Part shown: positions 1 to 64,000 of the stretch, piece by piece | How positions within the stretch are numbered: the stretch's first letter is position 1 | Layout of the letters: the number at the start of each line of letters is the position of its first letter | Source of the DNA: Anthoceros angustus | Lineage: Eukaryota; Plantae; Anthocerotophyta | DNA: 64,000 bases | Direction: 5' to 3' | NCBI GenBank assembly: GCA_010909165.1 | Contig: MU008215.1 | Span: 124,001-188,000 of the forward strand | Made by a program: the position numbers and the translations under genes | Notes under the pieces: generated by a model | Seen by the model: the letters and a program-made list of their open reading frames with translations, nothing else | What the model was told of the DNA's origin: nothing | Database searches by the model: none

Positions 1-1714
1 CGAATCAGCTAGAAGGTATCCATCTCGTCATAGACAACCTCCTGATTATTACCGTGCTCCAGACTTTCGTGTTTCTTCTTCCTATGTGACAATCAATGCT
101 GCAACCTCTCTGGACCCCATTGAACCTCAGTCCTATGAAGAGGCGTTGAGTAGACCTGATCACAAAGAATGGGAAAAAGCAATTCAGTCAGAATATGACT
201 CCTTGATGGAGAACGGAACTTGGGAGCTTGTGGAATTACCTTCAGACAGAAAACTGGTTTCATGTAAATGGGTCTTTAAACTAAAAGTTAAGGCAGATGG
301 TACCTTCGACAGGTATAAAGCTCGTTTGGTGGCGAGGGGTTTCTCCCAAATCCCTGGTTTGGACTACCTTGAAACCTTTTCTCCAGTTGTCAAGCTGTCC
401 ACACTCCGTATTATCCTTGCCATATCCACACATTACAATTATGAGTTACAGATGTATGATGTCAAAACAACCTCCTTGTATGGCAAATTAGACACTGAAA
501 TATACATGCAGCAGCCACCAGGATATGAAGTAAAGGGTAAGGAAAATCATGCTTGCAGACTGATCAAGTGCATCTATGGTTTGAAGCAATCAGCTATGAA
601 ATGGAATGCTGCCTTAGACACTGAACTGCTACAGCTTGGATTTACTAAGAGTCAAGCTGACAGCAGTTTATACATACATCTAAAAGGAGAAGTTATATGC
701 TATCTGGCAGTGTATGTGGATGATCAAATCTTATCCAGTAACAGCCAGGTTTTCATTACTAGCATCACAGATGTGTTAGCCACAAAGTTCAAGATGTCCT
801 ACTTAGGACCTTTACAAAGTTGCCTTGGCATACACATTCAAAGAAACAGGAAAACACGTGTTATGACTTTGACTCAACCACGTTACCTTCTTGATTGTGC
901 TGAGTAACTTGGCCTTAAGGACGCAAAGCCTGCGTCAACACCCATGTCAACTGGTCAGAAGCTAAGTAAAATGATGTCACCTTCTACTCGTGATGAGAAA
1001 GAGCAAATGAAAAACATACCTTACAGACAGGGTGTTGGTAAGCTAATATATGCAAGCAACACAACAAGGCTTGAAATAGCATACAGCACAAGTGTACTTT
1101 CGCAATTCCTGGAAAACCCAGGACTGGAACACTGGACAAGTCTTAAACGTGTCTTCAGATACCTGAAAGGCACAGCCAAAATGGGCATTACATATAAATA
1201 CCAAAATGGAAAAGCTTTGGACCTTGAAGTCTTCACAGACTCTAACTACGCTGGTGATATTGATAGTAGAAAATCAGTGTCAGGCTATGTAATCTCGATC
1301 GCTGCAGGGCCAGTATGCTTGTCAAGCAAAAAGCAACCAACTGTTGCTTTGTCTTCAACAGAAGCGGAGTATCGCGTTCTGACTGCAGCAGCCAAGGAAA
1401 TAGTGTGGTGTAAGTTACTTTTCAAAGAGCTGGGAATACCAATTCCAACTTGCGCGACTATCCACACAGACAACCAAGGTTCGATGGCTTTAGCGAAGAA
1501 TCCAGTATTCCACGCACGCACGAAACACGTTGAAGTTGAATATCACTATATAAGAGGACTTGTAGCAGAAGGCAAAATAGAGCTTCAGTATGTCCCAACA
1601 CAGGAGAACCCGGCCGACATACTCACTAAGGCTCTGAGCAGAGATGCTCACTACAAGCACATCCAGCGTCTAGGCATGGGAGAGGAACAAGCTCTCTCAT
1701 CCAGCTCAGTTTAA
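1..1714 (+). pseudogene. pol: Ty1/Copia pol C-terminal part (reverse transcriptase + RNase H), element 0, 5'-truncated by the window edge
   Basis: ORFs 86..907 (EPQSYEEAL, KWVFKLK, YKARLVARGF, IYGLKQS, YVDD) and 944..1714 (RYLKGT, FTDSNYAGD, VALSSTEAEY, KHVEVEYHYIR, ADILTK) are in the same frame, separated by a TAA at 905-907. Confidence 0.95.
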
Positions 1715-2028
1715 ATCAGAACCTAGCTCTAAAACTCCGGTGTATCACAACCATAAAAAACAGCAGTATATCCAAAGTCTATTTCGTCTCCAAATTGCAA
1801 GCATTCGGAAGTAGACTCATCTTCGGTGCTGGATGGTTTGTAATGGCCACCGGGTGACGGTTCTTCAGTGGAACTTGAATGGTTTCTTCTCCTGGATGGT
1901 GCTTCCTCAACTTTCTCCTTATATTTCTGCCTAGCCTCTTCTTTGATCCTCTCAGTGGACTCTACACACACATCAAGAAACAAAACCACGTTAGCAACCC
2001 TTTTCCTCGAAGATATAAGCAACAGGAC

Positions 2029-2218
2029 TGTGAAGATATATGTTTATATAACCTAACACTCGCTTAAGTATTAATAGCATTTAGGGTTATGAAAGGTCGT
2101 TTAGATGAAACGACACTATGGTCAATTTAAGAAGTAGTTTAGACAAACAGTTTTGTATTATACATTTTCTGATCTATCTGAGTTTTCAGCTTTCTCGTCT
2201 CCTACTCATTCCTTCACA
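2029..2218 (+). repeat. 5' LTR of Copia A
   Basis: TGTGAAGA...TTCACA, 187/190 identical to 23731-23920. Confidence 0.97.
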
Positions 2219-2230
2219 TGGTATCAGAGC
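2219..2230 (+). promoter_or_regulatory. Primer-binding site (initiator tRNA-Met type) of Copia A
   Basis: TGGTATCAGAGC immediately after the LTR. Confidence 0.93.
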
Positions 2231-3415
2231 CATGCTCTGCATCTTGTGCAAAATCCTGAAAGATGCCGAGGCAAGGTGGCAATCGTAGAGGATCACATCT
2301 TGGTGGATCCTCTAGACACCCTCATCTTAGAGGATGTCCACCAAGGCACATAGCACCCCTATCTATAAACACGGTGCTTGACCTCTACGAGCAAAACTAC
2401 CCTGCTCTCTGGCTACAAAGATTCGCTGCTCAACGTCGTCCTACATCTGCATCTTGGACATTGAACAGAAACCAAGAGGCCAACCGGCTCTATCGAGCAC
2501 GCTGCCACAGGAGAGGACAAAACCCGACACATGCCTAGACCTCGACCGAGCTTGACCTCTCCAGTTACTTGTTGGACCCTTGGTGAAATAACAATTCCAG
2601 GATCAACTGTAGGTTGACCAAGCTCTGTGACAATCGCAACAAGACACCACAACCACGAATTTAATGCCCACCTTTGGATTAAGGATTGTGCGACAAATCA
2701 CAAGCGATACTTATCCGTGTGGAAGAAGTGTTGTCCCTTGTCTTTGTCAAACGAGTTTTCTCAAACGAGTTGGCGATGCGGATTACGAGGAGGCGAGCAA
2801 TTCTCATACTGAGGCGAGCTCCAACAGGATATCGGCCATTCGATCTCACACGCACATGGACCTCAAATTGCAGAATCTTAATCAGAGTTGCTTGCACGAT
2901 GCATGATTCAGCCTTCTTGTGAAACCTTGCTGCCCATAGTAGAGACACCCGGTAGCGGGAGGAATTCCACCGATCTGGTCGGTGCATTTTCATTGCACCC
3001 TTCTTTGGTGCACACAACCACATTGGTCCACCTGTAGGTGTCACTTCACAGGATTGGGATATGTCGGTTGATTTGACCTAACTGAAACGTCATAAAAAAT
3101 GAAAAGGCATTATTTCTAGGGTTTGCCCAGTTCTTGGCAACCGTTCATAATATCGAGGAAGGAAAGTTGAGGAGTTCAGCACGAGCAGGGCATAGCCTCT
3201 AGCTACCCCCTCCTTTGGCTGACCTCCCCAACACCCCTCCCCTGCGCATTATGATCAGTCTTTAATTACGTATAAACAAATGATGCATGAATACTTACCT
3301 GTACTGTTAAGAGCCATAGCTCTCTATAGTCTGTCTAAGTGTTCATGTCCCGCTGACACACACGCATTATGATTTTCAACAACTTACTTTACATCAAACC
3401 AATAAGCCCTCAGCC

Positions 3416-4331
3416 ATGGCAGCATCAGCATCCTCGCCCTCCTTTACCTCAGAACTTAAAGAGAAAGATAGGTTTAAGGGACAGGGCTACTCAATATGGA
3501 GAGTCCGCATGAGGAGCATGCTGGTTGCTCATGGTGTTTGGGCTGTTGTGGATGGGACTTCCAAGAAACCAGAACAGACAGCTAATCCTCCACCCACTGC
3601 CGATGACATTGCCAAGTGGGATTTGCTCAATGGCATTGCCATGGCCCTTCTTATCGGAGGCTTAGACGCTGATCTTGTCCCTGAAGTCGAATTCTTCACT
3701 GCTGCAGCTGAGATCTGGAACCAACTTGAAAAAAAAGACAAAGTTCAAAACATGATGGCTCTTTGCGCAGTTCGGCAAGAGTTCTATGCACTTAAAATGA
3801 AAGAAGGTGACAAGGTGGCAGCTCATACCAGCAGATTTCGTCATCTGCGGGCACAGATGGCATCAATGACCGGAGAAAAAAATGTCCGAAGTTGATGCTG
3901 TGGCCCAGCTGCTGACCAGTCTTCCTGCCTCTTACCAAGCATTTGTTACAAGCCAAAACGAACCAATTCGGATAGCACATACTGCGACCTCCTCTGGTCA
4001 ACCTATGACCATCACTCTAGAAGAAGTGATTGGTGCCTTGTTCCAGGAGGAGCAAAGCCGCGCATTCTCTGCTAGTGTTCCTAAGAGCAAAGCGGAGAAG
4101 GTGTTAGCCGCGAATTTCCGTTCATCCAATGGCAAGAACAAATTCAGAGGGGGACACAACACCTTTCGACAACAGAAAGGCGAATCCTCCAACACCAAAC
4201 AACCAGGTTCCTGCAATTGGTGTGGGACTCCTGGCCACTGGGCAAGAGAATGCCGTAAGAAAAAGGCAGGTGAGCCGCAGAAGCAACCTAAGCACCTGGC
4301 GTGGCAGTCAAGGACAAGGCAAGTGATATGA
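3416..4331 (+). CDS. gag: Copia A gag (frameshifted) with CCHC zinc knuckle
   Basis: ORFs 3416..3895 (YSIWRVRMRSMLVAHGVW...AEIWNQL) and 3882..4331 (LLTSLPASY, CNWCGTPGHWAREC). Confidence 0.9.
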
Positions 4332-5913
4332 AGGCATCTGTGAGGATCCTTACCATCTGCTTGTCAAGTTCTCTGCAAGATGAAGGCTGCTGGTACATGG
4401 ATTCTGGCGCCACAACTCACATTTGCAGAGACAGGGAGTTGTTCACTTCCCTCAACCTTGCTCATGTCCATGACAAGGTGCTTCTTGGTGATGAGCAGTC
4501 TCAGACAAGTCTGCAGATTGAAGGTCGAGGCACATGTGTGTTTATGTTGCATGATCACACATCTCTCGTGTTAGAAGATGTTCTCTTGTCCCTGGCATGG
4601 CCAAGAACCTCATGTCTATGAATCAGGTCATGCGATTACATACCTTCTTCATGCGTGCAGATTTTGACACTTGCTGCTTCTACAGAAAACAGTCTCCTAA
4701 TAGATGTGTTTTCAAAGGCATTTTAGAAAATGACCTGTACAAGATAGACATAACATGTAACACGCAGCCTGTCCAACATGCTGCTCACTCAACTGGAGCA
4801 AAGTCACTTAGCTCGCAACAGGAGGCCATGTTGTGGCATGCTTGCTTAGGACACGTCAATCGTTCCAAACTTATAGACATGTCGGTCATCGAGTGTCATC
4901 GTGAACCACTCCCTAAGTGTTTCAAACACTTGCCTATATGTGAATCTTGCATCTTAGCAAAACAGAAGGAATCTTCTTTCCCAAATGCACCTGCACACAG
5001 GGCAACACAAGTCCTTGGTTTAGTCCATGCTGACATATCAGGAAAAATTCATGAGCCATCATTAGGGGGCTCGCAATATTTTCACATTATGATGACTCTG
5101 AGATATACGGACATTCCCGTCTGACTAAAGTGATACATTCTCATGCTTTGGGGACTGGCTCACTATTATTCAGAGACAGTCTGGCATGCTACTCAAGGTG
5201 CTCAGGACGGACAACGGGACAGAGTTTGTAAATCAAGCTTTTGACGACTTGCTGCAAGAACATGGAGTTCTTCGCCAACTAAGCATCCCTTGCGCACGGC
5301 AAAGCGGTGTGTCGAGCGAAAGAATCAAAAGCTGCGTTGTGCAGACATGCTAATTTGGGCGGGATTACCTCAAGGTTACTGGGCAAAGGCCATCGTTACT
5401 GCGACGTACATTCTGAATAGGGTTTTGACAAGCTCTGTCCCGCACAAGACTCCATATGAGGTGTTCTGGCTTCGCAAGCCCAGCTTGCTACACTTGAAGG
5501 TTTTTGGATCTCGAGCCTTTGCACACATTCCAGCTGATAAGAGGAAGAAGCTTGATCCCCGTTCGCAAGGACTCCTTTTGTTGAGCATGACCGCAAAGAG
5601 CATAAGCTGGTCAATAGGCGGGTCCATGGTGCTTGCACGAAGTGTGATTTTTATTGAGCCTGCAGCTCCAACTACCTCCATTGGGGACAACCATCTACCT
5701 CCATTATCGGACATTGTAGACCCCACAGCTACAGAATCAGATCTTACTGCCTGTGACTATCCTCTGGACGATATGGAGCAAGCCGTCCCCGTGCTTGATG
5801 AGAATCTGCAGGCCCAAGCCCCACATGTGAACCCCGCCCCAGCCATTGCCAACCCTGGATTTGTTGATCTTGCAGATCCCATTTTACTAGATGGCGAGGG
5901 GGCGATCCGGTGA
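4332..5913 (+). pseudogene. pol: Copia A pol N-part: protease, GAG-pre-integrase, integrase (frameshifted)
   Basis: WYMDSGATTH (~4390), LWHACLGH (~4830), CESC, VHADISG, RTDNGTEF (~5205), WAKAIVTATYILNR, HLKVFGSRAFAHIP. Confidence 0.9.
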
Positions 5914-7225
5914 TCCACGATCGTCGATCACGATCACGATCCAGTCACGATCACGATCACGATCACGATCACGATCCACGATCACGGTCACGATCACGAT
6001 CCTGATCACGATCACGATCACGGTCGATCACGATCGATCGATCCGATCACGGTCGATCACGATCGGTCACGATCACGATCCGATCACGATCGCGGTCACG
6101 ATCCGATCACGGTCGATCGATCACGATCGATCTGCGATCACGATCCGGTCGCGATCACGATCGATCCGATGTCGATCTGATCACGATCCACGATCACGAT
6201 CACGGTCGATCGATCGTCACGATCGCGATCGGATCACGATCCGATCATCACGATCACGATCCACGATGCGATCACGGTCGATCACGATCGCGATCGATCA
6301 CGATCCGGTCGATCACGATCGATCACGATCACGATCACGATCGATCGATCGATCACGATCACGATCGATCCACGATCACGATCACGATCCGATCACGATC
6401 GCGATCCACGATCACGATCACGATCGATCGATCGATCCGATCGATCCGATCCACGATCCGACGGTCACGGTCACGATCGATGCGATCGATCAGTCACGAT
6501 CACGATCACGATCACGATCGATCGGTCACGATCATCGATCACGATCCGATCACGATCACGATCACGATCGATCACGATCACGATCACGATCCGATCCGGT
6601 CGATCACGGTCGATCACGATCGGTCGGTCACGATCGATCCGATCACGGTCGATCGATCACGATCGATCACGATCGATCGATCCGATCGATCACGATCGGT
6701 CGATCGATCACGATCACGATCACGATCACGGTCGATCGATCACGGTCACGATCACGGTCGATCACGATCCGATCCTGATCACGATCGATCGTCCGATCGA
6801 TCGATCGATCACGATCTGATCGATCACGATCACGATCACGATCACGATCGATCGGTCACGACGGTCGATCGATCACGATCACGATCACGATGCGGTCGAT
6901 CGGTCGATCACGATCCGGTCGATCACGATCACGATCCGATCACGATCGATCACGATCTCGATCACGATCACGATCTCGATCGATCACGATCGATCACGAT
7001 CCGATCGATCACGATCACGATCACGATCTCGATCGATCACGGTCGATCGATGATCACGATCACGATCCGGCCCCGATCTCGATCCTGATCACGATCACGA
7101 TCACGATCGATCGATCGTCACGATCGGTCGATCTCGATCACGATCTCGATCCACGATCTCGATCACGACCGATCCGATCACGATCTCGTCGATCGTCACG
7201 ATCACGATCGATCACGATCACGATC
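5900..7225. repeat. Degenerate (CACGAT)n / GATC-rich simple-repeat array, ~1.3 kb, in the IN-RT linker of Copia A
   Basis: Continuous gatcac/cgatc/ggtc units; the RS-, IT- and DH-repeat ORFs in the track come from it. Confidence 0.97.
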
Positions 7226-7479
7226 TGGTGGGTTCACCTAGATGCGATGTGTACCGCTGCACTGATACCGCCCGCACCAAATTTTCACTGATGCGCCGAC
7301 TCGGATGTTGAGCCTCTCCCGACCACCCAGGCTCAGGCGATCTACGATCGGGCCCCCACCTACAGAATGGCATGAACCCCGCTACACCTCTGTGGATTTT
7401 CGAACCCATCTTGTCACGCCTTCCTTTGGCACGGGCATTCTCCGGATGAACCTACCAGTCTATCTCGGGGCCCTTCTTG

Positions 7480-7882
7480 GACTGAACATTTTGCGTGGAA
7501 GGTGCGTTGGAGGATGAATACCAGTCACTTGTTAAGAACAAAACCTGGGTGCTTGCAGACCTCCCACCTGGATGCAAGGCCATATCCTGCAAGTGGGTGT
7601 TCAAGTTAAAACTAAATGCCAAAGGGGAAGTTGCTCGTTTTAAGGCTCGACTTGTGGCCAGAGGGTTCACGCAAGTGGAGGGGCTCGACTACCAGGAGAC
7701 ATTCTCACCTATAGTTCGCAGCCAATCCATCCGCCTTATACTTGCCCATGCCACAGAATTTGATCTCGATCTCAGTAGATGGACGCGTATATGCGGCTTT
7801 TACGTATGGAGCTCTTGATGAAGAATTATACATGCTCCGACGGGGCTTATGAAGATCACGCATCCGGCAAGGTGTTAAAACT
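7480..7882 (+). pseudogene. pol: Copia A RT, part 1 (interrupted by Copia B)
   Basis: EDEYQSLVKNKTWVL...KWVFKLK...RFKARLVARGF (7495..7818); ends at GKVLKL just before the B LTR. Confidence 0.9.
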
Positions 7883-8047
7883 TGTTGGATATATACCGTT
7901 AGGTTAATATGATGACCTAGTTATTTAGGGTTACGAGACTTTATTTTGTATATAATACTTTTGCCCTTTGTTGAATACACATCGCCTTTGTTTATTGCTA
8001 CCTTTGCATGCTCACTTGCTTAGCTAGATGCAAGAGGTATTTGCACA
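7883..8047 (+). repeat. 5' LTR of Copia B
   Basis: Direct repeat with 15018-15184, TG...CA ends. Confidence 0.95.
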
Positions 8048-8229
8048 TGGTACCGAGCCCGTGATGGTATCGACTCCTTTGTATCTTGCAATGCCACGTG
8101 GTCGTGGAGAACGTGTTTTTCGTGGTGAATTTCCTTCACGGCACTGAATCACACATTCCCCACCACTCCCAAAGCGCCATGGACCAATGAGACACTCGAT
8201 AATTATCGAGTTTTGATACGACGGTTTTG

Positions 8230-9965
8230 GAAGAGGCAATTGCAAGAACAAAGAAGGCTCCACAATTTGAAAGCAGGCAAAACGGATAAACATCATGAAA
8301 TTGAGGCTTGTGAAGCCGTTCCAAACAAGTGACCCAAAATCGAATTGAAGAAACCACCTATATATCAGCATATAGATAATAGGCAATTGCGGTCTAATTT
8401 GGAGTTTCTTGATGATGCTATTGCGTAAGATTCGATTACGAATATCCCGATTATGAATATATATATTACGTGGTGGAATTTCATTGTAATCGTATTGAGA
8501 TACGTGTAGCTCAATTGCGTGCAAGACAGATACTTTTCTAGAGGTTATGCATGAGCAGAGAAGCGCACATGCACTCTCTTCCTTGAAGGAAGAATATTAC
8601 GGTCATTTGCAACATATCGGCAATCAATTGTTACTTCTTCTTGGGGATTCTAATTTACCTCCCTTGAGAAATTCAAGGACTCACCATTCTTTTCGGAGAA
8701 TCTAAATCTTTGGGGCATGATTGCCCGCCCATCGCGATCCGTGATCGCTGCCGCAAGGAGAGAGGAGAGCGATTATTGTTTTGGATTGCTCCAGCTTTGG
8801 ATAGCAATATGAAGAGGCAATTGCAAGAACAAAGAAGGCTCCAATTTGAAACGGAGCAAAACGGATAAACATCATGAAATTGAGGCTTGTAGTAGTTCCA
8901 AACAAGTGACCCAAAATCGAAATTGAAGAAACCACCTATATATCATATAGATAATGCAATTGCGGTCTAATTTGGAGTTTCTTGATGATGCTATTGCGTA
9001 AGATTATTACGAATATCCCGATTATGAATATATATATTACGTGGTGGAATTTCATTGTAATCGTATTGAGATACGTGTAGCTCAATTGCGTGCAAGACAG
9101 ATACTTTTCTAGAGGTTATGCATGAGCAGAGAAGCGCACATGCACTCTCTTCCTTGAAGGAAGAATATTACGGTCATTTGCAACATATCGGCAATCAATT
9201 GTTACTTCTTCTTGGGGATTCTAATTTACCTCCCTTGAGAAATTCAAGGACTCACCATTCTTTTCGGAGAATCTAAATCTTTGGGGCATGATTGCCCGCC
9301 CATCGCGATCCGTGATCGCTGCCGCAAGGAGAGAGGAGAGCGATTATTGTTTTGGATTGCTCCAGCTTTGGATAGCAATATGAAGAGGCAATTGCAAGAA
9401 CAAAGAAGGCTCCAATTTGAAACGGAGCAAAACGGATAAACATCATGAAATTGAGGCTTGTAGTAGTTCCAAACAAGTGACCCAAAATCGAAATTGAAGA
9501 AACCACCTATATATCATATAGATAATGCAATTGCGGTCTAATTTGGAGTTTCTTGATGATGCTATTGCGTAAGATTATTACGAATATCCCGATTATGAAT
9601 ATATATATTACGTGGTGGAATTTCATTGTAATCGTATTGAGATACGTGTAGCTCAGTGCGTGCAAAACAGATACTTTTCTAGAGGTTATGCATGAGCAGG
9701 AGAAGCGCACATGCACTCTCTTCCTGAAGGAAGAATATTCGGTCATTTGCAACATATCGCAATCAATTGTTAATTCTTCTTGGGGATTCTAATTTACCTC
9801 CCCTTGAGAAATTCAAGGCGGACTCACCATTCTTTTCGGAGAATCTAAATCTTTGGGGCATGATTGCCCGCCCGCGATCACAGATCGGTTTCCGCTGCAA
9901 GGAGAGGAGAGCGATTAGGGATTGCTTGTTGGATTGCTCCAGCTTTGGATAAGATATGAAGAGGC
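8230..9965. repeat. Three tandem copies of a ~575-bp unit in the 5' leader of Copia B
   Basis: GAAGAGGC anchor recurs at ~8230, 8811, 9382 and 9958; the ORF track gives identical 77-aa peptides at 8702..8935 and 9273..9506. Confidence 0.93.
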
Positions 9966-10199
9966 GACTAGGGTTACCAACTCAGACAGTTTAGCTTCAC
10001 GTTCAATCCCAATGCTTCCTCCTTGTAACCCTAACTTGTAGTTTTCTTAGGTCTTTTGTTTCACATTTTACCCTTAGCGGTTAGATGCTTATTGTGCCCT
10101 TGGCATCTTCATGATCTTTTCTAAGTCCCCGCCACATCCTGTTGTCCCAGTTTCTTGTGTCGATTAGCTTAGTTCCGTCTTTCCGCACATCTTGCAAAC

Positions 10200-13100
10200 A
10201 CACGGACATGACAACTCCTACCTTCACATCTGATATTAAGGACAAAGACAGGTTTAATGGCACTAGGTTTGACATATGGAGTGTGAGGATGAAGTCAACC
10301 TTACTTGCCCGTGGAGTCTGGAACGTTATTGATGGTTCAAATCCGGATCCAGGCACTCCTTCTAATCCTATGACAGCAGGTGCTACCGTCACAGTTGCAC
10401 AGAAGGAGAAATGGGATCAGTTGAACAGCATTGCTGTTGCCTTGCTGATCCATGGGCTTGAATCCGATCTTGTTCCTGAAGTAGAGTTTCTCACCAATGC
10501 CAAAGCAATATGGGATCAGCTTACTGGAACTTACAAAGTTGAGACAATGATGAGCTTATGCGCGATTAGGCGGCAATTCTATACCTTGCGCATGAAGGAA
10601 GGAGATTACATTGCGGCATTCACCCGATTTAGGCATTTGCGTGCCCGGATGGCGCTCTTGGCACAACCATGCAAGAGGTGGATGCGGTTGCTCAACTTCT
10701 CACCACCTGCCTCCCGCTTACCAAACATTTGTCACTACACTGTCCCATTCGAGTTCTGGCGAGCGTCAAGCTCATAGATGTTATTGGGGCTCTTTATCAA
10801 GAGGAGATGAGCCAGATGTCATCAAGGGGACAGACCTAAACTCGACAAAAGTATTTTCGACAAGAGGTCGCTTCAACACTAGAGGCGGAGAGAGGCCAAC
10901 CACTTGCCAGAATGTTACCTACCCTCCTACCTCAAAGAGACAAGGTAATCAGAATCGGTGTGGATCTCCGGCATTGGGCCGAGAGTGCGAAAGAAGAAAG
11001 CGGGAGCCTCGTGGCAACACCTCGACTGCAGCACACCACATCACAATCAAAAGATAAGGTTTGAACCTCGGCCTAGTAAGCCGATGGAAAATCTTCACGG
11101 TTTGCAGAACACTCAAAGCAGTGATGTAGATAGTTGGTACCTTGATAGTGGTGCCCACTCATTTGTCGTGATGAATTCCTTTTCACTAGCTTGACTCTTA
11201 CCTGCTTTCGACAAAGTGTATTTAGGCGATGAATCTAGTTCCAGCTGCATATACATGGCAAAGGAGTCGAATTCCACCCATGATGATATCTTTAGTCCTC
11301 CTGATGTTCTCTATGTGCCCAAGATGGCCAAAACTTATTGTCACTCAAGAGGGATAATGAAAATGCAAGACCTGGTACTTACGGTTTAGAAACCACATGT
11401 TGCTTTTCTCGCAACTCTCCCTCTCGTTGTATTTTCAAAGTTGTCTTAGACTCGTAGTTATATCGTCTGGATATCTCCTGTGTCGTCGTGAACAAGTCAA
11501 CTCCACCGTTGGTCATTTAACATTAACAGACTTTGGCATGCCGTCTTGGGCATGCAAATCGATCTAAACTTGTTGATCTTTCTAAGCGGGGTACAGGGGA
11601 ACCTCTTCCTCGTTGCTTTAAGGACCTGCCCATATGTGAAGTCTGCCTTAGCAAAGCATGAGACCCCTTCCCGAGGTTCGCATTTCGATCCATAGTCACG
11701 GAGTTAGTACATGCGACATCGATGGGAGACTTGAGGATCTCTTGGTGGAGCACAATATTATTTTACCCTCACTGACGATTACAGCAGATATACTTGGACC
11801 TATCCTATGGAGCATAAGAGCGATACCTTCCCTTTGTTTCAAGACTGGTTGCTTGTAGTTCAAAGACAAACTGGCCGCAAGTTAAAAATGTTCCGCACCG
11901 AGAATTTACGAGCTTTGCCTTTGAGCACTTCCTGGAGACAGAAGGCATTATCCATCAGCTTATAGTCCCATATACGCAACAGCAGAATGGTGTTGGGGAA
12001 AGAAAGAATCAGACGCTGATGAGTATGACGAGATCCATGCTCCTATGGTCTGGATTACCTCCTCCTTCGGGTAGTTCGCTACCTACATATTGAATCGCCT
12101 TACCTCTCACTCTCTGCTCGTGGCACACCTTCCAACTCTTTTGGAATCGCAAACCAAGTATTCCGCTCGCATTTTTGGTTCTCGAGCCTTCGCCTATGTG
12201 CTGCAGAGAAGAGGCGTAAGCTTGACAATCGTTCGGAGGGTTGATTTTGTAGGCTACAAGTGACTAAAGCCTATAAGCTCCTCGACATACAAACCATGTG
12301 CATGGTAGCTCGGAGTGTTACTTTTATTGAGAATTTGACTCCTTCATCATCGATGCTTCTCTTCTACGTGTTGTGGAGGATCCTACCCACCGTATTCGAG
12401 AATGACTGATTATCCGGATGATCGATGGTGAGCTGGCGGTATTGATCTTCAACGACACTAATCTGTTCCTCCATTGATCGCCTCCGCCATTAGCCCTTGC
12501 CCCACCTGATCCACGATCCTCCAGCGATCCACAAGATGGCGGATCTACCATAGGTCCTGTTCCAGCCCAAACTACCATTCAGATATTTGAACACGAACAG
12601 CTCTTCTCAAACTTGACTCTGTTAATGAGGGCTGACCTTTCACCGCTCTTCAACTTGTCCGGCCAATGTTCAATGTTTGCCGGTCTACCGTGAGCATCGT
12701 CCTCCCTCTCGTGGGAGCCCGTTATACATCCATTGACTTAGTAAGTCGGTGTACGCACCGTCCATCATGTTTCCTTTGTCATCCCTTGAGCTGTCACTCA
12801 AGGAAGCCTTTACAGGCGAGATAGAGACAAATGGAAACATCTGTGGGCGATGAATTTACTTGACCTCATTCGAATGGTACGGAAACTTGTCCTCGTCCAC
12901 AGGCCGCAAACCTATAACTCAGAATGGGTATTTAAACATAAGTTAGATTCCATGGCAACATAGCACGCTATAAAGCAAGACTCATGCACGTGGGTTCACA
13001 CAAGTACCAGTCCGGATTTCCAAGAGACTTTTCTCCGGTGGTACGCTCCCAATCTATCCGCCTTATGCTTGCTTTAGGCTGACGTGATTTAGAGTTGCGA

Positions 13101-14260
13101 AATGGACGTACCGCATTCTTGCACGGATTCGGAGGAAGAGCGATATGGAACGGCGAAGGATCGAAGACCACGAACATCCGTAATATGTATGTCAGCTTAT
13201 CAAGTGTATATATGGTCTCAAACAAAGCGCAGAGCGCTGGAATGCAAGGTTGGATATCTGTCTGAAAGGCCTTGGTTTTTACCAGAGCCCTGCTGATCCT
13301 TCGATTTATATCTATGATGATGGCACCTCCTATGTTATCCTTGCTGTTTATGTTGACGACGCAATTTTTGCTGCCAATGACACTCATCTGTTAGCAAGAG
13401 TACAAGACATGCTACTGGAATTTGACATGGTGATGTCGGGAATTGAAGTTTTGCCTTGGTATTCAAGTGTTGAGGATACGTGCGGAGGGTATGATAATTA
13501 TTCATCGGTAAGTACATCTCGAGATCCTTCAGCGTTTCAACATGGACAAAGCACATCCCGCCAATACACCGGTGCAAGTGGAGTGAAACTTACCAAGGCG
13601 GACAACTGCTTCTACCTTGATATTGAAGACATGAGGATGTTCCCTATCGGCATGCGATCGGCTTGTTGTTTGTGAGCAAGCTGGACCCGACCAGATGTCA
13701 CATATCTTCTACGACCTCCCGGTTTGGAATGTCTGGCCATCATTGGTTGCAATCAAACGAGTCTTTCGTTATCTGAAGGGAACACATCATTATGGCTTAT
13801 GCTACAAGAGGACGGGAGTAGTACCTACCTTATCAGCTTTCGCTGATGCTGACTGGGCATCGGATGGAGATACACGCAAGAGCTTATCCACATATGTATT
13901 CTTCCTTTCATCTGTAGCTGTCACATGGAGTTGTAAGAAACAGAGCAGCATAGCTCTCTCCAGTACTGAGGCCGAATACAAGTGCCTTACCGATGCTGCG
14001 AAAGAAGCCGAATGGGCACGCTCCTTCTTATCCTCTTCGACCGTGAGCAGTATCACCCACAACAACATCTTGTGACAATCAATCGCCTAGCTCTTGTAGA
14101 CCGCCCTAGGTTTCACGCCGCCAGAATATCGAAATCCAAGATCATTATGTTAGGGATGTCAAGGCTAGGGGATCATACCTTTGTTTACATTCTGGATGAG
14201 AATACGCGATGTCCCTAAATCACTTCCAAAACACAAGCACCTTACACATATGGATGGCTT
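10200..14260 (+). pseudogene. gag-pol: Copia B gag-pol (many frameshifts)
   Basis: MTTPTFTSDIKDKDRFNGTRFDIWSVRMKSTLL (gag, homologous to gag A), WYLDSGA (~11135), QQNGVGERK (~11980), YVDDAIF (~13350), RYLKGT and IALSSTEAEY (RNase H). Confidence 0.9.
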
Positions 14261-15017
14261 GGGCTGATAGATTTCACTAAGTACCTTCCCTGCTTAGCGA
14301 TTAACTTACAAAACGAGAGCGAAAGCGGTCTAGAGCATCACCTCATTTCTACCTACTCTGTGTAGCTCCTAGCTTGGATTCGCCTTAACCCCATGCACAC
14401 ATACACATAAGTATTCGGCAATCTCGGTGGATGAAGCCTCACTTCTAATCAAACCGTGACTTGCATGTCAAATGTCTTACCTTCTGGGAGTCTAACAGCC
14501 TTGCCTCGGGTCCTTCTCTTGATCTTTGCGCTCACCTTTTTCATGTTGTAGCCTCTATCCATGAGCCCGTCCTACCATTTCCTCCACTTACCTTGGTCGG
14601 TCCAGCGCCTTCCCTGTTTCCGTGGCATGCATGAGAGGTGAGCTTGTAACACGGTCCTCTTCACAGCTATCTCCGGTGGGCTCCAGTCCTCACGCCCTTC
14701 TCTCGGCGTTCTCAAGATGCCCACGCATCTGTCTGCGTTGTTGGCCACCATTTCTTTCTCGCAAGAGCATCCCGCTCGATTGCAGTGAGTGAACCGCCCA
14801 CCTCGCACCTTGTCCTCGTGGCCGGTCGAGCTCCTCCGGCTGGAGGTCTCGTGGTTGCGACTCCTAACCATGTTTATCAAGTGAAGCTAAGATGATTGTG
14901 TAGCCGTGACGAGCATCCGGCAAAACGCGGTGACTATCGGTCAGTGAGCCGCTTGAGTGCGTCATCGTTTTAGGGCTAGCGAGTTTTTTACTTTAACCCC
15001 TTGTGGTTAAGTGGGAG

Positions 15018-15184
15018 TGTTGGATATATATAGGGTTAATATGATGACCTAGTTATTTAGGGTTACGAGACTTTATTTTGTATATAATACTTTTGCCCTT
15101 TGTTGAATACACATCGCCTTTGTTTATTGCTCGCTTACCTTTGCATGCTCACTTGCTTAGCTAGATGCAAGAGGTATTTGCACA
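15018..15184 (+). repeat. 3' LTR of Copia B
   Basis: Preceded by a PPT and followed by TSD AAACT. Confidence 0.95.
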
Positions 15185-16215
15185 AAACTCCTAAAGTGCA
15201 TATATGGTTTAAAACAAAGCGAGAGAGTGTGGTATATCACCATGCATCTGTATCTACTCAGCATCGATTTTGTTCTAAACACAGCTGATACCAATGTTTA
15301 TAAGCTTTCCCAAGGATCCTCTATAGTGCTTTTGGCCCTGTACGTGGACGATGTTATCCTTGCCACAAAGCGATCACAGCCATCGTAGTCAAGCAAAACT
15401 TAACAACAAGTTAGAGCACTTGAAGATGTTGGCGAACTAAAGTTTTGCTTAGGCATCTGACTCTTCTGGTGAGGATCTGAGCCTTATGTTCATACACGGT
15501 ACAAGTATGTAGCGAGATGTAAGAAGTTCAATCTCGATCCGCATGGCGACCACTCCATATGCAATTAGCTAACACGCTCACAGTGCCCACAGACATCAGA
15601 TGAGATCAAAGACATGGAAGACGTACCTTACAGGCACGCAGTTGGCAGCCTACTCTTTGTTGCCAATTGGACCGACCAGCGTATGGTCACGATGCGGTTC
15701 CAGTTTCTTGAGAATCACAGGAGGCCTTGGCGGGCGGTAAAGAATCTTCCGCTACCTCAAGGGCACACATAATATGGTCTCATGTACCGGCAATGGTGCA
15801 TCAACTTACTACTGTCCACGGTTCTGAGGCCGGCTATACCTCGGACTCGACTCAAGTGACTTGTCTACCTCTTGATTTTTCTCCTTGCGCTTCAAGCTAG
15901 CATCCATTTGGAGTAGTAAAAAATCGGCCTTCTATAGCTCTAAGCTCCTTGGTGATACAAGTCTATAATGAGGCGAGAGAAAGGTGGGGCGTAGCTTGGC
16001 TTCCTTGGCGATCTTGGCGAGGCCACCGACCTACTTTAATCCTCTGCGTGTAACATGCCGGCGCTCGAGTTGGTAATGAAAGCCTACCTACCTTTCGGGC
16101 AACCAAACACATCGAGATACAACATCACTATGTCAGTGATGTTGTTGCTCGTGGTGTTATCAAGGTGGACTATATATATATTATGACAATACACCGACAT
16201 CTTAACTAAAGGCTG
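15185..16215 (+). pseudogene. pol: Copia A RT part 2 + RNase H (resumes after B)
   Basis: KLLKCIYGLKQ at 15185, YVDDVIL (~15345), YRHAVGSLL (~15630), KHIEIQHHYV (~16105), DILTK (~16195). Confidence 0.85.
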
Positions 16216-16592
16216 CCCAAGCACAAACACTATGTTCATATGCAAGGGTTAGGTATCTGATCTCTCTGCCCCATTTCGATCGGTGAGGACACTTATCGTT
16301 TTGGAGAGTGGGGGTGGGACTTGGTCGTTTGTTTTGGTTGATGCTCCCTACATCCAACCAAATAGTCGCTAACTCGCCGCACAAGAAGGCAGTGACCAGG
16401 GATTAAACATTTCGAGTGCAGGACGGGTCACAGAGTGGATGAAGCTTTCGCGACAAACCTAATCATTCTGCTGGTGACTACCTTTCCTACTTGGGTGTCT
16501 TCAACTGATACATCAGCCGAGAAGTCTCCCGAAGGCTCATGATCAGCTCACTTCCCTCAGTCCGGGATCGACGCCGCGTCTGGTCCTGAGTC

Positions 16593-19500
16593 ACCTACTA
16601 GAAATGGGCACCCTATGTTACACTTATGTTAAGCGAGATTTGGACCCTGGATGTAACACTCATGTTGCAATTTTGGGGTCATGTAACACTTTTGGGCCCC
16701 TTGTTACACTTTGGCTTGGAAACCATACCACGGGCATTGTTGCAATCATGTTGCAATGGTGTTGCAATTATGTTAAGATGAAGTGAGAGGTGGTTTTGCC
16801 TCTCTCAAAATTGCAACATGATTGCAACATCTAAAGTGTTACAAGAGAGGTCTTGTAACACTTTTGGAGGCTTGGTACCGAACCTCCTCCCCATCCACCA
16901 TTGCCTTTTACTTTTGCCCTTTGAAATACCACGTTTTACTTGGTAGTTACCACCGATACGCCCTTCAATACGACCATATACAAATACCGTATCAATACAT
17001 CCTTGTACTATACGCATGTAGTCTACTATGATAAATGTAATGTATTATTCTAAGTGCTATACGGTGTATTCAATTTCATATAAAATAAGTTTGTATATTA
17101 CGACATATACGTACATCGTCCTGCATATATTCATGGTACGATACTTTGTATTTACTATAATGTAAATAGCGGCCCTTTATACCCCTACTTTATAGCATGC
17201 GGCTTGCGGTTTGTCCTTCCCACGTCAACAATAGCCATCGGCTTCGCCATGGCGCCCAAGAAGATATTGTCCCCACCTATCACCTTATTGTGACGCATCA
17301 CTGTGAGGTTATGCCCTACAAGATTGTCTTTGTCGGAGGAGATTTGGTATCTGGCTTATGCTTTTCTCGCCTCCATGTAAGGCACTTCCTACTCCATCGT
17401 ATGCACCTAGGAAACTTCCGCCTCCCCGCTCGATTCGCAATTTTCTTCTTCCCTCCCACTTGCTTTTGGCGAGGCAAGCTTTGCCACTTCCTCCGCTTCC
17501 TCCCCGCCTGGCACACATTGCACATACAAACCAGCATGGCCGTCATGAGTTATCCAGCGTTAATGGGTTTCCCAAGTCGTCCATTTGCCTTACCTTCCCT
17601 CCCCCTCCTCTTTTCTTACGCCCTTCTTGCTGGACATTTTCCTCTTCCGTCCTCCTTCTTCCGGTCAGCCCGTGCCCTGTCACTTGCCCACGCCTCCTCT
17701 ACTCCTCCTCCGTTTTCCTCTTTCGGCCTCCACCCTTTATCACGTGGCGTTGCCTCAACTGGGCTCCACTATGTGTCCATGCTCTCGTGATCCAAGGTAT
17801 GTGTCTGGCACAAATTAGGCACATCGTCCTCTTCACTGCCTCCTCTGCGGCCATGTTCTCTGCAGCCCCCCACGCCCCGCCCCCGGCCTCCATCTCGGCA
17901 TTGGCCTTTTGCCGATATCAATCGCACCGCATGTTGCCCTCTTAGTCCTCCTTCATTCTCTCTCCCCTCGACATCGCCTCATGTTCACGCGCCTTTTGCC
18001 CCCGCCCACCACCATGGCTGCTGGGTGATCCACTCTGCCCTCCGCCACCGCTCCTCCTAGTCCCCCGCGATTTTTGGCTGTCCATAGTGCACACAAGTGT
18101 GTTTCTTCGTGACGGTTGCCCCCCCTCCGTGCTCCACCACCCGACTCCCGCCCACACACCTTGTTCCCCGCCCATCCGTCTCCATCTCGATCCCAACGGC
18201 CTCCACCCTCCCCATACATGGTCACACCGGCGGTCTCGGGCACCCTCCACCTCTTTTCCATTATTTGCTTGCTGCCCACGACCACCTCGTTGCCTGCCTC
18301 CATTGACCCCAATCCTGTGCATGCCTTCCACCAACCCTAGGCAATCGTGGTGTCGCGGGCACCACAATATCGCCCACATCCACTGCTTCCTCCGCCGCCT
18401 CCCTCCGCATGCTTCCTCAAGACCGCCTCGCTCCACTTCCCGCTCCTTGTTCATCGCACCTTTCCCCATTCAAAGTCCTGTCCTCGCCCCTCGGCCTCCT
18501 TCCTCCCAAGCCCCTTCCGCCATGCATTCCTTGATAGCCTCTCGTCGTCCATGTCACCACCTCGTGCACCATCGTTGCCTCCCACCCCTTCCTTCCGCCG
18601 TCTCGAAAGGCCACCATATCGGATCCATCTTCAATTCAATGTCGTTAAGCAAAATGGTCATTTCCTTGTTCTCCTTGCAATAGCTGAACCTCTAGGATCT
18701 TTTCATACACTCCCTATCTTACTCAAGGAACTCGCATAACCCCACTATCGCCTTTCACGATTTCCACCCTTTCCCTTCTAGCAATCGCCACCGCCTCCCC
18801 TCGAAGGTTGCCTCCCTTGTCTCCAAGCTTGAGCCGCCGATGCGTGCACATGTGTTACCGTTTGTCCACCATGCCCACTCATCCGCCCGCAAACTTGAAC
18901 GTGCACACTTTGCCGTCACTTGCTTAACGCGAGTCTGCGAAAACCCACCTCATCCAATGAAATAGCTCTTCATCTATTTCCTTCACTTCTGCACGCTGCT
19001 CCAACTCCGCATCCGGTGGGAGGTTCCACGTCTCAAAGTCGTCAAAATCAAGTTGGGCTCTCACCATGTTGCCCTCGCCTTACCTCGGCCGACTGCCTCG
19101 ACGAGGAGGCCGCTTCTTCACATCGCCGATCGAATGGAGACCGCCATTGCGGTGGATGAGCGAGATAGCCCGAGGCCATTTGGCCCCTCATCCTCCCCAC
19201 CCGGATACGGTGCGTCAGCGGCGCCCGTCCTATGGTGTTCGCGCGCGCCGTGCGTGACTCCCTAGCAAGCTTCACCTCGCCATACTCCCCATCCTGCGAA
19301 CCGGTTGTCCACCACCTTCGTGCCATGTCAAGGCAATGGCTTCCTCTCGTGAAAGGTGCCAGCCATGAGTCCCAGCCGAATTCAAGGCTGCTATTTTGAA
19401 AAAGCTTTGTTTGCAAAGGCCCGGTGGTTGTCATTTACTCCTCTTGGCGGACGGTGTGCACATGCTACTTGCCCATAATCAACAATTTTCGACCACAACC

Positions 19501-22500
19501 TTGAGACTTGGGAGCAAGTTTCATGTCCCATTGGTTATGTCGTTACTCATGATGTATTATATTGCCCACATGGCGCACCGCCTCAATGCGCACGCATTTA
19601 CCATTAATCATCGCCTTCCATGACCAAAGATTGCCTTGTGCATCCGGAGGGAGGAGACAATAGACTATAGCACCGTGCAAACCAATCACCATACATGATT
19701 TATTCCACTTTCAGACGCTGCGTGACTCAAGTGACGTAAAGGTGACTTGTCAGTCAACGGTATGGACGGGCACCAAACCATACCCATCCATTCCGCCATG
19801 AGCAAGACAGTCATCGAGTTTTATTGCGTGATGATGGGAAGTACAAGTAGTGATCAAGGATGAAGGACTTTCCCATCCCAATGTTTAATTTGGTAAGCAT
19901 ATGTCCCCACATTGTGAGGTATAAACCGCCCCTCACACGACGACCGGCCATGCCCGAGACGGCAAGAGCCAAGGGGCGATGGCCCTCCATACCAGTCCTT
20001 GATGGCCGACGAGGGAGAGCAACCTCCCATCCATCATCCTCGATGGCCATCGTCATTGATGTGGAATTGCCTTGTCCTTAATGGCCATCGTCGGTTTCCA
20101 CCACTGCAACAATAATGTGCACACACTTACGCAATGATCCACAAAAGACAGTCGTGCGAAGGCGGCGGTTTTGACTTATCGGATTCCACAAACACTTTAG
20201 CTGCAGGCATGGACTTGTAGGTAGGCGAATAGGGCCAAAAAGTGTTCACATCCGCCTCACAACAACCCCCAGCCATACCGTGTGTGGTCACGAACACCAT
20301 GCCCGCACCATGTGGAAGGAACCACCTCGCCACCGAACGGCAAGTCCCCACGAGGATAGCCACGAGATGCCGCTCCACGCCAAGGGGGTGACACCGCCTC
20401 CAACCTTTGCAAAGGATCCTTGATGGCCATCAACGATTTCTAGTTGTGCACAAGATGGAGACATGAACACACGCCTCGTGGTGCGAACTACCACTCCACG
20501 CCCATTTAGGTTTCCGACGGAAGCTAGCTCCGCATACGTCAACATGTCCGTCATACATGGCATAAGGTAGCAGGAGAGCGCCGCATGTTTCCGAAGAGCT
20601 CTCACCGGCGAGGATGACCAAGAGAAAGGTAGTAGCGTGAAGCGAGGGCAAGGTGGTGACATTTAAAGCGGACCACCACCTTCCCCAGCCCTGTGCCACA
20701 TCGGGTTGCGGATGAGAGGATCTTGAATTTCAACTTCCTTACATGTGACAAACCAAACATGGCGCTTTGATGGTCGCCACGACCATGACGGTTGCTGGTA
20801 AATGCAATGAGTTGGCGCCGCATAAAGGAGCGAATGCAAGTTTGTTTTCATGTCTCCTAAGGGCTGGAAATCACGGGCTGACGCCATAGTGACGCGAGCC
20901 GACCCCTAGCATGGTGCCGACGTGAATACATTATCGTTACGCCATGTGACGCATGATTGGTGGAGAGCGAATGGGAGTCTCGAGCGATGGACATCATTAT
21001 CTAGGAGAACGGAATTGGCATATATATGGCAAATTCACATACGACGGTCCTTCATTCATGGCATAATGAAAGGGGCATTTAGTTTGCTTGAATGGCTCTC
21101 ACGTGCCACCCACCGTCCTTGCACAATGGTGTAGATGTTGATATAGATTATTAAAAATTGAACAAATCAGTTTCAAACGACCTTGACGTGGCATGTTTTC
21201 TTCCATGCCATGAGTTTTCAATTATTCTAATGGCTTGCACCCACCTTCCTTGGACCATGGTGGAGGGAGAATTTTATTTGAGAGAAAGGAACCATTGTCC
21301 TTGGTTCATGGCGGTTGTAAGATGGCCATGACCTTGTCATGGCATGGCACTTCCTTGGTCATCGGCCACTGAAATCGCATTGCAAACACTTGTCCTTGGG
21401 TCACGAAATGGTCATAAAAAACGGGGACTATATATGGCATGCATGGAGGAATGGCACACGTGGACAAGGAAGGTTTCATGTTTGCACTCTGCACAAACAG
21501 GTAGCGATGGGAAGGTGGCATGGCAAGGCAAGGAGCCACCGATGGCATGCCACGTAGTCCCCTTCTTGGATGGAAGCACGGTGAAGGATGGTCCTAGCGC
21601 AAGTGAGGTGGGCACGCTGGGAGAATGCGGATAATCAAGTGGAGAGGGTGGATGATCATGATGGAGGGGAGCGCGAGAGTGTGGGTGAGGGAGAACTTCC
21701 AACGAAGGAGTCTGTGCCAAAGAGGAGGCGATGGAGAGAAAGCGGAAGGGAGAGATGGTGGGGAACCTAGATGGATGAGAGAATGTGGGAGCGCATGCCG
21801 AATGATGGAAAACAACTGTGGGTGGTGATTTGTGGATGGAGGAATGTATTTGAGCCATTTTCTTGCGACCGGAGTCGCCAAGATGTGGGTGGACCGGTGA
21901 TGGTCAATCGAACAAAGATGGAATTGGTATTCCACCTTTATAGCCTAGCATTTACAGGGTCCTTCCGTGAAAGTGGTGATTGAGGCCACTGGATAGGTCT
22001 AGGAAGTTGTGGAGGAACCCCGAAACAATGGTGTTGGTCAAGAGTCACCAAGTGCCGCAAGACGATATGGCCATATCACTTGGAAGACGCATATGTTTGT
22101 AGATAAAGTTAATTGCATCTGGCAACAAAGCCACGATGCCGAAGGGATAGAGGACGCTTGAACGTCAAAAATTCCAATTAATTTGTCAATAAAATCAAAC
22201 ACTTATATATGCAAGGTATGAGAGTGGCGTGGGTTAGCACATATATATATTACTATATAAACAAGTCTTGATGCCTATATACATATACATATACAAAGAG
22301 GCATATAAGTACACTAATATAATAGAAGTATAACAGATGGATGTGTACATATATACCACACATACTTATGTCTTGAAGCCTACAAACATATATATGTATA
22401 CAGTATATGCAAAGGAGGTAAAATAGGAAGGAAGGACAGAGAGAGGTCATTGTACAAGCATGTTGAAAGAGGAAGAGGGAAGAGTATAAAATGGTTGTGA

Positions 22501-23380
22501 TAGGGAGGTCCTTCTCACGGTCATGAAGGAGGAGGAGAAGTGAAAGAGTATAAAAGGGTGTGATAAGGGGGCAATAATAGAGGGGTGAGGTGAGAGGAGA
22601 GAGACCAAGCATTGTGTTAAGATGGGGTGAGAAGGTGGATAAGAAATTGACACCTTGAACACCAAGCCACCATAAAGTGTTGCAATTTTGAAGTGGTACA
22701 TGAAGTGAGAGACCAAGCATTGTGTTAGGATGGTGGGAGAAGGAAGAGAAAAAATGGACCAACTTAACACCAAGCCATCAAAACATGTTGCAAGTTGGAA
22801 GTGTTACATAAAATTGCAACACGATCAGAATAGTGGAAGAGTATAAAATGTGATAGGGAGGTCCTTCTCACGGTCATGAAGGAGGAGGAGAAGTGAAAGA
22901 GTATAAAAGGGTGTGATAAGGGCAATAAATAGGAGGGTGAGGTGAGAGGAGAGAGACCAAGTATTGTGTTAAGATGGGGTGAGAAGGTGGATAAGAAAGG
23001 ACACCTTGAACACCAAGCCACCATAAAGTGTTGCAATTTTGAAGTGGTACATGAAGTGAGAGACCAAGCATTGTGTTAGGATGGTGGGAGAAGGAAGAAA
23101 AGAATGGACCAACTTAACACCAAGCCATCAAACCATGTTGGAAGTTGGAAGTGGTACATAAAATTGCAACACAGTAACAAGGCGGTGGGAAATTATTAAT
23201 AATGCTTGTGAGAGAGGTACCTAAGGGTGAGGTGGGAAGAGAGAGTGCAGTTCGTTAAGATGGTCGCACCAAACGGGACAACTAACAAACTTAATACCAA
23301 GCCTCCAAAACATGTTGCAATGTGGAAGTGTAACAAAAATTGCAACATCATCGTAATATAGGGTGCCCTTTCTAGTAGGG
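16593..23380. mobile_element. CACTA/EnSpm-like TIR element C (no transposase recognised) in the 3' region of Copia A
   Basis: Inverted termini CCTACTAGAAA(T)GGGCACCCTAT at ~16594-16616 and 23357-23380; dense subterminal TGTTACA/TGTAACA/TGTTGCAA motifs at both ends. No TSD found. Confidence 0.7.
22478..23172. repeat. Two tandem copies of a ~355-bp purine-rich unit near the right end of element C
   Basis: GTATAAAATG at 22484 and 22841; AAATTGCAACAC at 22811 and 23161. Confidence 0.88.
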
Positions 23381-23730
23381 CCGGCGTCGTCCATCTCGCC
23401 ACCATCAAATCGCACCCTCAATCCTAAGCGGTGCAAGATCGGCCGACATTGGTTGAGTCCTAGTGGTTGTTGTCATCTGCGGGTTCAGGTGCCTTGTTGG
23501 CGTTCGCTTAGCGCCAGCGGCCGCCAGCAAAGGCTAAGTGTTCATGATGCCACGCTCCTTCATTGCATTTATGCACTACATATTTCCTGCTGTAAGCAAA
23601 ATGTGAGGAGTATGGCTAGCACCTGGCGGAATGGAGATAGCGTTATTCGCGTGGCGGCTCGTTCTTACGTCTGCTACCTTAGGGTTTGCTGTGTGAATAG
23701 TTCTTTAAGCTCGTCGAGGTTAAGAGGGGG

Positions 23731-23920
23731 TGTGAAGATATATGTTTATATAACCTAACACTCGCTTAAGTATTAATAGCATTTAGGGTTATGAAAGGTC
23801 GTTTAGATGAAATGACACTATGGTCAATTTAAGAAGTAGTTTAGACAAACAGTTTTGTATTGTACATTTTCTGATCTATCTGAGTTTTCAGCTTTCTCGT
23901 CTCCTACTCATTCGTTCACA
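23731..23920 (+). repeat. 3' LTR of Copia A
   Basis: Preceded by PPT AAGAGGGGG (23722-23730) and followed by TSD AGGAC. Confidence 0.97.
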
Positions 23921-24399
23921 AGGACCTGATGCGGTGAAAGGTTTAAGAGCTAGCAACTTATTGTACGTGCTGATGACATGAACAGGAATAATCCTGCACT
24001 TTCTAACTTTCAGCTTCGTGATTACTGAGCCCGATCAAGTTTTATTACCGGTCGGTGAGCATGGAATTTTCGAGAGAGCCACAAACTCACAATAGTCTTC
24101 TCGTTCTTTGTGTCGAGGCTTGAGGAACTTCCACGAGGCACACTACGGTGGGTAGTCGTCATCATATAAAATCCAATTTCGGGACCACTGCAGGGGCAGG
24201 TGAACTCAACTTTTGGCGACGAAGGAAAGGGAGGAGCGCCCATATCCCGGCGAGTCTGAAGCCTTCGACCTTGCGCTTGTTGTGGCGTGACTTTCGTGAT
24301 GCGAGCGCGCACAATCCGTGTCGTTGTAATGTGTCCGCTCCCAAGAGAATGGCTGGCTCCGTTTGCCACGTTTCAATCGTTCCTCACCTTACTTAGTGT

Positions 24400-27300
24400 C
24401 ATTCGGTCTCAACACGCCTATTTATACGTTTCACACCTAACTTAGCGTTCACGGGGCCCGTGCTGTTAGCGTTAAGGACCGTTGGCGTCCGTGTATGCGT
24501 TCAAGTTTCGTCCATCCATCTAGTCCGTTCTCACCTGCTCCCACTCATACACTCGCGTCCTTGGGGAAAAGCGCGGTGGCTCGCGGTCCGGACCTCCTCC
24601 GTAGCTCTGGGAGCCCTCTCGGGCTGCCGCCCTCCGGGAGTTCCTCCGGCTCACGTTCCGGTCTATCAGCGGCGCCTTTGCTGGGCGAGCAAGAGTCCCT
24701 AGGCGCTGTTCCTTGCACACACCACCACACGTTAGGGTCTGTCACCAAGACCTTGATCAGTCTCTCCGGGGATGTCAGCCTGCTCAGTGACTCAGGACTC
24801 GCGTTAACAAGAAGGCACCCAAGAGCCTGCCAGAAGACGCGGCATCAACACCAAGAGAAAGATGCTTTACTCAGAGCAGCCTCAGCCCTCTTATACTCGC
24901 GAAGGTCGAGCCTTTATTACCTCTATTAGAGGGCGGGGCCCGGCTCAGTCGCTAATCGACCTACTATTCTCCCTATTCCTCCTATCTCCATGGGTGGTGG
25001 TACAGGATGGCCCGTTAGTCTTGGCCCGCGAGCCACGGCAGGCGCGCAATCGGATGATCCGGTAGGGGCCTACCTCTCCGAGGTGCAGCCTGCGCTGGCG
25101 GCACGACAGCAGCGATCACCACTAAGTCCTCCTCCCCTCCTCTCTTATCTCTGGCGGGCCCTGTGGCCCTCAAGAAGATGGATCTGCTTGGGGCTGGTGA
25201 TGGTGGCTCTCCCCACTCCACAGTGGACCTCGGGGTCTCGACTCCGAGTCCAGGACCTCTGTCCGGCCTTCCCTCTGAGGTCCGGTCCTCTCTGTGGCCT
25301 TCTTTTGGTCGGACCTCGGGGTCAGGACTTGCCTCACAGGGTCTTACGGGCCCCCCTTCCCACAGGTCAGGACCTCGGTCGTCTCGTCACTAAGTCTGGA
25401 CCTCTAAGTCAGGTCTTCCTTGAGGCGGACTTGAGTTCGGCCTTTCCTCGAGTCGGACAAAGTCCGGACCCGCTCTGGTTTTGCCTCCTCACGGGCTGAT
25501 CACGGCTCACTGAGCCCTCCCTTGGTTCCAGTTCGGTTCGCCCCTTCCACGGCCTCCCAGGGCCTCCTCCCTTCCTTGAGTGCGAGGTGCAGTGCTTACC
25601 TCGGTCGGTGTGCTTCCTCGTCCGGCTCCTCCGCTGCTCTCCCTCGCCCGGCTGCTATTTGTTGTCATCCAAACTCCTAGGGTCCCGTGGGCAGCATCCC
25701 CGGGTCCTTCCTCCCTCGCTCCTCCTTGAGCCCTTACGGAAGTCCGCTCACTGCCTGGGTGGCGCAAGACCTCGAGCCTTGAGGAGCTTCTGCGTGGTAG
25801 TAGGCAAAGTCGGAATCGACTTGCTGGTGCCTCCTCCACATGGGCCGGGCACCGGTATTCCCTCCGCCGAGGTGCTCGGCATTTGGGCATGTTGTCGGCC
25901 TCTGGCCCGTCTCCGTTGCGGGCTTACCAGCTGCGGAGGCGGACTCCCTCGATGCCACCAAAGCGGCCTCCACCTCCTGCGGCCGGCTGCTTGCTCGGCG
26001 TTCTCCTCCTCCCTTCGTCGTTCCAGCTCACTTGATTTCTTGGCCATGGGTAGCTCACCTCACTTCCGTGGACGGCACGGCCTGCTTCTCCTCCGGTAGC
26101 TTTCTTCCCTCCGTTATCCTTTCCGGAGTCGCCACTTCCTTCTCCAGGCGGGCGGTATCCCGTCCACTCGGCTTCCTCCACCTCCTGCTGCGGCCTCGCG
26201 GCGTCAAACTCCTTGGACCATCGCCTATTCTCCTCCGTCTTCAAGCGAAGCTGGGCGCTCTATCTCCTTTCGAAGTCTTGGATTCTCTCGTTGAGAACCC
26301 CTACTTTGCTCCGTCGTCTTGGAGTTGCGGCTCAAGGTATCCTTCATCCTCCGGCTCCTGCCGCCCTCTACCTCCTGCGGTGCACCACAGGGTCCCCTAT
26401 TTCCGGTCTTGACCTCCAGCTCCTCCTCACGGCTGCCATGCTTGCTGCACCTTTCGGCCTTGAGGTTGGCAGCGGCTGCGTCTCCCTCCACGGTTAGATC
26501 ACGTCGATAGTGATCCCGGTCGACCGCTTCGCTTCTCGCTGCCTTGGTGAGCCTCGCTGGTCTGATGTTGGGCCAGCCGGGCCGCCTCAGCCAGGTCGCG
26601 AGCCCTCTCCGCCTCCTTCTGCGCCTCCCGCCGTGCGAGATCTTGACCCGTGCTTGGGCCTCCTGCGCACTGCTCACGGTGGAGGACCTTAGTCGATCTT
26701 CTGAATCGCTCGGACCTCGCGCTCCGCCTCCCGGCGTTTCCCTTCCTCGATGCGGCCGAGGACTTCCGCCTTCTTCCTCGCCTCGGGCCGCCCATCCGCC
26801 TCCTGAGGAGCACCATGCGCCTCTTGTTGCCTCCACCTCCTGCCTACCGCCTCAGAGTCCCTGTGAGCATACCGGCCCATGACGGTAGCGACCCGCTGTC
26901 TCTTCCACGGCCGCCAGGTGAGGCCCCAAGAAGTCCGCCGGGGCGGCATCTCGGTCCGCCAAGGACCTCCATACTGCAGCCCGAGTGAGTCCGGACTGGC
27001 TCTCCGACCAATCAGACCCTTAGGTCCCGAGCACCGAGGTCCGAGCCTCACCTTCTTTGGCCCCTTGGCCGCCAATTCCTTGTCCGCCTCTTTCTCCTGG
27101 GCCTTGAGGGTGAGGGGTTCGAGCCGACCTTTGCCTCCTCCGGAGACAGACTGCCCTCGTGGGCCGCCGCTGGCCTCCCTTGGGCGGGCCCCTTTCCGCC
27201 TTCTCGCCCGCCTTGCCACCCGCTGGCAGGGCAAGGGCACGGCGCCCGCCCCGGTGCTGGGTGGCACCGCCTTCCGCTTCGGTCCCCGACGAGTCCGCTG

Positions 27301-30300
27301 GGCTCGCCGGCCGTTGCCGGGCGGCCGGGTCTGCCGAGCCGAGCCGCCAACTCCCGCCCCGGGGCCGCCTCCCGGGCCCGGGGCAGGAGGAGGGAAGGGA
27401 TGTCCTCCACACTTCCTGGTGGCGAGGGAGTCCGCCCAGACGATGGAGTCCGGGATTCTCCTCCTGCCTTCCTCCCGCCTCTTGCCCGGACGGACGCCTC
27501 CACCTCTTCCTTCCGCCTAGGCGGCCGCCCCTTCCCGAGTGCGCCTTCTCCCTCCTTCAGGGAGGTTCGCGTGCCCACACATGAATTAAGAACGGCGATA
27601 ACGCCGACGGAGGAGGCTTCTCACACCGCCAGGAGCTTCCTGATTGATCCCGGCGAAGATGATCCTTCCCCCCGCCTCCTTCCTCTCGCCGCAGATGTGA
27701 ACACTGATTGTCACCAAGGTGATCTACCTTGGTGAGCATGTTCCAAAGGACAATGATCCTGCCACCGCCTCACCCTCCTCAAAGAAGTCCGACATCAACC
27801 ACCGCTGGTTGTCTTGCTCCCTCGGCGCCAGAGGCGGCCTTTGCCGCCTATCTTCCTCCGCCTTGAGAGGTTCCCGGACTACGCCCCAATTTCCTCCGCT
27901 GACGGCTGTACCGCCTCAGACCTCCACCCACCTCCTAGGGTCCTCTCAAGGCTCTTAGACCGAATCCTCCTTGTTGCCTCCACCTCCACAGGTTTTCTCG
28001 GCCGTCCGTGAGTCCCAGGCATCTGTCCATGTGGTAGCAGGACCCGTGTCTCTTCCACAGTGCCAGTGAGGCCCCAAGTCGTCGTGGGGGCGGGCATCTC
28101 GGATCGCCAGGACCTCCATACCAGTGGCCGGGTGAGTCGGTTGGGCTCTCGGACCTAATCGGGACCCTTAGGTCTGAGTCTTGAGTCAGGAGCCTCACCT
28201 TCTTTGGCCCTCTTGGCGCCAATTCCTTGTCGCCCTCTTTCTCCACAGGGCTCGGAGGGTGAGGGTTGGGAGGGACCCTTTGCCTCTCGGTCGGGAGGGC
28301 CCTCGGTGGGGCCTGCCCGGTGGCCTCCGCTCCTTGGGCGGCGTCCCTTTCAGCCCTTCTCACGCCTCCTCGACTTCTTGCCACTCCGTTGGCGGGGCAA
28401 GGCACAGGCGCCGTCTGCGGGTCTTTGCGTTGGCGGGTGGCACCGTCTTCCGCCTCTTGGTCCCCAGTCCGTCGGGGCTCTCAGCCGCCGTCGTTCTGGC
28501 GGGCTGATCTGTCGGCTGGGCCGCTCCGCAGGGCCGCCTCTCTGGGTGCTCGGTGGGGCACGGGAGGAAGCGAGGATGTCCTCCACACTTCCCTGGTGGC
28601 GAGTCCGCTCCCGGACGTATGGGTCAGGATTCCCTCGATCGTCTTCCTCCAGCCCTCTTGCTCCGGACGGGGCGGGCCTCCACCTCTGCGCTCTTCCTAC
28701 GCCTCGGTAGGCGGCCCGGCCTTGTCTCCTCTTCTCCCTCCTTGGGAGGTTCGCGTGCCCACACATGAATTAAACAGCGATACGCCCGGCGGAGGCTTCT
28801 CACCTCGGCTTGTGAGCTTCAGTTGATCTGGCGAAGATGATCCTTCCGCCTCCTTCTCTGCGGCATGCGGGGCATGGTGTCACCAAGGTGATCTACCTTG
28901 GTGAGCATGTTCGATGGACAATGATCAGCCACGCTCTCACTCTCCATCGGCAAGTCGCATCAACCGGTGGTTGGTTGTTGCGTTCCACAGCGGGCGGCCT
29001 TTGCCGCCTCTATCTTTCCTCTCGGCCTTGAGAGGTTAGGGACTCGCCCCCAATTTCCTCCGGGCGGTTGTACACCGCCCTCGGACCTCCACCGTCCTGA
29101 GTCCTCTCGAAGGCTCTTGCCGAACCTCCTTGTTGGCCAGCATCTTCGGCGTACTCCGGACTAGGGTGACTCAAGGTCCAGACACCGAAAACGTCCAGTG
29201 CCATTCCTTGACCAGCCCCCGCCTCCTCCACCACGGCCAAGTCCGGTAGCGCCAGGACGGCGTTGCCCACCAAGCTCCATGGCTCCCAAACCTCCGCCGC
29301 TTCTTGGGTCCCATCTTCCGCCTCCGGCCCCGCTTTGGAGTGTGAGGCCCGCAATCGTCTGCCTTGGCCGCTTGCCTCGCTAAGTCGAGCGACGGAGGGT
29401 GCTAAGCGATCAAAAGACAACGCCAGAGGGTGGTCCGAGCGCGAGCATGCGAAGCCGCTGTTGCTTGGAAGAATGACCTCCGCCTTGCCTCTCGCAAGTA
29501 ACTACATGAGGTGGCTTTGCCGTCAGAATCGCTGAGCCTGCATGGCTTACTCGCCTTTACGCTTCCGCCTACTCGGCCTTACACAAGCAAGACGCTGGCG
29601 TGAATACTGCTATAACGGCACTGCACTACGGTCCCGCCTCGCCCATGCCCGCCTTCCATTCGTGGCCGCCCACGTACCGCCTCGCCCTAACTCACGCCCC
29701 AACTTCTAAATTACCTTCTCATACTTATCCCATTCGACCTTGAGTGGGGTCCGGACTTATCCTAGACTCCCAAGGGTCCGGGGTCCTGAGTGGCACCGGT
29801 CCGTTACTCACCCCGAGTCCGAGTGCACTCGAGCAGAGTCAGTCCGTGCTTATTCCTCCTTTCCGCCTTATTTTACACTCCATACCTACGAAAAACCAAC
29901 CCCGCTTTATTTCCTAATCCCAAGGGGAGTCCGTCCATGGCCCAGCTCGAACTTCTTTTATTTAGCCCTTTCGCCTTCCAACTCTTTTCTTCTGGGCGCT
30001 TTGTTCTCAACACTCGTCTGACCTTTGCAGTTGTTCTAGGCGCCAAACCTCCTAGGGCATCGCTTACGGGCGGGTCTTGGGGCGGCGTAATCGAACTTGA
30101 AGAAGCCATGATTGACAGGAGGCGCGCGACTCTACGCCTCAACAGATCAGTGAATACTTGGGACGTGAAAAGTGAGATGTTATGCGTAGGCGCACCTCAT
30201 CACAGCCGGTTTGGGCACCTGGAGCAACTTGAAGATACCATCTTGATCTTGTGACTTGAAAAGATGGGCGTAACCAAGGATGTTGGCTATGGCGCTTGAA

Positions 30301-30350
30301 GATTAAAGACCCATCTACGAACTGCAGGTCCACAGGCGTGCGGCTGACCA
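24400..30350. mobile_element. Unclassified GC-rich repeat element, copy 1, with ~1.15-kb internal tandem duplication (~26880-29170)
   Basis: Homologous in reverse orientation to 30620-35120 (CACACCACCAC(A/G)CGTTAGGGTCT at ~24715 vs minus strand ~34730); duplicated unit anchors at 26893/28042 and 27711/28878. Long low-complexity minus-strand ORFs; no RT or transposase motif seen. Boundaries approximate. Confidence 0.55.
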
Positions 30351-30401
30351 AGATCGATGCAAATTAATCATGACCAACAAGTGGGAGTAAAGGAATAGAT
30401 G

Positions 30402-30611
30402 TGTTGGAATCATGATTAGGGTTCATTCAGTTAAGTTATTTTTAAAGGTCATGGCGTTTCATTAGGGTTACGTCTGTTCGTAAAGGCGTGGCTTTTGGTT
30501 TGTACTAAAACCATTACAAACTTTAATACTGTGCGTATTCTTTACATTTATAGTGTGATACAATGTAATACAATTATTAATCTGTATATTCCATTTATCC
30601 TAAAAGGCTCA
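30402..30611 (+). repeat. AT-rich LTR-like segment
   Basis: Starts TGTTGG, ends CA, contains TTAGGGTT like the other LTRs here; AAGTGGGAG 15 bp upstream. No partner LTR or TSD. Confidence 0.3.
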
Positions 30612-30619
30612 TGTCGGAC

Positions 30620-33600
30620 CTACTGGACCGATGAGTGAGCGCAGTGGCGAAGATTATCGTCCACTAGAACATGCTCTCCAAGGTAGACCACCTTGGTGAC
30701 AATCTGCTGGTTTTCCTACACGCCCTTTAGAGAGGCAAGAGGGCGGATTGGGGGCGGATCATCTTCGCCCGTATTGCTCAGGAGTCGAGGAAGTTGAGGA
30801 ACAGAGGCTGGGCGTTGTCTCCGCTCATTGTCCATGTGGGGACATCTCAACGCTAAGGATGGGGAGGAGGCAGCGCTCGGGGTGACGATCTGCCGGGCGG
30901 CGAGGAGAAGCGCAAGGAGCCGAGCCGCCCATGAGGCAAGGCACCAGGACGAGGACGAGGACGGGAGGGAATCCGGACTCCACTACGCCTGAGCGGACCC
31001 CTCTCTCCAAGGAAGTGCGGAGGATATTCCGCTTCCCTCCTCTTGGTCCCTCGCATGAATAGCCATCCCAAGGGATACTCACAGCGGGGGATGGAGATGG
31101 TGCTTGATCACTTCGCTGCCCCCCGCGGCTGCCGGACCAAGCCGTTGAGCCGGACGGGAGGAAGCAAAGAAAGAGCGAGCTTCCACTTCCGCCATCGGTC
31201 CAGGGGCCGACTCGGTGCCCTTATCACTTGCCAGCGAGGTGGCAGGGGCGGAAGAAGGCGTTGAGAAGGGGGGCGGGCAGTCATTGGTAGCCAAGAAGGG
31301 GTCGTAGCGCGGCAACCCCTGCCCAGAGCGAGACTTATCTCACCTACCATTGGAGAGCGGTGACTCCCGGACCCCTTCACACCTCCGGGACCACCAGCCC
31401 GGGCGGCCGAGAGAAGGAATTAGCCCAAGAGCCAAGGAGGGTGGGCGCGCCCGGCTCGGGGCAGACTGGGACCTAAGGGTCCTAATTGAGATCAAAGTCC
31501 CTAATCCGGACTCACTCCGGTAGGCGGTATGGTGGTCCTTAACGGACCGGGAGATGCCTATGCCCTTGACGGACTTCTTGGGGGTCTCGCCAGCGGCAGT
31601 CGTGGAGGAGACACAGCGAGTTTTGGCAACCTCGTGGACGGCATGCTCTAGGGACTCTGCCGGGACGAAGACCCGAGGAAGTGGAGGCAGAGGCTACCCC
31701 GTCGCGTTGTCTCCGTTCATTGTCCATGTGGGGACATCTCAACGCTAAGGATGGGGAGGAGGCAGCGCCCGGAAGGGTGACGATCACGGGAGGCGGCGGA
31801 GAAGGCGCGGGAACCAAGGAGCCGCCATGAGCAAGCGCACCAGGAGGCAGGCGGGGCGGAGAATTCCGGACCCACTCGCCTGGAGCGGACCCCTCTCCTC
31901 CAAGGAAGTGCGGAGGATATTCCGCTTCCCTCCTCTTGGTCCCTCCTGAATAGCCATCCCCAAGGGATACTCACGAGGATGGAGATGGTGCTTGATCACT
32001 TCGCTGCCCCCCGCGGCTGCCGGACCAAGCCGTTGAGCCGGACGGGAGGAAGCAAAGAAGAGGAAGCACCAATTCCGCTTCCATCGTCCAAGGCGGGCTC
32101 CAGTTGCCCTTATCCTTGCCAACGGAGTGGCAGGAGGCGGAAGAGGCGTTGAGAAGGGCGGGCAACGATGCGACAAGGCCATGGGGTCACGGCAAGAACC
32201 CCACCCCGAGACTTATCTCTCCCACGTGGAGGCGGGCAGCTCCGGACCCCGCCACCTCGGACCATGAGCCGAAGAAGGAATTAGCGGCAAGAGAGCCAAG
32301 GAGGTGGAAGCGCCCGCCTGACTCGGGGTGACGGACCTAAGGGTCCTGGTGGGTCCAGTCCCTAATCAGGACTCACTCAGTGGCGGTATGGTGGTCCTTA
32401 CGGACCTGGGAGATGCCTTGGCGGACTTCTTGGGGGTCTCTGGTGGCAGTCGTGGAGGAGACACGAGTTTAGCAACCTCGTGGGATCGGCATGCTCTAGG
32501 GACTCTGCCAGGGAGAAGACCCGAAGTGGAGGCCACCCAGCAGATGATGGGCTCCAAGGAATTCAGGTGGGAGTGACCGCAGTGCTGCGAGAGGGAAGAG
32601 GCGGGAGTCCCTCGCTAGGGTCGGGAGGCAGGCTAAAGCAGAGGCAAGGTCCATGACGGGGCTAGGCAGTGTTGTTGTGCGGACGACTAAAACGCTCAAG
32701 AAGCGCGGTGGCGGAGGACCTATCTTAGGAGAAGAGTATGGCCGAGGGGAGGAGGCGGAGAAAGCATGTCGGCCGGCGGAAGGGGCCAAAGAGGTGTGAG
32801 AATGCAGCAGGGGAGGCGAGCAGTGAGCTCGGCAGGGCAAGAGGCGAGAGGCCTCTGCCCAAGTGATGGGGACCACTACCATCGGGATGGGGAGTTGGGT
32901 GGAGGAGGCCGGGAAGCTGACCATGGCAAGCTGAAAAGTAGCGGAAGGCGGGCGCGCGAGCAAGCAGCGTGGCAAGGATGAGGAGATGGAAGCACCGTGG
33001 GCTGGGACCTTGGTGAGCTCAGTTGGAAGAAATGCGTCGAGAGTTGGAGGGCGAAGAAGACCACAGGTTGCGACTCGAGGTAGTGAAGATGGACTCCTTG
33101 AGGCGGATAGGAGATCATGAGTGGGAGACAATGTCTCCGGCTACTTGAGGGTGGAGGAGGGCCGCTCCAAGCTGACGAACCACGGCGTGGCCAGAAGCTG
33201 GAAGAGGCAGGCTGGGTGACACTGGGCGTCGAGGCGGGAGTTAAGGCGGGCTGGAGCGAGATGTGACGGCCTGAAGGACAGGGACAAGAGGGCTCGGGAA
33301 GGAGGCGAGGCTGTTGATCTCTGCCCTCCCCGGGGCAGGCGGAGGCTCAGTCGCCATAGCTGGGAGGAAAGTTGGCAGTGCAAGCGGCAAGAGGAGGAGA
33401 ACGCGCGAGGAGGCAACGACTCCGAGGGGAAGTGGTGAAGGCCCGCGCATGGCGGCTTCATGGGAACAGCCAGGGACCCGAGGCTGGGCGACCTGTGATG
33501 GGGCGACACAATAAGCAACAAGGGCATACTAGGCTGCGGAGAATCTGGAGTGGAGTATCCAGTGCTTGCGCCCATGTGGAGGAAGGCCATCCAGCGAGTC

Positions 33601-35120
33601 GACTCGACTTTCGTATTATCATAGAGCTCCTCAGGTGGGCACACCACTTCTGTGAGATTGAGGACCCGCAGGAGGTGGAGGAGCACAGGCCGAGGGGGCT
33701 GAGGCGCCACCACGAGAATCTGGGGGCCCTATTTGGTGATGAGGCGGCCGGTGAGGGAGGGCCTAGAGGAGGAGGGGCAGGAGGAGGAGACCCAGGCGGT
33801 GAGACAACAGACCCAGTGGGTCCGGGGCACTGCGTCGAGAAGGGGAAGAGAGCTGGGAGGAGCAGGAGGAGAAGTTCAGAAGGCGCTAGGGGACCCCGGT
33901 GAGGAGGGATGAGGCAAGGGAGCAGAAGGAAGAGGTCCGGTCGGAAAAGAGCGGACCCTTGGGAAACTCCGACTTGGACGTCAGGAATCGAGAGGACGGA
34001 CCCCGAGGTCCGAACTCAGGAGGAGGGGACGGACCCCGATCCGGACTCAGGAGGAGAGGCGGACCACGAGGTCCGGACTTGGGAGGTGAGGCGAACCGAG
34101 GTCCGGCCTCGGAGAGGAGCAGGTCCAGTGGCTCCTAGGCAGTAAGGTAGGGGTGAAAGTTGGTCGGTCTCAGCCCACCCGGGAAAACAGATGAGCGGAC
34201 CAGCAGGCGAGGGACTCACGATGCATGCCAATGGATGAGTGAGGAGGAAGACTTGGTGGTCACTGCCGGTTGATGATCCACCTCGATGAGTGCGGCTGGC
34301 CAGGTCGGGTAGGGAAGAGCCTCCACGGGACTCCCGGGGGTCGCGGATCATCCGATTGGGTGCTCCATGAGATGCGACTGGAGATTGGGTGCGCCCAGGA
34401 GGAACCATGGTCAACACTTGACCCAGTAGCCATAGACATAGGTAGAGAAAATAGGGGATGCGGAGAGCCACTTGCTGAGGCATAGCTGGACACTAGCTTG
34501 AATTAGGGGTGTAATAAAGGCGCTCCCCGGGAGCGTAGTATAAGAGCGGTGCACGCTCATGTAAAAGGATCTTTCTTTTGAGGGTTGATCCGCGTTGTTA
34601 TCTTCGCGAGGCCCTTGTGCTTGTCTCTTGCTAACGCGAGTCCCAAGTCGTGAGTGGGCAATACTACTTTGGAAGGCCCGATCGAGTTCGCGATGTGAGA
34701 CCCTAACGCGTGGTGGTGTGTATACGGGGAAGGCGGAGGACCCCGGACCGGACACTGGTTGCTCATATCGTCGAACCTCTGTCCTCCGAGACGGAGGTTC
34801 GACGACCAACAGGCCAGCAGTGCGAGAACTCCGAGCACGCGCGAGCTTGAGCGGAGAGACTGGTGGACGCCAGCGTGGAGTGCAACCTACACATGTTGAC
34901 GTGAACCTCAAGGCGCGGTGGTTGTAGTAAGGCGGCTGCCGCTCTTACAACCCTGCGCCCGATTGAAATGAAATGAGGGGGTAAGTGAAGTAGATTTCGG
35001 ACGCGAACGAGTCCTTAAACGTTTGGTCATCCCGGGCCTGTACGGTGAACGAATAGGACGAAGTAGAGAAGGGTAGAATAACCACAGCTCGGGTAGACGG
35101 GCGCGTTGGGGTGGGTGACC
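30620..35120. mobile_element. Unclassified GC-rich repeat element, copy 2 (inverted relative to copy 1), with ~890-bp internal tandem duplication (~30800-32500)
   Basis: TTGTCCATGTGGGGACATCTCAACGCTAAGGATGGGG at ~30828 and ~31720; reverse-complement homology to 24470-29200. Confidence 0.55.
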
Positions 35121-35123
35121 TCA

Positions 35124-35410
35124 TGTAAAACATCGTCCCTTAACGGTGGAGAGTGTGTTGGTCACGTACGTGCGTAAACGTGACAATATTCTAGACAATA
35201 TTCTAGAGATGCTAGAAGATGCAGACAAGAGCAAACTTGTCATAGAGAAAACAAGACAAGATATTAAGTGGTCAAAAGAGTGTCTTATATACATAAGTTG
35301 TTTAACTCTAAGTGACCTTTCATTATACAACCCTAATTACTTAACCCGTAACCGTGGTTATATATATACAATACAACCCCAGTGGGTCATCCCTAATGGA
35401 GGTTAACACA
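35124..35410 (-). repeat. 3' LTR of Copia E
   Basis: Minus strand TGTGTTAACC...TTTTACA, directly after polypurine AAGGGGG; partner LTR not in the window. Confidence 0.75.
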
Positions 35411-35635
35411 CCCCCTTAACCACGTCGCTGGTTAAAAATTGTAGGCGTTGTGTGCGAATCTTCAGGGTGATGAAGAGCTTCAGGGTCGTCTGGAAAGGGC
35501 GGCCAAAGCAAAGTTGCCAGAGTGAGGTGAACGATTAGATGCAGGCACTAAGCTTCATCCGTTCGGTCCCACTCCTGGTGATGTGAGCAATTGTCCATCA
35601 ATGCTTTGTAGAAGAGAAGGGTAGATAGGAGTCAG

Positions 35636-37749
35636 TCAACCAAACCCAGCTTCCTTGTGGAAATTGTGTGTTGACAAACACTTGGTCAACAAGTCGGCAG
35701 TGTTCAGCTCCGTTGGCACATGTTCAATCTGTATCACCTTCCGCTCAACAGAGTGCTGGACGAAGTGGTGCTGAATTTCAATGTGCTTCGTCCGAGCATG
35801 AAAACGAGGGTTCCCAACCAAAGAAATTGTAGACATGTTGTCGCAATATAAAGTTGTAGGAATCTTCTGGTTGAAGTTCAGGCCGGCTAGGAATGATCGT
35901 TCCCACTCTGCTTCTTTGGCTGACTCTGTCAAAGCCTTGTACTCAGCTTCGGTGGATGATAGAGCCACAGAAGCCTGCTTCTTCGAGCTCCAGTTCACGG
36001 CTGCTCCCGATAAGAGAAAGCAATAGGCAGACACACTCCTACGCTCATCTGGATCAGTTCCCCAGTCAGCATCTGCATATCCAACCAAGGTGATATTCTG
36101 ATCCATGCCTTGAAAGCATAGTCCATGTGTTGAAGTGCCCTTCAAGTAGCGGAGGATCCTTTTGACGGCAATCCAATGCTCCTGACCTGGCTTCTCCAAG
36201 GATTGGGAAACTGCACTGACAGCATGCTGGATATCTAGTCTTGTCCAGCAGCTGATATAGTTCAAGCACCCTACGGCATGACGATATGGCACTTGGCTCA
36301 TGAGTTCTTGATCTGTGTCATCCTGTGGAGATTGGAGGGAAGTGAGCTTGACCCCAACACAACCAGGTGTGCTGACGGGCTTTGCATCTTGCAGGTTGAA
36401 GCGGCGAATGGTCTCGTTGATATACTTGGTGCAGTGAAGGACAAGAGTGTGGTTAGCTCTATCCCTAAGGAGTGAACCCCAAGAACAAAGGTGAGTTCTC
36501 CAATGTCCTTCATGTCATATCGCTTGTGCAGCATGGCCTTCACCCAATCCAGCAGATCCCTATTATTTGACGCGAGGATTGCGTCATCAGCATACAAAGC
36601 CAATATCACAAGATATCCTCCTTTGCAATATATGTAGACGTTGGCGTCTGTAGGGTTCTGGATGAAGCCAATGGACTTGAGGTACTTATCGATACACTTG
36701 TACCACTCTCGAGCACTTTGCTTGAGTCCATATAGGGTCTTCTTCAATTTGCACACCCAATCTGGATGTTCCGGATCGACAAAGCCCTCAGGCTGGTCCA
36801 TATAGATATCTTCCTCTAATTCTCCATAGAGGAAGGCTGTTGAGACATCCATTTGCTCCAGATCCCAGTCTCTAGCAGCTGCAAGGGCTAGGATCATCCT
36901 GATGGATTGTGTCTTGACGACATGGCTGAAAGTTTCGTTGAAGTCCACACCTGCTACTTGTGAGAAGCCGCGAGCAACAAGACGTGATTTGTAACGTGCT
37001 ATGTCCCCTTGTGCGTTCAGCTTATGTTTGAACACCCACTTGCAGCTCACCGTTTTCCTTCCAGCAGGTAAGGGGCAAAGTTCCCATGTTCCATTCTTCA
37101 TCAAGGAGTCATACTCGTCTTGAATTGATGGAAGCCAATGGTGTTTGTGTGCACCTTTTATAGCCTCCTTGTAGGTTTGAGGTCCACTGGGTGAGGTGTG
37201 CTAGTGGAGGAGGCTTCACATAGCCTAAAGGCATTGTGGGACCAAGTCCTCGACTCATAGGGTCCGGAGGTCCAGCTATCTCGAGATGGACGACCGCTTG
37301 ATATCTCCTTTCGTCAACAATAGGTTCAACCTGAATGGGAGCACCATCTGGTTCTGCATTGACAACATCATCGGTCAAGTCAAGAACTTGGTCATCCTGA
37401 TCAGCGTCTGCACCTGGTTCAGGGTCCTCATCAGAAAGAGGATCTGCTTCAAGTTGCTCAAGTATGTCTTGCTCAAGTGGCTGTTGCTCAGGAACATGAT
37501 CTGCTTCATGCTCTTCAACATCAGTAGGGTTAGCAGGTGGAACAATAATAGGTTGGGAGGGCTGCAACGTAGGTATCAATGGTACTATAGATGCTGGAAA
37601 TCCACCCCGAATCGCCACCGCCGAGAAGACACGATGATGAAAGATCTTGTGGGTACACGGAGGGGGAGTCATCAAAACCAAGGTCAGCAGTTGCAGGTGA
37701 ATCAGGTGCGGGTGGAGAAGAAGTAACGAACTCAGAATCCAAAGTAGAA
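35636..37749 (-). CDS. pol: Copia E pol: IN-RT linker, RT and RNase H
   Basis: 36298..37104 (KWVFKHK, YKSRLVARGF, LYGLKQS, YADD) and 35636..36301 (GYADADW, VALSSTEAEY, KHIEIQHHF). Confidence 0.93.
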
Positions 37750-38585
37750 AACACCATAATGTTCTTTCTGTCGTAATAAACAGGAAGCGGCGTTTTCCCA
37801 CTTTATACAAATAACCGGCGGCAACATGGGCACTCAAACCCTTCTTGGACTATTTGTTTGAAAGTAAGAGGGAAAAAAAGGGTGGCACATGTACTTGAAC
37901 ATGAGTTCATGACATGGGGTGGCCAAACAAAGGGATTTGTTGGAAGACTGAATGCAATTTTGCCTGCAAAACATGCCCATATTTAAGTCCATGTAGGCCG
38001 GGGGCTGCAGAGGGCCTGCTATGCTTTGTAATATGCAACTTTTACACGCATGGTGAGTGGTTTGGGAAATATATGGATATGCATGAAGTGTTGAGCACAG
38101 ACGGGCTTAAACAGTTTGTAACGTGGATGAGGTGTACGGCCTTGGTTGTATTCTCGCACACGCCAATGCAACATCAAGGCAGCCGGTTGTTTTTCCAATT
38201 TTATTGTGGCTGGTCGATAAGGCACAGTGGGCGCCGGCATGCCGCGCCCACCCCCCCGCACTGTACATAGATGAACTTCTATCCATTCCCATCTCGCGGT
38301 TAGCGATAGCAAGAAGCAACAATCGCATTTTACCGCCGAGTTCATGGGCATATTAATTAACCTCGGGCATTGGGACAAGACGACAAAGAGCATGTGGGTG
38401 ACACTTTCGTTGCGGTCCGTTTGTGCACGGTTTGAATTGATAACATCGTATTAATGAGCGGCAAGAATAAAGTAGGCGCTGCTCCATTAATAGGGTGAGT
38501 CCCATAGAGAACTATATAATTGTGAACATCTACTACTCAACATGCTCGCCTATTTTGCAAGGGCATGTTCTCGACTTTGGCCCTT

Positions 38586-41500
38586 TCAAACATCCGCGAC
38601 AATTTCACTCCTCGCCAGACTCAATTCCTTCATCCAATATAGGACCTCCGTCATCACTCGGTCGCTATCGTCCTCTCGTTGCGAAAAGGCGAGTTTTTCG
38701 CGAATGGCCTTCTTATCCAAGCATACAAGTGTTTCCTTCCATTCAAGTTGAATCCATAATAGAGGATTATAGTCTTGTCAACAAACAACCGTTGGATGTT
38801 CTTTGGTAATCCTCTTTTTCCCACCTGCTTCCCATGTCCCGTTCGTAAATCGTGCCCCCGAACAAAAAATTCTTCAACATATTTCCTTCAAACGCATCAG
38901 TGTGCTCAGTTCTGTACCAGTGGACCATAAGCGAAGGCTTCTCACAATCAAAGTCCACGCTGTCCACCTTCCCAATCCAAAAAACTCTGTTATGTGCGTC
39001 TCCTGCACATGGAGTAGCGATGAACATTCCTTTCCGTATCTCCTTGATATCCCCATTCATTTTTTCAATTTGTTGCTGTTGGCGACCAATATTCTGATAT
39101 GCCCCCAAATACATATCGCGTTGGGGTACCTCTCTGAGTAATGCTTCGTCAAGGACAACCTCTTCAGGGACTTGAAGAGGAGGCAAGTTCGCCCCTGCCT
39201 CCGCTCTATTGTACCATCTCCATGGTTTTTAGCACAAGAGCTATGTTGTTCTCCACAATAAGGGCGATTCCCTCTTGATCAATCCAAAACAACCTCCACC
39301 ACACTCTCTCTGCCGCCGTTATGTATGTGACAGTCCTCAAGTTCAATAACCCATTCTTCAAGTGCTTCACACCTTCTGATGGCGACAGACCACCATCCTG
39401 CCCCTTTTTGTCTTTCGCTTTCAAAGCCATAAGTGGAGCTGGACCAACTACAATGGTGGGAACGAAGTTCAAAAATTCTAAACCATCTTGATTCCCGGTG
39501 AAGTGGAATCGCTGCTGCGAACAGAATGCCAGCCTTGCGGCTCTTCCGTGTGATTTTGAACGATGTTGGAAGGAAAGGTTGTTCTGTTTCACGCCTTGTA
39601 TGCATATCCTCTTGCTCCTTTCTGATCGCATACATATGAACGAAAGTCCGCTACTCGTTATAATCTTCACTTCCGGTTTTGGAGTGAATGTCGCCAATGT
39701 CCTGTATCTGTAAAAGCCTCTTTGTGTCTCAAGCTTGAGAAACAAGAAAACATTTGATCTACGATCATGTGTGTGACCAACGAAGGAAACCAACCTTGAC
39801 TTTCACAAACACTTGAAGGTCAACGAGCATATTTAGGTATGCGAATAACAACTGATTTTTGTTCTCCGGCATGTATTGTCAAGTCGAGATAAAGCACTTT
39901 GGAAGCACCCTTCATATGAAAATATGACATCTTGAATTATGTTGATAGTTAGATTCGCGTCATTCCAAATTGGCATAATGCAAATACGCCTCGCCTTGAA
40001 AGTGTAATTATGCACCATACACACTACATGAACATTAATAAGTGAACTATCCGCTAAATCTTTTGGGTATCGAATAAAATGGGGCAGCTTTCCTTCTTTT
40101 GGTCCATACCGCCGATAGCGAAGCATGTACTTGTGAGGTTGAGCATAACTTTTAGAGCGATGCTTTGCGCTTTGTCCCTCTGCTCAGACGTAGTCGATGA
40201 GACGCCGATGCCCCTTCATATACCTCACCGAAAATATGCACATGTCAAAACAAGGAGTATTGCACAATCTCCACCACATTTGACCACAAAACTCCTACAT
40301 GAGTACGGGCACACCGAGCTACACCGCATGCAAGGACTAAGGCAGGATGGGATGTATGGCGACCATGTATTGCGCATCATGCACTATACCCATGGGGAAC
40401 AATATATGCCCATAGGCGCCGGCATGCGGCGCCGACATATATTGCCGGCATAGGTCGGGTCATGCGGTGCTGCAAACCGATGTATGGCATAGGCGCGGCA
40501 TGCCGGCCCGTGCAACCATTACGGACATAGGTCGGGTCATGATGCCCGCAAAAACCGTGGTATGAACATAGGCGCGTATGCGTCGCGTATGTAATAGGAG
40601 CAAAGACTCATGCCTGCCCCCGCTAGCTAGACATAGGCGCCGCATGCCGCCTCCGCACCGAGCTATGTACATAGGCGCGGCATGCCGCCTCCGCACCGAG
40701 CTATGGGCATAGGCGCCGCATGCCGGCGCCCGCACCGAGCTATGTACATAGGCGCGGCATGCGCGCCTATGTAACCAGAGCTCAGGCCATGCGCCTATGT
40801 AACCATATCTATGGGCATAGGCGCCGCATGCCTTTGTAACCGAGAGCTATGGTTACATAGGCACCGCATGCCGCCTTCCTCCAAACATCATGCACGCATG
40901 CCACCATGACGCCTACCACCGCCATTGTAAGCACGATGGTGCCGGCATGCGCCACATGTTATCAACCGTCTTTGTGGGCATGACGCATAAACCGATTGGA
41001 TAAACGGTCCCTACCATGCGGCAACATGTCAACGAACGATTCAATTTCCCGGCTTGATTCGCCTTGTGATTAAAGGAACAAACCTTGATCCGCCTTGCCG
41101 ATGTGTTGCGAATAGTGCGCTTGAGGCCCTCGCAGAGAACAAGTAGAAAACTTTGATTTTGGTATCCGGACCTTGGAAAGTTGTTTCTCCAGGTTAAGAA
41201 ATACGCATAGGAGACGAACTTCATGGAGGACCGTGCCATATCCCTGATCGGGCCCATATTTCCAACTTGGAAAATGTATCGGGCATGTGAAAACATCGAC
41301 GCTCTTTCGACATGAATTGAAAAGTGGAATCCATCCATGCCAGCTCTCACCATGCGACGAGGGTTGCCGAGGATCTGGCCTCGCTCCCCATGGAGCATTG
41401 CACAATACTCTGGCCTTCAACTCCTCGTACCGCTCGGAGCCTATGCAGTAAACTCTCCGGAATGCTTGCAAACAACACCGAATGCGCCCAGTTCCCATGA

Positions 41501-42400
41501 TATGTGTGATGACCTTCTCCTTAGGTTTCGCCGCGACGTCCACATCCACTAGTGACTGCAAAAACGCTTCTTGCTCCGCCCTCCCCATCCTCAGATAACG
41601 ATAGCGCTGCTCTTGCAAGTTTGCCTTGCACAGAGTTTGCACACGAGCTTGTTGCGATGGTTTCAAAGTCCATCACTACCTCGCTATCGCTTTTGGACAA
41701 TGGAACCCCACATGCCCGCCTTTTGAATCACCGAATCCACACATCGCTCGCTACAAATGTTTCACTCGGTGGCTTGGGGTGGAAAGAGCATCTCTCATTA
41801 CCCATCCCTTCGCCGATCCGGTTCGGCAATCGGTGATTCATCGCGAGGTTGAGCCACCTCGCTTTCATCCGCTGCAAACAAACCGGCGCAATGTCGGCGA
41901 TCGATTTGTCCTCTTCCTCCATGCCTCGAACTTCCGGACTCCGCTCCATAGCCGCAGAGGTTCACGTTTCTTGGAGTGTGGGGAACACACCGAGGAAGTC
42001 TTGGTGATGTTTGCGTCGCCTCCTCCACCTTCCCGTAGAAGTCATCTCAACAGATTCAAGCAAGCATCCACATGGTTTGTCTACAATTCCAGTTCCTATG
42101 AAGTGCGCTTGAGTGTAGACGGAGAGGACAAACACACCATCGATGGTCCACATTGCAGGGGTTTGCGGTGTCGCAGATACAAACTTGACACACCCTCGGC
42201 ACCCGTTCAAGCGGGTATTGCGTTTCCTCTTCCGAGTAGCATCAAAGTCCCTCCGAATTGCGACACGATCGCCTCGCCCCTACAAAATCCGGTGGAAGCC
42301 GATTGTCAGCTCTGGAGGAACATTTGAAAGCCTATACAATTGCAAACCGCTGGAACAGCGATCACCTCAAACGCTTCAGAGCTGTGAGTTAAGTGTAACA
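38586..42400 (-). CDS. DUF7869/Sola1-like DDD transposase of S1 (intron-containing, frameshifted; 5' end approximate)
   Basis: Pieces in order: CLQAFRRVYCIG; VRIPKSKFSTCSLC; GMDQ..KLPHF..PK; WNDANLTINII; LDN; VFAYLNMLV..VF.KVKVGFL.VGHTHD.DQMFS; C-terminal FWIGKV...VHWY; stop at ~38586. Confidence 0.82.
40410..40890. repeat. Array of at least 11 ~38-bp units with core CATAGGCGC(C/G)GCATGC, inside a predicted intron (~40225-41083) of the S1 transposase
   Basis: Units start at about 40411, 40449, 40487, 40526, 40568, 40633, 40670, 40708, 40747, 40816 and 40856; minus-strand donor AAG|GTTTGT at 41083. Confidence 0.85.
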
Positions 42401-42979
42401 TCGTGGTGCACTCAGAACTCAGAGGTCACACTAGTCTCCAACCCGACTACCGTTCACCTTTAGAGTCGGTGTGACATATGTAGAGTCTTAGCTTGAAGAG
42501 CTGGCAGACGAAGGCGGCGGTGACAAATGCGATGCATGCACCACTTAAATGCTCAGCAACGGAAATCTTTGAACTCATTGGAGAGTAACCGCGCCGCCTT
42601 TCCCCAACGACATGCGCCACCGCATGAAACCGGATTTGAAACAAGGAATCGATTTAAATGAAGGTAAATGCATGGATTTTACCAATCCGCCAAACGATTG
42701 AGACCGGGCAACTCATATGGTAATCGCGGCTCAAACAGGGGTTTATGTTCCCAAGTGCTCGACGCCGCTGTGAAACACCTTCAGCGGCCTCGCTTCGCTT
42801 TGAACGTCGCAGCAGCGGCAAAGAGTCGAATTGGGAGCGCCACCGCCAATTCCTTCATCGCTTTTGCGCGCCGGTGTAGTAGGTGCGCACCGCCTTGCCT
42901 ATTCCTTTCCACTACGCCGGTCTACATGCACAATTCCACTTTATCTAACCCGCCCGCTTTCCACCGCCGTATGCTGGTA

Positions 42980-45900
42980 TCATGGCATCGGGAGGAAGTT
43001 GCGAGCAAGAAGGACATGGCGACGACTTGACCGCCAGCGCGGCCCCAAGGCGTAAGAAAGGGAAGAAGAAGTCGACAAGGCGAGGATGCAGCCTGTGGCA
43101 TCGGGTCCGCCGGTGGAGAAACACCATAGGGCATCGAAAACCGCTGCAATTCCACAAAAGCAAGCACGACAAAGTCCGGAGCGGCGGGGCGGTGGCGGTG
43201 GATCAAAAGGCGGAAGAAAGGGCAACCAGAGCATCACGCTTATAACTGGAGGAAACCATGCGTTGAGGAGATGACCAATTCTCATGATGCAATTGTTTGC
43301 CTCGACAAGGAGTGGTTTCTTCAGCAGGAAGCCGAAAATTTGGATGATGCTGAGCGGTGGACACCGCTCTTGAAATTGTGGGTAACAGGATATGGACCAG
43401 CGAAGCCTAATCAGAGAGCAAGAGTCGGATGGGTTGTCTGGGCTACCTTGGACATGTCGAACGGGACCCGGAGTTTGAGATGTTGTTGACAACTAAGCCA
43501 CAGCAATTAGATGAAATACGACCGGTTCCTGATGAGTTCAAGGTTTTCACGGTGGCGCTCGGAATGTTCAAGGTGAATAAGTGCACACCAGAGGTGTTGG
43601 TGACCGCATTTCGCGAGAGTATGAACAACCCACAAGTAAGTATTCGTGATCCGATTTAATTGCTGCACCTCCTCCGGTCCTTTCTCGCTCAAGGTGTGAT
43701 TCCCGAACTTTGGCAATTGTGCAGCCGAGGGCTTTCTACAAGCAATGTGTTGTTTCATCACGCACGCTTATTGACCACGGAGAGAAAAGCATGCGGGCGA
43801 GAGCTACCGAATTATGGGAAACGATGCAGGTAGCTCGGAAGATGAAGAACTAGGACCAAGAAGCATGACAAACCCTGGAAGGGCGGTCGGATGACGAAGA
43901 GGGAAAAATATGGAATCGATGCAGGACAAGACAAGGAAGTCAAGAAAACCAAGAATTTGCTATGCCTGGAGCATATGTGGCCTTGCTCATCTGCATATGA
44001 CCCTCAGCTGGAGGACGCCGCATGCCGTCCTCCCCTCGCCTGAGTGTCCCGCCCCGCCAACCCCACATGCTGGCACGTTTATGTCTGTGGAACGTGGAGG
44101 GGACGAGGCAGGACGCCGGCATGCCGGCGTCCTCCCTTCATCATCCCAGGGCCGGCGGCACCCGTCCACAATGGTTGGAGCTGTCCGCGCCGATGATGTA
44201 GGTGACAGGGCTTTGGGGGGACCAAGCACTGGAAGACCGCCTACAGGGAAAACAAGGGGCAGTGGGCCTGGACAGTCATCGAGAAGGAGATCCCCAAGCC
44301 GAATGGAAGAGGAAGACAGACCTTCCGGGAACGAGCTTATCATCGCGGATGTGAACAGGGCCGGTGGGAAGAGGAAAGGAAACATAGAAGCGGATGGCGG
44401 AAACCGAGTCAATCGCAGGATGATGTAGATGTTTCACGGAAAAGGTGAAAAGGAATTTAGCTCCTCCCAGGAAGATGACATACCCACAGTTCATCTTTCA
44501 ACGGATGAGGAGAGGCGGCATCTTCTTTTCACGATGAGGACTATCTAACCAAAGATTCGGATGCAGCAGATGCAAAGAAGGTTGTGCCCGAAACTGTTAG
44601 TGAAGCTGGAGAATCTCAGCCCGCCTGCACCTCACTCCGGATGCATATAAGGCGGGTGGATGAGGCATGGTCCAATTACTTGGCCCGCGTTATTGGAAAG
44701 GGACGAGTGGAAGAGGGCGACCGCTCGTATATGATTGACCCAAAGGAGTGATGATCCGAAGACTTGGGTGGAAGAAATGTATGTAAGAAGTATGTAATGG
44801 GCGTTTTGGGAGGCAATCACACATTTGTGCTATGCAACATCCGGACATTTCGCTGTCAAAGAGCGATTCAAGTGGATAGAGGCTCATGTATATTGTGGGC
44901 TTACTTTACAAGAGATGAGGGTACTGGCAACATATCACAACACAATGTCGGATAAACGCCGAAGATGTCTTTCATTGAGCAAGTTAGATACCTAAGGGAT
45001 GAACTCATTGCGGCAGATGGCGTGCATACAACAATGACTTGAAGTTCAACTTATACAAGGTTCGGGACCGATCAAGACGATGAGGACGAGAAGATGATGC
45101 ATACAAATGTAAAAAGTCACAATGTAACGCACATCTTGTGCATGCCGGAAGGGAAAGTCCGGACCAATGTTGACAAGATCTTCTCAAGTGGGAGGCTTGT
45201 GAATTGCACGAGCAAAAAAACATGTGGCGGTATGAGCAAGAAAAGCAAAGGGAAGCGCAAAGGCAATCAAGACATGAAGCGAAGAAGGGGTGTTTGTGAA
45301 ACCAAAGGAGATGCAGACGGCCCGGGCGTTGCTTTCAAGGCATTCCAACAGCGAGCGGGCAGCAAATGCTCATCAAATCAAAAGTGGTCACCGGTCTCAT
45401 CGATTTGAAGGAATGTCGGATGAGATTATTTTGCGGAAAAAGTTGCATTGGGACCCGCCTTGGTGGCGGCGGCGCCGGTGATGCGGGGCGCCTGCCTGGA
45501 GGGAGGATGGAGGCGCGCATGCCCATCCCTCCTCTCCCCTCCATAAGGCCGGAAGGCCGGTGGCATCTTCCGGATTCAAGTATGAAGGTCTAATGCTAAT
45601 ATTGGTTTCCTTCATGCCGCAGCAATGTATGATTGACCCAAAGGTGTGATGATCCGAAGACTTGGGTGGAAGAAATTCAGAAGTATGTAATGGGCGTTTT
45701 GGGAGGCAATCACACATTTGCTGCTATGCAACATCGCGGACATTTCGCTGTCAAAGAGCGATTCAAGTGGATAGAGGCTCATGTATATTGTGGGCTTACT
45801 TTACAAGAGATGAGGTCGTACGGATCACAACACAATGTCGGATAAGCGGAAGATGTCTTTCATTGAGCAAGTTAGATACCTAAGGGATGAAGCCTCATTG

Positions 45901-47520
45901 CGGCGAGATGGCGTGCATATGTCAATGACTTGGAAGTTCAACTTATACAAGGTTCGGGACCGATCAAGGCGATGAGGGACGAAGATGATGCATACAAAGC
46001 GAACAAAGTCGACAGCACATCTTGTGCATAGCGAAGCGGAAGGAAAGTCTGGACCAATGTTGACAAGATCTTCTCAAGTGGGAGGCTTGTGAATTGCACG
46101 AGCAAAAAAACATGTGGCGGGTGGTATGAGCAAGAAAAGCAAAGGAAGCGCAAAACAGACATGAAGCGAAGAAGGGGTGTTTGTGAAACCAAAGGAGATG
46201 CGAGGCGACGTTGCTTTCAAGGCATTCCAACAGCGGCGGCAGCAAATGCTCATCGATTGCAAGCGAAAAAGTGGTCACCGGTCTCATCGATTTGAAGGAA
46301 TGTCGGATGAGATTATTTTGCGGAAAAAGTTGCATTGGGACCGCTTCTTGGTGGCGGGCGCGGCATGCAGCTTCGCCTTGGAGGAGAGGATGGAGGCGCG
46401 CATGCGCGCCCCTCCCTCTCCCCTCCATAAGGCCGGAAGGCCGGTGGCATCTTGATTCAAATGAAGGCCGTCTAATGCTAATATTGGTTTCCTTCATGCT
46501 GCGCAAGGATATTGAGGTGTTAACGGCGTGCCCAAAATTTTCAACAATTCATTTATGAGGTGAACACATGGAAGGGCTTAGAGGATGAGCAAAGACAACT
46601 AGCCGACCAAGACATAGAGGATGGACTCCTTCAATTCACCGCTCCACATTCGAGAAAAGGTGCAATATCGTACATGGAGAGATATCCTCGACATGCGAGT
46701 ACGTGAGGAAGAGAAGGTACTCTTTGTTTGTGATGGATGTACCGTGGTTTCGAGAAAAGGCCCAAGGACTGACGCTTTGATATTTGGCAAGTGGGAAATG
46801 TTTTGCACTCCTTCCATGACGAATGAATGTGATCGATCGGATGATAATCATGCATGGTGTTGAAGATGCCCATTTGGTGAGAGAGGCTATGAAGTGGTGC
46901 GGAAGGGGACTCATTTCGCTTGTCCGGGACAAGACAAACGTAAACAATGACAAAGGTGGGTCGACATCTTGAGTATGTGACAAGAGGATGGGGTTTGAGG
47001 AAGACAAGTGACTTGCAACGGGCAGTCATGTTACCGAATGCTTTGCAGGGCACATTTAACAATGGAAGATCGGTGATTGGCCACGATACTGTGGTGAAGA
47101 AATTGTTATATCATTCACTCGACAAACTTGTCGTCTGCCCCTACCAAAGGCCTTTGGGGTTAATGATGAAGCTCATCAAGACATTCTCCAAAGAAGGCGA
47201 CTGGATAGTGGATGCTTGTTCAGGGAGTGGGACATCTTTGATGGCTGCTTTGTTGTCTGGCCGCCATTGTATTTCTATTGAGGCTGACAAGAGGTGTGCA
47301 GAGTTCATTCCGCAGCGAGTGCATGGATATGAAGTATTGCTAGATGCAGAAGAGGAGCTCACCCATGAGCCGCACCGCCGAGGAATATCTCGCCTGGGCC
47401 AAGGAGGTTTATGGAGTGAAAAGAAATTGGAAAGGCTCGACAGCCTCTTGTCGCTGTGAGAATGAAAGAACATCTGGAGACCTTTTGGATGAGGGTCAAC
47501 AAACACTAGACACAAAGATG
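42980..47520 (+). CDS. ParB-like domain + beta-class N6-adenine/N4-cytosine DNA methyltransferase of S1 (frameshifted, probably with introns)
   Basis: Basic NLS-like PRRKKGKKK (~43050); GVLGGNHTF ParB/Srx-like motif (~44800 and ~45690); motif IV-like RRYSLFVMDVPW (DVPW 46736-46747); PYQRPLGLMMKLIKTFSKEGDWIVDACSGSGTSLMAALLSGRHCISIEAD (46947..47459). Order IV-TRD-I indicates beta class. Confidence 0.85.
44730..46502. repeat. Tandem duplication (~0.9 kb x2) covering the ParB-like region
   Basis: TATGATTGACCCAAAGG at 44730 and 45628; both copies end GTCTAATGCTAATATTGGTTTCCTTCATGC. Confidence 0.92.
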
Positions 47521-48039
47521 GCACTGCCGGGTTGATGGGATAGAGGAAGATGATGCAGAGGCAATGAAGGCGATGACACTCAAGACCCGATGATAGTCGC
47601 CTTAGAAACATTACCGTCCCCGATGGTATCCGGCATGTGTGTAGCGTAATCCTGTGTTGATCCCAACCAGACACATGTAATGCCCCGTAAACCTAGCACG
47701 CTATCGGTTTGACCATGAGTTTTATGTGCAAGGCCAGTATGCAAGATCCTACTATGGGTTTAGGGTAATGACTTGAACGGCTTGCTTTTAATAAATGTTT
47801 AGGTTTTCTTACAAATTTACTGATGGTGAAGGCCAAAAACCAAGAAAGTATTTCTATAGGTCCATTAAAAAAACAGATCTTGTAAACTAGGCTTTATTGA
47901 GTCTTGCATGCATAGTGCGGTCCACAAGCTCGCTGGCTTACTTTAGAGCCGAATTAGTAAGGGGACAAGAAAGAGGAACCGGCGGCAATCGTTTTGGAAC
48001 CGGCGTTCATTATTCCGATGGAAAGAACATTATGGTGTT

Positions 48040-48777
48040 AGAAGTGGTAAGCCGAGGCTTGATAAGCTCTTTGAAGGTGACGCTCCGAGCAAAAATCAAC
48101 GATCGAGTAGGAGGGTCATAGAGTTTATATGCCTTGGTTTCTTCTCCATAACCAATGAAAACCAAAGGTCTTGCCCTATCCTCGAGCTTCCTACTGCTAC
48201 GAATGGATATAGGCGTAGTCGGTGAGCCGACACCGAGGTGAAGCACTTGGTTTCCGCCCATATCACTTCAAACGGAGTGCGATGTGCACTGTACAAGCTT
48301 GGAAGTCGATTCAAGATATATGTCGAATAACCGCCTCCTCGGGCTTTTGAGGCTGACCAAGCTAGCATGGCACGTGTCATGTTGGTGGTCCGCTTGCGTT
48401 CGCCTACTCCATTTTGTTGTTGAGTATATGGGATACTTAGCTGACGTGTGATCCCTTGAGCTGCAAGGTAATCATTAAATGGAGAGTTAACAAACTCACT
48501 ACCATTATCTGACCTCAAGCATCGGAGGTAACATTCTGTTTGCCTTTGAACCATGATGATCCACTCTTTGAAGAACTGGAAGATCTATGATTTCCTCTTC
48601 ATTGGGTATGTCCAAGAGTAGCGGCTGAAGTCATCTGTTATTGTTAAATAATAGAGGGAGCCACCAAGAGAGGGAACATGTATCTTGCCAGATATATCAG
48701 CATGGACAAGATCTAGGATGTTAGCTGACCTAAAAGCGACATTGGTAGGAAAGGGTAACTCCTTTTGCTTTGCAATC
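48040..48777 (-). CDS. pol: Copia E integrase core and SH3-like region
   Basis: LVHADISGKIHVPSLGG, LRSDNGSEF, QQNGVGERK, FIGYGEETKAYKLYD. The ORF track labels 48096..48554 as +, but its peptide reads from the minus strand. Confidence 0.92.
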
Positions 48778-51700
48778 CCTACTAGAAAAGGCCGCCTATG
48801 TTACACTTTTTGTTAAGATTTGAACCCCCCCCTTGTTGCAATTATGTTAAAATCTTGGGGTCTTGTTACACTTATTTGGCCTTATATACGTGCTTGGTAA
48901 CCAACCTCCATCTTGTTACAATCACATGCCTTGTTGCAATTTTGTTGCAAGCAGTAGTGAGAGGCGTATTTGGCCCTTTCAAAATTTCAACATATTTGCA
49001 ACAACCAAAGTGTTACACCCTCTTATGTTACTTGGCTTGGTACCGAACCTCCTTCCCATGTGGGTTTGCCATTATTGCTTTCATTCCTTTGTTTTTCCCC
49101 GCCTTTATCATTATGTACTGTAATTATAAGTATATAATATGCCTTGGCTTGCACGACGTTGCGATGTCATTACTCAAATTTATATACGATGCCTTTTCAA
49201 ATTACACGCATAAGTGGTATCATTTGTCACCCGCTTTGCAATACCAAGGCGGCCTGCAATTTTACGCTTGTTTCCACCCTATTCCGCAAAGGCCTTTCAC
49301 GCCACTCAGATTTCAGTGCCCTTGTGGGCCCCGATAGGGTACTTGTTTTGGAAACCCTTACACCACAAGAACAATAAGACGAGTTTCACCCCATGATAAC
49401 ATGCCGGTTCTTTGCCGCATCCACATCCAAAATTGGCCCTCCCTCGCTGGATGAATCTACCGGCATCCGCATCCGGTCCGTGCTCCTCGTCATGGGAGGA
49501 ATGAACCGCAATCTCCATCCGCGACCACTGTGCTCCTCCTACTGAGGGGTGAATTTGGGGTTGTGGTTGGCATTCTCTGCCCCGCCTGCTCGCTTCGGAA
49601 GGCCTACTCCTCGTCAGATGCGCAGCCTGGAAACTGCACCTCCCACACGGCTACGATTTTGCCCTTCCTTCCTCGCGGCCTCACTGGTTTTTCCTTCCGT
49701 GCGATTCCTGATTCCTGCTTCCGGGATTTCAGAAGAACATATGACCACATGCCATTCCCATGGCCCTTGGCCGTAAGCACAAACACTGGCCGGAGTGCAG
49801 CTTGCAATTTGCGTGCTTACCTTCTCGGCCTTCTCTTTGTTTTGTTTCCGCCCACTTCCGCCTCCATATGTTTCACGCTCCTTCGCCACCCTCGACTGTA
49901 ACTCTTCCTTCCCCATCCGCCTTTGCCGCATTCCCTTCCTTTCCTCTTCCGGCCTCCTCCATCCTCCATAGGTTGCGCCACCTTTTCTCGAGCCCCGTGC
50001 AGTCCATGCTCTCGTGATCCGACTCGTGTATGTGTCGGGTACAAAGTTCGCACGGGCTCACATCTCCATCCTCTTCCGCCACCTCCTGTGTTTTTCCTCA
50101 TCGTCACCATGTCGTGACGCCTGGCCCGTCCATTGAGGCCGGATCCTGTGATGTATGTCTCCGCCTCCATTCCGCCTCGCCCCGCCGAGGGCAACGCTTT
50201 TTGGCACCATTGCGCACACATGTCGTCACCCCACGGCCCCCTCCGCCTCCATTGTCCATCCCGCCCATCCTGCTGCGCCACCACTTGATGTCCGCCGACA
50301 CCGCCATTCCCTGATGTGTACCGGCCCCATGTACCTCACTTACACCGACGCCTCTCCCTACCATGTTCTTCGTTGCCCTGCTTTCCCGAGGCACCCATGC
50401 CACCATGCCCCCTCTACGATCATGACCATCGCTATGTTCGCCACAACCACGGCCGTCGGTGTCGCTGACCACCACCTCATCGCCCGCCCATATGTCGGGC
50501 CGCCTTTGCCCCTGCTGCCAGACACCGCGTTTGCCCCACCGTAAGCGCTTCTTCTCTCGCCGCACCTGCTTTGTTTGTTCGTCATTTGGTGCTCCATGGC
50601 CTACCACCGCCTTGATGTCCCGTCCTCCCATGGTTGATCGCTCACCTCGTGACGCCCTCCATGTCGGGTTCCATACGCCTTCTTGTCCCCGCCATTCGTC
50701 CTTCCTTCCCGCACATTTGTGCTGCTTTTTCTCCACCACATGCTTGTGGCTCCGCGCTCGAATGGCTTCCGCCTCACATCTAGCGCCACCGTCCGCGGAA
50801 GGATTGACCCATTCCCACTATCCTCCTCCTTGAAAGGCCACGAGATCGGGATCCTTCTCCAACTCTATATCATTCGAACGCAATTCCTTCCCGCTTATCT
50901 GCAATCTCGCATCTCGGGTTCGTGCATACTTTGCCTCCTCACACGCCCGAGGAACTCCGCACCGAATCGCCTCGCTGGATCGCCCATGCACTTCCATGTT
51001 TGTCGCTCCTTCTAGCATGCCATACTGCCATCTCGCAGGATACGTGCCATACCGCTTGTGAAACCGCAACACCCACTGTCGACCTCCTTTCCCCACGGGT
51101 TTGGACCCATACCGCCATTTCTCGCTAGTCTCCTTCGCTGCTATTTCGTGCTGATGGCTGAAACGCCGCCTTTTCACCGTGTCGTGCCCATGCTAAGGCA
51201 TCTTCCCACTCTTCATCGCCCACCATGGAAGGTTTCCTATTCGAGGTAGTTCCCCTTTTCCTCTCTTCCAGAACCTTCGCAAAGATCCACACATCCGCAT
51301 TCTGCGTCTGCTATTTGAGAGAAATGTCTACTTATGCACGACTTCAAAGACTAACTGGAAGGCTTCCGCCACACACTTGATTAACCGGGCCTTCTCTCGC
51401 TTTTGAACGCCCTCCACCTTGTCGTACCTGTGTCGCTCACAACCTTTGTCCCGACTAGCTCCAAGATTTCTTCGTGTCTCCTTCGCTTAGCCCACCGAAC
51501 AACAATGCACGGCCTTTCACAACTCACAATTGCTCTCAGCCATTTCACTCCATGCTTGTGCAGCAAAGCATTCACCAAGGCCTCGTTATCAACACCATTT
51601 ACGAGGGCATTCACATCTATTGTGCCCCGTTCCTCGCCTCACGGCTTGATATGACACCTCCACCGCAACAAATTCCGCCCGCCATTCCCTTTCTAGGGCC

Positions 51701-52400
51701 TCTGCACCGCCGGTCCTTCCTGCTATCCTCCTCCCTCCGACCGTCCGTGCTCGTTACCTTCTGCATTCCCCGCATTTTCGCCCTCCTCTCTACATCCAAC
51801 TCCTCCGCAAAGCGTGACGGTTGTTCTCCTTCCACTTGATAGTTCCCATTCCCCTACTTGCCATCCATCATCTTCGCACATCCAACGCATTCACACAATG
51901 CACATGGAAATGACGCTCATCCCTGACACCGGCCTATATGTCGACATCAGACAATGTGTTGCGTGAGCGCCACCGATATCATCAGGTGCCACAACACACT
52001 AACCGGTCCATCATTTCGCTTGGTCCATGTCCCGCAGTCTACCGCATTGCTCCAAGTCAGTCTGCCGGGATGGAAGGTGCCAAGTTTCACGCCATCGAAC
52101 TCGAACCTCCCCGCCATCGCGCTTTCCCTCCTTCACGCTTTGTTGCCTCCTTTGCGCCGTTGGCAGCCTCCTCCCACCGTGCTCGCCGATTGAACGCCGG
52201 AAAGGTGGATGGGGCGGATGAGGAGGATAGGTGTCATGGCACTCAGTGGTAGGAAGAGGTAGATAAGAATCTGAGTGTGATGGTGTGTGTGTGCTATGTG
52301 TGTGGTGGCATGATGAGTGGCATGATGAGTGGCATGGGTATGGAAATAGGATGGTGTCATGGCTATGTGGACCATACAAGCAGAATACGGTCAAGCGCAA
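48778..52400. mobile_element. CACTA-like element D (left part; relative of C), right end not found
   Basis: Begins CCCTACTAGAAAAGGCCGCCTATGTTACAC with the same subterminal motifs; collinear with 16593-~19700 (e.g. GTCCATGCTCTCGTGATCC at ~17775 and ~50003). Right boundary approximate. Confidence 0.65.
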
Positions 52401-55139
52401 TTAAGGCTCTAAGATCTCCGACATGTGCGGGTGATCACGGCTCTTGAATTCGGCCAAGAATTAAGATCGGGCGGCGTGTAGGCTACAAAGTCCGCAATCC
52501 GTCATTGAGGCGGATTGTTGATGTCCGATTCAAGAGAATGATGCATCCCAAGCACTTTTCATGCACCTTGTGATGCTTCAGGTGTGCATAGGACAACCAT
52601 CCTGCCGTTGAAATTTTTGCACATCAACAATCCATCGGTGAAGCCACACAAGGTGGCAACGCGACTCAAGGGTCCGAGAGGGGCCCGAGATTCGAGCGAA
52701 GACGGAGAAGAGGAAGTCAATCGCTGACTCCAAGCCAACGTATAAGTCCATGGTAGATCGTCGAGAAAACACCTTGGATTATTCACTACTGCTTTTATGC
52801 GATCCATTCAGGAGGGCCGATCCGGGTGGAGCCGGAAGCGATTTTGGCAACGCTCCGGAGTGAGGTGATTGACAAGCATGGTTGGCGGATCGACCTGGAA
52901 GGAATCGACACCAACTTTGACTAATGCCTTACATAGTCTCGCAGGGGAGGGATTGATAGTGATGGTGTTGTTACGGGTCGGTGGACGAAGCACACCGACA
53001 ACTAAGCTTACAATCCCGGCACGCCTTCCTTCGTCCGTAGGACAAGTGGTCGCTTGAGGAGTCACACTCTATCGATCCATTGACTTTGAAGAAAATCGTG
53101 GTGGCGCCCGGGATGGATTATGAACCAGCCAAAAATGATGTGTTCACGGTAGACACGGTAGTATGTCTCTTTCTGACTTTGAGAGAAGTTCGGATGGGCG
53201 ATTGATGAGATGGTGCTCAAATACAAGTCGAGTTCACACCGGAGATGGCACTCGGAAAGATGAGCACGTTTCTAGCCGGTGAAGCTTTAACACGCTATCG
53301 TGATCGCAAAGAAAAGATCAGGATGCACACATGTCGCTGCGAATGAAGCGGGCAAGGAAAGGCTCAAGGTCGATGATGAAGAACCGGGATCATCGGGTTC
53401 ATCGCAATCGAGGTCATCACTTATTTGGTGGACGAAATGTTCGTCAAGTTTGCTGAGATGTTTCCAGTATCTTCCATTGAAAAAATCCAGGAGTTGTCCA
53501 AGTTTGTGATCAAGCCAAATGAGCCTCTAAGATCTCGCATATCTACGGTTGCGGTGGTGAAAGACACCAAGGTGAAGACCATGAGGAGAAAGATACATTG
53601 CTTGCCGGGAAGGCGGAGGGTGATCGCCAACTGCGCATATGCTACATGGGGCATTATGAGTTGGAGCGGGCGTACGAGATGGCCGAAAGAGTTATGAAGG
53701 AGATCATCACCAATGCTTCGGGAGGAGCACAATGTGATCGGTCATACCACACTTGAACATTCGGCAGGAAGTCACATTATCGCGAGCATGTGCGGTGCAC
53801 TCAGGCGAGTCGCCATCAAAGGATCAAGTGGCTAAGCTTCAAGACATCCGTAAAGTGTTTACGGTGCAAGGGGCATAAGGCGTATGAATGTGAGCATCGT
53901 GTTGGTGGGTCAAAGGAGAAAGAGGGCAGGGCATGTGGTAAAACCGGACATACGGAAGCCGCTTGGCAAGCCCATCCCGAACTCAAACCCAAGGGCCTAG
54001 GAGACCGAGCAATGGACAAGCAGAATCGGGTGCGAAGCTACACTGGAAGGCTTAGTGAGGAGGTACCGCAAGAGCAGGCTATGAGCGTGAGCATAAACAA
54101 GGACTCATGTCCGGAAACCTATGACGACGATGTGTTTGCGTTGATGACTAAAGGTCAAGGCATCAAAGTGGGAAGCATTGATTTCAAGGGTGTAAAAGTG
54201 AAGACCGATGGGGATAGAATCATTGAGAATGCCCAAGTCATGCAGATCCAGACGAGGACGACGTCACACAGGATGAGGTTGTTCCAATACGTAGATTACA
54301 TGGAAAAAGCCATGGATGTACCGTAAGTTTGCGGACACGGGATCCGACACAACCGCTCAAGCAAGCAATGCGGGCATGGATTAAGAAGGAAGCCACCGAG
54401 TTGAACATGGTGTCCGGCTTGTCACCACGTGGTGATCATCTAAAGCCGCTAGGGGAAAGGTGGAATAGCGTTAGTGAAGAATCGAACGAGAAGTCACCGC
54501 CAATGGCTTTGCACGGAGTGTGTTAGTAGACACCGTGCGATCCGGTTGCTTGGGGCACGGTGCAAGAAGCATCAATCGTATGGAGACAAGTCAAGCCGGG
54601 TGGAGGTACGGATCACCACATCCGCAGCACCAAAGAACAGTGATGGGATGACTCGCGATCCGATTCGGATAGAGTATAAGCCGTGAACAGCGATGTGTGT
54701 GGTGGAAGTACATTGTTTGGTTTCGATGCACGAAACTATGATGTGTTGTTGTGATGCTACGACGGGCCAAGAATGGGGTGGATCCGCCGCACTGTGGCAT
54801 TTTATAGGCCAAAGTGGCGGATGGAGATTTCACATGTCGCCGTAATTCCTCCGGACATGAGGAGGCATGGTGAAAGATCAAGAAGTATCGCTCACGGGCA
54901 CAAGTGTTCACCGAGGGAGGTGTGGAAGAGACAGAAGACTGCACGACACGAGGTGTCGAAGAAAGCACAACATCGAATGATGTGCGCGTGAGTCGTACCC
55001 ACCAGAGGAAGCTTTGGAAAGAGAGCGATTCGAGTGGATGCAAATATGGCGAATCACCGCAATTGTCCGGAAGAAGCCGCCACTGAAAATCATAGGAAAT
55101 CTTTACAAATCGACAACCAAGTGATTCGTGGCGAGTGCA

Positions 55140-55980
55140 TGAACAGGCATCCATCTCATGGAGTTGTGTTCGATTAGTAGTGGGTGGAGTGTGTCTGCGA
55201 TGTGGGATTCGCACAAGTATATGTGTAGAAATTGATGAGAAGACTAAAGGCCAAATCCGTGGATTATCGGCTACAAAAATGCATCCGAGCTTAGTGTGGA
55301 AGCCATAAGAGGGTGCATCAACCGCCCACCGATGTGAAGGAAAAAGCATGGCAATGAGATGCCCGGTTGACATGGTGATTGCAGGATGGGAGTGCAAGAC
55401 CTTTTCCAAAAGGACGTGGTCAAGTGCAATCGGGCGGGGAAGTGATACGGATTCCGAGAGAAGTGCAGCGATGCAATCCGCATGTTGGTACTTGCTGGAG
55501 AATGTTTGGAGCTTTGACAAACGGGGTCATGTGAGAGAAATGAAAAGGTCGAGCCGGGAGAGGAGTTCATCATTGACGGTGCAAACAGGGTCGTATGCTC
55601 ATCGCTCATTTTACATATTGCAAGTGTGGAAACACTCAGCAAAGATCAAGTTTAACCACACCAACTAAGCGGAACTGGATGGGATCCTTGAGGAGGGCAA
55701 AGCGATCGCAATGTGAGCAGGATGGATAGGTTGCCACACTATCCTCAATATTGTGGGAGAGCCCAGAGAGCTTGGCCCACAGGTCAAGACCTACCATATG
55801 CCTTCGCCGAGGTGGTGCGGCATGGTATTGAACATGAATGGTGAGGAGATGGGGAACCCACGATTGTAGAGCGGAACGAGCGATGGGTTTTGACGATGGC
55901 AGCACCTATACGCGAGGTGTGTCAAGCTTTCGATGCAAACCGGGACAAGCATTTGACCCGACATGTGTGCAATGGTTGGT
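55140..55980 (+). CDS. C5 cytosine DNA methyltransferase domain within Gypsy pol (frameshifted)
   Basis: Motif I-like GIHLMELCS.ISSG (55146), KYMCVEIDE, motif IV PVDMVIAGWEC (55363-55395), motif VI YLLENV (ENV at ~55498), motif VIII GSYAHR (~55590), motif IX PTIVER.RAMGF (~55860), motif X GQAFD (~55950). Confidence 0.85.
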
Positions 55981-56269
55981 GAGTGTGGAATAGCCACACA
56001 ATGCAAGTCGAGCAGAAGGTCGATGATGATGGGTGACGGGAAGAGTTTACGCCGTGACAAGTACCCAAATGTCGAAATAGTGAAGTATCGTCAGTGGAAA
56101 GCACGAGTGGGCATTCAACTCATGTATGGCAAATATGTGAGGACTTGAATAGCGAGGATCAGCAGGATCCGGAGATGCCGGAGAAGAATCGGGTACCTTC
56201 TCACCGGCAAGAGTCGACGTTATGAGCGCATCAAGTTCAAAATCATCACTACTACCAACGAGCCGGTCA

Positions 56270-57420
56270 AGACGCACAAGTTGAGCCCAGAGAGGGACAT
56301 TGTGGATAAACGGTGTAGGGAACTTGCTGCGCTGGATTAATTGGAAATCAAGTTCACAAGATGTTGCTACCACGGTCCGCTAAAGAAAGACGAAACGGCG
56401 AATGGAAGGGCGGATGTGTGGAGATTATCGCCGAATGAGGTAACGCCTATGGAGCGATATCCCATGCCTACCCCAGATGAAATCTTTGACGCGATTGGCG
56501 AAGTATTTTACGACGTTGGACTTCCGCTCGATTCAATCAAATTGTCATCAAGAAGAAGACAAGTGTAAAACGGCTGGGCAAAAGAAATAGGGAATGGGAC
56601 GATGCCTTTTGGGCTGAAAACGCCCATCTACTTTCGTGAGGGTGGCGACTTGGAGTTGCAAGGATTACCATTCGTGAGGTGTTACATTGATGACATTTTG
56701 GTGTTCAAAACGCTGAGGAACACATTCAACACCTCAAACGCGTCAGAGACCGCCCGCTGGGTCAAGGCACATCCAAAGAAGTGTAAGTTTGCTTACAAGG
56801 AGATAGAATATTTGGGTCACAAGATTGTGCGGAGGCGTGCGTGGGCGAAGGTGCTCAATCTTATGCCAAGACCAAGGGACGAGCCGCTTGAGAGCATTCT
56901 TGGGACTCGTAACTATTATCGCCGATTCATCAAACATGAGCGACTTGCAAGGTATTGTATGATCCGATGAAAAGGGGCACAAAGGGCGTGGGAGCAAACA
57001 TGAACATGCTTGGCGGGAGTTAAAGGATCAATTGTCGAAAGGCCCATGCTCAAACGGCTCGATTTTGAAAACCGCTCACTCAGATACCGACCGGAGTGCA
57101 ATCGGAATCGAGTCGATTTGCATGTGGATCAGAAGGAAAAGAAAGAGTGATTGCGATGCAGTAGGTCGAACAATTCCTGGAAGCCAATTATTCGTCGATG
57201 AGGGTGAATGTTTGGTCATGCGGGTGGGCGCTTCTACATTTTAATTTATTTGTTCGGCAGAGCTTCCAACTCGTGACCGATCACCACCGCTGTAATCGTT
57301 AATGACGAACATGAAGTTGAGTGGCAAGCTCGCAAGGTGGGCGCTGCGAATATGATATGCACATAGTCCGGTGCAAAAGTACATCACAATGCGGATGGAC
57401 TTAGGGAACCCAAGACTTGA
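56270..57420 (+). pseudogene. pol: Gypsy reverse transcriptase and RNase H
   Basis: ORFs 56341..56568 and 56602..56970 (YIDD); NYYRRFIKH; KLARWALR (~57325). Confidence 0.88.
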
Positions 57421-58199
57421 TGACAAAGATGGGACCGTGCGCGCGTGGATTTTGATCATGCTCATACATGCCAAGCATGTATATGGCTCTCATGGCCACA
57501 AGTCGAAGGAAGAAAACAACTCAATGAGGGAGGACGAGACATATGGAAATATGGGCATGCTATTCACTATTGAAGGAAGGACAAGTAGTTGATTCAGATG
57601 CCGCAACCATTCAAAAGTACCGGAAGGTCATGAGGTATACGGAGGGATGGCAAATTGTTAGTGATGATCGTGGAGTGTGTAAAATGGTCCCTCCCATAGA
57701 GGAACGGGAATAACAGAGAGTAAAGTGCACAAGACACTTTGGAGCAGTCCGCGCAATATCGGCGATTCTTGAAAGCCCTTTGCGCCATGAGGTTGCCACC
57801 CCTTTCTCATATCATGCAAAACACGTTTTTAAAAGAGATGTGCAATGGCAGTTCCACTTAGAACAATGTAAGTAAAATCGAGGTTTTTTCCATGTATGCA
57901 CACTTTTGTTTCAGGCGCCGGCGTCCGCACCCTTCCGAGACTTACTGGGAAAGGGCAGAGTGCCAAGACTATGGGTCCAAAACACGAATATGCATTTTCC
58001 ACTTAAGGGTCAAAACGGAATTATACCGGTCAACCTGGACAGAGCCCCTACCCTTTACAAGTCCTGCTACCCAAAGGGTCATCTACTCAACCAAATTGAG
58101 CTCCGAACTGCACCGCTTTCTACATTTTCCAAATCCGCCTGTCACCAAAGTCACCTTCAACTCAAAAACAGAAAAACGCGGAGCCTCGTTGTCGCGGTG

Positions 58200-61100
58200 G
58201 TAGTGTGCCGCTTTCATCCCATATTGTCAATGCTTGGTCTTCAACCGGCCCGTCCGGGGTCTCGGAGTCCTTCATTCTCGACCTTCTTTCCAAGCAAGCT
58301 ATACACTTGCATTTTCCAATGCCCGCCTCGCATGCATCTCCTTTGCCCAAAACTTGCTGTGGCCCCGCGAAAACTTATTGTTATTTCTTCGAACTCGTCC
58401 AACCCGCTCACTCAGACATATACATTGAGCATCGTATGCGTCTTTGTCAATGGCCACAACGCCTTTTCCGCTGTATCCCGCCACCAAAATGATCCCGATC
58501 CGCAAAAGGCCAACAATCCTCGTTGGAGAACATGTTCACCAACATGCCTAATAAGCCCACGGTTTTCGATATGGCGATACGACCATCTTATCACCAGTGG
58601 TAAATCGCCTTCTTCACCACGGTCCTGGATAACTCTTGGCGCTTGATGTCTTTGCCAAAAAAGAGGAGCTTTTCCGACATTGGACTCTCACCGCGCTTCC
58701 ATCCAAATATTCCACTGCTTCCACAAAGACCACCGTTAGGTGGGATGTTGGTTTTCTCCATACCGGTATGACTCCTTTTCCGCACCAAGACCTCAAAGCC
58801 TCCCCGGCTTGAATCACCCCATCCACCCCATGCATAAGAATTATCCTAACACATCGTCGTGGTCTTCTCGTTGAAAGAGCGATGATCTCTTTCAATTCTT
58901 CTTCAACGAAAGCCTTGTCATTCTCATGTCACTGTAAACCTCGAGGGAGGTCGCAGAAAAGAAGAGTATACCTCCTCGGTGGCAAAAATCCTTTCATATC
59001 CAAAATGTCTCGATGCACCACCGATATGCCACTTTGTCCAAGACCTGTGCACTCAAACGCCACCGCATCCATGTCCTTGTCGGCCATTTGTTTTCGCTCT
59101 TCTTCCATCCGCTTCCCATGCGCTATAAACAAAATCTTGGAAAGGTTTTGGCGTGCTTTCCAAATCCTCAATGTCTCCGGCAAAGCAGAGGTCGAAAAAA
59201 CTCATTGACAGCTGGAGGCGCGTCACCGCGATTGTGTGCGCCGGCCACCGACTCCAGAACCGGCGGCGCGCAGGGAGGCGGCCGCGCCATGAAAGTGCGG
59301 CGCCCGGCCAGTGCCGGCCACCGCATCAGTGCGCTGCCGCGCGCCAGGCGGACCGGGCGCACTTGCGCCTGAAACAACAGAGGCACGGCCACGACGCGGC
59401 GCCACCGACCGCGACTCCCCAACGAATACACTCACTTACCACTTCGCAAAAGTGTTGAAACTTCGCCAATTCCTTGGCCTCGATGTTTGGGAACTTTTTA
59501 CTTAAGGTCGCACTTCATAGCCTTCGAAGGCATGCTCGATAAGGTTAATCTTCTTCCTGCCAACATCGTATCCATATCTTTTAGCTGAGCTTTTCCTTGG
59601 ATGACCTTGGTCACGCTATCAACATCTCTCACCCTTCGCCCTTCGGGACTCCTTGAATGCTCTCCATGCCCTTCCGAGCATTGGAGCCGGACGAGGGGGC
59701 CGATTAGGGGCCGTAGTTGGGTCTTGTGGCTTCCGCTTTGCGCCCGCCGCCGCCCCGACCGCGGCTTCCTCACCGCCTGGGAGTTCGCACTTCTACATCC
59801 GGAAAATGGTGTCCACGTTCTCCCACAATTTACCCGCACTCGCAATCCTCAACGCAGAGTCTTCCATCCACCATCTTCCACATAATCGTGTCCTTGAGTT
59901 TCCAGCCTCCAAAGATCCCCAAAGAACTTGTACACATTGAACTTCCACCGCAGAGGGTTTTCCATCGGGTGTGTCCGGTGCCAAATCTCAAGCTCATCAT
60001 GTATGTAGCGACTTGTTCAATAAAACCAAGCTTCTTCCTCTTGTCGCACACATTGTGATCACCGCCAAGACCATTTCTTCCTCTCAAGCTGCATATACAT
60101 GGCCTCGAGCCATTGAAATTTATCTTCCGGATACATTTCGAGGTCTGCATGGCGATAGTTCCTCCAAGACCCCTAGGGTGTAATCAGCTCGATCTCCTCC
60201 GGTGCATCTTCTTCTTCAAGCAGTCTTGGATCAATCATGCACAAAAGTGGGAGCGCCCCTTCCTTCACGGACTCGCATCATCGAACAAGGCACTTCATCC
60301 ATGCCTCATCCACCTTCCTTATCTCGAGCATCCGCCGTTAGAAATGAAGCGTGAGCAAATGTGAATGTCGAATGTTGTGGTTTGCACCCGCTTCTTGTAG
60401 GCCCGAGTGCGAACCATCTCCGATAGTCATCCTCCTCGCGGAGCTCCGCTGCTCGCATCCGTGGTCGTGTCCGCAACGGCCTCTTCTCGCATGCTTCCTC
60501 GACTTCCTTAATTTTTCCTCCGCCCACCTCTTCTCCATCACCACCGAGATCTTGCCTTCCTCTTCGCTTGATTGTGCTCTCGCATGGAAATCAAAACAAG
60601 ATGCTTCAATTTACATGCTCGAATTATGGAGGGCGAGCCGTTAGGAGCATTCTTACCACCATTCGCCTTCTCATCTTCACCGGAGACTGACAGTTGGATT
60701 CCCTTCTTCTTCTTTCTGCGCCTGCCGCCGGGGTCCTCTTCGGACGAGGAGGGTCACCTCCTCCTCAAAAGCCTCGATTCAAGACCCGAGGCTGGACATG
60801 TTGCGAGCCATGGGCCTCGCCCGTGCTCGCCTCCGCGGACCGAGGCCGAGATCGCTCCTCCTCTTCCGGAGAGCTCGGCTCCACCGGAACCTCGTCCTCC
60901 TCCATCTCCGGTTGCATAATCCGGGCATCGTTTGTGCACACAACCCACCGGCCCGCCTGATAGCGGCGTGCGTCGCACACCGCCTCGCCGATCACCGGTC
61001 GATCACTACACCGTTCTTCAAGACCCTTGGAAGTGAGTAGAACGCGCAAAATTGTTCTCTGCTCATTTTAAAGAGGAAAACAATGAGTATACCAGATGGC

Positions 61101-61830
61101 GAAACCCTAATCGAAAATGGGAAGTGATACATGACGATATACAACCGACTTACATCTTGAACACTTTTGGAATCACGCAAGGCCGATTTCAACTGGCCGG
61201 CTCACAACGAGGCATTATCTTGGCGCATCCATTATCGAGGAGATGTGTGTTGATGTCATCGTTTATGTGCAAATGAGGTTTCTTGGTGACCAAAAGCGTA
61301 TGTGCATATCTTAGCCCATCGCAATATAGAATCCATCCACTCGGAATCCCCTCAATACCATTGTAACCGTTAATCCATAAGGGAGTGGAATCCAAGGCAC
61401 TGGATCTTGGGTTCTTCTTGCAACAACGCTCCACTCTTTATGTGTTGTACCGCGGAAGAGAATCGGAGCTTTTTCACCGAAAGCTGCTCCACAAAGTTAA
61501 AAGCATGAGGAATCGCTGATCGCATTTTCCACCGAGGTTGGTGCTCCCTCGTGGCCATCAATGTCTTCATATCCTCTCGCTTGAGTACCCTTTGAGGTGG
61601 ACGTCCGGACACTACCATGAGAGGATTCTCTCAATTGCATAATAGCGGTGGGGTTCTGTTACCACATTCGGGATCTGCATCCCCTCATCCGGTGCCCGCC
61701 TGGCGATCCTGCTGCTCTTGACCGCCATCGCATTTTTCCGCGCTCGACGTGCGGGCGCCAACGCAGCGGGGGTCGATCTCGCATGCTTATTGCCGTGGCC
61801 CTCGCGATCACCATCCCGCAATCTTCAAAA
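58200..61830 (-). CDS. ParB-like + beta-class amino-DNA-methyltransferase of S2 (frameshifted)
   Basis: EGHGN..APARRARK N-terminus; LWINGY..GWIL..LLVTKKP; GVLGG...FQWLEA..Y...HNV..KRKK.GFIEQV (~60000-60180); EEERKQMADKDMD..HRDILDM..RRYTLLFCDLP (58929..59183); TVVKKAIYH..DKMVVSPY.KP.GLL..LVNMFSNE..FCGSGS...GKGVVAIDKD (58440-58625). Confidence 0.82.
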
Positions 61831-62269
61831 CCTCATGCGGGAAGTTGGGAGGAAGTAAGAGAATTGATCCGGACTCGAACTCTTGATGAAAAAGAGGCTC
61901 GAGCTGTGGAAATGAAATATGGATGTTTGAACCGCATCAACGGATTACGAAAGCCTTAACACCGCTAGTTACGCTAAACGGCTCAAGTAGTAGCAGGTAG
62001 GTCAGAACACGGTCATCATTCATTTAACCTCAAATGCCTAAAATAGGCCCATTACAAATTCGATGCATCCACCTCATCTTATGCCATCATTTTCTAAGGA
62101 TGTGCACTCTCATTCAAGGTCCATCAACAGAACTGCTACGCCATCACCATCACGCAACCGCAATTATAAATCATCCAACACCACACGGTACCACCTTATG
62201 TCACATGTCTATAATTGTGGGTGTGACTTTGATCTTGATTCAAAGTGCGTTCTTCCTCGCATGCAGTAG

Positions 62270-64000
62270 CTCTTGAAAATTTGCCGATGTTGAAGCAAAG
62301 GAGTTCTTGAAGTCAAAGGACTTGGATGCTATCGGAAGGATTCCTGATATGCAACGAAGATGCATGCGTCGGTGGCGAGCCAAAGGCACTATTTGCATAG
62401 ACATTCCATGCGATGTATCATTTGAACTACGGTCGAGGCATCAACGGTTCCTTGAAATGCCTATCGGCTCAAGGTATTCAAGTTGAAGAGGAGAACTAGA
62501 TGAAGGTACGTCGTGCAAACTCGTGAAATCGATTGCATTCAAAGGCTCTTGTGAACATGATTCCGGATGTGTGTTATTCGTCTGCAGTGCACGGCCTCCA
62601 CCACTTCGACGCGATAATCGCATCCATTCCAAAGACACCGCCGTTTCAAGATGTTGGATTCCATTCACGGAAGTCCTTCTCCGCCAGACAGCTCGCCGTA
62701 CATCCCGCCATCCGCAAGACTACTCCTCCGGAAGTGCTCCACGGACGACATGGTCGGATATGGCCGCCTGCTGGGGTGAATGCCAACTCGGTTTTGCACG
62801 GTTGTATCTAGAAGATACTGCTTCCACTGCCCGGGCCCAAAGACGTCGGTGGAACTGTGGAGGAAGAGGACTCGGATGATGTGCATTTGAACATCCACCT
62901 CCAAAGGCGCATATACAATTTGAAGCCCGGTCCGAATCATTTATCGAGCATGGCGGACCACCACGTAGACGCCAAGTAGACGGCAATCTAAAGTGCCCGA
63001 GATGAAATGTGAAGAGGTTCAGATAACCGTGATTTTCGCAAAACTGTGGTAGACAATGCTTGAGGACAATAGGGAAGGCAACCTTCGAGATTTGAGGTAT
63101 CGGTTCCTTAGAATGTGCGGGCAGGAGGAGATGCACCTACAATCCCTTTTGATGTCGATTATGAGGCGATGGAAGGGTTAGGGTAGACTCGTTTCTGGAC
63201 GAGGAAAAGTGTATTGTTGTAGAGGCCTTGACGCGTTTATGTGTCTAGCGGGTACGAAGAAGAAAGCGAGCGATCGGAACATTGCGTGGTCCGCCTTCCG
63301 ACGAAGGCGATGAATCAAGATGTCGCAATGCCCGCGTGGATGAACCAAGCTTATGCTTATTGCCGAGAGAATGCCAAACATTGAAGTGTATCACCCCGAC
63401 TCTTACTCAAAAGGCGAGGTGTTTCAAGAATACAAGCAACATATGCGTGGTCCAAGAAGATCTGTTTCTCATTCCTACTTTTGTCGACTTTGGGCTACGA
63501 CTTTCACAGGTGAAAATTCAAGAGCAATCGGTTTGCCTTGTGCACAACTGCGATTACCTCAAACGAAATATAAAGAGCGAGAAAACAGAGAAAACAAGGT
63601 GAGGCTTGATGTGAAATTGTGTTTTGGCAATGTTGGGGGATGCGCGCCGGCCACCGCGCCAGGTAGGCGCCGGCCACCGCGCCGACGGCCGGCCACGGCG
63701 CACAATATGGCCGGGCCGAGGAGTGTAGTTTGTGACCCACCGGCGACTCAGATGCTATTCCTTCCCGAGCGCGCTTTATTCCTCAACGTTGTTTGGGTGA
63801 TTATTTTGCGAAGCATTTGAACGATCCGAGGCGATGCGCCCATCAAGTCCGAGAGAAAATGCATCAAGCACCGTGAAATGTTATGGAGACCCAAAGTATA
63901 TCGGGATATCCATCGACGGATGGACCAATGAAGACACAGCTTCCACATTTCACGCGTTTACCCAAGGACCCGGATGTAGGTTTGATCGACCATGTTGTGG
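62270..64000 (+). CDS. DUF7869/Sola1-like transposase of S2, N-terminal half (5' end approximate)
   Basis: MPN..VYHP..YSKGEVFQEY..SHSYFCRLW..F; CTTCDYLK; GT-AG intron ~63599-63813; PKYIGISIDGMDQ.KTQLPHFTRLPKD (63890-63968). Confidence 0.82.

Follow-up and report, generated by a model that had tools for sequence, protein, structure and literature searches.

A decayed Sola1-superfamily transposon with a methyltransferase accessory gene in Anthoceros angustus

The segment at positions 37750–48039 (10,290 bp; element 1) of the analysed window (64 kb of Anthoceros angustus contig MU008215.1) is very probably a decayed Sola1-superfamily copy inserted in a Copia retrotransposon, belonging to a family with a two-gene design whose accessory protein may methylate the element itself. 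The terminal inverted repeats (TIRs) of this family begin with AACAC. They enclose a two-exon DDE transposase of ~900 aa (Pfam DUF7869), with the same signature as in the curated Sola1-1_Ec32, and an accessory gene (~700–800 aa) that lies head to head with it on the opposite strand. The accessory protein has a basic N-terminus and a conserved GGGH(S)RE domain; its middle part is helical, and its C-terminus is formed by a beta-class (N6_N4) DNA amino-methyltransferase domain. As assembled, element 1 is dead, with both genes broken, and could at most be mobilized in trans by another copy. The first-pass annotation had described a Sola-like cut-and-paste transposon with sharp bounds, in agreement with the TIRs, the 4-bp target-site duplication (TSD) and the DUF7869/Sola1-type transposase found here.

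Boundaries and insertion site

The left TIR (37750–37779, plus strand) begins AACACCATAATG and pairs with the right TIR (48010–48039, minus strand); the pair is 30 nt long and 90% complementary, and it is perfect over the first 19 nt. Within the 64-kb window this 19-mer occurs at the two ends of element 1 only (0.01 expected by chance), and the initial AACAC of the left TIR is common to a second element in the window (element 2) and to the element of a JGI metagenome contig (L002). The TIRs are flanked by the two TSD copies, both AGAA as read directly from the sequence (37746–37749 and 48040–48043), and the sharp bounds initially proposed were thereby recovered.

Element 1 was inserted within the integrase frame of the Copia host. 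Removal in silico of element 1 together with one AGAA yielded a single continuous minus-strand frame across the junction, in which a typical Copia integrase C-terminus (...GYGEETKAYKLYDPPTRSLIFARSVTFKELIKPRLT) runs on into TSTLDSEF...; the claimed restoration of the host pol frame was reproduced in this way. The downstream part of the host (linker and RT; 36298–37749, minus strand) and the integrase part cut by the insertion (48044–48554, minus strand, with integrase-core-like sequence) were delimited from ORFs and the junction frame. The host Copia frame breaks ~70 codons beyond the restored junction.

Transposase gene, accessory gene and repeat array

Two divergent genes had been proposed inside the element and were found, the transposase on the minus strand and the methyltransferase gene on the plus strand. 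The DDE core and C-terminal domain of the transposase pseudogene (38794–40174, minus strand) were identified by tblastn with the PF25273-annotated proteins P0178/P0177 (E = 3e-26 over 38794–40174) and contain several frameshifts and stops; the L002 transposase aligns over 39272–40168 and 38914–39222. The motifs on which the DUF7869/Sola1-like assignment had been based are present (GMDQ at ~40110, LDN at ~39883 and GHTH at ~39778), but the motif string as first read is a composite of three frames: LDNT, ENKN..., GHTH and DQMFSCFS sit in different frames within 39670–39900, and the core is scattered over three reading frames with at least three frame changes in 230 nt. The tblastn match to the PF25273 proteins is strong, but Pfam DUF7869 scored weakly on element 1 (a single piece, E = 0.004); on the L002 homologue it gave E = 3e-50. 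An open stretch of 200 codons (41073–41672, minus strand) was tentatively assigned to the N-terminal part of the transposase from its position and from a pattern like that of the L002 N-terminal exon; no alignment was significant, hence the tentative status.

The published transposase signature of Sola1-1_Ec32 (DGANQ / VDNTVAENKNN / MVGHTHIQIDQIFSCF; text taken from the supplement of PMC12477816) was compared at the motif level only with that of L002 (DGMDQ / LDNTTKENKNK / LVGHTHEDIDQMFSCF), giving the common signature DG.(D/N)Q / DNT..ENKN / VGHTH..IDQ.FSCF.

An array of 38–40-nt repeats (40400–40900) carrying the element-private motif GGCGCSGCATGC separates the N-terminal piece of the transposase from the DDE piece. 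All nine exact copies of this 12-mer in the window fall within element 1 (0.01 expected), seven of them in the array at 40422–40831. L002 contains an analogous element-private array inside the transposase intron, at a position that matches the array of element 1.

The accessory gene presumably has its 5′ end at a basic NLS-like stretch (RRKKGKKKSTRR; 42949–43242, plus strand, one frame piece), in which RRKKGKKK (~43030–43070) lies in one frame and is a candidate N-terminus; the L002 and Chara relatives likewise have a basic N-terminus. A tandem duplication of ~885 bp (44730–46502, plus strand, in the order B-A-B-A) extends over the GGNH domain, and its copies differ by short indel patches. Domain copy 1 (44630–45000, plus strand) is frameshifted and was located by tblastn to Chara P0029/P0034 and L002; copy 2 (YVMGVLGGNHTFAAMQH...VYCGLTLQEM; 45628–45900, plus strand) was matched by tblastn to Chara P0029 (E = 5e-5).

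The beta-class amino-methyltransferase domain (46667–47456, plus strand) was identified by tblastn to P0001/P0005/P0004/P0014 and by Pfam PF01555 (N6_N4_Mtase), which matched 46944–47456 with 44.8 bits (E = 1.9e-11), above the gathering cut-off of 26.7, and so bore out the initial domain assignment. Motif IV (DVPW, 46736–46747) lies upstream of motif I (SGSGT, 47220–47234, within DACSGSGT at ~47211–47234), giving the order IV before I. At the family level, a PDB profile (E = 1e-8) matched DpnA, CcrM, MboIIA, RsrI, N4CMT and PvuII, and Foldseek gave E = 6e-10, probability 1.00 and a TM score by target of 0.78, with N4CMT among the matches. The domain is damaged in element 1, with in-frame TGA stops at 46778–46780 and 46817–46819 and a frameshift near 46955.

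Such breaks could be read as assembly errors in an element that is intact in the organism, as the odd indel patches between the duplicated units might suggest, but the two in-frame TGA substitutions, the clustered frame changes of the transposase core and the divergence of the TIRs themselves to 90% make this reading very unlikely. Element 1 is taken to be genuinely decayed, and because both genes are broken it is unable to deposit methylation; the family, to which 6mA or 4mC deposition had initially been attributed, may do so.

The canonical motif IV (D/N/S)PP(Y/F/W) is absent throughout: element 1 has DVPW, element 2 has DLPR and the relatives have DFPY, DFPC or DIPH, so that the family pattern D[FILV]P[YWCHR] is systematically non-canonical, and for this reason methylation activity of the family is uncertain. 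The accessory protein may instead be a pseudo-enzyme that has kept the fold for SAM or DNA binding and acts on the element as a regulator that binds DNA or as a partitioning-like factor. An arginine, histidine or cysteine at the aromatic position of an amino-methyltransferase, as some members have in motif IV, should not stack on a flipped base. On the other hand, even widely diverged family members retain motif I (SGSGT) and the PYQKP motif well, and the reading frames of L002 have stayed open. The pattern D/N-[ILV]-P-[YF] is present in Erm/KsgA-type RNA methyltransferases that are active on adenine-N6, and by this analogy DFPY, DIPY and DVPW may be competent. On balance a pseudo-enzyme appears rather unlikely, and a methyltransferase that may be active is the preferred reading for the family.

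Of the second gene as first described, the C-terminal beta-class methyltransferase, the GGNH motif and the basic stretch in one frame were recovered, but the gene is broken, and neither the profile comparisons (Pfam, PDB profile, hhalign) nor the fold searches confirmed that the GGNH domain is ParB/Srx-like. Pfam gave no ParB_N match in this domain, PDB-profile tests were negative or weak and hhalign gave a probability of <1%. Fold searches with a model of pLDDT 69 returned no fold match (Z ≤ 3.7, Foldseek E > 0.5); the best sulfiredoxin match to this model had a Foldseek E of 2.0 and a probability of 0.16. The language-model neighbours of the domain are the ParB_N, DUF6551 and DUF3723 clusters, DUF6551 matched the Ginkgo member (E = 0.0013), and an alignment by eye placed the family pattern GGHSRE.../C.VY.GLT..EA...HN against the phage pattern GGHQRL.../CV...L...E.KA...NK. 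The arginine of the G..R motif, conserved after the central strand of the ParB/Srx fold, is present in the family consensus GGGHSREAR and absent from the element 1 copies (GGNHTFAA). From the language-model neighbours and the motif resemblance, a ParB-like domain is plausible.

Recurrence of the layout and proposed mechanism

Element 2 (57820–64000) repeats this design in a diverged, mirrored form. It has an end beginning AACACG at ~57821, its methyltransferase (58415–59036, minus strand) has the motif DLPRGL, the tail of the GGNH domain lies at ~59927–60060 and its transposase (63344–63999, plus strand) is cut by the end of the window. L002 is a complete element of 8.85 kb with open ORFs, a TIR of 28 nt at 96% and ends AACACC; no TSD was evident. 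The methyltransferase domains of element 1, element 2 and L002 are ~30–37% identical, and in all three the accessory gene lies inside the TIRs on the opposite strand. For both L002 genes the nearest proteins are those of Chara braunii, and the two genes have diverged from Chara to a similar degree (45% over 742 aa for the methyltransferase, 49–50% over ~530 aa for the transposase), in keeping with a shared history as one element family. Relatives of the methyltransferase gene were found in Ginkgo and the liverwort Riccia as well as in Chara braunii.

A one-off, Pack-type event in which element 1 captured a methyltransferase gene from a host or a bacterium by chance could be argued from Chara, where two methyltransferase and three transposase loci have no partner gene within 10 kb, and from one Logan contig that has the methyltransferase but not the transposase. 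Because of these unpartnered loci the linkage of cargo and transposase is not constant. Nevertheless, the head-to-head layout recurs in three independent and strongly diverged elements and has been published for a brown alga; a one-off capture is therefore extremely improbable. The pairing of transposase and methyltransferase is a family trait, as its recurrence in element 2 and L002 indicates.

In the proposed mechanism the transposase would bind the TIRs, excise the element and, on reinsertion, create a 4-bp duplication. The accessory protein would enter the nucleus, bind the short element-private palindromic repeats via its ParB-like/HTH part and methylate adenine-N6 or cytosine-N4 within the element or close to it, and could thus mark or shield it. 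The private palindromic arrays, conserved in position between element 1 and L002, provide a concrete binding-site hypothesis. The intact reading frames of L002 offer a natural test protein, element 1 being a fossil only.

We infer that the family may have acted as a spreader of amino-methyltransferases in streptophytes, which fits the relatives in Chara, Ginkgo and Riccia. A broader scenario, which we hold to be unlikely in full, is that a Sola1 lineage kept the ParB-like/amino-methyltransferase gene from charophytes to seed plants, that it may write 6mA or 4mC on its own private repeats as a self-mark affecting silencing or transposition, and that it may repeatedly have seeded stand-alone streptophyte host genes (the Chara, Riccia and Ginkgo copies).

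Relation to known systems

The layout had been thought undescribed, but Sola1-1_Ec32 of Ectocarpus (PMC12477816, Genome Biol 2025) already has the same pairing, with an opposite-strand gene described as encoding a ParB-like domain for DNA binding plus an N4C/N6A DNA methyltransferase. Because this pairing was published in a brown alga in 2025, the present elements extend a known kind of element to a further host lineage and do not constitute a new kind. Sola1-1_Ec32 (21.5 kb, 282-bp TIRs, accessory protein of 1104 aa) has termini AACCG, and its 4-bp TSD tends to end in A (PMC12477816); it shares with the Anthoceros family the catalytic transposase signature, the 4-bp TSD ending in A and termini starting with AAC, and the accessory genes were likened through the published description. 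It differs in size (here 10.3 kb, or 8.85 kb in L002, with TIRs of 28–30 nt and a protein of ~700–800 aa) and in its stramenopile host, whereas element 1 resides in a streptophyte. The Ectocarpus paper gives the transposase/methyltransferase pairing a few sentences only (PMC12477816).

What is new here is the Sola1 plus methyltransferase design in streptophytes (the genome of element 1 and the intact L002 element), the systematically non-canonical catalytic motif and the private palindromic arrays at a conserved position. Transposons with their own DNA-modifying enzyme bear on the interplay of mobile DNA and host silencing and on the origin of eukaryotic 6mA/4mC enzymes. Bdelloid N4CMT and Marchantia DN4MT1 are, like the Sola1 cargo, eukaryotic beta-class amino-methyltransferases of bacterial origin, but they belong to the host, have no transposase partner and carry an SPPY-type motif (in Marchantia, TSPPY), in contrast to D[FILV]P[YWCHR] in the cargo.

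The Plavaka (EnSpm/CMC) elements of red algae, with the accessory genes PAG2/PAG3, are giant DNA transposons whose DNA-modifying cargo has a ParB-like domain, and inverted-repeat arrays near the gene are proposed self-binding sites (Petroll et al. 2025, bioRxiv 10.1101/2025.02.11.637652). They differ from the Sola1 family in belonging to another transposase superfamily and in their fusions, which join ParB with a 2OG oxygenase and the adenine methylase with SET.

The ParB-Tls loci of Iyer et al., phage fusions of ParB_N and N6_N4_Mtase that adjoin terminase genes, have the same domain order, but they are prokaryotic, ~415 aa long and carry canonical motifs, whereas the eukaryotic N-terminal domain has no ParB_N score. 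Proteins of Streptococcus phage Javan69 and Gardnerella phage AB1 score with both PF02195 and PF01555, and the methyltransferase domain of the phage fusions is 24–28% identical to that of the element family.

Boundaries, genes and decay of the element inserted in Copia

Element 1 (37750-48039) is a Sola1-type transposon of 10,290 bp that lies inside a Copia element. Its two ends are the arms of a 30-nt inverted repeat, at 37750-37779 and at 48010-48039, and no longer inverted repeat occurs in the region. These terminal inverted repeats (TIRs) have drifted to 90% complementarity, with the first 19 nt perfect. The terminal 19-mer had no further copy in the 64-kb window (0.01 expected by chance) and AGAA bordered the element on either side in direct reading, so the sharp bounds proposed in the first-pass annotation, TIRs plus an AGAA target-site duplication (TSD), were confirmed. 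Deletion in silico of element 1 together with one AGAA brought a typical C-terminus of a Copia integrase into frame with 70 more codons, the restored junction reading ...GYGEETKAYKLYDPPTRSLIFARSVTFKELIKPRLT/TSTLDSEF...; both the insertion and the duplication of 4 bp are therefore real. The accompanying claim that excision restores the host frame holds across the junction and for these 70 codons, but the Copia element is degenerate farther downstream. A host gene lying between inverted repeats that match by chance was considered as an alternative and was rejected for element 1.

The two divergent genes that had been claimed were both located, in a head-to-head arrangement. On the plus strand, an open 171-codon stretch (46944-47456) matched Pfam N6_N4_Mtase with 44.8 bits (E 1.9e-11), which exceeds the gathering score. 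The alignment of relatives extended upstream (46667-46942) and placed motif IV, DVPW, at 46736-46747; motif I reads DACSGSGT near 47220, and this order, motif IV before motif I, is that of the beta class. On the minus strand, the transposase was located at 38794-40174 by tblastn with PF25273-annotated proteins (E 3e-26), and the Pfam DUF7869 profile gave a weak match (E 0.004).

As assembled, element 1 is dead and both genes are broken. The transposase motifs LDNT, ENKNQLLFAYL..., GHTH and VDQMFSCFS occupy differing frames inside ~230 nt; the motif string that had been quoted as one reading thus runs together pieces from several frames. Two in-frame TGA codons (46778-46780 and 46817-46819) and a frameshift near 46955 interrupt the methyltransferase domain, and an ~885-bp tandem duplication (44730-46502) spans the part of the gene that encodes the GGNH domain. 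The duplicated copies share long identical blocks and differ in small indel patches, a pattern that could have arisen by genuine decay, by gene conversion or as an artefact of assembly; pure assembly error is disfavoured because the stops in element 1 are of the substitution type.

Recurrence of the transposase-methyltransferase pairing

With the methyltransferase piece as the query, exhaustive HMMER searching returned 28 proteins at E <=1e-10. The best named relatives were from Chara braunii and Ginkgo biloba; the liverwort Riccia sorocarpa was found later, and another alignment-based search of proteins did not enlarge the family. The contig of one HMMER match (L002, JGI metagenome 3300064063) carries a complete 8.85-kb element with 28-nt TIRs of 96% complementarity, which start with AACACC as in element 1. 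Its transposase is encoded on the minus strand in two exons, the second of which matched DUF7869 with E 3e-50, and its plus strand carries a gene that is open over 789 codons. The product of this gene starts with a basic N-terminus and contains the motif YTVWIVGGGHSREARERL; its motif IV is DFPYG and its motif I is GCSGSGT. L002 thus shows the head-to-head design of element 1 in intact form. The flanks of L002 read ATGG (16-19) and GATA (8872-8875); a clean 4-bp duplication was not seen at these positions, and on the left a GATAT is offset by 2 nt.

A second element of the window, element 2 (57820-64000), is strongly diverged and mirrored with respect to element 1, and its end starts with AACACG. 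The minus strand of element 2 encodes the methyltransferase, which has a DLPRGL motif; the plus strand encodes the N-terminal region and first catalytic block of the transposase (DG.M.TQLPHFTRLPKD), which run to the window end. The methyltransferase domains of element 1, element 2 and L002 are only ~30-37% identical in pairwise comparisons; the linkage of transposase and methyltransferase is therefore old and does not stem from a single capture. A one-off capture of the methyltransferase was accordingly rejected, since the head-to-head layout recurs in the strongly diverged element 2 and L002; the methyltransferase as cargo at the level of the family is real. Between L002 and Chara the two genes have diverged alike (methyltransferase 45%, transposase 49-50%). 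Two gene models of the same family were noted in land plants: Ginkgo P0004 (Gb_37443), with DIPH as motif IV, and Riccia P0022 (KAL3699649.1), without the motif IV region.

In Chara braunii the methyltransferase family comprises at least 12 gene models, and close DUF7869 genes number at least 10. At five Chara loci (L001 and L004-L007, GCA_003427395.1; two methyltransferase and three transposase loci) neither a partner gene within 10 kb nor an AACAC-type TIR pair was found, and on the Logan contig L015 the methyltransferase was present and the transposase was not found. The cargo gene thus also occurs unlinked, and such copies are either remnants, non-autonomous derivatives or genes retained by the host. 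One of the Chara loci, L004, holds two full methyltransferase copies and additional fragments within 36 kb.

The first-pass annotation had regarded the combination of a transposase with a ParB-methyltransferase gene as undescribed. This fails, as the pairing has been published for the 21.5-kb Ectocarpus family Sola1-1_Ec32, in which the gene lies on the strand opposite the transposase (PMC12477816, Genome Biol 2025). The termini of that family are AACCG-CGGTT, its 4-bp TSD preferentially ends in A, and its best blastp match is a Physcomitrella Sola1 (PMC12477816). The catalytic signature of its transposase is common to L002 and element 1 (PMC12477816), which ties Pfam DUF7869 to Sola1; the name DUF7869 itself occurs in no paper of the searchable literature, and general literature searches combining transposon and ParB yielded nothing relevant. 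The pairing is known from a brown alga, and what is new here is the host lineage. Of most use as leads are the intact proteins of L002, the departure of motif IV from the canonical form and the arrays of private repeats.

Domains of the accessory protein

The C-terminal domain of the accessory protein, the methyltransferase-bearing cargo product, is a beta-class DNA amino-methyltransferase by Pfam, PDB profile and Foldseek, in agreement with the original proposal. The family profile matched DpnA, CcrM, M.BceJIV, MboIIA, RsrI, bdelloid N4CMT and PvuII in the PDB, and a Foldseek search with the AF2 model of the accessory protein gave E 6e-10, a probability of 1.00 and a TM by target of up to 0.81. 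The nearest phage matches to the domain (494 records) show 24-28% identity and include ~415-aa proteins that adjoin terminase genes and score for both ParB_N and N6_N4_Mtase. This combination is a prokaryotic architecture which is thought to be the source of such eukaryotic proteins (Iyer et al. 2016).

The motif (D/S)PP(Y/F/W) is absent from all members of the family, in which motif IV reads DFPY, DIPY, DVPW, DFPC, DIPH or DLPR; SPPY, the usual motif of N4C enzymes (Marchantia DN4MT1, for example), is likewise not present. As N-[IL]-P-Y is functional in the Erm/KsgA adenine-N6 RNA methyltransferases, the variants ending in Y or W may by analogy be catalytically competent. The variants ending in C, H or R are, from their motif, probably inactive.

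The N-terminal GGGH domain is kept across the family and is likely to be ParB-like. A by-eye comparison aligns the family pattern GGHSRE...C.VY.GLT..EA...HN with GGHQRL...CV...L...E.KA...NK of phage ParB_N, the protein-language-model neighbours of the domain fall mostly in ParB_N, DUF6551 and DUF3723 clusters, and the Ginkgo member matched DUF6551 with E 0.0013. These two lines, motif and neighbours, favour the ParB/Srx-like domain first proposed, but all statistical tests of it failed. Pfam ParB_N had no match in the window pieces or in 14 domain members, PHROGs and the PDB profile gave no ParB support, tblastn of the domain against phages found nothing and hhalign comparisons with phage ParB_N domains, taken singly or as an alignment, gave a probability of <1%. 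Fold searches with a domain-only model (pLDDT 69) were negative in Foldseek PDB, in VIA wide and in the Atlas; in the full-length AF2 model the pLDDT is ~40 in this domain. The window copies read GGNHTFAA and have lost the arginine of the motif.

Private repeat arrays and a further inverted pair

The 12-mer GGCGCSGCATGC has nine exact copies in the window, all within element 1. Seven form an array with a 38-nt period (40422-40831) between the probable N-terminal part and the DDE part of the transposase, and the other two lie at 38237-38248 and 46357-46368. L002 carries eight copies of a partly palindromic 15-mer, GACCGATAGCRATAT, which differs in sequence from the 12-mer; they are found at 2265-2359, 3614-3633 and 5692-5916, some within the intron of the transposase gene and others a short way upstream of the transposase start or of the methyltransferase ATG. 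The position of the array matches between L002 and element 1. The GGCGCSGCATGC repeats are candidate protein-binding sites, and conservation of position without conservation of sequence would fit sites that co-evolve with a DNA-binding protein encoded by the element. A parallel proposal, of repeats as sites for an element-encoded protein, exists for the red-algal Plavaka PAG3.

Elsewhere in the window, a 25-nt inverted pair (CACCACCACACGTTAGGGTCTG..., 22/25 matches) lies at 24720 and 34718, ~10 kb apart, and may mark another bounded element; it encloses a GC-rich block at 31000-34000.
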